In this document: in pieces, positions 1-54,437 of the stretch
How positions within the stretch are numbered: the stretch's first letter is position 1
Layout: each line of letters begins with the position of its first letter
NCBI GenBank assembly: GCA_964533835.1
Contig: CAZHQD010000001.1
Location: forward strand, 1-54,437
DNA: 54,437 nt
From: an uncultured Puniceicoccaceae bacterium
Lineage (GTDB): Bacteria > Verrucomicrobiota > Verrucomicrobiia > Opitutales > Oceanipulchritudinaceae
Direction of reading: 5' to 3'
The notes under the pieces: model-generated
What the model was told of the DNA's origin: nothing
Seen by the model: the letters and a program-made list of their open reading frames with translations, nothing else
Database searches by the model: none
Translations under genes and position numbers: made by a program

Positions 1-224
1 TTGTCATCAACGTCTGTAATGTTACGGACGTGAAGAACTTTTTCCGCGCCAAACTCCAGCTCCAGCGCGCGCCGCAGCACATCCTGTAGGGTAAATGTGC
101 GAAAGTTTCCGATATGGGCGGGTCCGTACACAGTAGGACCGCAGCAATACATACGGTAAATGCCATCCTCACCGATAGGTGAGAGCGTTCGTACGGAGCG
201 GGTCAATGTATCGTGCAGTCGCAT
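1..224 (-). CDS. cysS: cysteine--tRNA ligase, N-terminal fragment (gene continues past the window start)
   Basis: Not in the ORF track because it is open-ended. The reverse complement of 1..224 reads MRLHDTLTRSVRTLSPIGEDGIYRMYCCGPTVYGPAHIGNFRTFTLQDVLRRALELEFGAEKVLHVRNITDVDD. This has the class-I HIGH-type signature (HIGN) and the NITDVDD block typical of CysS N-termini. ATG at 224..222. Confidence 0.85.
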   Translation of the reverse strand, partial: MRLHDTLTRSVRTLSPIGEDGIYRMYCCGPTVYGPAHIGNFRTFTLQDVLRRALELEFGAEKVLHVRNITDVDD

Positions 225-288
225 GGTAAACGTGATTAACTAAGGTTCCTTAGAAGCACCTGTCAGCACAAATAATCTTCACTGGAAA

Positions 289-2871
289 TCAGGCTTCATT
301 GTCTTGATGACTGAAAAAGACATCTTCGAGCAGTGTGTGAAGGCTTACTATTTGGGCTAGTTGCCACTTGGTCTCTGCTGCCACTTGTGTTTTGCACTTG
401 TGGAGCAGTGGTTCTACGCCTTCGGTTCTGCGCCTGTCCAATTCTTGTGAGCGAACAGGGAAAATGGTTTCCAATGGCAGCGCTTCGATGTGGGCCAGTA
501 TTTCATCCAGCTTTTTAGTGAAAGCTTTCCCTGTATCTTTGGCGGCCCCTGCCTGCCTTATTGCAGCCATGTGCAGACGAATTTCCATCAGGCAGGCCGC
601 AATCGCATTCGGCGCGTGAGGGCTTTGCCAGAGCAATCGGGCCACTCTGTCCAGATAGGCACGTGCGCGGTATTCTCTCGAAAAAGCATCCAGTGACCCC
701 AACACGCGAAGCAGGGCAGTGAGATTGGTATCGTCAACCAAATGATGCAGCTGATTCAGCGCTGCGCTGGGGAACACATTGGCCAGTATTTCCGCAGTTG
801 TCATTGTGCGGTCTAAAAGCTGACCTATCTTTAAAAAGCGCCAACCCAGATCATGCGGCATCGTGCGATCTATCGTGCCAAAGACTTGGGCCACTCCGTT
901 GACAATTGTTTGCCCTAGCTCTCGAGTTTGAGCTGATGTTAATTCAACTTGGGTATTATTTGGGAAAAACTTGGGTAATTCGGCCAAAGATTGCCAGACT
1001 TCGGGCGTGAGGTAGTCCCGCAAACAATTGGCATTCCATACTGCGGACGCCAGGCAGGAAGCCACCGATGCTGCTTCTTGCCTATCTGCCAGAAGGCTTG
1101 CCGAGAGCTGCCAAAGGTGTCGCGGTGGGCGCTGGCCCTCCATCTTTTTCCCCGTTGTGGCAATCACTGCCTTCCAGAGTTGCCAGTAGTGGCGTTTGTC
1201 ATCCGCGTTTATCTCGGTCCATCGAACGGATTCCAGTGTGACCAGCATTCTAGCGCTATTTTCAGCACGTTCCAGATACCGCCCGAGCCAGTAAAGGGAT
1301 TCCGCTACCCTGCTTCCAAGGGGCAGCGCTCCTGGGGCGAGTATCGCTTCAAGTGGGGCAGGCATGGCTTCTGCGCTTGCTAGGTCGGCGTTGCTTTTCT
1401 CTGTTTTGCCTACGGCTTTTGGCGCCACGACCCAGGTATCCTTCATGCCTTCGGCCATGATTGTCAGCCTATTTGCCACATGAGGCTGCACGCTTTGTCT
1501 AGTCAACCCGCCCGCCATTACATGCGGTGTTGGGTGCAGCAATACAAAAGCCCTGAGAAATACGCTTCGCTGCTCGAAATGATTTTTTATGAGGCGTGGG
1601 GCCTTCAGGGGGCTGAGGTAGGGCTGTGCCACTACAAACTCCGGATCAGTATTGAGCAGGCTTTCAATTTCTTTCACGCTGCCAGTCTGGATGCGGTTGG
1701 GCAGTAGTTTGCGCAGTAGCCCAATATCTCCCACGGGTTTCAGCACCAGTTGTTGCCGATGTTTGAGTATGTATGCCAGCTCGCCTTTGTCGCCACCATG
1801 AAAGGTAGGGATCGTGGGCAGGAGAGGGCGTTCTTTTAAGTAATAATTTATAATCGTATCACTATGGCGAAGGATGGCACGATTATCGGCAACGCCGCAG
1901 CCCAGGGCATTTACTATGGTAACATTTCCCACGCGCGCGCATTCAGCCAGCCCGGGCACTCCCGTGTGCTGTGAAGGACCAAAGGCCACTGGGTCAGCCG
2001 AAGAGGTTTCAATGCGGCGGTAGATCACATCCACTTTTGCCAACCCATGAATGGTTCGCAAAAATACGAAGCTCTTGCGCACTACCAAATCGACAGGCTG
2101 CACGAGCAGAGCCCCCATGCGCCTTGCCAGAAAACTTTCTTCAAAATGCTGATTCCTGTCTGTCAGGCGTGTGAGTACAACAATTAATGGTCGCTCCACG
2201 CCCCGCGGCGCCACCGTTTTGAGAGTTTCCGCTAATCTTCCCGCGAAATCCGCAATTGGGCGAACGGGGGCGGCTTCAAAGAGCTCAGGTAATACCTGCG
2301 CGAGTAGACGCCTGTTTTGTAGCGCATAGGAGATGCCAAAGGGCATGGTGAAGTGATTTTCAAGCACATGCCATGCGCCGTCCGCTAGTTTAACCAAATC
2401 TACGGCGCCCACTGTCAGGTAGCGATCTCCAACAGGCTTGGCTCCCACAAGCGTGCGGTGGTAAGCAGGATCAGACAAAACAGGGTGTAGTGGGATGGCC
2501 TGATCTTTAATCAGTTTTCTTTCTCCATAAAGGTCAGCTATGTAGGCCTCAAATGCGCGTGCCCGCTGCATGATTCCTTTTTCCAGTTGTTTCCATTCAG
2601 CCGATGGGATCAGCCGAGGGAAAACATCCAGTTGCCAATTAAGCGTCACGCCTGAGTTCTGGTCATCATCTACGGGCAAATGCAGTCCTGCTGCTTCTGC
2701 TCCTCTGTCAATCAAGTCCGCTCGTTGCTTGAGTTCACTGGCGCTAAATCGGCTAATGGCATGGGCAACGGACCACGCTTCTTCCGTCCAATCTCCTTGC
2801 AGCGTGCGGGTTTCATCTCGCTCAGCAGGGTAATTGCGGAAGTGGTCGTAGCGTTTGGCCGATGCTAGCAT
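289..2871 (-). CDS. circularly permuted ATP-grasp :: alpha-E domain fusion protein (third copy of this module in the window)
   Basis: 860-aa ORF. The N-terminal half is paralogous to the 481-aa and 865-aa proteins downstream (AFEAYIADLYGERKLIKDQAIP). The C-terminal half has the alpha-E box SLYWLGRYLERAEN. Confidence 0.8.
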   Translation of the reverse strand: MLASAKRYDHFRNYPAERDETRTLQGDWTEEAWSVAHAISRFSASELKQRADLIDRGAEAAGLHLPVDDDQNSGVTLNWQLDVFPRLIPSAEWKQLEKGIMQRARAFEAYIADLYGERKLIKDQAIPLHPVLSDPAYHRTLVGAKPVGDRYLTVGAVDLVKLADGAWHVLENHFTMPFGISYALQNRRLLAQVLPELFEAAPVRPIADFAGRLAETLKTVAPRGVERPLIVVLTRLTDRNQHFEESFLARRMGALLVQPVDLVVRKSFVFLRTIHGLAKVDVIYRRIETSSADPVAFGPSQHTGVPGLAECARVGNVTIVNALGCGVADNRAILRHSDTIINYYLKERPLLPTIPTFHGGDKGELAYILKHRQQLVLKPVGDIGLLRKLLPNRIQTGSVKEIESLLNTDPEFVVAQPYLSPLKAPRLIKNHFEQRSVFLRAFVLLHPTPHVMAGGLTRQSVQPHVANRLTIMAEGMKDTWVVAPKAVGKTEKSNADLASAEAMPAPLEAILAPGALPLGSRVAESLYWLGRYLERAENSARMLVTLESVRWTEINADDKRHYWQLWKAVIATTGKKMEGQRPPRHLWQLSASLLADRQEAASVASCLASAVWNANCLRDYLTPEVWQSLAELPKFFPNNTQVELTSAQTRELGQTIVNGVAQVFGTIDRTMPHDLGWRFLKIGQLLDRTMTTAEILANVFPSAALNQLHHLVDDTNLTALLRVLGSLDAFSREYRARAYLDRVARLLWQSPHAPNAIAACLMEIRLHMAAIRQAGAAKDTGKAFTKKLDEILAHIEALPLETIFPVRSQELDRRRTEGVEPLLHKCKTQVAAETKWQLAQIVSLHTLLEDVFFSHQDNEA

Positions 2872-2937
2872 AAGAGAGCGTTTGGGTGGGATAGTGGCTT
2901 CCGAAAAATTCGGACATGCCCCGTGAAAATACTGGGG

Positions 2938-3996
2938 CTACCACACGCCTTTGTCGCCCGGCTCCAGGGTTTGGGCAAAAGCAACCAAGAGGCGGACACA
3001 GTTTTCCACATCCTGCAAGTCTACCACTTCGCTTGGTGTATGCATATAGCGCAGTGGCACCCCAAGCGAAGCTGTTGCTACGCCGTCGCGAGACCACTGG
3101 ATCTCTCTGCTATCGTTACCTATTGGGCGTGCTTCGGCTTCAAATTGGATGGAGATTTTTTCTGCTTCCGCCACGGCTACTAGCCTGTCGAGTATCCAGG
3201 GGTTGATGTTGGGCCCACGGCCAAGCACAGGGCCGCCTCCGAGTTTAACTTCGCCGAACTTCCTGTTGTTGCATTCAGGGTGATCAGTGGCATGGGTAAC
3301 ATCTATCGCAACAGCAAGATCGGGCTGGATTTGGTGGGCAGCAATACGAGCGCCACGACAGCCAATCTCTTCTTGAGCCGTGGCTACAGCGGCCAATTTG
3401 CAATTGGGTTTTTTGGGCAACGAGGATAAGCGCACGAGTGTTTCACCCGCTATGTAGGCGCCCACTTTGTTATCAAAGGCTCTGGCCACACCTATACTGC
3501 CGCGAAGTGGCTCAAATCCGTGATCATAGACTGCAGCATCGCCTATGCGAACCAGGCTCAGTGCTTCCGCCTTGTCCTTAGCGCCGATATCTATCCAGAG
3601 ATTATGGCGCTCGGGCGCTTTCTTTCTTTCATCTGGTTCCATGAGATGAACGGCTCGCTTACCCGTAACTCCCGTAACGGGACCATTTTTGGTAAGAATC
3701 CGCACTCTCCGCCCAGAAATTACGTTAAGATCATGCCCGCCGAGTGTATCGAAATACAAGAAGCCTTCCTTATCAACATAGGTGATGATCAGGCCAAGCT
3801 CATCCATGTGCCCGGCTAAGAGCAGGGTGGGGGAGCCGATTGGGTTTAAGATGCCTATACGATTCCCTATGGAGTCGCGCAAATAACGATCTGAACGCGG
3901 CTCAATATACTTATCGTAAACCCGTTGGGCTTCATACTCATGGCCTGTGGGCGAGCGGGCTTCCAGTAATTCACGGAGAAAAGGTGGCAAATCCAT
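2938..3996 (-). CDS. M42 family metallo-aminopeptidase (FrvX/CelM-like)
   Basis: 352-aa ORF. N-terminus LLEARSPTGHEYEAQRVY...LLLAGHMDELGLIITYVDKEGFLYFDTLGG is typical of M42 peptidases. Confidence 0.8.
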   Translation of the reverse strand: MDLPPFLRELLEARSPTGHEYEAQRVYDKYIEPRSDRYLRDSIGNRIGILNPIGSPTLLLAGHMDELGLIITYVDKEGFLYFDTLGGHDLNVISGRRVRILTKNGPVTGVTGKRAVHLMEPDERKKAPERHNLWIDIGAKDKAEALSLVRIGDAAVYDHGFEPLRGSIGVARAFDNKVGAYIAGETLVRLSSLPKKPNCKLAAVATAQEEIGCRGARIAAHQIQPDLAVAIDVTHATDHPECNNRKFGEVKLGGGPVLGRGPNINPWILDRLVAVAEAEKISIQFEAEARPIGNDSREIQWSRDGVATASLGVPLRYMHTPSEVVDLQDVENCVRLLVAFAQTLEPGDKGVW

Positions 3997-4054
3997 ATCT
4001 CTCTATGAATTGCGTAATCTCTTCGCGCGCAAGCAAATCCATGCCCCTGTTGAT

Positions 4055-7000
4055 TTACTCCTCCTTGATTTTGAGACGGAACCAAGTGTCTGAGGGGTTT
4101 CCGCTAAAGTCTATGGTTTGCACTACTCTCTCTTTGGCGCCGTTTTCTATAGAGTGTATCTGAGCTGTGTGCCCAGGCAGCTCTGTCCATTCATTGGGCG
4201 CAGTTTCGGTGCTGCTTTCCAAGATGTAGCGGACGCCTTTGATGCTTGTAGGCCTATCGTAGCTTAGTGTGACTTCAAACTTGTCGCCCGTCTTTGTTGT
4301 GTAAATGAATAGCCCTGAATCTGGGGAGTTCCATGTCAATGGATCACTGCCTAGAGCAAACTCATAGAGATTTGGCAACCCATCCTTATCGGTGTCTGTG
4401 TTGGGCGCTCTAAGGCTTTGTGGGCTAAGTGGGCCAAGGGCCTTTTCCATCGTCGCGGCAAAAGTGGAGGGCTCCGCTGTTGCCGTGCCGACTAAAGGCG
4501 AGGTGAATTCGTATTCTCCCGGCGCTGCCAGAAGCCTGAGTTGATTCCCTTCATCAGTTACTTGAGTCAGCCCACTCACACTTGTCGAAAGCAGAAGGGA
4601 TTGGCCCTCCTTGCACTCTGCTCCGTTGCTGGTTGGCAGGAAGACAGTAGCCGTGGTATTCGGTGGAACAATGAGCTTCCACGTCAGCTTATTGTTTTCC
4701 ACTTTCCAGTCGCTGGTGATTGGCCCGTAGGCGGTATCGAGAGTGAGTTTGGCGGATGACACACGTGTATTTATGCCGGGCTTGGCAAAGAAATGCTTCC
4801 AACCAGGAGCTGCCTCATCGCGCCTAAGTCCTGCGATACCCTGGCTAAAAAGCCCGTCTATCCAGAGATAGGAACTGTGCATGAGAGAGCCACTGCCATT
4901 CCAGCTTTCCCAGATGCTTGTAGCGCCTCGCTTGAGCATATCACCAAACCCTGGGTAGGTTTCTCTGTCAGTCATCAATGCGATTAGGTCCGCACGGTCA
5001 TTTGCCAGAAGGGCCTCCATGACAAAGAACCCTCCTGTTATGCCGGCATTGAAGTATTTACGTGTCATGATGTCGCTCTCAAATGTGGCCCATACGGCAG
5101 GCCACAGATCATCTGGCGGCAGTTGAACCAGCAAAGCCGCAGCCATGTATTGTTGCTGACCATTCACATAACTGGCAGTGGCTGGTTTATAAAAATGATT
5201 ATGAATGGTTTCACGAACGACTTGAGCCCTGTTTTCATAGGCTTGAGCATCTGCCTCTTTGCCTAGGATGCGGGCAATCTTGGCCGTCGTCTTCAGTGCG
5301 TATATCCAATAGCAATTATTAAAGAAAAGCGTCTCCTGTGTATTGCTATTGGTTCCTGAAGCTCCGGGCCATAGCCAATCTCCCAGGAAGTCCCACTGGC
5401 CTCCCCAAGGGCGCACGATATTGCCATCGGATTTGGATTCCATGTAGGCAAGCCAGCGCTTCATCGTGTCATAATTCTCTTGGAGTATGTGCTTATCTCC
5501 ATACTGGAGGTATACTTGCCACGGCAGGGTAACTACTATGCCGCTCCATGCGGGCCCGCCGCCTCCCCAGTAGGTGGGGGCTGTGTACCATACATGACCA
5601 TCCTCTTGCTGGACGTCCCGCCAATCTTGCATCCACTTGCGGTAGAATGCACCAGAGTGAAAATTGTCCAGCATGATGCGGGCCGTAGCATGGCCATCAC
5701 CGCCATAGCCCATACGCTCACGCTGTGGGCAATCTACAATGTAGCCACCGAGTGAGAGGTTCTCCAACGTCCAAATCGCCGTGTCATGAATACGGTTGAA
5801 GAGATCTTTTGAAGACGTAAATGTTTTCGAACGACGCAGATCGTTACGGACTTGCCAGATTACGAAATCCTGCGGATCGGGCTTATAGTTCAGGCCGCGA
5901 ACCGTAATCCAGCGCGCGGTGGTGTAATTGAAGTGGTTGCGGTAAGTGGCTATCCCGTTTACGCCAAAAATATAGACGCCCCTCATGTCGTGGGTTACCT
6001 CCTTGTCGCTTGCTTCAGACATGAAGAAACTAACTTCCTGACCGGTTTGGCCTTCTATTTGAAACTCTGCCATGCCTGCCACATTCACGCCCATATCTAC
6101 TCGATAGGCGCCACCTGCGAGAGAAGTGACGCTCACGCCCTGCACGCGGGTAAGCTTGCGGTTGGGTTCAATAATATCCGGCGTTAGTTTTAGGTCGGGT
6201 GTGTAAGTTTTTGCGGCTGCCCAGGCAGAGTCATTGAATGTTGCCTTGTTCCAATCTGGATTCTCTTTGCGCGCATCGTATTTTTCACCGCCGTAGTGCA
6301 TAAACCACCAGATGCCCATTTGGGTGTAAGGGCTAGGAGCAGTTCTCCAGGTAGCATTTGTGCCAAAGATAGTAGGCTCGGCAGCATCGGGCAGCTGCAC
6401 GGTGAAATGCCCTCTCACCAAACCAGCGCGTGGCTTATCCGTTGTTTCATACTCATCAAAGATACTCCATGAATTACCTACCCAGAGGGCCAGGCAGTTG
6501 GTGCCCTGAATGAGGTAGGGCGTTATATCGTAGGCAACATAGCGTGCGCGTTGGGAATTATCGGCCACATTAGGCATCAAAACAGCGTCGCTTACTCGTT
6601 GCCCATTCACGTAGAGTTCGTGGTAGCCAACGGTTGCAATTCGGGCAAAAGCCGTTTCTGGTTTCTTGCTTAGCTGGATATTTTTGCGAAACCATGGGTC
6701 GGGAATGGTATTGTCTTCTGGATCCCACCAGCCAGGGCCTTTGAGTACAAAGCTTTCTCCCGTGCCGATCCAGGAGGAGCCTTCCCAGTCAGCTTCACTT
6801 AGGAATCCCATCGTCCAAAAATGCGTGTCCGACCATTCGGAAGCGGTATCAGTGCTGTCCCATACTTTTACGCGCCAAGCGAGCATTTGCCCCGATGTAA
6901 GCGCCGTTCCTTGATAGGGCACGTTCACAGACTGCGAAGAGATAACCTTGCCGCTATCCCACAACGTCTTTTCGCCATCCCATACTTGTATCTGATAGGC

Positions 7001-7195
7001 CGATTGAGCCATTCCACGACTCGCCGTAGACTCCAGGCGCCAACTTAAATTGGGCTTCGGGTTTTCTACCGCAAGCGGTTGTGTGATGTATTCGCACCGC
7101 AGATCAGTTACGATCGGCGCAGCTTGAGCAATTTTTGTTAAGGCCATGAACAATACAACGATGATGGTAATTTTGCGGTACAGGATCGGGATCAT
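4055..7195 (-). CDS. exported alpha-L-rhamnosidase (GH78) with an extra C-terminal Asp-rich/beta module
   Basis: 1046-aa ORF with a signal peptide (MIPILYRKITIIVVLFMALTKIAQA). The N-terminus PIVTDLRCEYITQPLAVENPKPNLSWRL and overall length are typical of bacterial GH78. C-terminal DTDKDGLPNLYEFALGSDP motif. Confidence 0.8.
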   Translation of the reverse strand: MIPILYRKITIIVVLFMALTKIAQAAPIVTDLRCEYITQPLAVENPKPNLSWRLESTASRGMAQSAYQIQVWDGEKTLWDSGKVISSQSVNVPYQGTALTSGQMLAWRVKVWDSTDTASEWSDTHFWTMGFLSEADWEGSSWIGTGESFVLKGPGWWDPEDNTIPDPWFRKNIQLSKKPETAFARIATVGYHELYVNGQRVSDAVLMPNVADNSQRARYVAYDITPYLIQGTNCLALWVGNSWSIFDEYETTDKPRAGLVRGHFTVQLPDAAEPTIFGTNATWRTAPSPYTQMGIWWFMHYGGEKYDARKENPDWNKATFNDSAWAAAKTYTPDLKLTPDIIEPNRKLTRVQGVSVTSLAGGAYRVDMGVNVAGMAEFQIEGQTGQEVSFFMSEASDKEVTHDMRGVYIFGVNGIATYRNHFNYTTARWITVRGLNYKPDPQDFVIWQVRNDLRRSKTFTSSKDLFNRIHDTAIWTLENLSLGGYIVDCPQRERMGYGGDGHATARIMLDNFHSGAFYRKWMQDWRDVQQEDGHVWYTAPTYWGGGGPAWSGIVVTLPWQVYLQYGDKHILQENYDTMKRWLAYMESKSDGNIVRPWGGQWDFLGDWLWPGASGTNSNTQETLFFNNCYWIYALKTTAKIARILGKEADAQAYENRAQVVRETIHNHFYKPATASYVNGQQQYMAAALLVQLPPDDLWPAVWATFESDIMTRKYFNAGITGGFFVMEALLANDRADLIALMTDRETYPGFGDMLKRGATSIWESWNGSGSLMHSSYLWIDGLFSQGIAGLRRDEAAPGWKHFFAKPGINTRVSSAKLTLDTAYGPITSDWKVENNKLTWKLIVPPNTTATVFLPTSNGAECKEGQSLLLSTSVSGLTQVTDEGNQLRLLAAPGEYEFTSPLVGTATAEPSTFAATMEKALGPLSPQSLRAPNTDTDKDGLPNLYEFALGSDPLTWNSPDSGLFIYTTKTGDKFEVTLSYDRPTSIKGVRYILESSTETAPNEWTELPGHTAQIHSIENGAKERVVQTIDFSGNPSDTWFRLKIKEE

Positions 7196-7360
7196 CGGAG
7201 TGTAGTGCGGGCCGCGCTTTGACTACTGGCAGTAGACTGGAGATAGCGTATTTGCCCATTCGGGGTGGAGTAAATTATTAACAGGGTTGTTAGCTTATAT
7301 TGAATCCTATCCATTATAAGCAAGAATCGAATCAGCTAAGGGCTAATTTTGTAGCGCTTA

Positions 7361-8908
7361 TTATAACGGTAGATAGTCAAACCAATCGAACGCTGCCTTG
7401 GGGCCGTTCTCTCCTCGGGGAGCGCTTGTGAACAGTCCCAGTAACACACCTGTGAACCGGCCTCCTACTTCGGTGCTAAGATAACGGGTTTCTGCCGTAT
7501 CGAGGTCTATCCATGGGCCTTCTTCTCCAAAGGCACAGCTGAGGCGGTACCATCCCGCGTTTCCGGTAATTCTTAAATACACACGGTTAGAGGCCTTTTT
7601 TTCCATCTCAGCGCCCACCTCTACAGAGCCAGTAATTGCGCTTAGTGTGCCAATCCTGCGCCTGACTACTACACGCCTGCGACCATTCAAGCACGTAAGC
7701 GTTATGGAATAGTGATGCAAATAATTTTGCCAGACGCATAGCCCTGCTTGTTCAAGCTCGCGCTCAGGGCGGTATTCAAGGCAGGTTGTCGCCTGAAAAT
7801 CAAAATGCTGCTGCCTTCTGCCTACCCAAGTGGGGTAAAACATATTGTCCAGGTCTTGCTCACAAGGGGTAAGCGTTAGCCACCCTGGGCGAGTCTGAAG
7901 ATCGTAGCGATGGGCAACGGGTGCCCTGATGTGCGCCCAAGTCGGGGCCAACTTCTCGGCGTCGAAGTTGTCTCGGGTGGCTTCGACTGGACAAGGGTGG
8001 GGCGGTGGCAGATTTGCGCTGGCAAATGCGAGGCCTGTGCGGTTGTTGCTTCCTACAGATGGCCAGCCGTCGGAATTCCAAACTATGGGGGTTAAAAAAG
8101 TTTCTCTGCCCAGCAAGTGAACACTGTGATACCCAGTGGTCCGGAATCCTAAGTGCACCATAAACCAGTGACCTTTGTCTGTCTGCACCAGATCGCCATG
8201 ACCTGTGCCTTGGATGGGCGAGTTGGTGCTGCGATGAGTAAGTATAGGGTTGCGTGGGCAGCTTTCCCAAGGGCCTTTTGGATGGGGGCCGCGGGCAATG
8301 ACTTCGGTGTGCCCATATTCTGTTCCACCTTCGGCTGCCATCAGGTAGTAGGTACCGTTGATCAGATAAATATGGGGCCCCTCTGTTCCGCTGCCGCCCG
8401 CTCCTTCCCAAAGGGTATATGGTGCGGATTTTGGCTGAAAAGTTACAGGGTCGAGCTCCGATTGCAGCAGTCGGACTTTATCCTTATGATGCGCGCTTGT
8501 AGTCAGGTAAAGCTTGCCGTCAGTATCCCAAAAAAGATCAGGATCTATGCCTTCTTGGGGGATATAGATTGGCTCGCTCCAAGGGCCATCCGCTTTGTCC
8601 GCCGAAATAACGAAATTACCCTTATGGGACGTATTGGTGCAAGCGATGTAGAATTTCCCATTGTGATGGCGTATGCTGGGCGCATAGAGACCACCTGATG
8701 TCCATGCGTTATCAAGCACGAGCTGGCTTGGCCGTGTCATGGCATGGCCAATCAGCCGCCAGTGAACAAGGTCGCGGCTATGAAAAAGCGGTAGGCCCGG
8801 GAAATACTCGAAGCTGGAAACCGTGAGATAGTAATCACTGCCCACCCTGCAAATAGAGGGATCGGGATGAAAGCCGGGTATTATGGGGTTTTGCCAGCTT
8901 ATCTCCAT
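7361..8908 (-). CDS. GH43 beta-xylosidase/alpha-L-arabinofuranosidase (no signal peptide)
   Basis: 515-aa ORF. NPIIPGFHPDPSICRVGSDYYLTVSSFEYFPGLPLFHSRDLVHWRLIGH is the classic XynB-type GH43 N-terminus. The C-terminal half is lectin/ConA-like. Confidence 0.85.
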   Translation of the reverse strand: MEISWQNPIIPGFHPDPSICRVGSDYYLTVSSFEYFPGLPLFHSRDLVHWRLIGHAMTRPSQLVLDNAWTSGGLYAPSIRHHNGKFYIACTNTSHKGNFVISADKADGPWSEPIYIPQEGIDPDLFWDTDGKLYLTTSAHHKDKVRLLQSELDPVTFQPKSAPYTLWEGAGGSGTEGPHIYLINGTYYLMAAEGGTEYGHTEVIARGPHPKGPWESCPRNPILTHRSTNSPIQGTGHGDLVQTDKGHWFMVHLGFRTTGYHSVHLLGRETFLTPIVWNSDGWPSVGSNNRTGLAFASANLPPPHPCPVEATRDNFDAEKLAPTWAHIRAPVAHRYDLQTRPGWLTLTPCEQDLDNMFYPTWVGRRQQHFDFQATTCLEYRPERELEQAGLCVWQNYLHHYSITLTCLNGRRRVVVRRRIGTLSAITGSVEVGAEMEKKASNRVYLRITGNAGWYRLSCAFGEEGPWIDLDTAETRYLSTEVGGRFTGVLLGLFTSAPRGENGPKAAFDWFDYLPL

Positions 8909-8911
8909 GGC

Positions 8912-10177
8912 CTAGCCGCAAATGTAGTCTTTGCCCATCCGTTCGCGCAATACCTCAGGCACTTTCACGCGGCCATCCTCCTGTAGATTATTCTCGATAA
9001 TCGCAGCCAGCACTCGTGGTATTGCCAGTCCTGAGCCGTTGAGGGTGTGGACAAAGCGCACCTTGCCTTCGCTGTCGCGGAAGCGTGTATTTGCGCGGCG
9101 CGCCTGGAAATCCGTAAAGCACGAGCAAGAAGAGACTTCCAGCCAGCGCTTTTGCCCCGCTGCAAATACTTCCAGGTCATATTGCTTGGCGTGCGCGAAC
9201 CCAATATCTCCCGTGCACATCAGTAGCGTGCGGTAGGGTAGGTTGAGCTTCTCAAGCAGGCGCTCAGCATCTGCCCGCAGTGTCTCCAATTCATCGAAGC
9301 TCTTGTCAGGGTGAGCCCATTTTACCAGTTCCACTTTGTCAAACTGGTGGAGTCGGTTCAGTCCGCGCACGTGGGCGCCCCAGCTTCCTGCTTCTCTGCG
9401 GAAACAGGGGGTATAAGCACAGTGCTTGAGGGGGAGCTTAGCTTCCTCAAGTATTTCGCCTCGGTAAAGATTGGTTACGGGCACTTCCGCGGTAGGTATC
9501 AGGTAAAAACCATCTCCCGGCACGCTATACATCTGGCCTTCCTTGTCGGGGAGCTGGCCTGTGGCGGTTGCGCTGGCAGCGTTAACAACAATCGGAGACA
9601 TTACTTCGACGTACCCCGCATTGCTGTTTTCGTCCAAAAAGAAGCCCAGCAGTGAGCGCACCAGCTTTGCTATATCTCCCATGTAAAAGGGAAACCCTGC
9701 TCCCGTTACTTTCACACCTCTTTCGAGGTCCACCATCTTGGGGAACCAAGGCAAATCAAAATGGGCTTTCGCGTGTGGCGAGGCAGATGCGGGGTCGCCC
9801 CATGTCTTGTGGACAATGTTGTCATCTTCCGTGCGTCCTACGGGCACCGACTCATGAGGCAAGTTGGGCAGTTGCAGGAATGCCGCTTGGAAACGCTCTT
9901 CTACTTCGGCCTGCTTAGCTTGCAGCTCCTTAACCGAAGTTGAAAGCGCTTTCATCTCTTTAACTTTTTCCTGAAACTCAGGGCTTCCCTTCGGCAGGCG
10001 GGCCATCTCATTGTTTGCAGCATTTTGCTGGGCACGCGCTGTTTCGGTTTCCGCAATAATACGGCGTCGCTCCACGTCTATGGCGAGAACGCTGTCTATA
10101 TCTACGGCAAACTTCTTTTTGCCAATGGCAGCGCGAACAACGTCTGGCTGCTCTCGCAGGAGCTTAATGTCAATCAT
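8912..10177 (-). CDS. serS: serine--tRNA ligase
   Basis: The ORF-track entry 8912..10396 contains a full SerS starting at the internal Met (MIDIKLLREQPDVVRAAI...), ATG at 10177..10175, giving 421 aa. The longer N-terminal extension overlaps the upstream kamA-like gene and has no SerS counterpart. Confidence 0.9.
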   Translation of the reverse strand: MIDIKLLREQPDVVRAAIGKKKFAVDIDSVLAIDVERRRIIAETETARAQQNAANNEMARLPKGSPEFQEKVKEMKALSTSVKELQAKQAEVEERFQAAFLQLPNLPHESVPVGRTEDDNIVHKTWGDPASASPHAKAHFDLPWFPKMVDLERGVKVTGAGFPFYMGDIAKLVRSLLGFFLDENSNAGYVEVMSPIVVNAASATATGQLPDKEGQMYSVPGDGFYLIPTAEVPVTNLYRGEILEEAKLPLKHCAYTPCFRREAGSWGAHVRGLNRLHQFDKVELVKWAHPDKSFDELETLRADAERLLEKLNLPYRTLLMCTGDIGFAHAKQYDLEVFAAGQKRWLEVSSCSCFTDFQARRANTRFRDSEGKVRFVHTLNGSGLAIPRVLAAIIENNLQEDGRVKVPEVLRERMGKDYICG

Positions 10178-10277
10178 GGGTGGTGTGGCGTTAAAGCGGG
10201 TTGTAAAAACCGCCAGCAAAGCAGTCAGCCACCCAACTGTCAACGCAAGGTAACTGCTCAATACAACCTTGCCCCAC

Positions 10278-11465
10278 TTATGCCATAATCGGCTCACCCA
10301 GCGCAGGATGTGCCGTGACCACTTCCTCTGCCGATGCAGTAAGCGGGTAGCGATAGAGGTCCCCTGCATAGTTTCGCAAGACAACTTCCGTATCACTTAT
10401 GTCTTCCACGTAGTTGGGGTTGAGCGGTACTTTGCCGCCGCCTCCGGGCGCGTCTATGACAAACTGAGGTATTGCATAGCCTGTGGTGTGGCCCCGCAAG
10501 CCACGTATGATTTCCAATCCCTTCCTCGGGTCCACTCGCAGGTGGCGGCTGCCTGTTATGAGGTCGCATTGGTAGAGGTAGTAGGGGCGCACGCGCATCT
10601 GAAGGAGCCTATGCACGAGGGACTTCATGGTTTCCACATCGTCATTAATGCCATTAAGCAACACGGACTGGTTCCCAAGCGGTACTCCCGCAAAAGCAAG
10701 CCTCTCGCAAGCTGCCCGCAGGTCCATCGTGCATTCTCTGGGGTGGTTGACGTGGATGCTCATCCATATTGGCCCGTGCTTTTTGAATATTTCCGTAAGC
10801 GCTGGTGTGATGCGCTGTGGCAAAAACACTGGGATGCGCGAGCCTATGCGTATAAATTCGACATGCGGTATCTGCCGCAGGCGTCCGAGCAAGTGATCAA
10901 GCTTGGCATCCGATAGCAGCAACGGATCGCCGCCTGAGAGCAATACATCGCGAATTTCGGGATGCTCCTCTATGTATTTTAACCCTGCTTCGTATTCAGG
11001 ATGAAAGTTATAATCCTGCGCATTGGAAACCAAGCGGCTTCGTGTGCAGTAGCGGCAATAGGCCGCACATCGGTCAGTGACTAAAAACAGCACGCGGTCT
11101 GGGTAGCGGTGCACGATACCTTCTACAGGCATGGTTCCTTCTTCGCCAACGGGGTCCAGCAGCTCCTCGGGCGCCGTGTACATTTCTCCCGAACGCGGTA
11201 TGACTTGCTTGCGGATGGGGCAATCAGGATTTTCCGTATCAATCAGGTTGAAAAAGTAAGGTGTAATCGCCACCGCCAGCTTTTTGTCTGCGAAATAGCA
11301 CCCCGCTTTTTCTTCTGGCGTCAGCTTCATATATTTTTCCAGATCGGCTGCTGATGTAAGTCTGTTTTTCAGCTGCCATACCCACGAATTCCAGTCGTTT
11401 TCCGAGACATGACTCCAGTGTCCTTGGCCACTGTGCCAATGCTTTAAGTTATCAAATGGTTGCAT
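10278..11465 (-). CDS. KamA-family radical SAM aminomutase (lysine 2,3-aminomutase-like)
   Basis: 395-aa ORF. It has the CxxxCxxC cluster (CAAYCRYCTRS) and a KamA-type N-terminus (WNSWVWQLKNRLTSAADLEKYMKLTPEEKAG). Confidence 0.85.
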   Translation of the reverse strand: MQPFDNLKHWHSGQGHWSHVSENDWNSWVWQLKNRLTSAADLEKYMKLTPEEKAGCYFADKKLAVAITPYFFNLIDTENPDCPIRKQVIPRSGEMYTAPEELLDPVGEEGTMPVEGIVHRYPDRVLFLVTDRCAAYCRYCTRSRLVSNAQDYNFHPEYEAGLKYIEEHPEIRDVLLSGGDPLLLSDAKLDHLLGRLRQIPHVEFIRIGSRIPVFLPQRITPALTEIFKKHGPIWMSIHVNHPRECTMDLRAACERLAFAGVPLGNQSVLLNGINDDVETMKSLVHRLLQMRVRPYYLYQCDLITGSRHLRVDPRKGLEIIRGLRGHTTGYAIPQFVIDAPGGGGKVPLNPNYVEDISDTEVVLRNYAGDLYRYPLTASAEEVVTAHPALGEPIMA

Positions 11466-11501
11466 TGCTGGGGAAATACGAGTTAGGCTTGAGGTTTGAT
11501 T

Positions 11502-11527
11502 GATATATTGATTATTTCATATATATC
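11502..11527. promoter_or_regulatory. AT-rich inverted repeat in the kamA/arsR divergent intergenic region (candidate ArsR-type operator)
   Basis: GATATAT (11502-11508) and ATATATC (11521-11527) are perfect 7-bp arms separated by 12 nt, about 25 nt upstream of the arsR-like ATG. Such a repeat is easily produced by chance in AT-rich sequence. Confidence 0.25.
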
Positions 11528-11552
11528 TATTTGTCAATGCACGGAATAAAAA

Positions 11553-11948
11553 ATGCCAACCGCTAAAAAACAGGATCGTCTCGCCAAACAGCTCTGGGCA
11601 ATCGGAGATGTGGCTCGGTTGCGCTTGCTCCAATTGCTTTCAAATACTGAGGATTGCCATCACGGAAACAACGTCTCCAGTCTGGCGGAAAAGCTTCAGT
11701 TGGCCCAGCCCACTGTTTCGCATCACTTGCGTATTCTTCGGCTTACTGGTTTAGTTAAAAATAAGAAAATGTGCCGCGATGTCTTTTACTGGATAGATGC
11801 TGAGGAAGCTGAAAAGGTGCTTTCGGAGCTTACCCAGGTTTTGAGGACCACCCCTACTGAAACCTCTAATTCCGCACAGGCAGCAAAATCTTCCGAGAAA
11901 AAAGGCAGCACACGCATCTCCAGGGCCAAGACTCCCCTTGTTGGCTAA
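11553..11948 (+). CDS. ArsR/SmtB-family transcriptional regulator
   Basis: 131-aa ORF. The winged HTH LAEKLQLAQPTVSHHLRILRLTGLV is typical of ArsR/SmtB. Confidence 0.8.
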   Translation: MPTAKKQDRLAKQLWAIGDVARLRLLQLLSNTEDCHHGNNVSSLAEKLQLAQPTVSHHLRILRLTGLVKNKKMCRDVFYWIDAEEAEKVLSELTQVLRTTPTETSNSAQAAKSSEKKGSTRISRAKTPLVG

Positions 11949-11997
11949 AATCAATCCGATTTTTGGCAAAAGGCGATTTCGCTGCTACGCTTCCGCC

Positions 11998-12741
11998 ATG
12001 AATACAGTCGTTATCGGAGGTATTACTGGTGGCATAGGCAAAGCGCTTGCCCATTTGTTGCACAAAAATGGCTACCGCGTCTGTGGGTATGCCAGAGACA
12101 AACAGCGCCTGGATTCCCTTTCCGCCTCCAACCCTGGCTGGCATATTCGAGAGCTGGACGCCACGAATGCAGATGCCGTGAAGGCTTATTTCAGCTCTCT
12201 GGAAACAGACGTGGGCGAATTGCATGCCTATTGCCACTGCGTAGGGTCCGTTTTTCTTAAGCCAATTCACCTCACTTCCGATAGGGACTGGGAGGCAGTC
12301 CTGCATACGAATCTTTTCTCTGCTTTCTATGCAACGCGTAGCGCTGTGGCGGCCATGCAAAAAGGAAGTGGCGGCTCCATAGTATTGTGCAGCTCGGTTG
12401 CTGCGGTCGCGGGGCTGGCTAGCCACGAAGCAATTGCTGCTGCAAAAGGGGGTATAAATGGGCTTGTTCTTGCCACTGCCGCCTCTTATTCCAACAAGCA
12501 AATCAGGGTAAATGCCGTCGCCCCCGGGCTTGTGGAAACCCCTGCTACCCAGTTGCTCACGGCGAATCCCGCCAGCCGTGCGCTTTCGGAGAAAATGCAC
12601 CCGCTTGGCAGGTTGGGTAATGCCGAGGAGATTGCCGCATTGATGGCGTTTTTGGTCTCAGCCGAAGCCTCTTGGATAACGGGGCAAATTTTTAGCGTGG
12701 ATGGTGGCATGGGTAAGCTCTTGCCAAAGCCTAGAGCCTAG
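11998..12741 (+). CDS. classical short-chain dehydrogenase/reductase (SDR)
   Basis: Start placed at the internal ATG 11998 (MNTVVIGGITGGIGKALA, Rossmann TGxxxGIG). It also has the SDR NAG-like segment and a C-terminal GQIFSVDGG. The track start 11938 would overlap arsR. Confidence 0.8.
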   Translation: MNTVVIGGITGGIGKALAHLLHKNGYRVCGYARDKQRLDSLSASNPGWHIRELDATNADAVKAYFSSLETDVGELHAYCHCVGSVFLKPIHLTSDRDWEAVLHTNLFSAFYATRSAVAAMQKGSGGSIVLCSSVAAVAGLASHEAIAAAKGGINGLVLATAASYSNKQIRVNAVAPGLVETPATQLLTANPASRALSEKMHPLGRLGNAEEIAALMAFLVSAEASWITGQIFSVDGGMGKLLPKPRA

Positions 12742-12770
12742 TTTCGCCAATAGTCCCTACCTTCATTGTC

Positions 12771-14180
12771 TTGAGCACTTCAGCCAAACTTCCTCTGCGA
12801 GTAAAATCTGGCTATGGCGCTGCCGAGACGGGCATCTCTGCTGCAGAGTTTTTGCTGCAAGTAGCTTTACTGGAGTTCTACATCACGGCAGTAGGGTTAA
12901 ATGCGGGATTGGCCGCCTTAGCTCTAGCGATTGGTACGCTATGGGATGGGATCAGCGATCCACTCATGGGCACCATCATTGACCGCACTCGCCTGCGGGC
13001 AGGTAGATTTTTACCATTCATAGCTTTAGGTGGCGTTCTTTTGGCGATTGCTTTGCTGGTAGTTTTTCTGCCTCCGCAGCTGGATTCTCAATTGGCGAAG
13101 TTCGGTTATATGCTAGGTGCATGCCTACTAATCAATACGGCCACTACCATCATTTCGGTTCCGCATCTGGCGCTAGGGGCAGCTCTAAGCCAGGATAGGC
13201 ATGAGCGGACGCACCTGGTGGGGTGGCGGCTTGTCTTTGGCAACTTAGGATTTCTTCTGGGTGTTTTGCTGCCTGTAATCGTAGCAAAATCGCTCATGGC
13301 TGATGTTGAGACTTCGGAGGGCCTTCTCTCTTCGCGTGGCGGAACGGCTGTTGTACTGGCCGCAGTAACTATAATTGGCGCCGCAATTACTTGTTTCGCC
13401 CTTAGAAATCGTCAGCCCAACTATGATGCCATTCCTTCGCAAAGCGGGTTCTGGAAGAATATTTTTAGCCTGTTGCGAAATCACGTTTTCAGGCCTTTGC
13501 TAGCCTCATTCATGCTGATGGGCATCGCGCGCACTATAAACGCGTCGGTTGCGCTTTTCTATTACAAGCTAGCCCTGGATCTTTCAGAAGAGCAGGTATT
13601 TGTTAACGTCCTGGTGGTTTTCATTTTCTCGATTCTTCTCTCTATTCCCTTTTGGGCATGGTTATCACGAAAAATCGGAAAGCGCGGGCCCGCTTTATTT
13701 GGCCTGAGCACGCTGGGTGTGTTGGGCGCGATAGTCTATCTTATTTTCCCTTCTGGTGAGTTGCTTGGGCCGGTTGTCATGGCGGTCATAGGTGGTATTT
13801 TGGTAGGCACCGTCATTCTTTTTGAGTCACTCGTTGCTGATGTTGTGGATTATGACGAACTTAAAACAGGTAGACGGCGCGAAGGCCTTTATTTTGGTTT
13901 TTGGAAAATGGCCACAAAGCTGTCGCGTGCACTGGGGCTTGGCCTTACCGCTCTTCTGCTTTCTTTGATTGGGTTTGAAGAAGGGGCAATCACGCAATCG
14001 GAAGATACCCTTACGGGGCTTCGCTGGATTTTCGGGCCCGGTGTAGGAGGCTTCTTTCTTCTCGCGGCGATTGCGTTTTATCTTATGCCGCTCACGGACT
14101 CGCGTCATGTTCGTGTCCAAGCCCTTCTGAATCGCAGGAAAGAATTTCGCGCTTGGCGTTTAATTAATACGAAATCGTGA
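12771..14180 (+). CDS. MFS transporter, glycoside-pentoside-hexuronide (GPH/MelB)-like
   Basis: 469-aa multi-TM ORF with a TTG start. The frame is closed by TAG at 12732 and no ATG occurs before the conserved N-terminal GYG segment. It also has the DPLMGTIIDRT motif typical of GPH/MFS_2. Confidence 0.7.
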   Translation: MSTSAKLPLRVKSGYGAAETGISAAEFLLQVALLEFYITAVGLNAGLAALALAIGTLWDGISDPLMGTIIDRTRLRAGRFLPFIALGGVLLAIALLVVFLPPQLDSQLAKFGYMLGACLLINTATTIISVPHLALGAALSQDRHERTHLVGWRLVFGNLGFLLGVLLPVIVAKSLMADVETSEGLLSSRGGTAVVLAAVTIIGAAITCFALRNRQPNYDAIPSQSGFWKNIFSLLRNHVFRPLLASFMLMGIARTINASVALFYYKLALDLSEEQVFVNVLVVFIFSILLSIPFWAWLSRKIGKRGPALFGLSTLGVLGAIVYLIFPSGELLGPVVMAVIGGILVGTVILFESLVADVVDYDELKTGRRREGLYFGFWKMATKLSRALGLGLTALLLSLIGFEEGAITQSEDTLTGLRWIFGPGVGGFFLLAAIAFYLMPLTDSRHVRVQALLNRRKEFRAWRLINTKS

Positions 14181-15040
14181 TAGCTTTACCTTATAGCAAT
14201 CACTTCGATTCTAATTTTTTCTTTAATGGTATGATCGCTCTCTTTTTCTACGGGTGGCTAATTATGGTGGCAATCATGGCAGCCCTCTGGCTCTACCAAA
14301 AGCGCTTGGGCGATGCTGGTATCGTGGATGTCGCTTGGTCTTATGGGATAGGAGTACTGGCTCTCTTTTATTTAATTTTTCTACCTGAGATTCCCATTGA
14401 AAGGCGATTGCTTGTTTGTGGAGTGGCTGTTCTTTGGTCCGCGCGACTGGGAACTTATCTTCTATTTAATAGGGTCATTGGTAAGCATGAGGATGGCAGA
14501 TACAAAGAGCTGCGTCGCTCATGGGGCGATCAATTTCAGCGCAAGCTTTTCTGGTTTTATCAGGCTCAGGGCGCAGCGGACAGTCTCCTCACTATACCGA
14601 TTCTCATTGCCCTTGCGGTTCCTGCATCAGGGATCACGATTTTCGATATTGTGGGGGCTTTCATAGTGGTTCTTTCAGTTTCTGGCGAAACACTTGCGGA
14701 TAGCCAGTTGGCAGCATTCCGCGCCGATCCTTCCAATAAGGGTAAAACTTGCCGCAAAGGGTTATGGCGTTTTTCCCGCCATCCTAATTACTTCTTCGAG
14801 TGGTTGCACTGGATGGCCTATCCAATTATGGCGTTGCCACTCATAGCGGCAGGCGGAGTGGCCTTCTGGTTGGCCAGCTTTTCCAGCGCTGTAGTCATTT
14901 TATGGCTTGTGCTGAAAGTTACGGGTATTCCTCCCACCGAAGCGCAAGCCTTGCGCAGCAGGGGCGAAGATTACCGCCGCTACCAGCGTGAAACCAGCGC
15001 TTTCTTCCCTTGGTTTCCTAAAAAGCTCAAAGAAAGCTAA
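14177..15040 (+). CDS. DUF1295-family membrane protein (steroid 5-alpha-reductase/ICMT-like fold)
   Basis: 287-aa multi-TM ORF with SRHPNYFFEWLHWMAY near the C-terminus. The GTG start overlaps the MFS stop (GTGA). An alternative ATG lies at 14231. Confidence 0.7.
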   Translation: MIALPYSNHFDSNFFFNGMIALFFYGWLIMVAIMAALWLYQKRLGDAGIVDVAWSYGIGVLALFYLIFLPEIPIERRLLVCGVAVLWSARLGTYLLFNRVIGKHEDGRYKELRRSWGDQFQRKLFWFYQAQGAADSLLTIPILIALAVPASGITIFDIVGAFIVVLSVSGETLADSQLAAFRADPSNKGKTCRKGLWRFSRHPNYFFEWLHWMAYPIMALPLIAAGGVAFWLASFSSAVVILWLVLKVTGIPPTEAQALRSRGEDYRRYQRETSAFFPWFPKKLKES

Positions 15041-15238
15041 AATCCTGCTGAATCTCAGAAGTAAATCTTGGGTTATGCTATTAGTATCCTAACTAGAAAA
15101 ACAGTAATTGGCGGTTTTGGCCTGAAAATCGCTTTATGGTTGGCACTCGCTGGATTGTGCGTTTTCCTGATGGGGAACTATCAGGCGTTCGGTCCTTCGG
15201 GTATTTAGCGCATAAACCCGCAACCCCTCTATGGCAGC

Positions 15239-16684
15239 ATGGATTTCAATGGCTACGACTCTACAGGCTTCTTTGATGAAATGTGGGACGCAAATGGCAA
15301 AGTGCGTCCTCACTACCGCTCTTTTCTTGAGCGTTTCAATTGCCTGACCAAGGAAGAATTTCATCGCAAGAGAGAAGCGGTCGATCTCGCCTTCCTGCGG
15401 CAGGGAATCACCTTCACTGTTTACAATGATAACCAGGGCACCGAGCGCATCTTTCCGTTCGATCTGATTCCTCGCATTATACCCGCGTCTGAATGGAGCC
15501 ATCTCAAAGCGGGACTCGAACAGCGAATCACTGCGCTCAATCTCTTTCTCCATGACATCTACCACGAACAAAAAATCCTCAAAGATGGGGTTATTCCCAA
15601 GGAGATAATTTTCTCTGCCAAGCACTTTAGGCCAGAGTTTGTGGGTTTTAATGTTCCCAAGAACATCTACATCCATGTTTGCGGAACGGATTTGATTCGC
15701 GATAAAGACGGTACTTACCTCGTTCTTGAAGATAATGGACGCTGCCCTTCAGGTGTTTCCTACCTGTTAGAAAATCGGCAGGCCATGAAGCGAGCCTTCC
15801 CTAATTTCTTCCCCAAAGTTGGTGTGAGGCCTGTCACCGATTACCCGATGGAGTTGCTCAAAGTGCTCAAGCATATCGCCCCCAATGGCAAAGAAGAGCC
15901 CACCGTGGCATTGCTCACTCCAGGTATTTATAATAGCGCCTATTTTGAGCACTGCTTTCTGGCTCGCCAGATGGGTATTGAGATCGTCGAAGGCCAAGAT
16001 CTTATTGTGCGCGACCACAAAATCTACATGCGCACCATCTACGGCCTCAAGCAGGTGGATGTTCTCTATCGGCGTATAGACGACGACTTCCTGGACCCTC
16101 TTGTCTTTAGGCCCGACTCTTTACTCGGTGTACCTGGTATTGTGGATGTCTATCGCTCGGGCAATCTCGGTCTGGCCAATTCAATTGGCACTGGTGTAGC
16201 GGATGACAAGGTAACCTACTACTATGTCCCCGCTATGATCCGCTACTACTTGGATCAAGAGCCTATTCTTCCCAATGTACAAACATGGTTGGCCAGCGAA
16301 GAGAAAGATATCGGCTTCATTCTTGATAATATGGAAAAGCTGGTCGTAAAAGCGGCCAATGAATCTGGCGGCTACGGCATGCTTATTGGCCCTGCTTCCA
16401 CAAAGGCTGAAGTGGATGCTTTCCGCGAGGCGGTGAAGGCCAATCCCCGCAATTATATTGCCCAGACACCGATTTCTCTCTCTCGACACCCCACTTACAT
16501 CACAGGTGATGACACCATTGAGGGCAGGCATATAGACCTCCGTCCCTATATTCTTTACGGCGAAAAAATCAGCATTATCCCCGGCGGTCTTACCCGCGTA
16601 GCTCTCAAGCGTGGCTCTCTCGTGGTCAATTCTTCACAGGGCGGCGGCAGTAAAGATACGTGGGTGCTCGGCGCTGAAGAATAA
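15239..16684 (+). CDS. circularly permuted type-2 ATP-grasp protein
   Basis: 481-aa ORF, paralogous to the N-terminal halves of the 860- and 865-aa fusions ([24 protein letters not shown]; [28 protein letters not shown]). Confidence 0.85.
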
Positions 16685-16725
16685 GCGCGGTTGCCAATTT
16701 TTTTAGCCTCAACCTTTTTTATATT

Positions 16726-17736
16726 ATGCTTTGCAGAGTCGTAGATTCCCTCTTTTGGATGAGCCGCTACATAGAGCGCGCTGAAAACACAGCTCGCTTG
16801 ATGGATGTAAACCTTCAAATGGTTTTGGAAAGCGACCATTCCGGTGGCGAAAATTTCCAGCGTCAGTGGGAAGCCATACTTAGAAGCACGGGAGATCTGG
16901 CCCTTTTTCACAAACATTACGAGACTGCTGATAGCGTGACGGTGATGGAGTTCCTCACCTTCAATCGCAAAAATCCCAGCTCCGTCGTTAGTTGCATTGC
17001 CTCTGCCCGTGAGAATGCTCGCCAAATCCGCGATCAGATTACTTCCGAAATGTGGGAAGTGATTAATCGGCTCCACCTTTTTCTGAAAACCATGACGGTG
17101 GACAAAATGATGGCACAGGGCGCCTCAGATTTTTTTAAGGAGATTCGGGAGTATATTCATCTTTTCCAAGGCATCACTGCCAGCACCTACCCCAGACAAC
17201 TTGGGTATGATTTTATCAGAGCAGGCCAATACTTGGAAAGGGCAGACAAAACGGGGCGTATCCTCGACATAAAATATTGGATTCTTTTGCCGAGCCTCCA
17301 GGATGTGGGAGGCGCGCTGGATGTCGCCCAGTGGGCTGCCCTGCTCAGAGCCTGCAGCGCGCTGGATGCCTATCACTGGAATTTTGTCAGCGAGGTTAAT
17401 CCCAAGAATGTGGCTAGCTTGCTCATTCTTTCTTCCGATTTTCCCAGAAGCATCCGCTTTTGTTTGGAAAAGTTCGACGAGGCCCTCCACCACATTTCTC
17501 ACTGTCCAGCCAGAGAATACAGCAACGATTTAGAGCGTATCAGTGGCAGGCTGCTTTCCGACCTCAACTACACTACGCCTGAAGAAATCATGCGCATCGG
17601 TATCCATGAGTATTTGGAACAGCTTCAGGTGCGTATTGATGAGCTCGGTGTCAAACTGAGTGAGACTTACATGTTCTTCCCCGTTTACGACCCTGCTCTT
17701 GAAGCGGCTAAACAAGTCACCTCACAGAAACAATAA
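16726..17736 (+). CDS. alpha-E domain protein
   Basis: 336-aa ORF starting MLCRVVDSLFWMSRYIERAENTARLMDV. It aligns by eye to the C-terminal halves of the two fusion proteins. Confidence 0.8.
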   Translation: MLCRVVDSLFWMSRYIERAENTARLMDVNLQMVLESDHSGGENFQRQWEAILRSTGDLALFHKHYETADSVTVMEFLTFNRKNPSSVVSCIASARENARQIRDQITSEMWEVINRLHLFLKTMTVDKMMAQGASDFFKEIREYIHLFQGITASTYPRQLGYDFIRAGQYLERADKTGRILDIKYWILLPSLQDVGGALDVAQWAALLRACSALDAYHWNFVSEVNPKNVASLLILSSDFPRSIRFCLEKFDEALHHISHCPAREYSNDLERISGRLLSDLNYTTPEEIMRIGIHEYLEQLQVRIDELGVKLSETYMFFPVYDPALEAAKQVTSQKQ

Positions 17737-17780
17737 GAGTTTTCTGGCCTTCATTTTGTATTATTTTTGCCCATTTATTT

Positions 17781-20700
17781 ATGTCTATCCATGTCGCCCT
17801 AACTCACATCACTCACTACGATTATGACCGTCGGGTGTCTATGTCTCCACAGATCATACGGTTGCGTCCCGCCCCTCATTGTAGAACCAAGGTCATCAGT
17901 TATTCGCAAATCGTTACACCGAAAGAGCACTTCATAAACTGGCAGCAAGACCCCTTCGGTAACTATCTTGCCCGTGTAGTTTTTCCCGAGAAGACCACGT
18001 CCTTTCAAGTTGAGGTTCGCTTGGTCGCGGAAATGGCGGTTTATAACCCATTCGATTTTTTTCTCGAACCTTCTGCCGACAAATTTCCTTTCACTTACGA
18101 AGAATCACTTAAAAAAGAGTTGCAGCCTTACTTGGAGAATTCTTGGTCTTCTCCTCTCTTTGATCGCTTCCTGGATAGCGTGGAAAAAAAGCCCATGCAA
18201 ACAGTGGATTTCTTGGTGGCTTTAAACAATAAAATCAAAGAATCCGTCGGCTACATCATCAGGCTGGAGCCAGGTGTCCAGACCCCCGAGGAAACACTTG
18301 TTAAGGGCACTGGTTCCTGTCGCGATTCCGCTTGGTTGCTTGTAAATATAGCTCGCAGACTTGGCCTGGCTGCGCGTTTCGTTTCCGGCTACTTAATCCA
18401 ACTTACGCCCGACCAAAAGAGCCTGGATGGGCCCTCGGGCACGGAAAAAGATTTCACAGACCTTCACGCTTGGGCAGAGATTTACCTGCCAGGCGCAGGT
18501 TGGATTGGCTTCGATCCGACTTCAGGACTTGTGGCAGGGGAGGGGCACCTGCCTCTTGCGGCTACACCCATGCCTTCAGGCGCAGCTCCGATTACTGGCG
18601 CAGTAGATAAGTGCGAGGTCAGCTTCGCCCACCACATGGAAGTGCGCCGTCAATACGAGTCGCCCAGAGTCACAAAGCCCTATACTGAAGAAGAATGGGC
18701 AGAAATAAATTCCCTCGGTGCGGCGATTGATAACGAGCTTAATGCAAACGACGTTCGCCTAACTATGGGCGGCGAGCCCACTTTTGTTTCCATAGACGAT
18801 ATGGACGGTGCCGAGTGGAATGTGGGAGCCGTTGGTCCGCACAAGCGCAGGCTTTCCGAAATTTTGCTAAGAAGGCTTTTCAAGAAGTATGCCGCTGGGG
18901 GCGTTTTGCACTACGGGCAGGGCAAATGGTATCCGGGCGAGTCACTGCCACGCTGGGCATTCACCGCATACTGGCGAAAAGATGGGCAACCTGTCTGGCG
19001 TAATCCTGAGTTGCTGGGCTCGCTTGAAAAAGAGTACGATTTGGGCACCCAGGATGCTCACGACTTTACCTATGGTTTGGCAGAAACTCTGGGCGTAAAT
19101 ACCGAACACTTAATGCCCGCATACGAGGACGCATGGTATTATCTCTGGAAGGAGCGCAAACTGCCTGTCAATGTGGACCCCCTCGACTCCAAAGTGCGCG
19201 ACGAAGAGGAGCGCGTACGCTTGGCGCGCATTTTTGAAGCGGGCCTGGATACGCCTCGCGGTTTCGTCCTTCCCATTCAGCGTTGGCAAAGTCGCGCATG
19301 GGTAAGCGGACCGTGGCACCTCCGCCAAAACAGGCTTTACCTGATTCCCGGCGATTCTCCCGTCGGCTTGCGCTTGCCCATCGAATCCATCCCGTGGGTG
19401 CGCTCATTGGATTATCCCTATATCAATCAGCCCGATCCCACCCTCAGGCAGTCCGCTTTGGGCAATGTGGATGAAATATACCAGCAGTACTTTTTGCGTG
19501 CCTCACGTTACGCCGAAGAACTCCGCCAGCGCAGGCGCGCAGCTGGAGACTACGGTCCCAACCAACAGGAAATCGCCGAACTCCCCGACAACGCCCGCCA
19601 GCCGAATAAAGGCGAATCCGCAGGCTGGGTGCTTCGCACAGCACTTTGCGTAGAGCCTCGCAATGGCCGCCTCCATGTCTTCCTTCCACCACTTGCCACT
19701 ACGGAAGATTTCCTTGATCTTATCTCAGCTATAGAGGCCACTGCCGAGCGCTTGGGTATGCCCGTTATTCTCGAAGGCGAGATCCCACCCGCAGATCCGC
19801 GCATTGGCAGCTTCAAGCTCACCCCAGACCCTGGTGTTATCGAGGTAAATATCCATCCATCCACCTCATGGGGTGAGTTGGTGGATAAGACCGAAACCTT
19901 GTATGAAGAGGCTCGGCAATCCCGCTTGGGTACCGAGAAATTCATGATTGATGGGCGTCACGTCGGTACTGGTGGCGGCAATCACCTTGTCCTCGGTGCC
20001 GCACATCCCAGCGACAGCCCGTTTTTGCGCAGGCCCGACCTCCTTCGCAGCCTCATTGCCTACTGGAACAATCATCCTTCGCTCTCCTATCTTTTCAGCG
20101 GCTTATTTATCGGTCCTACCAGTCAAGCTCCTCGCGTGGACGAGGCTCGTTTGGACTCTCTCTACGAAATAGAAATCGCTTTCAACGAGATGGATCGGCA
20201 ACTGAATACCTTTGGCAGCTTCCCTCCGTGGCTCGTGGATCGGCTATTCAGAAATCTGCTCACTGATGTCACGGGAAATACCCATCGCGCTGAGTTTTGC
20301 ATAGATAAGCTCTACAGTCCCGATAGCTCAACTGGCAGGCTTGGTCTTTTGGAATTGCGTTCGTTTGAGATGCCTCCCCATTCACGCATGAGTCTGGCCC
20401 AGCAGCTTCTGCTTCGGGGCCTAATATGTCTCTTTTGGAAAAAGCCTTACTACCCAAACCGCTTGGCTCGTTGGGGTAACGACTTACACGACAGATTCCT
20501 CCTTCCGCACTTTGTCTGGCAAGACTTCCGTGATGTCCTGGGTGACTTGCGGGCTGGAGGTTTTCCTTTCAAGGATAGTTGGTTTGCGCCTCACTATGAA
20601 TTTCGTTTCCCCCGCTATGGCGATATTCAGTTCCGTGATGTCCACTTGGAGCTTAGGTGCGCGCTTGAGCCTTGGCTGGTTCTTGGGGAAGAGGGCGCCG

Positions 20701-21167
20701 CCAGTGGCACAGTTCGCTATGTGGATTCCTCCGTGGAGCGTATGCAGGTAAAGGTATCTGGTATGAATGGCGACCGCTATCGGGTCACTGTGGGCGGGCG
20801 CTCTTTGCCACTTGGCAATACTGGCGTCGCTGGTGAATCCGTTTGCGGTCTGCGTTATCGGGCGTGGCAACCGCCCTCCTGTTTGCATCCTACCATGGGT
20901 GTGCATACTCCGCTCGTTTTCAATCTGGTGGATACGTGGAGCCAGCTTTCAGTCGCGGGCTGCACGTATCATGTAGCGCACCCTGGAGGGCGTAATTATG
21001 CCACGTTCCCCGTAAATGCCTACGAGGCAGAGAGTCGGCGTCTCGCCCGTTTTGTCCCCCATGGCTTCACGGAAACAAAAGCCCACCATGTGCCCCCTAT
21101 GGAATTGAATCCCGAGTTCCCATGGACGCTCGACCTGCGTTCACAACCCTTCACGCACCGCCCCTAG
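17781..21167 (+). CDS. large transglutaminase-like protein (Bact_transglu_N + transglutaminase core + long DUF2126-like C-terminal region)
   Basis: 1128-aa ORF. Cys/His/Asp set: GTGSCRDSAWLL..., DLHAWAEIY, GFDPTSG. The C-terminal ~800 aa contain no motif I recognise. Confidence 0.8.
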   Translation: MSIHVALTHITHYDYDRRVSMSPQIIRLRPAPHCRTKVISYSQIVTPKEHFINWQQDPFGNYLARVVFPEKTTSFQVEVRLVAEMAVYNPFDFFLEPSADKFPFTYEESLKKELQPYLENSWSSPLFDRFLDSVEKKPMQTVDFLVALNNKIKESVGYIIRLEPGVQTPEETLVKGTGSCRDSAWLLVNIARRLGLAARFVSGYLIQLTPDQKSLDGPSGTEKDFTDLHAWAEIYLPGAGWIGFDPTSGLVAGEGHLPLAATPMPSGAAPITGAVDKCEVSFAHHMEVRRQYESPRVTKPYTEEEWAEINSLGAAIDNELNANDVRLTMGGEPTFVSIDDMDGAEWNVGAVGPHKRRLSEILLRRLFKKYAAGGVLHYGQGKWYPGESLPRWAFTAYWRKDGQPVWRNPELLGSLEKEYDLGTQDAHDFTYGLAETLGVNTEHLMPAYEDAWYYLWKERKLPVNVDPLDSKVRDEEERVRLARIFEAGLDTPRGFVLPIQRWQSRAWVSGPWHLRQNRLYLIPGDSPVGLRLPIESIPWVRSLDYPYINQPDPTLRQSALGNVDEIYQQYFLRASRYAEELRQRRRAAGDYGPNQQEIAELPDNARQPNKGESAGWVLRTALCVEPRNGRLHVFLPPLATTEDFLDLISAIEATAERLGMPVILEGEIPPADPRIGSFKLTPDPGVIEVNIHPSTSWGELVDKTETLYEEARQSRLGTEKFMIDGRHVGTGGGNHLVLGAAHPSDSPFLRRPDLLRSLIAYWNNHPSLSYLFSGLFIGPTSQAPRVDEARLDSLYEIEIAFNEMDRQLNTFGSFPPWLVDRLFRNLLTDVTGNTHRAEFCIDKLYSPDSSTGRLGLLELRSFEMPPHSRMSLAQQLLLRGLICLFWKKPYYPNRLARWGNDLHDRFLLPHFVWQDFRDVLGDLRAGGFPFKDSWFAPHYEFRFPRYGDIQFRDVHLELRCALEPWLVLGEEGAASGTVRYVDSSVERMQVKVSGMNGDRYRVTVGGRSLPLGNTGVAGESVCGLRYRAWQPPSCLHPTMGVHTPLVFNLVDTWSQLSVAGCTYHVAHPGGRNYATFPVNAYEAESRRLARFVPHGFTETKAHHVPPMELNPEFPWTLDLRSQPFTHRP

Positions 21168-21223
21168 AATCCGTAAACATTAGCGTGCTTCTATTTTAGT
21201 TTTGGGCATACTTGTAGGCATTC

Positions 21224-23821
21224 TTGTTTGTTTCGCCACTCGCTATGCAGCTTACCTTTCAATCCATAGATATGCTCCTTGCAGGCCGCTACCAGCCGCC
21301 CGCAGGGTTTCGTGATGAATTGGTGGATAAAGCTGGAAACATACGCCCTTACTGGCTCCCCATCATTGATAAGATGGCAGGGCTCGGTATTCATGAGCTG
21401 CGCCGAAGAGAGGAGCAGCTCAATCGCATCATTCGTGAGCACGGTGTCACCTTCAATATCTATGGGCAGGCGGATGGAAAAGACCGCCCATGGGTGATGG
21501 ATCTGCTCCCTACTGTTGTTCCCTACGAGGAGTGGAAATGGCTTGAGGAATCCCTGCGCCAGAGGGTCACGCTAATCAATTCCCTCTTGGCGGATATCTA
21601 TGGTGAGCGTCGCCTCCTTAAATCAGGTGCCATACCCCAAGAGCTTCTTTTTGCTAACCCCGAATACCTGCGCCCGTGTGTGGGTTGGTCACCCGTCAAC
21701 GGGCACCACGTCCATATTTATGCCGCTGATTTGGCCCGCTCCCCGGATGGGCACTGGTGGGTTTTAAGCGACCGCCTGGAATCTCCCTCTGGCATGGGCT
21801 ATTCCCATGAAAACCGCTTGCTTACGCGCAGGCTCTTGGGCGATCTATTTCGGACCACTCGGGTGCAGCCATTGCAGCCTTTTTTTGATAAGCTCCAATC
21901 CTCTTTCTCGCACCTTGCTCCGTGGGCCGATGGCGATCCCAAAGTTGTCTACCTTACTCCTGGTCCGGCAAATGAGACCTATTTTGAGCAATCTTATCTT
22001 TCCCGCAATCTTGGTTACCCTATCGTCCAAGGGGCCGACCTAATGGTCTGGAACAACCGCGTCTACCTAAAAACGCTGGGTGGGTCGCAACCTGTTGATG
22101 TCATTATTCGCAGAGTAGATTCGGCCTATTGTGATCCACTCGATTTCAGGGCGGATTCTTTGCTGGGAGTTCCGGGTCTTGTGGAGGCGGCACGTGCGGG
22201 CAATGTGGCGTTGGCCAATGCCTTGGGAACGGGTATCCTTGAGGCAACTGCGTGGCTGGCATTTTACCCGGCTCTTTGCCAAACGGTACTGGGAGAGTCC
22301 CTTAAGATTCCCTCTGTGGCCACTTGGTGGTGTGGCCAGGAGAGCGAGCGTAAATATGTTCTGGAGCACTTGGACGACTTGATAATCAAACCTGCATTTA
22401 GGACGGCTCCTTTCCAGGCGCGCTGGGGCGGAGAATTATCAAAGGAGGACAAGGATGATTTGCGGCAACGCATACTGGCGCAGCCCGCATTTTACTGTGC
22501 TCAGGAGCTAGTCAATAAATCAACAACCCCTGTCTTGGAAGATGCTGGCTTAATCCCGCGCCATTTCCTTACAAGGGTATATCTCGTGCGTGGGCACGAT
22601 GGGTATTTTTTGATGCCTGGTGGCCTGACTCGGATCGCATCCAATAATCACCCGCTTACGGTTTCCATGCAGCGAGGTGGGCAAAGTAAAGATACTTGGA
22701 TTTTGCAACCGCCCACAGCCCGTGTGGACGATCTTCCTCCAATCCCCGGGACTGTCACTATGGCCATTCGGCGTGCTCGCACAGATGTGCCTAGTCGTGT
22801 GGCTGACAATCTCTTCTGGTTTGGTCGTTATCTGGAGCGTTGCGACGCTCAAGCCAGGCTCATTCGAGTATTGATAAATGCGCTCACTGAAGAGAGTGAA
22901 GAGCGTTTGATCGATTTGTTGCCCATGTTTGCCATGCTTCAGGATTGGGATGTTGTCCGAAAGCAAATTAAGAGCAAAACCTTCGATATGGCATTGGCAG
23001 ACAGCGCATTGGGGAAAGGGCTATGGGATGCAGGCTTTGTTTCAAGTGTCACTGCAACCGCAGAGGGCCTGCATCGTTGTGCCTTTGCTATTAAGGATCG
23101 GCTTTCTCTTGACCTCTGGCAGACCCTCACTCGACTTCGCGAAGTCGTGCAGCAAAAGGATTTTGACTCCACGGCTGATTCAAAGAAACACAGCGTGCTG
23201 GAGGACTCCGTATTCGGCCAGCTTAGTGAGACGCTAAATCTCTTGGCTGCCGCCAGTGGCCTTGCCACGGAGAATATGACCCGCGGACAGGGCTGGGTCT
23301 TTCTAGATCTTGGAAGGCGTATCGAGCGTGGCCTTTCGCTTTGTGATCTTTTGCAAACAGGCATGGCTTTTGGGCCACTCAAGTCTGAGAGCCTTTTGCA
23401 AAAATATGTTGTGTGGGCTGATAGTATTTTGACTTACAGGCGCCGTTATCTGGCTGTCGTGCAAATTCTGCCCGCTCTGGATTTGCTCTTGCTAGATCCA
23501 GCCAATCCCCGCGCTCTTTCGTTCCAAACCTCAAGGATTCTTCAACACACTGCGCGTCTGCCCTATGTGCGCACAGAGGGGATATCTCCTCAAGAATTGG
23601 CAGAAGCCATTCATAGCCGGATTGGAGTTACCGATCTCGCTAAGGGCCCCCCCTTGGATACCAAAGTAGGCATGGAATTTGTAAGCAGCTTTTTGGATTT
23701 CGCTGGTGGTCAGTTGCGATTGCTTTCGGAGCGCTTCTCGCAAATTTATTTTGCTCAAGGGGCTGGGGCCATGCCCATGGGTATCCATAATGAGCAACAT
23801 ACTGCTGAGGATGTCGTCTAG
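21224..23821 (+). CDS. circularly permuted ATP-grasp :: alpha-E domain fusion protein
   Basis: 865-aa ORF (TTG start in the track; the first ATG is at 21245). ATP-grasp block VTLINSLLADIYGERRLLKSGAIP and alpha-E box NLFWFGRYLERCDA. Confidence 0.8.
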   Translation: MFVSPLAMQLTFQSIDMLLAGRYQPPAGFRDELVDKAGNIRPYWLPIIDKMAGLGIHELRRREEQLNRIIREHGVTFNIYGQADGKDRPWVMDLLPTVVPYEEWKWLEESLRQRVTLINSLLADIYGERRLLKSGAIPQELLFANPEYLRPCVGWSPVNGHHVHIYAADLARSPDGHWWVLSDRLESPSGMGYSHENRLLTRRLLGDLFRTTRVQPLQPFFDKLQSSFSHLAPWADGDPKVVYLTPGPANETYFEQSYLSRNLGYPIVQGADLMVWNNRVYLKTLGGSQPVDVIIRRVDSAYCDPLDFRADSLLGVPGLVEAARAGNVALANALGTGILEATAWLAFYPALCQTVLGESLKIPSVATWWCGQESERKYVLEHLDDLIIKPAFRTAPFQARWGGELSKEDKDDLRQRILAQPAFYCAQELVNKSTTPVLEDAGLIPRHFLTRVYLVRGHDGYFLMPGGLTRIASNNHPLTVSMQRGGQSKDTWILQPPTARVDDLPPIPGTVTMAIRRARTDVPSRVADNLFWFGRYLERCDAQARLIRVLINALTEESEERLIDLLPMFAMLQDWDVVRKQIKSKTFDMALADSALGKGLWDAGFVSSVTATAEGLHRCAFAIKDRLSLDLWQTLTRLREVVQQKDFDSTADSKKHSVLEDSVFGQLSETLNLLAAASGLATENMTRGQGWVFLDLGRRIERGLSLCDLLQTGMAFGPLKSESLLQKYVVWADSILTYRRRYLAVVQILPALDLLLLDPANPRALSFQTSRILQHTARLPYVRTEGISPQELAEAIHSRIGVTDLAKGPPLDTKVGMEFVSSFLDFAGGQLRLLSERFSQIYFAQGAGAMPMGIHNEQHTAEDVV

Positions 23822-23823
23822 CT

Positions 23824-24705
23824 ATGCCGAGTTACCATGTTTGCCATAACACAATAATCAGCTACGGCGCCCCTGTCTCCGTAGCGTGGCACAGTGCGCA
23901 CCTAAAGCCGCGCGAGTTTGCATGGCAGAAGATTTCCGACTACTCCCTCGTTGTTTCCCCGGATAAAAACCTATTCAGCGAAAAAATCGATTACTTTGGA
24001 AACTGGAGCCAGCGCTTTTCAATCGGAGTTGGGCATTCTGAGCTTAAAATAATCTCTTCTTTCAAAGTCTTAGTAGAAAGGGATGCTCCACTGAATGCAG
24101 AATACCAGTTTAAAGAACTCAAATCCTGGCTTAGGGCACAGGATAGCGGTGCTGCCAATTTCATCGAATTTACTCATCCATCCACGCACGTTGATACGGA
24201 TTCTAGCTTCGGCGCTTTGGCGGCTCCTTTTTTTGAGCCAGACAAACCTCTCATTGAATCATTATCCGAGTTCTGTGTCTTTCTTCATGAAGAGCTTACC
24301 TTCGATCCGGAAGCTACTGATATTTCTACTCCTGTTACCAAGGTCCTGGAGCTCAAACGCGGAGTGTGCCAGGATTTTGCCCACTTGGGCATCGCTTGCC
24401 TGCGCTCTATAGGCATCCCTGCCGCTTATGTAAGCGGGTATTTGCTTACCAATCCTCCTCCCGGGCAGCCTCGTCTTGTCGGAGCAGATGCCTCTCATGC
24501 CTGGCTCGCTGTTCCCTTGCCGAATGGGGATTGGGTAGAGCTTGACCCTACAAATGGTTGCTTGCCTACAGATAGGCATATTGTCTTGGCCAGAGGCAGA
24601 GACTACAGCGATGTCAGCCCGCTCAAGGGCGCAGTGATTGGTGGTGGTTCGCAGGCGGTCAAAGTCGAAGTTACTGTAATGCCTGAGGACGAGATTGCGC
24701 TGTAG
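23824..24705 (+). CDS. transglutaminase-like cysteine peptidase family protein (Bact_transglu_N + core)
   Basis: 293-aa ORF starting 2 nt after the previous stop. Catalytic set: GVCQDFAHLGIACLRSIGIPAAYVSGYL, ASHAWLAV, ELDPTNG. Confidence 0.85.
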   Translation: MPSYHVCHNTIISYGAPVSVAWHSAHLKPREFAWQKISDYSLVVSPDKNLFSEKIDYFGNWSQRFSIGVGHSELKIISSFKVLVERDAPLNAEYQFKELKSWLRAQDSGAANFIEFTHPSTHVDTDSSFGALAAPFFEPDKPLIESLSEFCVFLHEELTFDPEATDISTPVTKVLELKRGVCQDFAHLGIACLRSIGIPAAYVSGYLLTNPPPGQPRLVGADASHAWLAVPLPNGDWVELDPTNGCLPTDRHIVLARGRDYSDVSPLKGAVIGGGSQAVKVEVTVMPEDEIAL

Positions 24706-24891
24706 CAGGGGGCGTTTTTCCCACGTTTTGGTGCGGCTCCTTGATACCGCCAAAAAACAAAGGCTTGCCAAGTGGCTTGCGTTTTGTCGTAGCTGTGCGT
24801 TCCTGTAGGGGTATCTGTTTGAGGGCTCCTTGTCCTTATTAGGTTCCTTTGGGTATTATATAATCATGTATATAAGCGACACTGTGCAGCT

Positions 24892-27423
24892 ATGAAGTCC
24901 CTCATTATCGCCGAAAAACCAAGTGTGGCGCGTGACATCGCAGGCGCCATAGGCCGCCTTAAAAAAACTGAAGATTGGTTCGAGAACGACCAATACATCA
25001 TTTCAAGCGCGGTCGGGCACCTCGTCGAATTGCAGATGCCCGAAGATATTGACGCCAAACTCAAGTTTTGGCGCATGGAGTCCCTGCCCATTATCCCCAA
25101 AAAGTTTGGTCTCAAGCCCATAGACAAAACTAAAGCAAAGTTCCAGGAGCTCAAAAAGCTCCTGCAGCGCGAGGATGTCGGCGAAGTCATTAATGCTTGC
25201 GACGCAGGGCGCGAGGGCGAGTTGATCTTTACTTATATTTACGAGCTTGCTCATTGCAAGAAACCCATTCGGCGTCTTTGGATGCAGAGCATGACTGCCC
25301 AAGGCATCCGTGAAGCATTCAATCGGATGCGTGATGGTGAAGAGCTTCTCCCGCTCCGTGAGGCTGCCCGCTCTCGCTCTGAAGCCGATTGGCTCATCGG
25401 CATCAATGGCACCCGCGCCATTACCACCCGTATGCTAGGCTCCCGCAGGGGCCAGGTTGCCAGTGTAGGGCGTGTGCAGACCCCCACGCTAGCTCTGGTT
25501 GTCGAGCGCGAACGCCAAATCCGCAATTTCATCCCCCGCACTTATTGGCGTCTAGTCGGCGATTTCGAGGTTGCCAACGGCCAGTATCAAGGCGCCTACC
25601 AAAAACCTGGAAAAGGCAAAGCAGACGACCAAGACAAACAGGATCGCATCTGGGAAGAAGCAGAGGCTCGCCGCATCCTTCAGGAGTGCCGCCAATCCAA
25701 AAAGGCGCTTGTCTCGGAGGAAAAGAAGCGCGTTCCTCAGATCGCACCCCGCCTCTACGACCTTACCACTTTGCAACGCGAGGCTAACAATCGCTTCGGG
25801 TTGCCCGCAGAAGCCACTCTCAGGATAGCCCAAGCGCTTTACGAAAAGCACAAGGCCATTACTTATCCCAGAACGGATTCACGCGCCTTGCCCGAGGATT
25901 ACATCCCTACTTGCAAGCAAACGCTTGGCGCTCTGGTCCAGCCTTTTCCTATCGCCCAAAAAGCATTGGATAATGATTGGGTCCGCCCCAACAAGCGAAT
26001 CTTCAATAACAAGGAAGTCAGCGATCACTTTGCCATCATTCCCACGGGCCAAGAGAATTCCAAATTTTCTCCCGACGAGGAAAAGATATACGATATGATT
26101 GCGCGCCGTTTTATTGCGGTATTTTTCCCCAGCGCAGAGTTCGATGAAACCACTCGTCTTACTAAGATCGCCGATCACGCATTCAAGACCACGGGCAAGG
26201 TTCTGGTGAATCCGGGGTGGCTCGATGTCTATGGCCGCACGGGCATGAAAGAAGAAACTTTGCCCGCCCTCAGCCCACAAGATGGCCAGCCTCCCCAAGC
26301 AGATGTAATCAATCTGGACCTTCTTGAAGAGGCCACTAAGCCGCCGCCTCGTTATACCGAAGCAACCCTTCTTTCCGCTATGGAAGGTGCGGGCAAGCTG
26401 GTTGAAGACGAAGAGCTTGCGGCTGCCATGAAAGAAAAAGGTCTCGGCACTCCCGCGACCCGCGCCGCTACGATTGAGGGCCTCATTTATACGCAGTATT
26501 TACAGCGTGATCGCCGTGATCTCATCCCGACTGCCAAGGCAGAAAGCTTGATTGATTTTCTTACTGCCCTCAAGGCCGAGGCTCTTACTAGCCCCGCGCT
26601 CACTGGCGAGTGGGAGCATCGCCTCCGTATGATTGAGAACCGCCAACTCTCCAGGCAGGATTTCATGAAGGGAATCGCTGAAGTAACCAGCGATTTGGTA
26701 AATAACGCCCGCAACTTTAAAGAATCCAGCGAAGACGCCCAGCCTACAGACATTCTCTCGCCAACAGACGGGCAACCGCTCCTCGAAAATTTCCGCTCCT
26801 ATAAGTCTCAGGACGGCCTGGTTACAATCTACAAAAATATTGGCAATCGTTTGCTCGCTCCCGATGAAGTTAAGCAGCTCCTCACTGCTAAGCGTATCGG
26901 TCCTCTTGATGGGTTTCGCTCTAAACTCGGCAAGCCCTATTCGGCCATGCTTGAGCTGGATGCCGATTACAAAGTGAAATTTGTTTTCGACAATTCTGGC
27001 AGGGGCGGTGATTCCTCGGCGGAAGGTGGCGAAGGGCAGGGCGCTCCCTCGAATCTCGATATTTCTACGCTTCGCGTGATTGGCAATTCCCCTATCGACG
27101 GCACCCCTGTCTATGAGACTCCCAGTGCCTACATGTGCGAAAAAGCCATCAAGGGCGATAAAGGAGGCTTTCGTCTTGGTCGCCAAATGCTCGGGAAAAT
27201 TCTGGTTCCCGAAGAAGTGGAGAAATTGCTCAAGGACAAGCGCACGGGCGTCATTGAGGGCTTTAAATCGAAGCGCACAGGTAAATTCTTCTCGGCAATC
27301 CTAACCTTGAAGGAGGGTGGAAAAATCGGGTTTGAGTTTCCTCCGCGTGCCCCAAAAGAGGGGAAAACTACCAAAGGCAAAAAAGGCAAGGTGGTCACTA
27401 ATACCGATGCAGAGGTAAACTAA
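24892..27423 (+). CDS. topB: DNA topoisomerase III (type IA) with two C-terminal topoisomerase repeats and a Lys-rich tail
   Basis: 843-aa ORF. TOPRIM N-terminus MKSLIIAEKPSVARDIA, an ITYPRTDS active-site Tyr block, and two similar ~70-aa C-terminal repeats (…GFRSKLGKPYSAMLELD… / …GFKSKRTGKFFSAILTL…). Confidence 0.9.
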   Translation: MKSLIIAEKPSVARDIAGAIGRLKKTEDWFENDQYIISSAVGHLVELQMPEDIDAKLKFWRMESLPIIPKKFGLKPIDKTKAKFQELKKLLQREDVGEVINACDAGREGELIFTYIYELAHCKKPIRRLWMQSMTAQGIREAFNRMRDGEELLPLREAARSRSEADWLIGINGTRAITTRMLGSRRGQVASVGRVQTPTLALVVERERQIRNFIPRTYWRLVGDFEVANGQYQGAYQKPGKGKADDQDKQDRIWEEAEARRILQECRQSKKALVSEEKKRVPQIAPRLYDLTTLQREANNRFGLPAEATLRIAQALYEKHKAITYPRTDSRALPEDYIPTCKQTLGALVQPFPIAQKALDNDWVRPNKRIFNNKEVSDHFAIIPTGQENSKFSPDEEKIYDMIARRFIAVFFPSAEFDETTRLTKIADHAFKTTGKVLVNPGWLDVYGRTGMKEETLPALSPQDGQPPQADVINLDLLEEATKPPPRYTEATLLSAMEGAGKLVEDEELAAAMKEKGLGTPATRAATIEGLIYTQYLQRDRRDLIPTAKAESLIDFLTALKAEALTSPALTGEWEHRLRMIENRQLSRQDFMKGIAEVTSDLVNNARNFKESSEDAQPTDILSPTDGQPLLENFRSYKSQDGLVTIYKNIGNRLLAPDEVKQLLTAKRIGPLDGFRSKLGKPYSAMLELDADYKVKFVFDNSGRGGDSSAEGGEGQGAPSNLDISTLRVIGNSPIDGTPVYETPSAYMCEKAIKGDKGGFRLGRQMLGKILVPEEVEKLLKDKRTGVIEGFKSKRTGKFFSAILTLKEGGKIGFEFPPRAPKEGKTTKGKKGKVVTNTDAEVN

Positions 27424-27551
27424 TCGGCAACTTTGGCTCTTCATTTCTGTCTTTCTGTGTGTATCTTGGCTTCAGCCCAGCCTAACCTGGCTCTTCTCAC
27501 CAGTGGCTGGACGCTAATATTCTTCCATCTTTTTCGTCTCTCCATAGCCAA

Positions 27552-29387
27552 ATGAGTCGCAGATTCCGAATGCCCGATACTCCAATGCCCCAAAGAGGGG
27601 GCCTCTTTGGGCGTGTCTTTGGAGGTCGTGGTAGTTATGAAAAGCAAACACTAAAGGACAAAATCCGCGAAGAGCTTCAGGACGAGATTAGAAGCGCGCC
27701 GCTTCTTCCAAACGTGCCCGATAGTGTTAAGGAGAGGCTTTGGTTTTTCGCGGTCATTCTCGCGGGCCCGCTGTTCTGGCTCTTTGCGTTTCCGCCTCAC
27801 GATCAGGGCAATGGCGCCTTGTTCTTTGCCATCCCTGCATTGCTATGGGCTTACACTCAGCCTCGCTTTAAGTATTACCTCACAGCCGTTTTCCTTGCGG
27901 GATTGCTTAGCTGGGTAGCTTCCTTGATTTGGTTGCGAAATGCTCCCCATGCTATTGATGGCTGGCATCCGTTGGCTGCAAGCGCTCTTGGTTGGGGTAT
28001 GACGGTCGCACTCAGTGCGGTTCTGGCAGTGTTCTACGCCGCTTTCTTTGCCGCCGCCTGGTTTGTTCTGCCAAAATTGGCAGCGCACCGCGCATCCATG
28101 CGCATTATGGGTTTACTCGGTTTGGCAGCTTTCTGGACTCTTCTTGAGTGGCTTCGTTCGTGGGTCTTCACGGGTTTCCCTTGGATGCCTCTAGCCCTTA
28201 GCCAATGGCAAAACCCTGGAATGATTCAGATGATTGCCACCACTGGCGCAGGCGGTCTCTCCTTCGTTATTATCTTTTTTAATCTGGGCGTTGCTGCCTA
28301 TCTTAGGCAGGCATTCACAAAGCGGGGGCGTAAATGGTGGAAGCGCTTATCTCCCGAGTTTTATGCTGCCATGGGGCTTTTGATGTGGAATTTTTCCTTC
28401 AGCCTTGGCGAGGCTTTGTGGATTCCTGATTCAAAGCGCGAATACCTTTTCACCGCAGGCCTCGTCCAGCCGTTTGTGCCTCAGCACCAAAAATGGGATC
28501 TTGAGCGCGGGCTTGCTTCGCTTGATGCCCTTCAATCCCTCACGATTGATGCCCGTGAGGGTGGGGGAGAGATTATTTTCTGGCCGGAGTCCGTTGCACC
28601 CTGGCCAATCTTAGGTGAACCCGAGATGCGCCTTTGGGCTGAGGAGCTGGCCACAAAAGTGGAGTCTCCTATCCTCGGCGGCCATATTGTGGTCGAAGGC
28701 AATCGGAGCGATCCGGCTAGTGTTTGGTATAATGCCGTCGCTCTCGTTGACCCCAGGAAAGGCCTCATCACCGATTCCATTTATGCCAAGCGCCACTTGG
28801 TTCCATTCGGCGAATATGTCCCCTTGTCCGAGGCTCTTCCTTTTATAAAAAAACTTGTCCCCATAGAGGGCTCATTTGGCAAAGGGTCGGCTCCTGTTGT
28901 TATCCCTATCGAAGTCTACAAGGACTCCTACCTCCGCAACACCAGTGGCCCCCGTCTCTATGAGGTCGGATCTCTTATTTGCTATGAAGATATTTTTGGC
29001 AATCTCGCCCGCGACAGTGTTCGCAACGGCGCGGATTTCCTTTTTGTGGCAACAAATAACGGTTGGTTTGGCGAGGAGGGTGGTGCTGTTCAACATGCCG
29101 CGCACAGTATTTTGCGGGCTGTGGAAACACGCCGTATCGTCATCCGCTCAGGCAATGGTGGCTGGAGTGGCTGGATAGATGAAGCTGGCAGAATCCGCTC
29201 CGCCATGCTCCACCCTGAGCACGGCCCCTACTACAAGGGTACAAAGACCATGCTCATCACGCGCATCCCAGGAGGAGATAAAATCATTACGCCCTACGTG
29301 CAATACGGCGAATGGTTCACCGCTTTCTGCGCCGTCTTGGCTTTTATGGCAGCATGGGTACTCTTCCTTCGGAAAAAGCGCGCCTAA
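27552..29387 (+). CDS. lnt: apolipoprotein N-acyltransferase
   Basis: 611-aa ORF with multiple N-terminal TM segments and a C-terminal CN-hydrolase domain (WPESV…, ICYEDIFG). The start is uncertain; an alternative GTG lies at 27714. Confidence 0.85.
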   Translation: MSRRFRMPDTPMPQRGGLFGRVFGGRGSYEKQTLKDKIREELQDEIRSAPLLPNVPDSVKERLWFFAVILAGPLFWLFAFPPHDQGNGALFFAIPALLWAYTQPRFKYYLTAVFLAGLLSWVASLIWLRNAPHAIDGWHPLAASALGWGMTVALSAVLAVFYAAFFAAAWFVLPKLAAHRASMRIMGLLGLAAFWTLLEWLRSWVFTGFPWMPLALSQWQNPGMIQMIATTGAGGLSFVIIFFNLGVAAYLRQAFTKRGRKWWKRLSPEFYAAMGLLMWNFSFSLGEALWIPDSKREYLFTAGLVQPFVPQHQKWDLERGLASLDALQSLTIDAREGGGEIIFWPESVAPWPILGEPEMRLWAEELATKVESPILGGHIVVEGNRSDPASVWYNAVALVDPRKGLITDSIYAKRHLVPFGEYVPLSEALPFIKKLVPIEGSFGKGSAPVVIPIEVYKDSYLRNTSGPRLYEVGSLICYEDIFGNLARDSVRNGADFLFVATNNGWFGEEGGAVQHAAHSILRAVETRRIVIRSGNGGWSGWIDEAGRIRSAMLHPEHGPYYKGTKTMLITRIPGGDKIITPYVQYGEWFTAFCAVLAFMAAWVLFLRKKRA

Positions 29388-29391
29388 ACGT

Positions 29392-29919
29392 TTACTCCGC
29401 TGGCAGCCTTTGCCCGGGATCTTCTCCAAGGTAATAAAGCGCCAGGTAGGGCCAGGCCACGGAGCGATATGCCACAAATAGCAGGGCTATTGTGGATACC
29501 GCATAGTCTTGGGTCATTCTCCCAAGCGTTGCGTACCCTATTTGCTCATACCCATTTGCAAGAGCCCATGTCCCTAAAAACAGGATGGTGTTCGCGAACA
29601 GCGCCAAGAAAATCACATGCTGTGGTTTCTCCCTGCGCAGCCTCATGGCCCAAAGGCGCATCCCAAGAAAAACCAATAAAAAAAGCAACGCCTGCTGCCC
29701 AAATTCTACTGGCCTTACCGATCCAACCAAAAACCCCATCAGTAAAGCCATGGTTGCCCCTTCTCCAAGCCGCAGGTACAGTGCGGGAAAGAGCAAGAAA
29801 ACCGTATCTAAAAACAAATGGATGGAGCCAAAGCTCACCAGCGAATTTACGGATCGCAAAATTATCCAGAGCGCCCCGTAGAGCACAATCAAGATGCTGA
29901 TGCGGGTAGTGATGGTCAT
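29392..29919 (-). CDS. mreD: rod shape-determining protein MreD (by position and topology)
   Basis: 175-aa polytopic membrane ORF whose ATG overlaps the mreC stop by 1 nt (TAATG). It is the third gene after mreB-mreC. Confidence 0.65.
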   Translation of the reverse strand: MTITTRISILIVLYGALWIILRSVNSLVSFGSIHLFLDTVFLLFPALYLRLGEGATMALLMGFLVGSVRPVEFGQQALLFLLVFLGMRLWAMRLRREKPQHVIFLALFANTILFLGTWALANGYEQIGYATLGRMTQDYAVSTIALLFVAYRSVAWPYLALYYLGEDPGQRLPAE

Positions 29920-30761
29920 TAGCGTCGTTCCTGATTGCCGTAGTTTTCCGGGATTAAGATAGCCACTTCTCTGAGCTCTAGCAATCGCTGGTCGAGTGCC
30001 ACTTCGCCCGCTTGAAACAATCCATCCTGCCCCGTTTTTAGCTCCCTGACTAAGCCAATCGTTAGTCCATCCGGAAAGATGCCACCCAGTCGCGACGAAA
30101 CCAAACGCAAGGGCCTATCCGTGCTCGGAGTGAGATCGAGCGGCGCATTGCGCACAGTGCCATGCGGCGCGGTTAGTACCGAGCTCAGGCCACCTTGAAA
30201 TGTTACGGGTCTGTTATCCCCCTCAAAGTGCGCTGCCATCCTAAATGTCGGGCTTGTGATCAATTCCACCACTGCAGTGTAGGTATGTACTTCCTCCACT
30301 CTCCCGGCCACTCCTCCCGCAAAAACGACCGCCTGGCCTACTTCCAGCCCATCACGTGCCCCTTTGCGGACTGTCACCCTTTGCCACCAGCTATTCAGGT
30401 CTCTTTGTATTACTCGGGCCACTTCATAGCGAAAGCCCGGCTCTCTTGGCATTGCGAGGATGCGCTCCATCCGCTCAACCTCTTGTTTGAGCGCACGGTT
30501 TTCCTGGATGCTGATTTCATATGCCGCGTTCAAGCGAGCCAGATCACGGCCTGCCTCGATTAATTCGTTTTTTGATCTTGTGCGCAGGGACCAATAGTTT
30601 TGCAAATCCCCGAGATAGCTCACCGCTACCCATGATGGCGCCTGAAACTCAAAAAATGCGTCTCTCGCGTGTGCTTTAAACGCCCTTGGCAGCGCAATCC
30701 AGAGCAAGACCAACCCCAGTAAAAACAGGAGCGTTCGGGTCTGCTTGAATCTGCGAGCCAT
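29919..30761 (-). CDS. mreC: rod shape-determining protein MreC
   Basis: 280-aa ORF with an N-terminal TM segment, a coiled-coil segment (LARLNAAYEISIQENRALKQEVERMERIL) and a beta-rich C-terminus. It lies immediately downstream of mreB. Confidence 0.8.
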   Translation of the reverse strand: MARRFKQTRTLLFLLGLVLLWIALPRAFKAHARDAFFEFQAPSWVAVSYLGDLQNYWSLRTRSKNELIEAGRDLARLNAAYEISIQENRALKQEVERMERILAMPREPGFRYEVARVIQRDLNSWWQRVTVRKGARDGLEVGQAVVFAGGVAGRVEEVHTYTAVVELITSPTFRMAAHFEGDNRPVTFQGGLSSVLTAPHGTVRNAPLDLTPSTDRPLRLVSSRLGGIFPDGLTIGLVRELKTGQDGLFQAGEVALDQRLLELREVAILIPENYGNQERR

Positions 30762-30831
30762 CGGTAAAAAGAACTAGCTGCTTAATTGGCCGTCACCAAG
30801 TTAAAAACTAAGGGCGGCATCACGCCGACTT

Positions 30832-31845
30832 CTAGTCGTCGTTCCCCTTCGAGAGCCAGTCTATATTGTCCAGCACCACACCCGTTCCGTTTGCCACTGC
30901 CGTTAGCGGGTCATCTGCTACGATTACGGGCAATCCTGTGGCGTCCGACAGCAATCGGTCAATATTGCGGATAAGCGCCCCGCCTCCTGCCAATACAAAA
31001 CCACGATCCACTAGGTCTGAGGACAATTCAGGTGGGCAGCGTTCCAGCACGTTCCTTACCGATTCCACGATGGATGCCAGGTTATCGGCCAGTGCTTCCC
31101 GTATCTCTTGTGAGGTAATATGCAGCGTCTTTGGCAAACCAGCCGCCAGATCGCGCCCCTTTACCTCCATAGTCAGCTCTTCATCCAAAGGCGCTGCCGA
31201 ACCTATCTTAAACTTTATGGCCTCCGCTGTGCGCTCTCCAATCATCAGATTGTAGGCACGCTTCATGTATTGGATGATGGCCATGTCAAACTCGTCGCCC
31301 CCCACACGGATAGAGCGGGAGAAAACCACACCTGACAGTGAGATGATTGCCACTTCCGTCGTTCCGCCGCCTATATCCACGATCATGTTTGCCGTGGGCT
31401 CATCGATTGGCAGGCCTACTCCTATTGCGGCGGCCAGTGGTTCGGGTAATAGTTTTACAGAGCGTGCGCCCGCATGTATGGCAGACTCGCGCACCGCACG
31501 GCGTTCTACTTCCGTTATTCCGCTTGGTACTGCCACGATTACTCGCGGCGGTGTAAACTTTATGGTGTTGCTCGCCTTCTGAATAAAATGCCGCAACATT
31601 GCCTCCGTTACATCGAAATCGGAGATTACCCCATCCTTCATCGGGCGAAGTGCCGTAATGTTGACCGGTGTGCGTCCAAGCATCCGTTTCGCCTCGTCTC
31701 CAACTGCCACTACCTCCCGTGTTTCAGAATTTATGGCAACCACGCTCGGTTCCCTGAGCACTATCCCCTTGTCTCGCACAAATACGAGGGTGTTGGCTGT
31801 GCCAAGGTCGATGCCTATATCATTGGAGAAGAGACCCTGAAACAT
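30832..31845 (-). CDS. mreB: rod shape-determining actin homologue MreB
   Basis: 337-aa [33 protein letters not shown] and [14 protein letters not shown] are canonical MreB motifs. Confidence 0.95.
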
Positions 31846-31964
31846 GATAATTCGTTAGGAAAAACTATTTGAGGTTACTAAGCTGCTTTCCTGTAAAGAT
31901 GCACAGGTATTTGCCGCTTTGGCAAAGCAAAAAGCCATGAGGACTTTGTTTCAGCTTTTCCGTC

Positions 31965-33920
31965 CTATTCCGCCACAAATCTGAAAAATACATTGGTGTC
32001 CTCTTCACTGCTCAGGGTGCTTCTCATTAGTGTGCGCCCATCGGGAGTTTCTCCCTGTTCGCTGGGTATGCTAAGCCCCGTAGTTTGCCAGCCAATAAGG
32101 TCATTGCTCCACTGTAAAATAGGCGCTGATCCTAAAAAGTCTGGCGCTACCGCATAGTCAAAATGCCAGAATTGCCCCGTGCGGCTCATTGATGAATGCC
32201 ACTTCTCACTGTCCGCCACGCTGGGGTTCATCCCAAAATAGGCCTCAAGTGAATCAGGTATCCCATCTCCGTCGCTGTCGCCGCCTTCAAGATCGATGTT
32301 GGCCGCGCCTGTTAGGGTCACAATGCTCTTGCCGGGTAGTGATAGGGTTGCGGTTCCGTTGGAAAAACTCACGGGTGTTATGCTGGCAAATCCCTCATTG
32401 CTCTTTGTGCGATAGGCATTCAGGCTCTGCAATCCGATGGATGCAGGCAAGCTCAGGTTCACGCTTTCCTCCGTAGACTTCATATTGATAAGAACAACAG
32501 TAAGCTGCTGATCTCCAGGGTGATAGTACACACTGCCATTTATGCTGTTCAGTGTGTCGTAGCCATTGCTGCCGCCTGTAGCAGGGTAGCCGTTCTCAAA
32601 GCTCCCGCCGATGCGTATGGCGCCTGGTCGCACATAGCGTGAAAAATGCTTAAACGCGCAGTATTTCTTAGAGTTATGTGGATTGTTTATGTTGTTTTTG
32701 CCCAGCAAGTTGCTCTCATTTTCAGTGCCGCTTGTGTCGGAAAATTGCCAATAAAGGTAGGCAGCCACATTTCCATAAGCGAGCGCTTCTTGCATCTTGA
32801 TGGCAGTGTTCATTGCGCCTGGCCAAGTCACGCCGGAATCTCCCGTCTCAGATGCCCATGTCGGTTTGCCGTCATTCTTGAGCCCGTAGACTACAGAGTT
32901 GGCCGCGTTGCCCAGCCAGCCCCAATTACCGCCCACAGTCGAGGCGCCCAGCCAATACCCGGCCCAAGCCCTTGCGCCTCCTTCGCCCGCTTCCATGTAG
33001 CCGTTGGAGCCATAGTAGGTTAAAAAGTTTATAAGTGTAGGATCGCTGTGCTGCTTCACTCCGTCTATCATCTTCATTTGCCAGTTCAGGGCATAGGGGT
33101 TCGTATTGGTCGGTCCTACGTTTGCTACGTGCGGGCCCTTGATTTTTGCAGAGACGCCAAAGCGATTGAATGCCGTTCTCACTGCATAGAGCGCATTGGC
33201 GTATTGGCTCCAGTCATCCGCCCCATTAGCATTTTTCTGGTAGGTGCAGCTATCGAATGGGTTCTCAAAAGTGCTCTCATTCTGAATACTTATGGCATAC
33301 ATGGGCATTCCATATTCTCTTTCCCAGCCCTCTAGCCATGCTGCCACAAAGCGCCCGAATTGTTCCAGATTGTCGGGTGTTTGAAGGAGCCTGCCGCCAA
33401 TACTGTCTCCACTCGTTCCATTTGATAGCCATGGCGTGGGCTTGGATACACTTGGATTGTTTACGTGATAGGTTGAAAATCCTGTGGGGCCCTTCATCCA
33501 GTGCGGGGGGCTCCAGAAGGATCCCACAATCTTAACTCTTTCAGGCTCCAGAGCATTTACGGTTAGCCATTTTGCCATGTCTCCATACACGCTAGCCACT
33601 TGCGTCTTGAAATTCATCTTAGCCACGTTGGCATCAAGATTGTCCTCCAGAGGTACAGGGGTTGCGTGATTGCCAGACGAGTGTATCAATACTTCCCGCG
33701 CCATATCTACCCGCAGGATATTGCACCCCAGATCGCGATAGGTCTGCCGCCAAGTTTCATTGTAGTAGGGTGTGCTTCCGATACTCCAGTAAATCATGCA
33801 AGTTCCCCAACCTTCTATGGTCTGGAACCTTTCATCGGGATTAATACTGAATGTGGCCGCCATCGCGCTGTTCAACAGGCCAAGCGCTGCCACCGTTACG
33901 GGGAGTTTTAGGAGTCTCAT
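31965..33920 (-). CDS. exported GH30-like glycoside hydrolase with the same C-terminal Asp-rich/beta module as the GH78
   Basis: 651-aa ORF with a signal peptide (MRLLKLPVTVAALGLLNSAMA). GH30-like blocks: FQTIEGWGT, GSFWSPPHWMKG, ISIQNES, TWASETGD. C-terminal DSDGDGIPDSLEAYFGMNP. Confidence 0.65.
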   Translation of the reverse strand: MRLLKLPVTVAALGLLNSAMAATFSINPDERFQTIEGWGTCMIYWSIGSTPYYNETWRQTYRDLGCNILRVDMAREVLIHSSGNHATPVPLEDNLDANVAKMNFKTQVASVYGDMAKWLTVNALEPERVKIVGSFWSPPHWMKGPTGFSTYHVNNPSVSKPTPWLSNGTSGDSIGGRLLQTPDNLEQFGRFVAAWLEGWEREYGMPMYAISIQNESTFENPFDSCTYQKNANGADDWSQYANALYAVRTAFNRFGVSAKIKGPHVANVGPTNTNPYALNWQMKMIDGVKQHSDPTLINFLTYYGSNGYMEAGEGGARAWAGYWLGASTVGGNWGWLGNAANSVVYGLKNDGKPTWASETGDSGVTWPGAMNTAIKMQEALAYGNVAAYLYWQFSDTSGTENESNLLGKNNINNPHNSKKYCAFKHFSRYVRPGAIRIGGSFENGYPATGGSNGYDTLNSINGSVYYHPGDQQLTVVLINMKSTEESVNLSLPASIGLQSLNAYRTKSNEGFASITPVSFSNGTATLSLPGKSIVTLTGAANIDLEGGDSDGDGIPDSLEAYFGMNPSVADSEKWHSSMSRTGQFWHFDYAVAPDFLGSAPILQWSNDLIGWQTTGLSIPSEQGETPDGRTLMRSTLSSEEDTNVFFRFVAE

Positions 33921-34078
33921 TTCTTTGGGGTATTGGGGTTATTTGTAACGAACCGATCTGTAAGCTATTCCCTTAAATGACGTCAGACAATCTGTTTTTG
34001 CGCTCTCTTACATCAAACAGGTGTACTGTAGTAATTCAGCTTTCGCATGGCTTCCCGCTATGCTATTGTAGCCTCTAT

Positions 34079-34621
34079 ATGGCAGAATCCCTTCAGTGTA
34101 TGTTGTGTGGCAAACCTGCCACCGTGCATCTTACTCAGATTATGAGTGGCAAAATCCATAAAATGGATTTGTGCGATGATTGCGCCAAAGACAAAGGAGT
34201 GACTGATCCTGAAGGATTTTCATTTATGGATGTTCTGGCAGGCAAATCCGTTCCTATGGATGAGGAAGATACGCCCGAAAGCGCCGCACCCCCGGAAGGC
34301 TTGGTTTGCCTTAGCTGTGGTTTTACTCCCGCAGACTTTAAGCGCATGGGCCGTTTCGGTTGCCCTTCCTGTTACACCAATTTCAAGCCTATCATAGGCC
34401 CCATGCTGCAAAACATGCACAAAGATACTCAGCACAGGGGCAAGGTTCCCGCTCGCTCTCTGGAGCGTGTCAATCTACAGAGACATTTGGAGGAGCTTGA
34501 GCAAAATCTTCAGGAAGCTATTAAAACCGAACGCTACGAAGAGGCTGCGCGCATTAGGGATGAAATTAACCAAGTTCGGCAGGCCATAACGTCCCAAATT
34601 GCCCAAAATCCCAAAAAATAA
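34079..34621 (+). CDS. McsA-like zinc-finger/UVR-motif protein
   Basis: Start placed at the internal ATG 34079 (MAESLQCMLCGKPATVHLTQI…). It has two CxxC pairs at the N-terminus, a further CxxC…CxxC, and a C-terminal UVR motif (YEEAARIRDEINQVRQ). Confidence 0.6.
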   Translation: MAESLQCMLCGKPATVHLTQIMSGKIHKMDLCDDCAKDKGVTDPEGFSFMDVLAGKSVPMDEEDTPESAAPPEGLVCLSCGFTPADFKRMGRFGCPSCYTNFKPIIGPMLQNMHKDTQHRGKVPARSLERVNLQRHLEELEQNLQEAIKTERYEEAARIRDEINQVRQAITSQIAQNPKK

Positions 34622-34642
34622 TGCCTTTTTTGGCAAAGAACC

Positions 34643-34739
34643 TGAAATGAGTCTCAAAAATGGGTGAAAACAACCTCAAATGAGGGCGAAAAGTGGGTGA
34701 AATGAGTGTGAAAAGAGTGTGTTTTCGCCCTCAAAAATG
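34643..34739 (+). repeat. cluster of interleaved short direct repeats in the intergenic leader upstream of the 1158-aa gene
   Basis: TGAAATGAGT occurs at 34643-34652 and 34698-34707. CTCAAAAATG occurs at 34653-34662 and 34730-34739. TGGGTGAAA occurs at 34661-34669 and 34694-34702. Confidence 0.55.
34682..34732. other. 11-bp perfect inverted repeat (long-loop hairpin) inside the repeat cluster
   Basis: GAGGGCGAAAA (34682-34692) pairs with TTTTCGCCCTC (34722-34732) across a 29-nt loop. No U-tract follows, so it is not a canonical terminator. Confidence 0.35.
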
Positions 34740-34850
34740 ACTCCTTTCTCTCCAGTTACCCTCCCGCAGACCCCTATTTCGATAAAAATGCTATGAATAT
34801 GCCGATTGCGCTGGACGAATAGGTTTCAAATTAGCTTAGCTTAACATGCT

Positions 34851-37800
34851 ATGAACCTAGAAAAAGCAATTGGTCCCTTTGGTTCTAATCGGCGGGCTCT
34901 CACGAGAGACCCATTCCTTCTGGAATACGCCAATCTAAAATTGGCGGCCATGGGAGCCCCCATTGTAGGCGTCCAATCTGACTACAAGTTTATGCAGATT
35001 GCCGAAGCCCTCTTGGGCAATTATCAGGAAAAGACGCGCTTGCTCACCAATTGGCTCAGCCCTGTTGATTTCAGAATTCAGAACTGGCTTCATGACTACC
35101 TCAAGGGAGTTCCGATGGAGAATTTGCCCCGCCTGCCTGCAAATACTTTCATATTGGATAGGCACGGGCTTGCCCGTGTTCTCTCCCTTCCCATGGAAGG
35201 AGACACTTTCAAGTCCAGTATTATTAGTTCTTATAGACTGGCTCAAGGGGTTCTCCATAATCCCGACAAAGATCGCCGCACTACCAAGGGCGTCTTTCAC
35301 GTAACTGAGGGTGGCCTTCCTATTCCAGGGGATAAAGTGGCAACCCCGCGTGCCACCTTCGCGCGTCTTTTGGAAATCGCCCTGAATCCTCCCAAAGATT
35401 TAATGAGGCTTCCTTTTACGGCAAATTCCGATGAGCAGGCAGAAATCTGGCTTTCGCTTCTCCTGCGCCCAATAGTGGTTCCAGCCATTCCAGGCCACGC
35501 CGAGGCAAAGCGCATGGAGGTTCGTTTCTTTGCCCCAGGCAATTTGGTGGCCAATTTGGACTTTGTTGAGTCTATCTTCGGTAATGCGGGAGACCCCTAC
35601 CTTGCCGAAAATGATTCCGCTCTCGATATTGAGCATTGGACAGGCCATTCGGGTTGCGTAATCTTGGCCCCTCACCTAATCAATGCCAATAAGAAGGATA
35701 TCGGCCTGCCTCACATTTCCAAGGCCACTGAGCGCCAAAAGCGCGATGGCATGTGCTGGGAAAAAGAAGACGAGAAATATAACGACGGGCAAGCATTCAA
35801 GATTACCGCGCGTGATGAGCGTGGTGTCGTTGTGACGCTTATCGCGGATAACTATTTTGGCTACTGCAAGAAAGAGGTAAAAACACAAATCAGCTTCGCC
35901 GCTAACCTTCTCGGCAATGCAGAAGAAGAACACGCTGGCGGCGCCGTTGCCTTCCCCTCCTACGATCTGGGTGAGGATTTCCGCCTGAGCCAGTATTATC
36001 CCGAAGTAACTCATACCTTTGCTGATATTCTGAAAATCAAGGGTGATGAAATTGAGCTAAAACCCGAAGGATACGCCGTAGATAAGAAGTTTCCTGATAT
36101 TTACTACGTTCCAGAAGACGCCTATTTCACCCTTTCAGAACAACGTATCAGATGGAAAACAGACAAAGGTGAGAGCGCTATCATCCTGAAGCCAGGTATC
36201 GTCTACATTTTGCCCAGTGGCTACAAAGTAGAGATGATTCGTCCAAAAGAAGGACGTCGCTGGCGCATCATCGGCAGCACGGCAGAAGGTACTTTTACCC
36301 ATAAGCCCTGTACGGTGTCAGGTGGTGGCAAATCAGAAATCTCAAAATCCATCATGGATGCCATCATCACAGGCCCCGTCGTCGTGGCTGATTTCAAGGC
36401 TGACTTTGATAGGGTGCAAGAGATCATCAATAAAGAGTATGGGATGCGCTTTAAGGATAAATCCAAGTGCAAGCAGAAGGGACGTCCTTTGCTTAGCAAG
36501 CAGCGCTCCTTGGGGTCTGTCGTAAAGCTGCTCTCCCCGTCCCCGGAATACACTGATGAATACAACGCCTGGCTCCGCTCCATTCCTTACTATGTTAAGG
36601 AACTCGTATTCATAGTAAAACGCTTCTATAAAGAAGACTGGGGCACCAATTGGCGGGATCGCTTCCATGTGGATCTCATCAACGGTACAGGTGGTAATGA
36701 GCTGCGCTACCGTGACCAAAAGCTTATGACCCAATACCTGCGCATTGGTTTCACTGCAGATGGAGCTTGGCGTACTTTTGGGTTGCGTAAGGACTTTTAC
36801 CCCGCCCAGAAAATTCAGACCGAAGACGATATCAGTGCCTCTACCATTCTCCCGGCGGACAAGGTTAAGGGGCTCAATCCGGCTCAGCCTGAACCTTCGG
36901 TAAAGTTTGTTGAGAATTGCGAGTTCCGCCTCTTCCAACGCCCCGATGACGCCATCATTCGCGGTTACGACAAGAAGACGGAGTGGGATATGGCTCAGCT
37001 TGGTAGCTTTACCTGTAACTATGAGCCTCTCTCTCGGGAGCAGGTTCGCCAAATGACTGAAGATACCATCCGCTTCGAGCAGTTCACTTCTCCGATGAAG
37101 ACCCTTCTTAAGGACTTTGCGGAGGATCCCAGTGCCACGTTCAAGTATGTGGTATCATCCGCGCATCCTCGTGTGGTTGATGGCAAACCCAGTAAGAACC
37201 CTCGCTACTTGCAGGATCGTGGCGATTTGGAAAATCCCAGAGCCTATTACTTGGCCGAAACAGGTACTCGGCTCTACCGCAGGATACCAGCGGGACAGGG
37301 TGTGCCAATGCCCGTGAATTCTATTCTTTGTGGACGTCGTAACAATCCTCCAGAGCCAGGTGTGCGCGCACTGGCCGTCTTTAATCCTATTCATTATCTG
37401 GAGCTTCCTGAGCTCTTTATGGAGTTCATATCCAGCATGACAGGAAAGAGTCCTTCCACCACGGGTGCAGGCTCTGAGGGTGCTCTTACTAAGGGCCCCT
37501 TCAATGCATTGCCACCCATAGTGGATTTGAACAACGCTTTAGTATCTTACTTGGTCACCAATATGCCCGGCTTCATTACAGCCGCGGGTTATGTCGGACC
37601 AAAAGTTCGCGTTGATCACGACATCAGCTTGCTTGTTCCTGAGGTTTGGAGCCGTATGCGTATCGAAGAGCGCGATCCCAAGTATCTCATCGAACATGGT
37701 TACTTGGAGAAATGCCCCGATATCGAGCATAAGGGCAAAGTAATACCTTCTTCGCTTTTAGGCTATCGCATCACTGAGCTCTTTGTTCAGGCCTTTTTTG

Positions 37801-38327
37801 GTCGCATATTTGCCAATCCTGATGTGGTGCTCACTCCCGAGATGCTTCGTCCTGAAAAGCAGGATATGGATATCTTCGCTGATGCGATGGATAATATTAC
37901 TACTACGCACCAGCGCGTTGCTATGCTCTACATTGAGGACGGCTCCATACATGGCGCTTGCCCTCCGCTCAAGGCCCTTCTCCATATCATGGCCTACGGA
38001 AGCTACGAAGGAAAGGGTCTCAACCATCCTGACATTCGCCGCCTGTTTTCTCGCGAGGAGTTTCTCAAGAGCGATTGGTATAAAACACGCCTCGAAGAGA
38101 GCCGCCTGGTTCAGTGCGAGCTCTGGCTAAGCCATGTGCAGACTCTCGAAGCGTTCCTTGCTAAGTCCACTCATGCTGAGCAAGCTATATCATTAGGGTT
38201 GCCACAGAAGCTCGAAGTGGCTCGCAAGCAGCTCGCTGCCCTGCGCGATCCTTCCTATGCTGCCTCGCTTGTGGGTACCCTTGGTACAGACCCTTGGCTC
38301 CGCTCCTTAAAGCAAGTTCAAGACTAG
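34851..38327 (+). CDS. large PEPCK-like protein, candidate PPi-dependent phosphoenolpyruvate carboxykinase
   Basis: 1158-aa ORF. Three PEPCK-like motifs occur in the canonical order. RTTKGVFHV (aa 143-151) compares with GRSPKDKYIV of ATP-PEPCK. YFGYCKK-x19-EH (aa 335-361) compares with YGGEMKK…MH or YGGNxLLGKK…AEH. SGGGKSE (aa 490-496) is P-loop-like. The size matches the ~130-kDa PPi-type enzymes. Motif-level evidence only. Confidence 0.5.
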   Translation: MNLEKAIGPFGSNRRALTRDPFLLEYANLKLAAMGAPIVGVQSDYKFMQIAEALLGNYQEKTRLLTNWLSPVDFRIQNWLHDYLKGVPMENLPRLPANTFILDRHGLARVLSLPMEGDTFKSSIISSYRLAQGVLHNPDKDRRTTKGVFHVTEGGLPIPGDKVATPRATFARLLEIALNPPKDLMRLPFTANSDEQAEIWLSLLLRPIVVPAIPGHAEAKRMEVRFFAPGNLVANLDFVESIFGNAGDPYLAENDSALDIEHWTGHSGCVILAPHLINANKKDIGLPHISKATERQKRDGMCWEKEDEKYNDGQAFKITARDERGVVVTLIADNYFGYCKKEVKTQISFAANLLGNAEEEHAGGAVAFPSYDLGEDFRLSQYYPEVTHTFADILKIKGDEIELKPEGYAVDKKFPDIYYVPEDAYFTLSEQRIRWKTDKGESAIILKPGIVYILPSGYKVEMIRPKEGRRWRIIGSTAEGTFTHKPCTVSGGGKSEISKSIMDAIITGPVVVADFKADFDRVQEIINKEYGMRFKDKSKCKQKGRPLLSKQRSLGSVVKLLSPSPEYTDEYNAWLRSIPYYVKELVFIVKRFYKEDWGTNWRDRFHVDLINGTGGNELRYRDQKLMTQYLRIGFTADGAWRTFGLRKDFYPAQKIQTEDDISASTILPADKVKGLNPAQPEPSVKFVENCEFRLFQRPDDAIIRGYDKKTEWDMAQLGSFTCNYEPLSREQVRQMTEDTIRFEQFTSPMKTLLKDFAEDPSATFKYVVSSAHPRVVDGKPSKNPRYLQDRGDLENPRAYYLAETGTRLYRRIPAGQGVPMPVNSILCGRRNNPPEPGVRALAVFNPIHYLELPELFMEFISSMTGKSPSTTGAGSEGALTKGPFNALPPIVDLNNALVSYLVTNMPGFITAAGYVGPKVRVDHDISLLVPEVWSRMRIEERDPKYLIEHGYLEKCPDIEHKGKVIPSSLLGYRITELFVQAFFGRIFANPDVVLTPEMLRPEKQDMDIFADAMDNITTTHQRVAMLYIEDGSIHGACPPLKALLHIMAYGSYEGKGLNHPDIRRLFSREEFLKSDWYKTRLEESRLVQCELWLSHVQTLEAFLAKSTHAEQAISLGLPQKLEVARKQLAALRDPSYAASLVGTLGTDPWLRSLKQVQD

Positions 38328-38345
38328 CCTATTTTAGCAATAAAC

Positions 38346-38380
38346 AAAAAGGGCTGCCTCCATCCGAGGCAGCCCTTTTT
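38346..38380. terminator. bidirectional rho-independent terminator between convergent genes
   Basis: AAAAA (38346-50), a perfect 10-bp GC-rich stem GGGCTGCCTC (38351-60), loop CATCC, GAGGCAGCCC (38366-75), then TTTTT (38376-80). It lies 19 nt after the 1158-aa gene stop and about 20 nt after the lpxC/fabZ stop. Confidence 0.85.
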
Positions 38381-38400
38381 CATTTGACCTGAAAGGCGTA

Positions 38401-39771
38401 TTAGATGCCTGATTCGGGAGCATCCGCCACCATAAACATAAGCTCGGCGCTGGATACAGTCTTCTCGCCTACTTTGCACTCGCACTCGGCCACAGCCAGC
38501 TTGTCACCCCGTGTCTTGACGAGCTTTACGTGTATCCGGAGTTGGTCTCCGGGCGTAACAGGCGCACGGAACTTGACCTTGTCGGCGCTCATAAAGAAGG
38601 CCACTTTGCCTTCGCTGGAAACTCTCAAGAGCATCAGGATACCTGCGGACTGTGCCATAGCCTCAACTTGTAAGACACCTGGCATTACAGGGTTTCCAGG
38701 GTAGTGGCCCGTAAAGTAGTGCTCGTTTATGGTCACATTTTTGACGGCGATTAATTCATCCTGGCTAATGAGCTGCTCTACCCTGTCAATCATCACAAAG
38801 GGGTAGGCGTGGGGTAGGATGTCGAGTATGCGGCGTATATCCAAAGACTTCTCGTCGGGCTTTACGATTTTGGCCGTTGAGCCCTTGGCTGCTTTACCCA
38901 CCGCAGGTTCTGCTTTTTTCTTGGTATCCTTAGCCTCTTTGCCAGCTTGAAATTGGTCGAATATCTTCGCGGTCAGTTTGGAATTGAGCGCATGCCCCGG
39001 CCTGACAGCGATAATGTGGGCCTTGAGAGGCATGCCAAGGAGCGTGATATCGCCCACGATGTCCAGTATCTTGTGCCTTACAAACTCGTCGGCAAAGCGC
39101 AAAGGCTCTTTGCTAAGTATCTTGTCGCCCTTGATGACTACCGCAGAATCCAGGCTACCACCTTGAATCTTGCCCATTTTCAAGAGTGGTTCGATATCCT
39201 CATAAATAGTAAAAGTCCGTGAAGGTGCGATGTCCGCAATGTAGGTTTCAGGGTCTATATCTACGGAAAGGTGTTGAGTGTGAATACCTCTGTCGTCCGC
39301 GCTTGTGCAGGTAATTCTAAGGCGGTCACAAGGAAGCGCAATTATTGAGCGATTGCCTTCCGTGACAGACACAGGAGCAGTCAGCTCGTAATAAACGCGC
39401 TCGGCATCTTGCTCTACAGGTTCTGCCTTCTGGATAAGGTTCACAAAGTGCTTCGAGCTACCATCGAGGATCGGAGGCTCAGAGGCGTTCATTTCGATGA
39501 TCGCATTATCCACCCCGCACCCACTGAGCGCTGAGAGGACGTGTTCCACAGTGTGAATCTTGGCGTGCCCAGATTGTATGTCTGTACTGCGAACCAACTC
39601 GGCCACATTTTGCACAATAGGTTTAATCTCGGGTTTGCCGAAAAGGTCCACTCGCCTAAAGACATACCCCGTATTTACGGGAGCAGGCTTTATGGTAAGG
39701 TGAACTTCTTGGCCTGTATGCAGGCTTTTTCCAGAGATGGTGGCTTCGCGTAGCAGTGTGCGTTGTTTCAT
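38401..39771 (-). CDS. lpxC/fabZ: bifunctional UDP-3-O-acyl-GlcNAc deacetylase / 3-hydroxyacyl-ACP dehydratase
   Basis: 456-aa ORF. LpxC N-terminus ([42 protein letters not shown]; [10 protein letters not shown]). FabZ C-terminus ([13 protein letters not shown]…[22 protein letters not shown]). Confidence 0.9.
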
Positions 39772-39865
39772 TTTTGTGAAATTATCAGATGAAAGTTGAA
39801 AATAATAAAAGGGAAAGAAGAATCTGCACAGGAGGGCTCGAAACGAATGAAGCGTGTAGGCTGAA

Positions 39866-42800
39866 TTATGGGGTAGTGGCTCCGAGGTTGTCTCTCATAT
39901 TTGTGAGTCGGTCCCTGTCTTGCAGCAATTCCGTGTCGCTTGGTGAGCGTTCTCGAAGAGCATTATTTAGCGCCAACGCCTCGTCCAAGTAATCTCTGGC
40001 TTCTGAATTAAGATTCTGGCGGATAGCATACCCTGCTGCTTTTTCATTTATGCGCTGTAACTCCAGGATAAATACCGGATGCCTGGGAAACTGCCGCAGC
40101 AGTGTATCCAGATAATCCCGCTCAATCAGTGAAAATCTAAGTGCATCGGAAAGCTTATTTTGCGCACCGTAGAGATTTGCGAGCCGTCCTGCAACTGCAC
40201 GCGGATCAAGCCTTGGAGGGGCATCGGGAGTAAAGACAGGTTGGTTATCCGATACTCGCTGATACACTTGTAGAAGTGCTTCCACGGCGCCTTCAGTATT
40301 TTTCAGGCTTTCTTCGGCTAATGCTATTCGTTCCCAGATACTGGCCGTAAGCTCACGGTGTCTAAGTGCAGCTTGCCTGTTGTTCGTGGGAGAGCCGATT
40401 GGTTGTTTTAGAGCGTTTCGCCAACACTCAAGAGCTGCTGGGATATTTCCTGCGACATTCTTTGCCATGCCAGAGATTTCTGCGATACGAAGGCGTTCGT
40501 TATGCCAATCTTGAGTAGTGGTTGAATCTCCATTTAGCCTATCAAGGGCACGTTCCGCTGTTGCTACCAGCCTGTTGCATTCATCCCATTCGTTGAGCCC
40601 CAGAGAACATTCCATCAACAGGCGGTAGTTTTTTAATAAAGCCAACTGGCTGGCGGGTGTATTGTAGCTAGGGTAGCGAGCAAGTTGGAGTCGAAGCTCT
40701 TGCTCTTTGGCCAATAGTGCGCGCCCTATGTCAAATTGACTAAAATGAAGGGCGACCTCGGCTGATTCGTTGTAGAGCGAGGCTAGGTTTTCGCTTTTCT
40801 CAGGATCAGCGCCACCCGTATCCCAAAGTGTTTTGGCGATTTCTAGGGCTTTAGAAAATTGTTGTTGGGCATTGTCGAAATCCTCCTCGGCTTTATAGAG
40901 TTTTCCGAGTTGCCTGTGAGTAAGAGCCAGGGTTTCTAGTGCATCTGGGTTTCTGTTTGTTTCTGCTATTGGCAAAAATGTAAGCGATTCTAGTGAGCTG
41001 CTTAAACTCGTGCGGGCGTTTGCAAGGTCGCCACGTTTTTCCTGAATGGTGCCAATTCGCAGAAGTATTGCTGCCCGCAGCGCGGGGGTTTCTGTGTAGA
41101 GCTGATCCGCCTCGGGACTCACGAAATGCCGTGCTTGTTGATAAGTGTACAGGGCTTCTCGCAAGTCGGCTTCCATCAATCGGTCTCCGCGTCGAAGTAA
41201 TACTCTAACTATCCTGGAGCGGGCAGGGAAGGGGAGTGCGGTACTTTTTGCCAATTCACTCAGGCGCACAGCGATCCTTTCTTGCAGCTCGATAGCCGCA
41301 TCGTCCAATGCCTTAATAGATACGGTATTTTTAGGACTCACGGAAGATGGTTCGGAAGACTTATCAGCCAAATAGCTTTCTATGCTATCGAGTTGCAATA
41401 ATTCGATTTCGAAGGGCAGGGCGGCCATTTCGCTTTGAGGATCGTCTTCCGACGCCATGGCTAGAGCGTCTGCCATTGCCAAGGCAGAGGCGAAGTCCAG
41501 CGCCATTTGTGGGATTTGACTAGAAGCGAGTCTTGCACGCGCGAGTTGTCCTAAAGTCTCAATCCATTCATTTAGTTGCTGGCTATCGGGCGCTCTCTCA
41601 AGAAACGCATCTTGCTGGCTTTTGAGTCGTTCAACAAGTTTGCCTGCTACTTTTTCCGTCCTGCCACTGCCAAGATACAAACGAGTTAATTTGTCGCGTG
41701 TAGCTCGAATACGTTCATCTAAAGCTCCTGCCCGAAACGTTTTTTCGATGGCAGTAGATTCTAGAATCAATTTTCTTTCCATGGCAGATATTGCCTCCTC
41801 TTGCTTGCTTATTGCCAGTGCAGCGTCTGCAAGAAAACCAAAGTAATCCGCCAATTCAATTGCTTCTTGAGCGGTTAGGCTCTCGGCAAGATAGGGCATT
41901 TCTTCATAAGCAGGAAGACTGTTCCGCAAACTGTTGTAAGCATCGGCGGAACGCTTTAGCTGGGTGTACGCACGACCTTCCAGAAGGCTTAGCCGCTCTT
42001 CTAGCCATTTCCCGGTTCTTTGGGTAATATCACAATGATTGAACTGGGAGGTTTGTTCTTTCTCCAATAGTTCTTTAGCGATTTTCGCTGCCGCAAGGAT
42101 TTCAACGGCTTCGCCCATTTCGGAGTAGGCTATCGCTGAAAGAAAGTAGGCCTCTATTTGATGTATCCTTGCCTCAGATTTGTTTGCGCTGGTAATCAGT
42201 AGGTCCTGTGCGAACCGGCACTGCTCAAGTGCGTCTTCAGGGCGACGAGTGCTGAGATAGACCACTGCAAGTCGCAAATGAGCCCTTACGGTTTGATAGT
42301 TTGATTCTTCTGATTCCTTTTGAGAGTTTAAGGCATTGAGAAGGGAAAGGTATCCGGAGTTGGCAATTGTCCATTGCTTCTTTGTGAATGCCTGATTGTT
42401 AAAGTAATCCAAGGTGTCTAATAACGCCTTTCGGCTTTTTGGATTACTCTCGATACTAGATCCATTAATTTTTTTCTCTATGAAGGATTTTGCGTTCAGT
42501 TGTACCATAAACGCCAGCTCTTTGTTATTAGATGAGTCAGCATTTTCGTAAAGTCTGACAAGGAATTCTAGAAGTGTGTGGGTGTCGTAGCGTTCTTCTA
42601 GCGATGCCACAGTGGACGCTACCACGTCTTCATCTGTTTCATAGCTTTTCTCGAACGCCTCTATTACTGATGCAACTGCCTCAGAGATGTTGAATTCAGG
42701 CTTAATTTTAGCTTCGGTGACAACAAGAAGTTCTGGATTCTGCTCGCTTGCAGGTGGGTTTCTATTACTGACGATAGACTGAGCAGGTGCGCTCCCATTT

Positions 42801-42919
42801 TCTTGTTTGGCGTTCTCTTGTTTGCTACAGCCTGAAATCAGGGCAACGGCAAAGAGCCCGCAAATCACTACGTGCAGCCTGATAATTTCCGGCAATGAAA
42901 GGTTTCCCATAACGCGCAT
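39866..42919 (-). CDS. large TPR-repeat lipoprotein
   Basis: 1017-aa ORF with a signal peptide and lipobox (…[12 protein letters not shown]). It is largely alpha-helical with Ala/Leu/Glu-rich repeats of TPR character throughout (…[14 protein letters not shown]…, …[24 protein letters not shown]…). Confidence 0.7.
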
Positions 42920-43075
42920 CCGACAGATTCTTACTAAAATACTTCATATAAGGTATTTGTCGAAGCGCTTTTTTCTGTAAAAATTGTAAAACTAACCTTT
43001 CACAGTGACTATAGGGCTTTTGCTCTTGGCAAGAATACCGTCTACAGATAGCAACCTAAGTATACCTCATCTATC

Positions 43076-43591
43076 ATGGCCGGACTCAAATACCGTTCTC
43101 TTCTCTTGCGTGGCAATCGCTTGCTGGGTTCCTCATTAGTCTCTGCTGGGCTGATTTCCGAAGAGAATCAGCAAAATGCCAGCCAAAAGCTTCTGGAAGT
43201 CATACAGGCAGACAATCTGAAGGCAGCAGGTTTGCTTTATATACTGTTGTACGATCTCCATGCGCTTAAAGAAAGCGCACTGATTACACATCAACTCGAA
43301 AAGCACGAGCTGGGGCTTATTGATCTGCATAACTTTGCGGTTGAGGCCACCTTTGATCACACGCTCGATTTGGAATTATGCTGGTCCACTTGGACACTGC
43401 CATTCGATAGAGTAGATGGCATCCACTTGGTCGCCTCCTGCTACTACCTGTCAGAGCCCATTCGCAAGCACTGGGAAGGCGTTCTGAACGGACAAATTAT
43501 GTGGTATGTCATTAGTATCGCTGGCATCATGGAAGCGTTGGAGCGAATAAGCGCGGCTGCAAATGCCAAGGCGGCACCCACGGCCGCATAA
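43076..43591 (+). CDS. stand-alone GspE/PilB N-terminal (T2SSE_N / MshEN-like) domain protein
   Basis: 171-aa ORF. N-terminal helix pair RLLGSSLVSAGLISEENQQNASQKLLE. Then …GLIDLHNFAVEATFDHTLDLELCWSTWTLPFDRVDGIHLVASCYYLSEPIRKHWEGVLNGQIMWYVISIAGIMEAL. This parallels the N-domain of the downstream ATPase (…[59 protein letters not shown]). Confidence 0.55.
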   Translation: MAGLKYRSLLLRGNRLLGSSLVSAGLISEENQQNASQKLLEVIQADNLKAAGLLYILLYDLHALKESALITHQLEKHELGLIDLHNFAVEATFDHTLDLELCWSTWTLPFDRVDGIHLVASCYYLSEPIRKHWEGVLNGQIMWYVISIAGIMEALERISAAANAKAAPTAA

Positions 43592-43609
43592 TCATTATAA
43601 ATTCAAGCC

Positions 43610-44908
43610 ATGGGCTATAGAGCACTCATCGTCGATGATGATCAGGATTTTTGCAATCTCCTGAACGATGTGTTTGAGCAAGCCGACTACGAGGTGACGG
43701 CTGCAACGTCATCCGTGGAAGCTCTCCAGCTCTCAAGACAGCACTATTTCGATTTGATTGTTACCGATCAGCGTATGCCTGAGCTGAGCGGACTTGAATT
43801 TATTAGGCGAATCCGTGAAGTGCGTGCGGACGTCCCCATAATCATGGTTTCTGGCTATCTTGATAATCAGACCATTCGGGAGCTTATTCGGCAGGGAGTG
43901 GGCGGAGTCTTCATGAAGCCTCTCAATATTTTTTCTCTGCTTAAAAAGGCGACTGCCTTAATTGAGAAAAATCAGCAATTGCACCGACTGCAAGATGGCG
44001 CAAAAGAGGATAATGGCAGTGCCTGGCAGCATAATCTTCCATTCCACCTCAACTGCCTACCCTGTAAGTCTGCCAAATCAATTCAGTTTGCTCTTTCGCT
44101 TTATGATCACAGGTCATTCAAAACATGCCTCAGTCTGATCGGTGAAGATGGATCTGACTTTGAAGGTGTGTGCCGCGATCTCTGCGGATTCCAAGAAGCA
44201 GACTACCCCATCTTTTTACAACTCAGCGAACTGCATAATGATATTTTACCGGAGCTAATTCTCTCTCACACGGGTAGTAAAACCAATAGCGTGACACTCG
44301 TAGTCCAAGATGCAGACGCATTGGCAGGTGAAGCGGTAAACACTCTGGTAAGTGTGACGAGAAAAGAAGGAGCCTATGCGCGTATTCGCTTACCAATTCG
44401 AGTGGTTTTTTGTCTGCATAAGGATATAGACACGCTCTATGAGGCAGGGCAATTGGATGATAGGCTCTACTTCATTATGGGCACGGCTGAGGTACGCATT
44501 CCAGCTCTCAGGGAAATAGCGGAAGATATACCGCTCTTGGCAAAGAGGCTTCTTGCTGAATACACCGCAAACAAGGTGTCTTTGGAGCCTGATGCGGAAA
44601 ACTATCTCACCTCCTTGCCGTGGCCGGGAAATTACGGTCAATTAAAGCAGCTCATCCAGCAAGTTTCAAAAATTGCCAACGACTCTTCGATAACGGAAGA
44701 CTATTTGAGGTACCTCTACGAGAACAAGCCACTGCCAAGCGCAGGAATGGGTGCCGCTTATGCAAGAACAGTGCATGAATACCTGAAATCCCTGCGAGAT
44801 GAGTATCTTTTGGCTGCCTTGGAGCTACTTGGAGGGGACTCTACACAAACCGCCGGTGCCCTAAAAATCCAGCCTGCGCTCATTAAAGCAGTGGTTACCA
44901 AGCGTTAG
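43610..44908 (+). CDS. response regulator: receiver + degenerate NtrC-type AAA+ module + Fis-type HTH
   Basis: 432-aa ORF. REC domain has DDD, D53 in VTDQRMP, MVSG and KP. The AAA+ lid signatures are kept (IPALREIAEDIPLLAKRLL, LPWPGNYGQLKQLI). Walker A reads GEDGSDFE instead of GESGTGKE, Walker B reads VVQDADAL, and there is no GAFTGA. C-terminal HTH: LLAALELLGGDSTQTAGALKIQPALI. Confidence 0.75.
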   Translation: MGYRALIVDDDQDFCNLLNDVFEQADYEVTAATSSVEALQLSRQHYFDLIVTDQRMPELSGLEFIRRIREVRADVPIIMVSGYLDNQTIRELIRQGVGGVFMKPLNIFSLLKKATALIEKNQQLHRLQDGAKEDNGSAWQHNLPFHLNCLPCKSAKSIQFALSLYDHRSFKTCLSLIGEDGSDFEGVCRDLCGFQEADYPIFLQLSELHNDILPELILSHTGSKTNSVTLVVQDADALAGEAVNTLVSVTRKEGAYARIRLPIRVVFCLHKDIDTLYEAGQLDDRLYFIMGTAEVRIPALREIAEDIPLLAKRLLAEYTANKVSLEPDAENYLTSLPWPGNYGQLKQLIQQVSKIANDSSITEDYLRYLYENKPLPSAGMGAAYARTVHEYLKSLRDEYLLAALELLGGDSTQTAGALKIQPALIKAVVTKR

Positions 44909-44988
44909 TGAGCTTGCGCTATGCTATTTTTCCTGCTTTAAGCTTACGGTTGCTTGCAGTGTAACCCTTTATCCGCCAATTTCCCCCT

Positions 44989-46320
44989 ATGCCCGGTGAT
45001 GTCTTAGTACTCGACGACGAAGAAAGCTACGCCCGAATGCTGGCGGATTTTCTCCGTTCAGAGGGATACAACGCCACAATGTCGACTAGCCCACTTGGGG
45101 TTTTGGATCTGCTCAAAACCAGGGCTTTTGATCTGGTTGTTGCGGACTATAAAATGCCTGAAATGGATGGAGCAGACTTTTTGCTTAAGGCACGGCAGAT
45201 ACGTCCCGGATTGCCTGTCATTATGGTATCGGGAATGATGAATACCCCCGATCTTCTTAGGGTTGCGAATATCGGGGTTCCGCTCGTTTTGGAGAAACCC
45301 TTCGATACGGAGGTATTTCTTGAGTATGTCAGTAGATATGCCTCGCCTGCCACAGCGGCAATGCCACTTGAGCGTGCTATCGGGACGGCTCCTTCATTAA
45401 CTGCCAAGCGTTCAAAAATTTACCCCGCTGACCTAAAGTATCTATCAGACAGCAGCGCTTCCTCTCGTACTTTTTTACAAAACTTGTGGCAGCAGTTAGG
45501 ACAGGGAAATCTCATCTACATTGCAATGCCTCCAGGCAGCGAGATGGAGTTGCTGCTCCATGAGGTTAGCCGTTGGAAGCAGGCTGATCGCGCGACTGCC
45601 AGGAAAATCAAGGTTTCCGATCTTGGGGAAACGGAAACTCTGGAGCTCCTGCGTTTATTCGCAAACGATACCAAATTTGCTCCCGTAGTAGGTGTCCATT
45701 CGGGTGATGCCTCTTTTACTGAGCAGATACTGCGCATACTCCGCTTTATTCCAGCGATTGAAAATGAGGAGGCTCTCAAAGACTTGGTGTTTGTGTTTCA
45801 GCTAACTGGGTGGAAACAACCCCAGGATCCTCCAGCCGACAAAGATTTGCCTGATTTTTTTAGTGGACGCTTGCTCTGGCTCCCACCGCTCAGGGAGCGG
45901 CCCATGGATATTTGCACATACGCAAAGCGGCAGCTCCATCAATTGGATCCCGGCGGAAAAGCGAAACTCACTCCCGAGGCGGTTCGGCTATTATTGGCAT
46001 ATCCCTGGCCGGGAAATTATCAGGAATTGGTAAGTGTGCTTTGGAGTGCGTGGCAACTTAGGGAGTCCAATGAAATTGGTCACAAACCGCTAGCCAAGGC
46101 TATCTACGAGAAGTCCGTATTGAAAGAAGATCCATATGGGGAAGCGGGCTTGGAAGAAATTCTCCGTGTGCGCCAGTCCGAATACCTTACTCGATTGTAC
46201 AATTTGTACGGGGAAGAAATTCCCTCAGAATTACTAGGTGCAATCGATTTTTCAGCAATGGAGGCATTTGATTTAGAGACAGGTCCCTTGCTGTTCCCTG
46301 ATCTGCTTGAAAGGAGTTGA
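44989..46320 (+). CDS. response regulator: receiver + degenerate NtrC-type AAA+ module (HTH weak or absent)
   Basis: 443-aa ORF. REC domain has LDDEE, D in VADYKMPEMDG, MVSG and EKPF. AAA+ lid signatures: LPPLRERPMDICTYAKRQL, YPWPGNYQELVSVL. The Walker A position reads AMPPGSEM, and there is no GAFTGA. Confidence 0.7.
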   Translation: MPGDVLVLDDEESYARMLADFLRSEGYNATMSTSPLGVLDLLKTRAFDLVVADYKMPEMDGADFLLKARQIRPGLPVIMVSGMMNTPDLLRVANIGVPLVLEKPFDTEVFLEYVSRYASPATAAMPLERAIGTAPSLTAKRSKIYPADLKYLSDSSASSRTFLQNLWQQLGQGNLIYIAMPPGSEMELLLHEVSRWKQADRATARKIKVSDLGETETLELLRLFANDTKFAPVVGVHSGDASFTEQILRILRFIPAIENEEALKDLVFVFQLTGWKQPQDPPADKDLPDFFSGRLLWLPPLRERPMDICTYAKRQLHQLDPGGKAKLTPEAVRLLLAYPWPGNYQELVSVLWSAWQLRESNEIGHKPLAKAIYEKSVLKEDPYGEAGLEEILRVRQSEYLTRLYNLYGEEIPSELLGAIDFSAMEAFDLETGPLLFPDLLERS

Positions 46321-46340
46321 CGAATTATTTACGTAATTCG
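46321..46340 (+). other. hairpin immediately after the second response-regulator stop codon
   Basis: CGAATTA (46321-27), loop TTTACG, TAATTCG (46334-40). It is a perfect 7-bp stem but AT-rich and has no U-tract. Function unknown. Confidence 0.25.
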
Positions 46341-46411
46341 CACCGCCATCATTATTTTGTGCTCTAAAAACGATTTACAAATAGTATTGTAAAAATCACT
46401 AAAGTTTCCCC

Positions 46412-48175
46412 ATGCCTCTTCCGCGTTTACAGTCCTCCATAGTTCAAAAATTACAGGAAATGGGTCGCCTGACTGAAGACCAGGCTAACAGGCTCTATGA
46501 TTCGCCCGACGATATCACGGGCGAAGCGATGGATAAGATACTACGTGAGGAATATAAGATATCAGACTTCAGTTTGCTCACAGCTAAAGCACGGGCCTTT
46601 GAGCTCTATCCGATTAACAGCAAGCATCTGCGGCCAGGTCCGAATACTTTTGAGAAGTTGGAAAAGGATTTTTGTCGGGAAAACAAGGTCTTCCCGCTCG
46701 GAGTTGTAGGCGATCACATAGCGATTGTCATAACAAACCCCTTTAATCTCTCGATCGCCAATCGCATTGCGGAGATTACGAAGCTTAAGGTGAGCCTATT
46801 GCTCGGATTTGAAGCCGATGTGATGACCCACCTTGACGAGAAGGTACAAGCGCCACAGTCCGCTGGTTTTGGAGATGTTATGCGCGGGCTCTCTGATGCG
46901 TTTGGTGAGGATGTAGAAATTAAAGAAGATGAGCTGGAAGAGGAATCGGCGCCTATCATTCAGTTGGCAAACCGCATTATTGAGGACGCCTATTACTCAG
47001 GTGGCTCCGATATACATATCGAACCTTTTGAAACACAGGCACGAATCCGCGTTCGTGTTGACGGCGTTTGTTCGGAAAAACTTTCCATACCACCAAAGGT
47101 ATGCAGCGCTCTGATGGCGCGTCTTAAAGTGATGGCCAATCTTGATATTGCGGAGAAACGTTTGCCGCAGGATGGGCGTATCGTTTTTAAGCAATTTAAC
47201 AAGAAGGGTCTGGATATCGACTTGCGCGTATCTACAGCGCCTCTTAATCACGGCGAGGGCGCTGTGATGCGTATTCTGGACAAGCAAAAGTCTACTTTGC
47301 CTCTTAGTGCGTTAGGCTTTTCGCCTGACAACCTTGCGGTATATCGGGAGGTCATTCAGCGGCCCTATGGCATGGTTCTTCACTGTGGACCAACAGGTTC
47401 AGGAAAATCCATGACGCTGTACTCCGCGCTTAATGAAATTAACACGCCCGATGTCTGTATACGAACCGCAGAAGACCCAATCGAATATACTTTGCCAGGT
47501 CTTTTGCAAATGCAGATGAATCGGCGAATCGGGCTCACTTTTGCCAGTGCGCTACGTGCCTTTCTGCGTCAGGACCCAGACATCATTCTCGTGGGAGAAA
47601 TTCGTGATGCAGAAACTGCTGGAATCGCTGTAGAGGCAGCCCTCACGGGTCATATGCTGTTTTCTACTTTGCATACAAACGATGCTCCCAGTACAGTGGC
47701 ACGACTAACGGACATGGAGATTGAGCCCTTCATGATTTCCACATCAATCCTGGCCGTATGTGCACAGCGTTTGATGCGTCGCGTATGCAAGACATGTAAG
47801 CAAGCATATGTTCCTGAAGGCAGAGAAGCGGCACTAATGGAGCGTGCAATTGGCTGGAACGGGCAAATCTATCGTGCCAGTCCAAACGGTTGTCCTGTAT
47901 GCAACAATACGGGTATGAAAGGGCGCGTAGGAACCCATGAGCTGATGATCACCTCTGAGGATCTCATCAAGGGAATAAACGCTGAAATGGAAGCGGCAAA
48001 GCTAAAGAAAATCGCTGTGCGCAATGGTATGAAAACGCTTCACCAAGACTCCCTTCTCAAGGTGAAAGACGGCATTACTACTATCACGGAAGCTCTCACC
48101 AATATTCCACCTGACTTGGAGGATATAGCGAAAATTATTAGCGCTCCCACCATGGAAGAGGCTCTGCTTTACTAA
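46412..48175 (+). CDS. GspE/PilB-family secretion ATPase (type II secretion / type IV pilus assembly type)
   Basis: 587-aa ORF. It has a T2SSE_N-like N-domain, Walker A GPTGSGKS, Asp box AEDPIEY, Walker [13 protein letters not shown], His box [12 protein letters not shown] and a tetracysteine CKTC…CPVC. Confidence 0.9.
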
Positions 48176-48190
48176 TTTTACAATTCTCCT

Positions 48191-48667
48191 ATGCAGTATT
48201 GGTTGATGAAGTCAGAGCCCGACGTTTTTTCGTTTGATGATTTGAAGAAGCGTCCCAATAAAACCGAACCTTGGAATGGAGTTCGCAATTATCAGGCAAG
48301 AAACTTCATGCGTGATTCCATGAAGGTGGGTGACCAAGTTCTCTTCTACCATAGCAATGCCAATCCTCCTGGTGTAGCTGGTATTGCCGAAGTCGCCAGC
48401 AAGGCTTATCCCGATCCAACTCAATGGGATACTAAAAGTGAATATTACGACCCTAAAGCCACAAGGGACAATCCAAGATGGTATTTGGTAGATGTCCGAT
48501 GGAAGGCCGACTTTAAGCGCTATTTGTCGCTTGATGAATTACGAGCCAATCCCGATCTTCTAGGTCTACTTGTAACAAAGCCTGGACAAAGGCTGTCTGT
48601 CCAGCCAGTGGAGAAGCATCACTTTGAGATAATTTGCCGTTATGGCGGAATCTTGGAACTCCCCTAA
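48191..48667 (+). CDS. EVE (PUA-like) domain protein
   Basis: 158-aa ORF. MQYWLMKSEPDVFSFDDLKK…WNGVRNYQARNFMRDSMKVGDQVLFYHSN is the typical EVE-domain N-terminus. Confidence 0.8.
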   Translation: MQYWLMKSEPDVFSFDDLKKRPNKTEPWNGVRNYQARNFMRDSMKVGDQVLFYHSNANPPGVAGIAEVASKAYPDPTQWDTKSEYYDPKATRDNPRWYLVDVRWKADFKRYLSLDELRANPDLLGLLVTKPGQRLSVQPVEKHHFEIICRYGGILELP

Positions 48668-48719
48668 TCCTAGAGTTGCACAACAGGCCAGTTTAGAGGT
48701 AAATTGCGCCATTCTGCCC

Positions 48720-49535
48720 ATGAGTTTTCTAAACCTTAAGGACAAGACCTTTCTGCTATTCGGAGTATCCAATCGCCGCAGTATAGCCTACGCCGTTGCT
48801 ACCCTCTTGATCGAAGAAGGCGCTAAAGTTGTTCTGAGTGTTCGCAATTCCGAACGGAAAGCCGAAATGGCAAAGCTCCTTCCTTCATGCCCTGCGTATA
48901 TTTGTGATCTTGAGACAGAAGGCGCCGCACAGTCGCTCGCAGATGAAATCGGGCCGGCTTATAATTCTTTTGCAGGAATTCTTCATTCGGTTGCCTTCGC
49001 CAACTATAGCAACGGGATTCAGCCTTTCCATAAGACCAACCGCAAAGACTTCTTACAAGCTACCACTATTTCAGCGTTTTCACTTGTTGAAGTCGCAAAT
49101 GCATTCAAACCTTTTCTGACGAAAACGGCCTCAGTTGTTACAGTGGGTATCTCTTCTTATGTAACAGCCGCCAGTTATGGCTACATGTCCCCTATAAAGC
49201 AATCGCTTGAAGGCTGTGTGCGATTCTTGGCAAAGTCATTTAGTGAGGATACGGAAGTCCGCTTCAACAGTGTTAATGCGGGGCCCTTAAAAACGAAGTC
49301 TTCTGCAGGGATTCCAGGCTATTTGGATAATTATCTCTTCGGTGAAAAGATGACTTTCCGTAAACGCGCATTGGAGACTAAAGAGGTAGCCAATACATGC
49401 TTGTTTCTTCTGAGTGAGCGCAGTAGTGGCATTAATGCTCAGGGCATAGTCGTAAATGGCGGTATGGATATAAACTATTTTGACCAAGAACTAGTGGCGC
49501 TTGCTATGGGCAAAAAAGCTCCGTCCAAATCATAA
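48720..49535 (+). CDS. fabI: enoyl-ACP reductase FabI
   Basis: Start placed at the internal ATG 48720 (MSFLNLKDKTFLLFGVSNRRSIAYAV). It has the FabI-type Y-x6-K (YGYMSPIKQSLEGCVRFLA, compare YNVMGLAKASLEANVRYMA). Confidence 0.8.
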   Translation: MSFLNLKDKTFLLFGVSNRRSIAYAVATLLIEEGAKVVLSVRNSERKAEMAKLLPSCPAYICDLETEGAAQSLADEIGPAYNSFAGILHSVAFANYSNGIQPFHKTNRKDFLQATTISAFSLVEVANAFKPFLTKTASVVTVGISSYVTAASYGYMSPIKQSLEGCVRFLAKSFSEDTEVRFNSVNAGPLKTKSSAGIPGYLDNYLFGEKMTFRKRALETKEVANTCLFLLSERSSGINAQGIVVNGGMDINYFDQELVALAMGKKAPSKS

Positions 49536-49548
49536 TGATTTGATCCTA

Positions 49549-50595
49549 ATGCGTTTTCAGAACACACAGTTATCGCATTTGGCTACTGCGCTGCCTCCGA
49601 GCGTCATTTCATCTGCTTCGATAGAAGATCAGCTATCTCCACTATACGAGAGACTTCGTTTGCCAAAGGGGCGCCTAGAGCTAATGACAGGAATTCGGGA
49701 ACGTCGTTACTGGCCAAGCTCTATTAGTCCCAGCCAAGCCAGTGCTCTTGCAGCGCAAAAAACATTAGATAAGTGGCGTGGCAATAAGGAGAGTATTGAT
49801 CTCCTCATTCATTGTGGCGTGTGTCGAGATCGCTTGGAACCAGCAACCGCTGCCTATGTACATGGCTTGCTGGGCTTGTCTGGAAGAACACAAATACTGG
49901 ACGTATCCAACGCCTGCTTGGGATTCCTAAACGCGATTATTTTGGCTGCTGGACTTATCGAGTCTGGCCAGATTGAGACGGCACTGGTGTGTACTGGTGA
50001 AATCGGCAAACCGCTTCTTGATAAGACGCTGAAGCAACTTTTAGAGCCTCATCATGATAGAAATAGTATAAAGCCTTTATTTGCCAATCTAACTATAGGT
50101 TCTGCTGCAGTTGCCACGTTTGTGGAGCGAAAGAGAGCGTCTCACCAATCTGAGGTTCGTTTGAACTTACTCAATGCGGTCCATGAAACGGACACCTCTC
50201 ACAATCACCTTTGCCAAGGCGGCAACTCTCTAGACGGCGAAGGCTTAGAGATGTTAACTGATAGCGAGGCCCTTCTTGAAGCTGGGCTCAAGGTGGCAGA
50301 ACGCGCATGGGCATCGTTTATTCAAGAGTCTGGATGGACTTCAGAGACTCCAGATAGAGTAATTTGTCACCAAGTCGGTCGCGCTCATCAGAAAAGACTT
50401 CTGGCATCCCTCGGTATCTCTGAAAGCAAAGATTTTTTCACATACCCAACCCTTGGTAACACAGGTTCCGCTGCTCTCCCCTTCACGCTGGCTGAGGCTT
50501 TGTCAAACGGAGTCTTGAGTAAAGGCTCAAAGGCTGCTCTGCTTGGCATAGGCAGTGGTCTCAGCAGCATAATGATGGCTGTAGAGATTGTGTAA
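49549..50595 (+). CDS. FabH-fold thiolase, OleA-like (alternatively a divergent KAS III)
   Basis: Start placed at ATG 49549 (MRFQNTQLSHLATALPP…), 13 nt after the fabI stop. Cys-His-Asn set: LDVSNACLGFLNAI, ICHQVGRAH, LGNTGSAALP. The N-terminus, the GIRERRYW block and the C-terminal ALLGIGSGLSSIMMAVEIV resemble OleA as I remember it, rather than canonical FabH. Confidence 0.6.
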   Translation: MRFQNTQLSHLATALPPSVISSASIEDQLSPLYERLRLPKGRLELMTGIRERRYWPSSISPSQASALAAQKTLDKWRGNKESIDLLIHCGVCRDRLEPATAAYVHGLLGLSGRTQILDVSNACLGFLNAIILAAGLIESGQIETALVCTGEIGKPLLDKTLKQLLEPHHDRNSIKPLFANLTIGSAAVATFVERKRASHQSEVRLNLLNAVHETDTSHNHLCQGGNSLDGEGLEMLTDSEALLEAGLKVAERAWASFIQESGWTSETPDRVICHQVGRAHQKRLLASLGISESKDFFTYPTLGNTGSAALPFTLAEALSNGVLSKGSKAALLGIGSGLSSIMMAVEIV

Positions 50596-50613
50596 TTTTT
50601 AACCCATTTTTGC

Positions 50614-51492
50614 TTGAGCACCTTACTTCCAGAAAGTCTGCGCACGATTTATCCCTTCGAGAGCCACTTCTTTGCAACTGAAGAAGGACGATTGCACTAC
50701 GTAGATGAAGGCCAAGGAGAAGCAGTGCTCTGCTTACACGGCAACCCTACTTGGTCATTTTTTTTTCGTGACATAGTGAGTGCACTAAAATCTACCAATC
50801 GGGTGATTGCTGTGGATCATCTTGGTTGTGGTCTTTCCGACAAACCTCAAGACGCACGTTATGATCTTTCTGCGCATATTGATCGCATGGAAGCATTTGT
50901 TCGGTCTCTACAAATTACAAAGCTTCACTTGATCGTACATGATTGGGGTGGTGCGATTGGCTTTGGTTTGGCCGCAAGAATGCCTCAGATTATTTCTAAA
51001 ATAGTTATTCTAAATACGGGCGCATTCCGATCAACGGATATCCCCAAGCGTATTGCAATTTGTAGGGCACCGTATCTAGGGCATTTTTTGTTGAGAGGGC
51101 TAAACGCTTTTGTGATTGGCGCCTTGTCTATGGCTGTGGTGAAACCGCTTTCTAAGCAGATTAAAGCTGGTTATCTTTTCCCTTACGGCAGTTGGGCTGA
51201 TCGCATAGCAATAGACAGCTTTGTGCATGATATCCCTCTTGCTGAGAGCCACCCTAGCTACTCTACACTTGTTTCAATAGACAAAGCTCTAGGTCAATTT
51301 GCCAATAACCCCATTAAGATAATCTGGGGAGGTAAGGATTGGTGCTTTCATGATGGATTTTTGGCAGAATGGCGACGGAGATTCCCCCGAGCTGATGTGC
51401 ACTATTTGCCAAGGGCGGGTCACTGGTTGCTGGAAGACGCACCAGAGCAGGTGCCTGCTATAGTGCGCATTTTTCTATCGGCAACTACCTAG
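50614..51492 (+). CDS. alpha/beta hydrolase of the haloalkane-dehalogenase-like subfamily (OleB-like)
   Basis: 292-aa ORF with a TTG start. LHGNPTWSFFFRDIV and IVHDWGGAIGFGLA (Asp nucleophile) are HLD/OleB-type blocks. Its stop overlaps the convergent malQ by 8 nt. Confidence 0.65.
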   Translation: MSTLLPESLRTIYPFESHFFATEEGRLHYVDEGQGEAVLCLHGNPTWSFFFRDIVSALKSTNRVIAVDHLGCGLSDKPQDARYDLSAHIDRMEAFVRSLQITKLHLIVHDWGGAIGFGLAARMPQIISKIVILNTGAFRSTDIPKRIAICRAPYLGHFLLRGLNAFVIGALSMAVVKPLSKQIKAGYLFPYGSWADRIAIDSFVHDIPLAESHPSYSTLVSIDKALGQFANNPIKIIWGGKDWCFHDGFLAEWRRRFPRADVHYLPRAGHWLLEDAPEQVPAIVRIFLSATT

Positions 51493-53071
51493 TCTTTGAA
51501 CTAGTTGTGGGATCTTTTTCGGGCACTCCATCATTGCGACCATAGAGCCAAGCTAGCTCTTTAAGGTATCCAGAGGATTGCTTTTCCAGTTTTGTCAATT
51601 GATCAGCAGTGTAGCGCCATTGCCAGTTGCCCTGGGCAGTTCCGGGTGCATTCATCCTTGCCTCGGCCCCCAACGAGAGCAAATCCTGCATAGGTATTAT
51701 GCCAAGATTTGCAGGACTGGAATATGTGGCACGTATCATGTCCCAGGCGATTTCTCTGCCACTGATCCTGAAGTAGCGCCTCACATGGTCTCTAGTGGCC
51801 TCATTAGCGCTTTCGTACCAACCAACTGTTGTGGAGTTGTCATGTGTGCCTGGATAGACAACCGTATTGCGACTTATATTGTGAGGTAGGTAGAGATTCT
51901 TCGTATCAGATCCGTCGAAAGCGAAGTGCAGAATGGCCATCCCGGGGAGCCCCGTCTGCGCAAGAAACTCTCTAACCTCTTGTGGGATGATACCAAGATC
52001 CTCGGCTATTATTTTAGCGTTGGGAATAGCGGTCTTTATTGCTGCAAAAAACTCAATGCCAGGCCCATCGGCCCACTTGCCACTGCGTGCATCTCTTGCA
52101 TTTGCTGGAATTTCCCAATAGGCGTGAAATCCTCTAAAGTGATCCAAGCGCACAACATCAAACAGCTTGAAGCACATTTTCAATCGGTTAATCCACCACG
52201 CATAACGCGTAGACTTGCAGGTTTTCCAGTCGTACAGAGGATTTCCCCAAAGCTGGCCCGTTTCGGAAAAATAATCTGGCGGCACTCCTGCCACAGCGCT
52301 CGGCAGACCTTCCTTGTTTAGCTGAAATAGCTCAGGGTGCGCCCAAACGTCTGCACTATCCAGTGAAACAAAAATGGGGATATCGCCTATGAGCTCTACA
52401 CCCTTCGTTCGGGCATAGTCTCTCAACTGCTGCCACTGCCCAAAGAACAGGTATTGATAAAAGCAGTGGCTTTCGATCACATCGGTTAGTTCATCTGGCA
52501 TCTCAGTCTTTTCGACTTTGCTTCTTTCGCGAAATTCCCTTGGCCATTCCGTCCAAGATTTTCCGCCAAAATGTTGCTTGAGGGCCATGAACTGTGCAAA
52601 TGGCAGAAGCCAGTCGGCATTTTCCTTTTTAAAGCCTGCGAATAGACCGTAGTTTGCGAGATAGGCCAAGTTGCGCTCGCGAAATCGCCTCCAAGCCAGC
52701 CGCAATATCGGCCACTTCGTTAAGTACAAAGCGCCAAAGTCCACACGGCCCTGCGGCATAATTTCTAAAGGCTTCAGCTCAGAGCGCTTTAGTAGTCCAA
52801 ATTCCAATAAAGCATCCAGGTCTATAAAATAGGGATTTCCAGCAAATGCTGAAAATGCTGAGTAGGGGGAGTCGCCATAGCCGGTTGGTCCTACAGGCAG
52901 CGTTTGCCAATAACGTATCTCTGCATTGCACAAAAAATCGATAAACTGTCGCGCGGCTGAGCCAAGCGTTCCTACACCCTCGCTGCTTGGGAAAGAAGTA
53001 GGATGGCAAAGTATGCCTGTCGCACGGTGGTCAAGCCAATTGAATAGTGGTGTGGATTTTGGAGTGGCCAT
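51485..53071 (-). CDS. malQ: 4-alpha-glucanotransferase (amylomaltase, GH77)
   Basis: 528-aa ORF. GVGTLGSAARQFIDFLCNAEIRYWQTLPVGPTGYGDSPYSAFSAFAGNPYFID, VRLDHFRGF and YPGTHDNSTTVGW are canonical MalQ blocks. Confidence 0.9.
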   Translation of the reverse strand: MATPKSTPLFNWLDHRATGILCHPTSFPSSEGVGTLGSAARQFIDFLCNAEIRYWQTLPVGPTGYGDSPYSAFSAFAGNPYFIDLDALLEFGLLKRSELKPLEIMPQGRVDFGALYLTKWPILRLAWRRFRERNLAYLANYGLFAGFKKENADWLLPFAQFMALKQHFGGKSWTEWPREFRERSKVEKTEMPDELTDVIESHCFYQYLFFGQWQQLRDYARTKGVELIGDIPIFVSLDSADVWAHPELFQLNKEGLPSAVAGVPPDYFSETGQLWGNPLYDWKTCKSTRYAWWINRLKMCFKLFDVVRLDHFRGFHAYWEIPANARDARSGKWADGPGIEFFAAIKTAIPNAKIIAEDLGIIPQEVREFLAQTGLPGMAILHFAFDGSDTKNLYLPHNISRNTVVYPGTHDNSTTVGWYESANEATRDHVRRYFRISGREIAWDMIRATYSSPANLGIIPMQDLLSLGAEARMNAPGTAQGNWQWRYTADQLTKLEKQSSGYLKELAWLYGRNDGVPEKDPTTSSKTR

Positions 53072-53556
53072 GTTGCTTTCGGCCTAGCCTGATAGCTAGC
53101 TTATCCAAAATCCAGCAATAAAGCCGTAAAATGCAATAATCTACTTGTGACTCGATACCCTTAAAATGATTGGAGGCTGCTCTAGCCCTACGAAGTAACA
53201 CAATCATTTTACAAATGAATCTCTTTGGCTAAAAGTAGGGACTTTATCCTATATGCGCTAGTTGCGTGCGGTATTCGAATCCTTGAAAGGTATAGTATGT
53301 CGACAGAGTGGACCTTACTTTTGTAAAAAATATAAACAAACTATAAAAAAAAGAGTTGCTTGAGACGGTGTGAAGTTTAGATTCGAGCGCTATACCCTAA
53401 TAGAAATCTCAAACGCTGTTTGAGGCTTATATGCAACGATTGCGCTTATTACCCGTCTCATACCCTGTATCGCTGTAGGTACGTAAGATTAAAACTAACG
53501 CTTTCCGCATAGGAAAAAAGCATTACTAACTGATACCTCCCAATACCTCACACACA

Positions 53557-54437
53557 ATGATGAACATGAAAACACCTAAAACCCGCCTGGCGGGCTGGCT
53601 GTCAGTGGCAGCGGCCGTTGGGCTCGCAGCCTCTCCGGCTGCTTTTGCTAAAATAACGGCACATGAAGACTTCGGCAGCTATGCTGCTGGTGAGTCAATT
53701 GTTGACCAAACCGGAGGCGGTTTCGGCTTCACTGGGAACTGGATTCTCCGTGAGACGAATTCATTCTGGGGGCAGCCAATCACCCGTCCTGATCCAGCTG
53801 AATTTGATGGCAAAATCCTGACAACAGGAGCCGCATTCATGGGTGGCGCAGGGCGCGTCGAGCGCGAGTTTGCAAATGGCGGCTACACAACCGGAACAAT
53901 TTGGATTACTCATGTTTTTGATCCAGTAGTGTTGCCCGATACTGGTGAAAATCAGTTTTGGGTATGCAGCAAGCGCACGGGTGACTTCACCTTCAATACT
54001 GAAACCAACCAGTGGGAACCAGTTGCTGGAAGCGTAGAAGCATTTCGTAAATTCGGAGTTGTCGCTGGTGTGCGAGTGCTTAACGGCGAATTGATGATCT
54101 ACGATACAAGTTTGGATACACTCACGACCGCAACTGAAGAAGGTGAAGATAATCCCTTCACTGTCGGCGGGCAAGGTGAGGTTTATCGCAAATTTACCTC
54201 TGGTGACCCAGCTGCTCCAGTAGTCATCACAGGTCCCATATTTGCAGCCATCAAGCTTGATATTGTGGCAAACACCGTGAGTTACTATATTTTCAAGGCT
54301 GGTGACGACACTTCCGCGGCAGCAAACGCAACTTGGAAACTTGAAAACCTCACGATCGCTGCTGATCGTCGCGATGGTGGTGTATCTGCGGCACGAGGCA
54401 TTGCTATTTTCACTGTTGGCAACGATCGTGTAGCCCG
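53557..54437 (+). CDS. exported protein of unknown function, N-terminal fragment (runs off the window end)
   Basis: Not in the ORF track because it is open-ended. The frame from ATG 53557 is open to the last base. It reads MMNMKTPKTRLAGWLSVAAAVGLAASPAAFAKITAHEDFGSYAAGESIVDQTGGGFGFTGNWIL…, with a clear signal peptide (AFA-K) and beta-rich sequence after it. It displaces the antisense track ORF 53761..54174. Confidence 0.6.
   Translation, partial: MMNMKTPKTRLAGWLSVAAAVGLAASPAAFAKITAHEDFGSYAAGESIVDQTGGGFGFTGNWILRETNSFWGQPITRPDPAEFDGKILTTGAAFMGGAGRVEREFANGGYTTGTIWITHVFDPVVLPDTGENQFWVCSKRTGDFTFNTETNQWEPVAGSVEAFRKFGVVAGVRVLNGELMIYDTSLDTLTTATEEGEDNPFTVGGQGEVYRKFTSGDPAAPVVITGPIFAAIKLDIVANTVSYYIFKAGDDTSAAANATWKLENLTIAADRRDGGVSAARGIAIFTVGNDRVA

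Follow-up and report, generated by a model that had tools for sequence, protein, structure and literature searches.

The locus at positions 15239 to 24705 raises the question of whether five closely spaced genes form one unit, and of what chemistry they would carry out together. The window, meaning the whole stretch of DNA that was analysed, covers 54,437 nt from an uncultured Puniceicoccaceae bacterium, and all five genes lie on its + strand. Gene 1 (15239..16684, 481 aa) encodes a circularly permuted (CP) ATP-grasp ligase, and gene 2 (16726..17736, 336 aa) the Alpha-E protein that is its partner. The whole gene 3 ORF (17781-21167, 1128 aa) has two parts, a transglutaminase-like papain-fold domain (17781..18605, residues 1-275) and a DUF2126 region annotated as a putative carboxylate-amine (glutamine-synthetase-like) ligase (18606..21167, residues 276-1128). 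Gene 4 (21245..23821, 858 aa from ATG) is an ATP-grasp::Alpha-E fusion, and gene 5 (23824..24705, 293 aa) a stand-alone transglutaminase-like papain-fold protein. The ORF listing agreed with the original prediction of five co-directional ORFs, including their coordinates and the mechanical gaps of 41, 44, 56 and 2 nt, and a Pfam profile search recovered every domain that had been named, with E-values from 1e-18 to 0 over the five proteins. The 865 aa and 56-nt gap first given for gene 4 hold for the mechanical ORF from TTG 21224. The true start is probably ATG 21245, because this is where alignment with a relative of 87% identity (L082) places it, and the protein would then have 858 aa and follow gene 3 after 77 nt.

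The five genes at 15239-24705 are a real operon. Their clustering is not due to chance, because all five, with the order kept, recur in relatives of 87% and 71% identity that have different flanks, and because the same five-gene order was also found in 10 of 49 distant loci, across five phyla. In L082 synteny stops exactly at the gene 1 leader and the five genes remain together. In L081 both flanks are unlike those of the window and the five genes are nonetheless together, the equivalents of genes 4 and 5 overlapping by 4 nt. A scan from gene 1 to gene 5 found that promoter- and terminator-like sites were not enriched within the operon. Expression most likely comes from a single promoter upstream of gene 1, so that the five genes would be co-transcribed. 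The neighbours of the operon in the window are housekeeping genes (SerRS, topoisomerase, Lnt and MreBCD).

Gene 1 matched CP_ATPgrasp_2 (1.5e-163) and, over its full length, the structural-genomics entry 3n6x (E 1.1e-176); 36 residues were invariant in 84 homologous segments. Gene 2, which begins 41 nt 3' of gene 1, matched Alpha-E (6.9e-97), and its ER motifs (R14/E17/R18 and E171/R172) were invariant in 42/42 homologues; a structure-database search found no solved structure for it. Gene 4 combines both families (CP_ATPgrasp_2 at 3.3e-144 and Alpha-E at 1.4e-55). It also matched 3n6x (E 1.3e-94), and its ER motifs, R535/E538/R539 and R698/E701/R702, were kept in 45-46/46 homologues. The paralogy claimed earlier between the split pair and the fusion was upheld, with 35% identity between gene 1 and the N-terminal half of gene 4 (470 aa, E 5e-107) and 22% between gene 2 and the C-terminal half (184 aa, E 3e-9). 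The two ATP-grasp copies share an invariant set that includes R96/R114, D106/D124, E237/E255, D254/D272, R278/R296, D286/D304 and N314/N332 (gene 1/gene 4), among others. A homologue of this ATP-grasp family from Yersinia released phosphate from ATP in vitro (PMC6376114). A third ATP-grasp::alpha-E fusion may exist 12 kb from the operon.

Gene 3 has the Pfam architecture Bact_transglu_N, Transglut_core and DUF2126, and gene 5 has Transglut_core and Bact_transglu_N. The full Cys/His/Asp sets described for both proteins stood up to alignment. The gene 3 triad (C180/H229/D245) was invariant in 80/80 homologous segments; in gene 5, C182 and H225 were kept in 128/128 and D241 in 124/128. The two triads align with each other, and the proteins share 26% identity over 287 aa (E 5e-16). 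Both also matched 3isr, the N-terminal domain of gene 3 with a Foldseek E-value of 1.8e-12 and gene 5 with an E-value of 6e-11. Gene 3 is strongly conserved: identity between phyla is ~60%, 335 residues do not vary among 80 sequences, and at least 598 species-level relatives exist at about this identity.

The C-terminal part of gene 3, described in the original prediction as an uncharacterised region of ~800 aa, is a named Pfam family of ~850 aa. DUF2126 was matched with 1319 bits over residues 276-1120, covering profile positions 1-826 of 826. Pfam describes the family as a 'putative amidoligase', and Iyer et al. 2008 placed DUF2126, in the Rv2566 architecture, in the carboxylate-amine ligase superfamily (PMC2588565). 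One AlphaFold model of the region had a pLDDT of 72 and a pTM of 0.78. For two models (pLDDT 70-72), the top Foldseek matches were almost all YbdK/GCS2 proteins, glutamine synthetases and gamma-glutamylmethylamide synthetase (GmaS), with E-values of only 0.01-1 and TM scores of 0.25-0.34; for the model with a pLDDT of 72 the E-values were 0.05-1. Sequence-profile comparisons of DUF2126 with glutamine synthetase (GS) and YbdK gave no detectable similarity. DUF2126 is a putative third ligase of the operon, with a possible glutamine-synthetase/YbdK-type fold to which the model matches point weakly. Counting it as a candidate, the operon would have three ligase modules, so the 'two ligase and two peptidase modules' of the original prediction were an undercount.

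Gene order was compared in a census of 49 loci with usable flanks, using a 10-kb vicinity criterion. The most conserved core was the gene 3-4-5 triad, contiguous in 34/49 loci. All five gene types lay within 10 kb of each other in 18/49, in several phyla and in more than one order; Thauera, for example, has 3-4-5-1-2. Genes 3-4-5 occurred without genes 1-2 within 10 kb in 16/49 loci, and gene 3 occurred alone in 8/49. The arrangement is not an unusual one; it recurs in Verrucomicrobiota, Planctomycetota, Acidobacteriota, Desulfobacterota and Betaproteobacteria. The term 'duplicated arrangement' was misleading. Judged by sequence comparison, the cluster consists of two ancient modules (A, genes 1-2; B, genes 3-5) and not of a local duplication, because the copies are only 22-35% identical and the modules are also found separately or reordered.

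The cluster is self-contained and widespread, with variable flanking genes. The 114 nearest flanking ORFs of 80 related loci matched 148 Pfam families, none of them in more than 4 loci. No proteasome domain was found among these ORFs, nor was an Anbu or proteasome domain found among the long (at least 150 aa), non-overlapped ORFs of the window, in line with the reported absence of Anbu. Neither the window nor the related loci had an AAA+ unfoldase gene flanking the cluster, and the 114 flanking ORFs included no conserved transporter, tailoring or resistance gene adjoining it. No conserved small tag ORF was present in or beside the cluster: the leader frames are broken by indels, and the intergenic gaps are at most 77 nt. 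PADLOC anti-phage defence models gave zero matches for the five proteins.

Upstream of gene 1, TGGCCTGAAAATCGC (15118..15132, + strand, 121 nt 5' of the gene 1 ATG) is a lead, a candidate sigma-54 (-24/-12) promoter of the operon. It agrees with TGGCAC-N5-TTGC at 7/10 positions, with GG and GC correctly spaced. This block is the best-conserved part of the leader in the window, L082 and L081, and the L081 version scores 8/10. A window scan allowing at most 2 mismatches found sigma-54 sites no more often than expected by chance, and none upstream of gene 1. Across the wider family, sigma-54-type elements scoring at least 9/10 were present upstream of gene 1 orthologues in 17/36 loci and upstream of first-position gene 3 in 14/60, versus 4/388 control upstream regions (Fisher p 5e-17 and 3e-10, respectively, from loci that share kinship, such as six from Thauera, and are not independent). 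Thauera has a separate sigma-54-type promoter for gene 1, located downstream of gene 5. The leader also holds an inverted repeat, CCTGAT-N8-ATCAGG (15166..15185, + strand), which may be an RNA hairpin or a protein-binding site. It is kept in L082 and not in L081. In the predicted fold of the leader, which has a z-score of only -1.88, the repeat makes up the central hairpin; the leader had no Rfam match.

The enrichment of sigma-54-type promoters upstream of these clusters is new here and fits the published induction under nitrogen limitation. The Pseudomonas putida homologues PP_2685/PP_2688 were 16-22-fold up on nitrate versus ammonium (PMC8050072), Anbu increases under nitrogen limitation (PMC5666114), a Bradyrhizobium CP_ATPgrasp gene is preceded by a predicted RpoN site (PMC13207237), and in marine metagenomes these domains co-vary with urea-metabolism domains (PMC3597751). 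The cluster is probably induced by nitrogen shortage in a sigma-54-dependent manner, and such control would extend to the present organism. This lead was missing from the original prediction. Within the 54-kb window, no rpoN gene or bona fide enhancer-binding protein was visible, and two response regulators at 43610-46320 were without GAFTGA and Walker A motifs.

With moderate confidence, we read the locus as a self-contained, probably cytosolic five-gene operon that unites two ancient modules, linked in function, of a single enzyme system. Module A would be the split pair of circularly permuted ATP-grasp ligase (gene 1) and Alpha-E partner (gene 2), and module B an Rv2566-type triad made up of the transglutaminase (TGase)-DUF2126 protein (gene 3), the ATP-grasp::Alpha-E fusion (gene 4) and the other transglutaminase-like protein (gene 5). 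All three ligase units would use ATP to activate a carboxylate as an acyl phosphate, and reaction with an amine would then give a peptide, amide or gamma-glutamyl bond. Amide bonds would be the target of the two papain-fold units: a thioester would form on the conserved cysteine, and the reaction would end either in hydrolysis (as a peptidase or deamidase, freeing an amine or ammonia) or in acyl transfer. The substrate may be a conserved small molecule or a common cellular one, in nitrogen or amide metabolism. Such a substrate is favoured because gene 3 is strongly conserved, the genomic contexts are those of the core genome, and the cluster is without a tag, transporter or tailoring gene; the same three points speak against a defence system and against a natural product that diversifies. 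In pull-downs, the recombinant Anbu-operon proteins formed no stable complexes (PMC6376114).

The 'two-step peptide-tagging' pathway put forward at first received no specific support, as there is no small tag ORF or proteasome-like gene in or next to the cluster. In its general form, this explanation is that the ligases couple side chains of target proteins with an amino acid or a short peptide, in the manner of Pup or ubiquitin, and that the transglutaminase-like proteins remove or process the tag, with turnover by Anbu where it is present. We consider it unlikely. It has already been proposed for Anbu operons (PMC5666114, PMC6376114), the Pup ligase PafA uses a GS-like ligase fold (PMC2588565), and induction by nitrogen limitation is compatible with more protein turnover. 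Against this stand the broken leader frames and short gaps, which provide no conserved small ORF, and the lack of a proteasome or Anbu gene in the long ORFs of the window and the 114 flanking ORFs. Furthermore, Iyer et al. saw no Pup-like ORFs beside the Rv2566 family (PMC2588565), and no stable interactions were detected between Anbu and the other operon proteins (PMC6376114).

A quite unlikely explanation is that the Cys-His-Asp units are glutaminase or amidase subunits that feed ammonia or an acyl group to a paired ligase, so that a carboxylate is amidated or amide nitrogen is scavenged when ammonia is scarce. The parallel would be carbamoyl-phosphate synthetase, which triad glutaminase subunits serve in this manner. 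To our knowledge, no papain-fold glutaminase subunit of any amidotransferase is known, and this counts against the proposal, which is purely inferential and has to accommodate three ligases with only two thiol units in the window. The strict pairing of thiol amidase and ligase agrees with it (fused in gene 3, adjacent or overlapping as genes 4-5, and in the trio of Anbu operons), as does conservation of gene 3 at a level typical of core metabolic enzymes. It is also compatible with sigma-54 and nitrogen-limitation regulation, and a transglutaminase as ammonia generator is a published idea (PMC6376114).

It is improbable that genes 1-2 and genes 3-5 serve separate processes and owe their adjacency to chance or to nothing more than common regulation. 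The 16 loci with the triad apart from genes 1-2, the 8 with gene 3 alone, and the separate promoter of Thauera gene 1 agree with such independence. In 18/49 loci, from several phyla and in more than one order, the two modules are nevertheless no more than 10 kb apart. Moreover, genes 1-2 of the window and its relatives have no transglutaminase gene of their own and lie 44 nt upstream of gene 3, which starts with that domain.

A gene cluster that makes a non-ribosomal small peptide or another secondary metabolite and uses the peptidases for maturation is most improbable: other pathways do make small peptides with ATP-grasp and GS-like ligases, Iyer et al. 2008 speak of peptide-formation reactions (PMC2588565), and the title of the 2009 paper by Iyer and co-workers suggests 'synthesis of novel metabolites', but conserved transporter, tailoring and resistance genes are absent nearby, the neighbours in the window are housekeeping genes, and a natural-product pathway that diversifies does not resemble gene 3, with its ~60% identity over at least 5 phyla and its presence in at least 598 species.

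The single enzyme system that we favour can be compared with known systems at several levels. Two structures are direct homologues and inform on fold, not mechanism: 3n6x, a structural-genomics 'putative glutathionylspermidine synthase', for gene 1 and the N-terminal half of gene 4, and 3isr, a putative cysteine protease of Cytophaga hutchinsonii, for gene 5 and the N-terminus of gene 3. Members of the GS/GCS2 superfamily (glutamine synthetase, YbdK, gamma-glutamylmethylamide synthetase and the Pup ligase PafA) are the predominant PDB folds matched, with weak scores, by the DUF2126 model, and the shared chemistry would be ATP-dependent ligation of a (gamma-)carboxylate with an amine. DUF2126 differs from them in its roughly twofold size, in its fusion to a papain-fold domain and in the lack of detectable sequence similarity. 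A search of the open-access literature found no functional paper giving a substrate or product for the cluster, as the original prediction had said.

That prediction had also linked the locus to the system delineated by Iyer, Aravind and co-workers and to the Anbu neighbourhood of other bacteria, and the literature agrees: the ATP-grasp/alpha-E/TGase trio is associated with Anbu elsewhere (PMC5666114, PMC6376114, PMC3235984). The core of the Anbu operon is CP ATP-grasp (COG2308), Alpha-E (COG2307), transglutaminase-like (COG1305) and Anbu; it was described by Valas & Bourne 2008 and Iyer et al. 2009 and studied in Yersinia bercovieri, Pseudomonas aeruginosa and P. putida (PP_2685-2688). According to the literature, the Anbu gene is frequent in the operon and not universal, and the remaining genes also occur in Anbu-less genomes. 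The locus has the components of this system, namely a CP ATP-grasp, an adjacent or fused Alpha-E with ER motifs, and a transglutaminase-like protein with an intact Cys-His-Asp set. Genes 1 and 2 match its first two families, also in their order, and the domain that comes next (the gene 3 N-terminus) is again transglutaminase-like; sigma-54 and nitrogen-limitation control is probably common to both. The window differs in having no Anbu gene, in the fusion of the transglutaminase-like unit after gene 2 to the 850-aa DUF2126 where that of the Anbu operon stands alone, and in a second complete ligase/peptidase set downstream.

The locus resembles the Rv2566-type cluster of Mycobacterium tuberculosis, and gene 3 has the Rv2566 architecture of PMC2588565. 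The transglutaminase domain is fused to a full-length DUF2126, and the fusion gene 4 and a second transglutaminase-like gene adjoin it. We take Rv2567 to be an ATP-grasp::Alpha-E fusion and Rv2569c a transglutaminase-like relative of gene 5. In a test for one ligase activity, Rv2411c and Rv2567 were negative (bioRxiv 10.64898/2026.04.15.718621). Rv2569c has been described as a cell-wall-associated extracellular 'serine protease', insensitive to cysteine-protease inhibitors (PMC11081392), which is at odds with a cytosolic thiol amidase. Unlike the Rv2566-type cluster, the window adds the split gene 1-2 module upstream, and the five-gene cluster is a member of a widespread, already described type that was first reported about 2008-2009.

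Five co-directional ORFs on the + strand were recovered at positions 15239-24705 with the coordinates and spacing of the original prediction, the ORF list giving intergenic gaps of 41, 44, 56 and 2 nt. Pfam profile searches agreed with the predicted domains of all five proteins, with very strong scores throughout: CP_ATPgrasp_2/1 in gene 1 (15239-16684, 481 aa), Alpha-E in gene 2 (16726-17736, 336 aa), Bact_transglu_N, Transglut_core and DUF2126 in gene 3 (17781-21167, 1128 aa), CP_ATPgrasp and Alpha-E in gene 4 (21224-23821, 865 aa from a TTG start), and Bact_transglu_N and Transglut_core in gene 5 (23824-24705, 293 aa). No NCBIfam model matched any of the five. The C-terminal region of gene 3 is large, as predicted, but it is not uncharacterised in the sense intended, being a full-length match to DUF2126, which Pfam describes as a putative amidoligase. 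Alignment with L082, a related locus with 87% identity, indicates that gene 4 most likely starts at the ATG at 21245 (MQLTFQS..., 858 aa), which would leave a gap of 77 nt after gene 3.

The predicted paralogy of the split pair and the fusion was borne out by pairwise alignments, in which gene 1 was 35% identical to the N-terminal half of gene 4 (E = 5e-107) and gene 2 was 22% identical to its C-terminal half (E = 3e-9). Gene 5 was 26% identical to the N-terminus of gene 3 (E = 5e-16). The Cys/His/Asp residues assigned in these two transglutaminase-like proteins align mutually, C180/H229/D245 of gene 3 with C182/H225/D241 of gene 5, and are kept in 80 of 80 and 124-128 of 128 homologous segments, respectively. 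Gene 3 is strikingly conserved: identity between phyla is about 60%, compared with 33-45% for genes 2, 4 and 5, and 335 of its residues do not vary among 80 sequences.

A third CP ATP-grasp::Alpha-E fusion (289-2871, -, 860 aa) is encoded on the opposite strand, some 12 kb away from the operon, and is 28% identical to gene 4 (E = 6e-81). It has no adjoining transglutaminase-like gene, and no orthologue was present in 83 related loci. It lies directly downstream of an M42 glutamyl-aminopeptidase-like gene (2938-3996, -) and is followed by a truncated gene (1-224, -) whose product resembles cysteinyl-tRNA synthetase by eye only.

Iyer et al. placed the DUF2126 region in the carboxylate-amine ligase superfamily (PMC2588565), and structure models were used to test this assignment. 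The AlphaFold2 model of full-length gene 3 (pLDDT 69.8, pTM 0.68) matched the cysteine-protease-like structure 3isr through its N-domain (E = 1.8e-12) and a series of glutamine synthetases at E values of 0.01-0.1. The model of DUF2126 alone (pLDDT 72.4, pTM 0.78) had YbdK (GCS2) as its top match, followed by glutamine synthetases and gamma-glutamylmethylamide synthetase (E = 0.05-1). Because these matches fall consistently within one superfamily but are each statistically weak, and sequence-profile searches linked DUF2126 neither with a solved structure nor with any GCS2 protein, the region is regarded as a likely glutamine synthetase (GS)-like ligase. Many DUF2126 relatives (P0124, P0137, P0139, P0156 and others) are only about 700-830 aa long and match best over no more than the C-terminal ~500 residues of the window region; they may represent a shorter architecture within the family, or incomplete gene predictions.

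The window comes from the core chromosome of a Verrucomicrobiota-like bacterium; among the matches listed, its best database relatives were Verrucomicrobiota and Opitutaceae MAGs (64-87% identity). The neighbours of the operon are housekeeping genes, with seryl-tRNA synthetase, a lysine-aminomutase-like radical SAM enzyme, an SDR, an MFS transporter and DUF1295 upstream, and type IA topoisomerase, Lnt, MreC and MreB downstream. In L082 the five genes and the downstream genes are as in the window, while the upstream genes differ, and similarity starts about 140 nt before the start of gene 1. L081, a related locus with 71% identity, has the identical five-gene order with 4-nt overlaps at genes 3/4 and 4/5, and both of its flanks are unrelated to those of the window. 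The five genes and a leader of ~140 nt are therefore inherited together as a unit. Co-transcription and translational coupling of genes 1-5 are predicted from the short gaps and the overlaps.

Several other features of the surrounding DNA were recorded. The seryl-tRNA synthetase ORF (8912-10396, -, GTG start) overlaps the upstream radical-SAM ORF (10278-11465, -) by about 120 nt, and its true start is probably further downstream, because the Pfam N-terminal domain starts only at residue 74. LpxC and a FabA/FabZ-like dehydratase domain are fused in a single ORF (38401-39771, -). Four ORFs had no Pfam match at the thresholds used: 34851-38327 (+, 1158 aa), 31965-33920 (-, 651 aa), 43076-43591 (+, 171 aa) and 29392-29919 (-, 175 aa), the last of which is beside mreC at the expected mreD position.

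Published data connect relatives of these genes with nitrogen supply. PP_2685 and PP_2688 of P. putida are induced on nitrate versus ammonium (log2 4.4 and 4.0; PMC8050072), Anbu, a proteasome homologue encoded in some such operons, is raised in nitrogen-limited cultures (PMC5666114), a Bradyrhizobium CP_ATPgrasp gene is preceded by a predicted RpoN site (PMC13207237), and in marine metagenomes the ATP-grasp/Anbu operon domains show covariation with those of urea metabolism (PMC3597751). We scanned 200 nt of upstream sequence for TGGCAC-N5-TTGC, with GG and GC obligatory and a match defined as at least 9 of 10 positions. Matches preceded the gene 1 orthologue in 17 of 36 loci (Fisher p = 5e-17) and gene 3 as first gene in 14 of 60 (p = 3e-10), with p-values that are overstated because the loci are not independent (several are from Thauera). 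The same pattern occurred in 0.66% of random 200-nt windows and upstream of 4 of 388 other genes in the same loci (1.0%), so that the enrichment is large despite the non-independence. With it, the connection to nitrogen limitation, previously drawn for a few proteobacteria, covers several phyla, and experimenters are pointed to the growth condition to use.

The window leader contains a weaker sigma-54-type match (7/10), TGGCCTGAAAATCGC at 15118-15132, which is the best-conserved block in a three-way leader alignment of the window, L082 and L081 and is a candidate sigma-54 promoter. This element emerged from the comparative alignment only; at two or fewer mismatches the pattern was absent from the gene 1 leader and gave 64 matches in the whole window versus 69 expected. 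An inverted repeat in the same leader (CCTGAT-N8-ATCAGG, 15166-15185, +), kept in L082 and absent from L081, could be an RNA hairpin or an operator bound by a regulator. The leader RNA fold was marginal (z-score -1.88), and Rfam searches of the window at gathering thresholds gave no RNA family, with nothing but one chance-level match in the leader at E ≤ 10. No tRNA genes were found in the window. Two 46-aa leader ORFs, at 15068 and 15136, were considered as small tags and rejected, because neither reading frame survives the indels that separate the window from L082. Consensus scans for sigma-70 promoters and terminators over 14000-25500 were uninformative on internal signals, since counts were at or below shuffle expectation.

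Tandem response regulators (43610-44908 and 44989-46320, +) precede a PilB/T2SSE-type ATPase gene (46412-48175, +) and carry a receiver and a sigma-54-activator-like AAA+ domain. They were rejected as sigma-54 activators because these AAA+ domains are degenerate, GAFTGA and Walker A motifs being absent from both proteins.

ATP-grasp and GS-type enzymes form acyl phosphates that are then ligated to amines, and transglutaminase-like enzymes of the papain fold act on amide substrates through a thioester intermediate. The operon encodes three ligase-type and two papain-fold domains with conserved active-site residues intact, and phosphate release from ATP is known for a gene 1 homologue of Yersinia (PMC6376114). 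The reading we favor, to which we give about an even chance, is that the operon, as one element of the nitrogen-shortage response, would make and cleave (or transfer) bonds of the amide, gamma-glutamyl or peptide type on a conserved cytosolic substrate. The ligases and transglutaminase-like proteins could instead carry out protein tagging, which we consider unlikely, as there is neither a tag gene nor a proteasome partner. The operon indeed lacks Anbu, as originally stated, and so does the adjoining DNA of related loci, where no Pfam proteasome/Anbu domain was present among the 114 nearest flanking ORFs of 80 loci. Also doubtful, and rated no better than tagging, is an amidotransferase-like machine under sigma-54 control, made of paired papain-fold and ligase units, for amide-nitrogen transfer or scavenging. 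Its transglutaminase-like domains would remove amide nitrogen (or acyl groups) from donors, either glutamine-type or peptides, and pass the removed group on to three different ATP-dependent ligases, the two ATP-grasp/Alpha-E units and the GS-like unit. If true, this would be a nitrogen-starvation pathway distinct from GS-GOGAT and a previously unrecognized kind of machine, and would provide a function for a cluster that hundreds of bacterial species carry, M. tuberculosis and Pseudomonas among them.

Gene 3 was encoded by at least 598 species in a species-level genome scan, and its protein had at least 8000 clusters in the protein database; when only the DUF2126 part was searched exhaustively with HMMER, 6444 representative clusters matched at E ≤ 0.001, 1939 of them at E ≤ 1e-30. 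All five window proteins were mapped onto the best 80 loci, and arrangements were counted in the 49 with enough flanking DNA. Genes 3-4-5 were contiguous in 34 of the 49, all five gene types lay within 10 kb in 18, and the window order 1-2-3-4-5 was kept in 10. This order was found in Verrucomicrobiota, Planctomycetota, Acidobacteriota, Desulfobacterota and Burkholderia; the Thauera order is 3-4-5-1-2, and some loci have an additional transglutaminase-like gene next to the gene 1-2 pair. The window pair lacks a transglutaminase gene of this sort and ends 44 nt before gene 3, whose N-terminus is that domain.

The arrangement had been predicted to be a duplicated one. With paralogues only 22-35% identical, a recent tandem duplication was rejected, and with several gene orders among the loci the operon is not a local duplication but a recurrent juxtaposition of two old modules. 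Module A is the split ATP-grasp and Alpha-E pair, the core of the "Anbu operon" (PMC3235984, PMC5666114, PMC6376114), and module B is the triad headed by the transglutaminase-DUF2126 protein, with M. tuberculosis Rv2566 as prototype (PMC2588565). That genes 1-2 and genes 3-5 are two unrelated neighboring units seems distinctly improbable, all five types lying within 10 kb in 18 loci. The nearest flanking ORFs carried 148 Pfam families, each confined to 4 loci or fewer, and because the flanks are so heterogeneous the system is self-contained. A natural-product gene cluster is more improbable still, given absent accessory genes and very high conservation, and a defense system was discarded because PADLOC gave no matches.

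A Peptidase_Mx putative zinc metallopeptidase with Zn_ribbon_DZR_6 flanks the cluster in 3 related loci, the only plausibly related recurring neighbor among the nearest flanking ORFs. Gene 3 was alone in 8 of the 49 loci (L001, L003 and six others, two being among the closest at 64% identity), the surrounding 10 kb having no gene for an ATP-grasp, an Alpha-E or a further transglutaminase-like protein, and because of such loci the DUF2126 protein may be able to work without adjacent partners. The sigma-54-like motifs in stand-alone leaders reached only 7/10 (L001) and 8/10 (L003).

Relatives are routinely annotated as "transglutaminase family protein" or "DUF2126 domain-containing protein", although a homologue on a Burkholderia chromid carried no annotation in PLSDB. 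A literature search found no functional study of DUF2126 proteins, these Pfam/COG families or Anbu after 2018. We take Rv2569c to be a probable relative of gene 5. It was reported as a cell-wall protease blocked by serine-protease inhibitors and not by E-64 or NEM (PMC11081392), which fits poorly with a conserved Cys-His-Asp triad, and this activity was not transferred to gene 5. M. tuberculosis Rv2411c and Rv2567 made no GABA-trehalose (bioRxiv 10.64898/2026.04.15.718621), and one candidate activity is therefore removed.

Because systems of this kind have been published since 2008-2009 and are routinely annotated, the locus is a further copy of a known, functionally unsolved kind, and the window adds no new kind of system. 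The interest is in the functional question of the whole kind rather than in any oddity of this copy: ATP-grasp/Alpha-E/transglutaminase and Rv2566-type DUF2126 clusters are very widespread and conserved, and occur in pathogens (M. tuberculosis, Burkholderia, Ralstonia) and plant-associated bacteria. The window holds the entire toolkit, three ligases and two thiol enzymes, in one compact operon without Anbu, which therefore offers a convenient single construct for heterologous expression. Compared with the Rv2566-type family, the operon is alike in architecture and neighborhood, with the GS fold only weakly supported; compared with the Iyer/Aravind ATP-grasp/Alpha-E/transglutaminase system, and leaving aside the optional Anbu gene, it has all of the features that can be tested in sequence.

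Follow-up and report, generated by a model that had tools for sequence, protein, structure and literature searches.

Four genes on the forward strand occupy positions 43076-48175 of the window, the whole stretch of 54,437 nucleotides that was analysed, and encode P1, RRa, RRb and a PilB/GspE-type ATPase (Table 1). The original prediction of four co-directional genes separated by gaps of 18, 80 and 91 nt agrees exactly with the open reading frame coordinates, and at least three independent runs yielded an assembly of this locus. On the 3' side of this cassette lie the two genes that had been named there, coding for an EVE protein (Pfam E = 3e-56) and then a FabI-like SDR (fabI). The predicted absence of platform, pilin, peptidase, secretin and histidine kinase genes from the window was likewise borne out, with no Pfam match to T2SSF, secretin, prepilin peptidase, pilin or histidine kinase among all window ORFs of at least 120 amino acids, and no prepilin leader in a regular-expression search of the whole window. 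Neither a sigma54-type promoter nor a riboswitch was found in the cassette.

Table 1. Genes and segments of the cassette, with positions in the window
Feature	Position	Strand	Description
P1	43076..43591	+	Divergent stand-alone MshEN/GSPII (T2SSE_N) domain protein, 171 aa
RRa	43610..44908	+	REC, catalytically dead sigma54-activator-like pseudo-AAA+ and degenerate Fis-type HTH remnant, 432 aa
RRa receiver domain	43625..43948	+	Phospho-acceptor pocket intact: DDD, D53, S, K
RRb	44989..46320	+	REC, more degenerate pseudo-AAA+ and lid, 443 aa
RRb C-terminal motif PLLFPDLL	46285..46308	+	Family consensus (P)LL[FY]P[DES]L[LI]
ATPase	46412..48175	+	PilB/GspE-type type IV filament assembly ATPase, 587 aa; N1 MshEN, N2, tetracysteine catalytic domain

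P1 and the filament ATPase

P1 is a genuine, though divergent, MshEN/GSPII domain. Although it has no match in Pfam, the T2SSE_N/MshEN-like identity proposed for it was upheld by a profile of its family (62 sequences), which matched only the N-domains of PilF, PilB and MshE in the PDB (E = 5e-8 to 5e-4), and by an AF2 model (pLDDT 95.7, pTM 0.89) whose best twenty-one Foldseek matches are all PilB-N, PilF-GSPII, MshE-N or XpsE-N; the fold had been set beforehand as a test of the prediction. BlastP comparison of P1 with the cassette ATPase gave no significant similarity, while hhalign aligned it to the N1 domain of this ATPase with a probability of 88.6 % (E = 2.7e-6; 13 % identity), and the two domains are homologues of ancient divergence. 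The 166 representatives of the P1 family are nearly all stand-alone proteins of 150-190 amino acids, with the signatures N14-R15-x-L-G18, C102-W-x-T-W-T-x-P-F-D111, Y123, S126, W133 and W143.

The ATPase incorporates Pfam MshEN (residues 68-143) and T2SSE (residues 177-562; E = 7e-122) domains. Its catalytic boxes had been described as intact, and all of the motifs were found, namely GPTGSGKS at 326, EDPIE at 354, CKTC at 459 and CPVC at 494, together with a twelve-residue motif at 388 and a ten-residue motif at 413. They are conserved across the clade, with the Walker A, Asp box and Walker B present in 44/44 members and the CxxC...CxxC arrangement in 41/44. The NCBIfam PilB and GspE models give similar scores, both below their cut-offs (546.5 bits against 675.65 and 523.7 bits against 630.25, respectively), and the filament type may be T4P, T2SS or competence. 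The description of this ATPase as an orphan holds in so far as no platform genes lie nearby, but this is typical of the lineage and confers no special status, since a paralogous GAF-MshEN-T2SSE clade in the same bacteria is equally unlinked to platform genes. The latter enzymes carry a GAF sensor in cis, and neither P1 nor RRs are encoded next to them; this fits a common theme of N-terminal signal input, in cis in one ATPase paralogue and in trans in the other.

Degeneration of the two response regulators

Pfam domains were identified in RRa for REC (6-113), Sigma54_activ_2 (153-300; weak) and AAA_lid_14 (301-369), and in RRb for REC (5-114) and AAA_lid_14 (302-376). Both clearly derive from REC-AAA+-HTH enhancer-binding proteins (EBPs), and they are paralogues that separated long ago (24 % identity over 409 aa; E = 3e-27 in BlastP). 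Aligned to genuine sigma54 activators, both are missing the Walker A Lys, Walker B DE, sensor I Asn and Arg fingers, while a 14-residue deletion has removed the GAFTGA loop entirely. The Walker A position reads GEDGSDFE in RRa and MPPGSEME in RRb, and the alignment of RRa with NtrC1 is restricted to the REC domain plus the stretch from sensor I to the lid. This loss of catalytic motifs is a direct observation and, with the REC pockets intact, it vindicates the labelling of the two proteins as ATPase-dead, phosphorylation-controlled and NtrC-like. Family-specific non-catalytic motifs are conserved in both. EBP ring assembly normally requires nucleotide at the subunit interfaces, and phospho-controlled oligomerisation of a nucleotide-free pseudo-AAA+ module is therefore uncertain. 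The RRa family is widespread in the Opitutales/Puniceicoccales, with strong conservation of the alpha4-beta5-alpha5 face of the REC domain. The LLFPDLL-type C-terminal motif was found in 17/17 RRb orthologues and 0/17 RRa proteins, and this hydrophobic end of RRb is a candidate docking peptide.

Conservation of the cassette in the Opitutae

In the ATPase clade, which belongs to the class Opitutae, P1 is present in the cassette at 34/37 evaluable species-level loci and directly abuts the ATPase at 27/37. Twelve measured P1-to-ATPase gaps span 1-45 nt, mostly below 10 nt, with two apparent overlaps besides. Three ATPase loci are without P1 (L012, L020 and L047), and so is the Cerasicoccus cassette L007. 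The predicted four-gene synteny is thus conserved outside this genome, but the conserved unit consists of P1 and the ATPase alone, with the RR pair as an insert that varies between lineages. For example, P1 abuts the ATPase in a relative with 74 % identity (L011) where the RRs are absent, and no RRs occur within 10 kb of the Opitutaceae P1-ATPase pair, which suggests that they are dispensable for the core role of P1 and may serve another purpose. Where the gene order of the window recurs, the distance from P1 to RRa downstream is 12-87 nt, unless the two genes overlap, and that from RRb to the ATPase is 9-101 nt. Some loci have P1-RRa-RRb or P1-RRa but no ATPase next to them, and P1 is thus linked independently to both partners. 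Furthermore, the protein P0187 is a fusion of REC and a P1-type domain; its gene is followed after 5 nt by that of a paralogous ATPase of 590 aa, in an Obg...MnmA region that also carries RRa, RRb and pilin-like genes. Both the pairwise linkages and this fusion were directly observed. No platform, secretin or peptidase genes were detected at any locus, pilin-like genes were detected in the P0187 genome only, and none of approximately 55 related loci has a complete T4P/T2SS operon beside the equivalent genes, which speaks against an ordinary split locus. Recurrent neighbours at the related loci include Obg, MnmA, AdoHcyase, FtsZ and amylase.

A putative regulatory cassette and its relation to known systems

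A fortuitous linkage of four unrelated genes in a housekeeping region is strongly disfavoured and highly improbable. The Obg and MnmA flanks are vertically inherited, so the synteny may partly reflect inertia. However, dozens of species share the arrangement while its flanks are unrelated, and it is thus not due to chance; the internal links are kept while the flanks differ completely between lineages, the genes stay together when rearranged (RRa-X-RRb-P1-ATPase at L009), and a REC-P1 fusion protein accompanies an ATPase duplicate. For the free N-domain, a decoy or an adaptor had been proposed. As a decoy or anti-activator, P1 would compete with ATPase N1 for a platform docking site (PilM/GspL/PilC class), and the motor would stay off until P1 was sequestered by the RRs. 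Its fold is that of a docking domain, and GspE/PilB N1 domains bind GspL or PilZ partners (PDB 2bh1 and 7lko, among the P1 Foldseek matches). However, its low identity to the cognate N1 (13 %) and its own invariant Trp-rich signature make P1 unsuited as a mimic, the near-obligate tight coupling to the ATPase gene (1-16 nt) implies a stoichiometric co-production that is unusual in inhibitors, and cis analogues (PilF with three GSPII domains, the REC-P1 fusion) suggest an added regulatory tier. The short P1-ATPase spacing of 1-16 nt and the REC-P1 fusion upstream of an ATPase thus favour an adaptor or subunit, and the decoy appears unlikely. It is very unlikely that P1 is a receptor for c-di-GMP or another nucleotide, through which an ATPase with no binding motif left in its own MshEN domain would become responsive in trans to a second messenger. 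MshEN domains are widespread and bind c-di-GMP with high affinity (PMC5013675), helix 1 of P1 starts with a conserved Asn and Arg (N14, R15), and the canonical motif is absent from ATPase N1 as well as from P1, so that input would be needed from elsewhere. However, even a relaxed 24-residue c-di-GMP motif occurs in 0/42 P1 sequences, with the Arg shifted by one position and the second motif lacking its Gly and Gln positions, and failure to bind c-di-GMP is known from degenerate MshEN domains such as that of XpsE (PMC12943098).

RRa and RRb could also be atypical sigma54-independent transcription factors, like VpsR or Rhodobacter NtrC, for the ATPase, pilin or other genes, while P1 would partner the ATPase independently and the RR genes would be placed here only for co-regulation. 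Pilin genes are regulated by NtrC-type RRs in the PilR/PilS precedent, RRa keeps the REC-AAA+-HTH order, and the RR pair is missing beside P1-ATPase in many lineages. The alignment of RRa to NtrX, ZraR and NifA reaches the HTH region and, as its Fis-type helix-turn-helix scaffold is recognisable, RRa may retain residual DNA binding. However, Pfam HTH_8 was not detected, the putative recognition helix of RRa is poorly conserved, has a net charge of ~0 over 120 family members and is without the conserved basic residues present in two reference EBPs, and the last 30 aa of RRa are likewise poorly conserved, with a net charge of ~0. RRb has no HTH-like alignment at all and ends in its conserved hydrophobic peptide. 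To our knowledge, the known atypical sigma70-dependent EBPs retain nucleotide-binding motifs, whereas Walker A and B are both lost in RRa and RRb. Together with the P1-RRa linkage without an adjacent ATPase and the REC-P1 fusion, which point to coupling at the protein level, this makes a role as transcription factors rather unlikely.

We favour, at about an even chance, a cassette specific to the Opitutae that would regulate an assembly motor for type IV filaments of the T4P/T2SS class, in which P1 would be an adaptor in trans and the RRs would act post-translationally. This reading is based on gene neighbourhood and domain logic, where close spacing speaks for co-expression and not for binding, and it is from gene linkage that we infer an action of P1 and the RRs on the motor. 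The ATPase would be a catalytically competent hexameric motor of the PilB/GspE type, with its platform, pilins and secretin encoded elsewhere in the genome. P1 would contribute an extra MshEN/GSPII domain in trans, much as Thermus PilF has further GSPII domains in cis; co-made with the ATPase and most likely bound to its N-terminal tier, it would not sense c-di-GMP but serve as an adaptor or regulatory subunit. The two RRs would be former sigma54 activators in which ATP hydrolysis, the sigma54-contact loop and probably also the ability to bind DNA are gone, while a phosphorylatable receiver and the AAA+/lid scaffold are kept. Phosphorylation by an unlinked histidine kinase may alter their oligomeric state or an exposed surface and, via P1 and possibly also the RRb LLFPDLL peptide, turn the assembly or docking of the motor on or off. 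All physical contacts, the sign of the regulation and the filament type are predictions of this model.

A group of marine and soil Verrucomicrobia thus pairs a motor ATPase with a small free copy of its N-terminal domain, to which some lineages, including that of this genome, have added two catalytically dead NtrC-like RRs. This may represent an undescribed way to wire two-component signals to a pilus- or secretion-type motor. Like the enhancer-binding proteins NtrC, NtrC1, ZraR and PilR and the atypical FleQ and VpsR, the RRs retain the lid and sensor II region, and their best matches are NtrC1 (4l4u, 1ny5) and NtrC/ZraR/AtoC models. Atypical EBPs known so far still bind nucleotide and DNA, while RRa and RRb have lost all catalytic and sigma54-contact features. 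Post-translational control of T4P motors by phospho-receiver proteins is known (PMC10519157, 10.1101/2021.06.11.447907, PMC11181946, PMC13507683), with RRs acting on PilB/PilT motors in Pseudomonas aeruginosa (PilG/PilH), Synechocystis (the PATAN-REC proteins PixG/PixH/PilG) and Xanthomonas campestris (DrdR). The regulators described in the passages cited are single, tandem or PATAN-REC proteins, none of them with a degenerate sigma54-activator AAA+ or a free MshEN partner.

PilF of Thermus thermophilus, a PilB homologue, is likewise an assembly ATPase of type IV filaments in which several MshEN/GSPII domains, three at the N-terminus, build an additional regulatory tier, and PilF GSPII-A is among the best matches of P1 (9g1w, TMt 0.73 with Foldseek; 6f8l, E = 5e-8 with the profile). 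The extra domains of PilF belong to the ATPase chain itself, and c-di-GMP is bound by GSPII-B at least, whereas in the cassette the extra domain is a separate protein, without the c-di-GMP motif and genetically linked to RRs. Similarly, the MshEN domain of Vibrio cholerae MshE, a c-di-GMP receptor, shares the fold of P1 (5htl among the top matches), but P1 lacks both 24-residue motifs and is unattached to the ATPase; fusions of MshEN to REC and other signalling domains were noted by Wang et al. 2016 (PMC5013675). In the PilB-PilZ-FimX complex of Xanthomonas citri and P. aeruginosa (reviewed in PMC11656802), a small cytosolic adaptor relays a signal via the PilB N-domain, a role predicted here for P1, and the PilB-N/PilZ structure 7lko is the top Foldseek match of P1 through its PilB-N chain. 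While that adaptor has the fold of PilZ and relays a c-di-GMP signal that comes via FimX, the putative adaptor of the cassette has an MshEN fold, with REC-pseudo-AAA+ proteins upstream.

Organisation and distribution of the cassette

The cassette comprises, in order, the genes for a stand-alone MshEN/GSPII (T2SSE_N) protein (P1), two response regulators with a REC domain and a pseudo-AAA+ module (RRa and RRb), and a PilB/GspE-type ATPase. The ORF calls agree exactly with the original prediction of four ORFs on a common strand, with gaps of 18, 80 and 91 nt, while the EVE-domain protein and fabI predicted to follow were recovered by Pfam analysis as an EVE protein and a FabI-like SDR. Pfam analysis of all window ORFs of at least 120 aa bore out the predicted absence of platform (T2SSF), pilin, prepilin peptidase, secretin and histidine kinase genes, with no HisKA or HATPase_c domain which could mark a kinase partner for the regulators, and a regex scan of the window found no prepilin leader. 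The locus has been assembled independently from at least three sequencing runs. No Rfam elements, including riboswitches, were matched across the whole window, and a scan for sigma70 promoters and terminators remained at background level, which says nothing on operon structure. The remaining window genes are involved in housekeeping and glycan degradation, as is typical of Verrucomicrobia. The window also holds an extensive cluster of ATP-grasp (circularly permuted) and alpha-E genes, with fused CP_ATPgrasp-alpha-E proteins both within this cluster and elsewhere in the window, as well as one split pair.

Coordinates of the cassette genes and other features in the window and in related loci (L-numbers)
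Feature	Sequence	Coordinates	Strand	Description
P1	window	43076-43591	+	171 aa, ORF call
RRa	window	43610-44908	+	432 aa; Pfam REC, AAA_lid_14 and weak Sigma54_activ_2
RRb	window	44989-46320	+	443 aa; Pfam REC and AAA_lid_14
RRb C-terminal motif	window	46285-46308		PLLFPDLL, RRb residues 433-440
ATPase	window	46412-48175	+	587 aa; Pfam MshEN and T2SSE
Fused CP_ATPgrasp-alpha-E gene	window	289-2871	-	second fused protein
ATP-grasp/alpha-E cluster	window	15239-24705	+	circularly permuted ATP-grasp, alpha-E, transglutaminase-like, DUF2126 amidoligase; one fused CP_ATPgrasp-alpha-E protein
ORF beside mreB	window	31965-33920	-	651 aa; no Pfam match
Probable PPi-dependent PEP carboxykinase	window	34851-38327	+	1158 aa; Pfam scan empty, precomputed annotation PF26300 PEPCK_PPi_lobe_2
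LpxC-FabZ fusion	window	38401-39771	-	LpxC and FabA-like domains; just upstream of TPR gene
TPR protein	window	39866-42919	-	1017 aa, lipoprotein-like; divergent from P1; position not conserved in relatives
Gene X	L006	11344-12042	+	mutually homologous
Gene X	L007	11321-11977	+	mutually homologous
Gene X	L009	11776-12471	+	mutually homologous
Gene X	L015	7905-8576	+	mutually homologous
Split RRa	L014	7247-8559		REC-only ORF (132 aa) and pseudo-AAA+ ORF (303 aa)
Hybrid kinase	L020	8809-9924		371 aa, REC-HisKA-HATPase; directly upstream of ATPase
GAF-clade ATPase	L054	9329-11815		GAF-MshEN-T2SSE
GAF-clade ATPase	L057	9266-11821		GAF-MshEN-T2SSE
Duplicated unit region	L062/L063	5214-16225		REC-P1 fusion and 590-aa ATPase; 5.69 Mb contig

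Full-length homologues of RRa (35-50% identity) occur across the Opitutales and Puniceicoccales, including cultured members of Cerasicoccus, Coraliomargarita, Rubellicoccus and Lentimonas. Using our own ORF calls on relatives which are mostly represented by MAGs, the identical P1-RRa-RRb-ATPase order was observed in a Verrucomicrobiota MAG (L001) and in Coraliomargarita (L008), with rearranged variants in other lineages. These include P1-RRa-X-(PEP-CTERM gene)-RRb-ATPase in Rubellicoccus, RRa-X-RRb-P1-ATPase in L009 and RRa-X-RRb-ATPase in Cerasicoccus, as well as P1-RRa-RRb or P1-RRa on further contigs without an adjacent ATPase, and the flanks differ among all of these arrangements. A scan of species-representative genomes for the ATPase yielded 52 loci, nearly all in the class Opitutae, and their ORFs were labelled with HMMs. 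P1 is present in 34/37 evaluable loci of the ATPase clade, a count including two loci (L026 and L039) missed by one labelling filter and positive in earlier HMM labelling. It directly abuts the ATPase gene in 27 of these 34, with a spacing of 1-45 nt, mostly below 10 nt, among twelve measured gaps, plus two apparent overlaps, while the full P1-RRa-RRb-ATPase order occurs in seven. The cassette genes are linked pairwise, P1 with the ATPase, P1 with RRa and RRb with the ATPase. The regulator pair is readily gained and lost, as L011, whose ATPase is 74% identical to that of the window, has P1 abutting the ATPase without either regulator. P1 is missing at three loci of the clade (L012, L020 and L047), and in L020 a hybrid kinase occupies the position directly upstream of the ATPase. 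Kinases near the cassettes of relatives are sporadic (L005, L006 and L020); a cNMP-binding histidine kinase adjoins the Rubellicoccus cassette, and this protein and the L020 hybrid are candidate partners of the regulators.

The cassette is conserved in its location between Obg and MnmA, and housekeeping genes (Obg, MnmA, AdoHcyase, FtsZ and amylase) recur beside it. None of the 25 commonest neighbouring Pfam families is a T4P/T2SS family, a comparison which single T2SSF or secretin occurrences could escape, and no platform (PilC/GspF), pilin, prepilin peptidase or secretin was found among the Pfam-annotated genes of thirteen distinct related loci. Pilin-like genes adjoin the cassette only in L062/L063. 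In at least four lineages, though not in the window, RRa and RRb are separated by an additional gene of 218-232 aa (X). Its copies are homologous to one another (E 1e-25 to 1e-11), with no Pfam or PDB sequence match, and their assignment as P1 paralogues was rejected in favour of a separate family.

A second Opitutae clade of PilB/GspE-like ATPases (730-850 aa; L051-L058) carries a GAF domain ahead of MshEN and T2SSE. These proteins share 53-59% identity with the window ATPase, and Cerasicoccus frondis encodes members of both clades (L007 and L054). No P1 or regulator genes neighbour the GAF-clade ATPases, which are likewise located outside pilus operons. The original prediction had singled out the cassette ATPase as an orphan; while it does lack T4P/T2SS genes in the window, the GAF-clade loci indicate that this status is normal in these genomes and nothing special. 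No description of GAF-PilB fusions was found in the literature searched, which excluded most subscription journals.

P1 and the ATPase motor

The assignment of the 171-aa protein as a GspE-N domain was the weakest part of the original prediction, and the window P1 alone gave no Pfam match, a best NCBIfam match to the PilB N-terminus at E=0.089 and nothing significant against the ATPase by BLASTP. While a word-indexed search retrieved only six relatives, an exhaustive profile search identified 166 family representatives, nearly all of the 150 listed being separate proteins, 150-190 aa long, and none of ATPase length; all named members are annotated as 'hypothetical protein'. A profile (A2) built from 62 of these sequences matched only the N-terminal domains of PilF (5.4e-8), Myxococcus xanthus PilB (8.3e-7, over P1 residues 16-161) and MshE (5e-4) in the PDB, and 20/62 members reached the Pfam MshEN family (PF05157) at E<=0.1. 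The AF2 model built from the 62-sequence alignment (pLDDT 95.7, against 51.6 with seven sequences; pTM 0.89) consists of six helices followed by E-E-H-E-H, corresponding to the helical N-terminal subdomain and beta-beta-alpha-beta-alpha order of the MshEN fold. The top 21 Foldseek matches of the model in the PDB are all PilB-N, PilF GSPII-A/B, MshE-N or XpsE-N (TMt <=0.73), including PilB-N in complex with PilZ (7lko). Profile-profile comparison with N1, the N-terminal MshEN domain of the cognate ATPase clade, gave a probability of 88.6% (hhalign; E=2.7e-6) at 13% identity. Together, the profile, AF2, Foldseek and profile-profile results uphold the earlier assignment and indicate that P1 is a true, anciently diverged MshEN/GSPII domain and no recent ATPase fragment. 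MshEN usually forms the N-terminal part of a T2SSE ATPase, whereas P1 is a separate ORF; it bears an invariant signature (N14-R15, CWxTWTxPFD, W133 and W143).

The T2SSE core of the ATPase was recognised by Pfam at E=7e-122, and the catalytic boxes quoted in the original prediction are all in place, with GPTGSGKS at position 326, further motifs at 388 and 413, CKTC at 459 and CPVC at 494, so that Walker A, Asp box, Walker B, His box and the tetracysteine Zn site are represented. Walker A, Asp box and Walker B are conserved in 44/44 clade members and the tetracysteine in 41/44. With these motifs intact throughout the clade, the ATPase is best read as a competent motor for the assembly of type IV filaments. 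The PilB (TIGR02538; 546.5, cut-off 675.65) and GspE (TIGR02533; 523.7, cut-off 630.25) models score alike and below their equivalog cut-offs, as they do for paralogous ATPases, leaving pilus, T2SS endopilus and competence pilus as candidate filaments.

Degenerate response regulators and a REC-P1 fusion

REC (PF00072; E=1e-25 and 8e-20) and AAA_lid_14 (E=7e-11 and 5e-8) domains were identified in both RRa and RRb, old paralogues sharing 24% identity whose alignment to NtrC1 is confined to REC and to the stretch between sensor I and the lid. Comparison of both proteins and 13-14 orthologues of each with two genuine sigma54 activators from the loci analysed revealed extensive degeneration of the AAA+ module. 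The Walker A lysine (GEDGSDFE in RRa, MPPGSEME in RRb) and the Walker B DE (LVVQDAD and VGVHSGD) are gone, with the orthologues equally degenerate, and a 14-residue deletion removes the GAFTGA loop in all RRa and RRb. Both arginine fingers (FRxDLYYRL) are gone, the sequence reading LDDRLYFIM in RRa and being lost in RRb, and the sensor I Asn (ATN) has given way to FCLH or FQLT. The PxLRExxEDI and WPGN lid motifs, the AAA+ lid/sensor II region and the REC-AAA+ order have been retained. The phospho-acceptor pocket (DDD...D...S...K) is intact in both window regulators, with its motifs present in 13/17 RRa and 13/17 RRb; the remainder, including the split L014 gene, fail strict anchoring or the beta4 regex. 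This split could reflect a frameshift, an assembly error or a natural division. An alignment of 120 RRa members shows strong conservation of the REC alpha4-beta5-alpha5 face (GVGGVFLKPLNIFSLL) and of a non-catalytic FPCKS motif. The loss of catalytic and sigma54-contact motifs from proteins with intact REC pockets makes the label 'pseudo-NtrC', attached to both in the original prediction, an accurate one, and judging by these motifs RRa and RRb can neither hydrolyse ATP nor engage sigma54 as canonical activators do. Furthermore, RRb ends in a short, hydrophobic motif with the consensus (P)LL[FY]P[DES]L[LI] (17/17 RRb, 0/17 RRa), which looks like a docking peptide.

A protein in which REC is fused to a P1-type domain (P0187), among the longer members of the P1 family, is encoded in a single genome (L062/L063). 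Its gene ends 5 nt ahead of that for a paralogous ATPase of 590 aa, which shares 56% identity with the window ATPase. Both genes lie within an Obg...MnmA region also carrying RRa and RRb. In this region, the gene after RRb encodes a prepilin-type pilin of 155 aa (KAFTLVE leader, GspG-like N-terminus), for which assignment as P1 in L063 was rejected. Also located there are two small ORFs resembling minor pilins, a PilX-like DUF7305 protein and another ATPase (68% identical). The duplicated unit, the minor-pilin-like ORFs and the DUF7305 gene have been inserted between RRb-pilin and the ancestral ATPase. This is the only locus physically tying the cassette to pilin genes, and its gene architecture shows that a P1-type MshEN domain ahead of such an ATPase can take its input straight from a receiver domain.

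Proposed function and comparison with known systems

The best-supported reading of P1 is that it would serve as a trans-acting MshEN subunit or adaptor of the ATPase motor, with RRa and RRb as phosphorylation-controlled, non-catalytic scaffolds acting at the protein level via P1. In a more specific and rather tentative version, former sigma54 activators may have been repurposed as catalytically dead, phosphorylation-gated AAA+ scaffolds, with an RRa/RRb hetero-oligomer docking on the hexameric PilB/GspE-type motor via P1 and the LLFPDLL peptide and thereby gating filament assembly. The domain identities, the motif losses, the pairwise linkages and the REC-P1 fusion are shown by the sequences, whereas we infer all binding events, the sign of the regulation, the kinase and the type of filament.

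Transcription factors, a decoy and a c-di-GMP receptor have to be weighed against this reading. As regards RRa and RRb as transcription factors, RRa does align over a Fis-type HTH scaffold. However, its recognition helix is devoid of basic residues and shows little conservation, its last 30 aa have no net positive charge (mean -0.2 in the 120-member alignment), HTH_8 was not matched by Pfam in either protein and RRb has no HTH-like C-terminus, rendering DNA binding by both doubtful. Sigma54 promoter matches were fewer than expected by chance, with none in the cassette intergenic regions, and the REC-P1 fusion follows a protein-level logic, which makes this explanation less probable, though still conceivable. 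P1 acting as a decoy, a role also envisaged in the original prediction, is made less probable by the stoichiometric coupling of the P1 and ATPase genes and by the distinct surface signature of P1. The receptor subclass of MshEN domains is marked by a tandem 24-residue c-di-GMP motif (RLGxxLVxxGLIxxxxLxxxLxxQ), and a relaxed form of this pattern (PMC5013675) was matched by 0/42 P1 sequences and 0/55 ATPases (0/97 in total), with the arginine of the motif shifted by one residue in P1. The missing motifs weaken the case for P1 as a c-di-GMP receptor. A trans-acting P1 between the regulators and the motor is preferred.

If the more tentative version with the docked hetero-oligomer is correct, RRa and RRb ('pseudo-enhancer-binding proteins') would form a new class of regulators acting post-translationally on the motor and P1 would define a family of trans-acting MshEN subunits, near-universal partners of one ATPase clade across the Opitutae. 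[quoted passage not shown] The cassette is a small system with defined genes, present in cultured Verrucomicrobia (Coraliomargarita, Rubellicoccus and Lentimonas relatives), and it appears to connect a two-component signal with the motor by way of a free MshEN domain. Its study could reveal what the N1 tier, so far poorly understood, does in these ATPases, supply a clear example of how an AAA+ transcription activator can turn into a scaffold for signalling without catalysis, and explain the control of secretion or piliation in abundant marine polysaccharide-degrading Verrucomicrobia. A functional prediction is also gained for the 166 sequence clusters of the P1 family.

The original prediction did not recognise the arrangement as a described one, and no earlier description of the cassette, of stand-alone MshEN partners, of degenerate enhancer-binding proteins acting on pili or of Opitutaceae pili/T2SS was found in the literature searched, from which most subscription journals were absent. 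A 2024 review of PilB cofactors covers cAMP/Pil-Chp, c-di-GMP signalling, PilZ/FimX, CpiA and phage peptides, with no mention of a free MshEN-type partner, pseudo-enhancer-binding proteins, 'stand-alone', 'NtrC' or 'Verrucomicrobia' (PMC11656802). REC-MshEN fusions are included among the known MshEN architectures (Wang et al. 2016, PMC5013675), and receiver proteins which are reported to control PilB/PilT directly include PilG/PilH, cyanobacterial PATAN-REC proteins and Xanthomonas DrdR (PMC10519157, 10.1101/2021.06.11.447907, PMC11181946, PMC13507683). Given these precedents and the absence of a description of the cassette itself, it is filed under the known theme of accessory-protein and two-component control of the PilB/GspE motor, to which it adds two new component families, the free MshEN partner and the pseudo-enhancer-binding response regulators. 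By analogy, P1 may be compared with the extra GSPII domains of Thermus PilF, although these are provided in cis and P1 in trans, while PilZ on Xanthomonas PilB would be a functional parallel to P1 on the ATPase.
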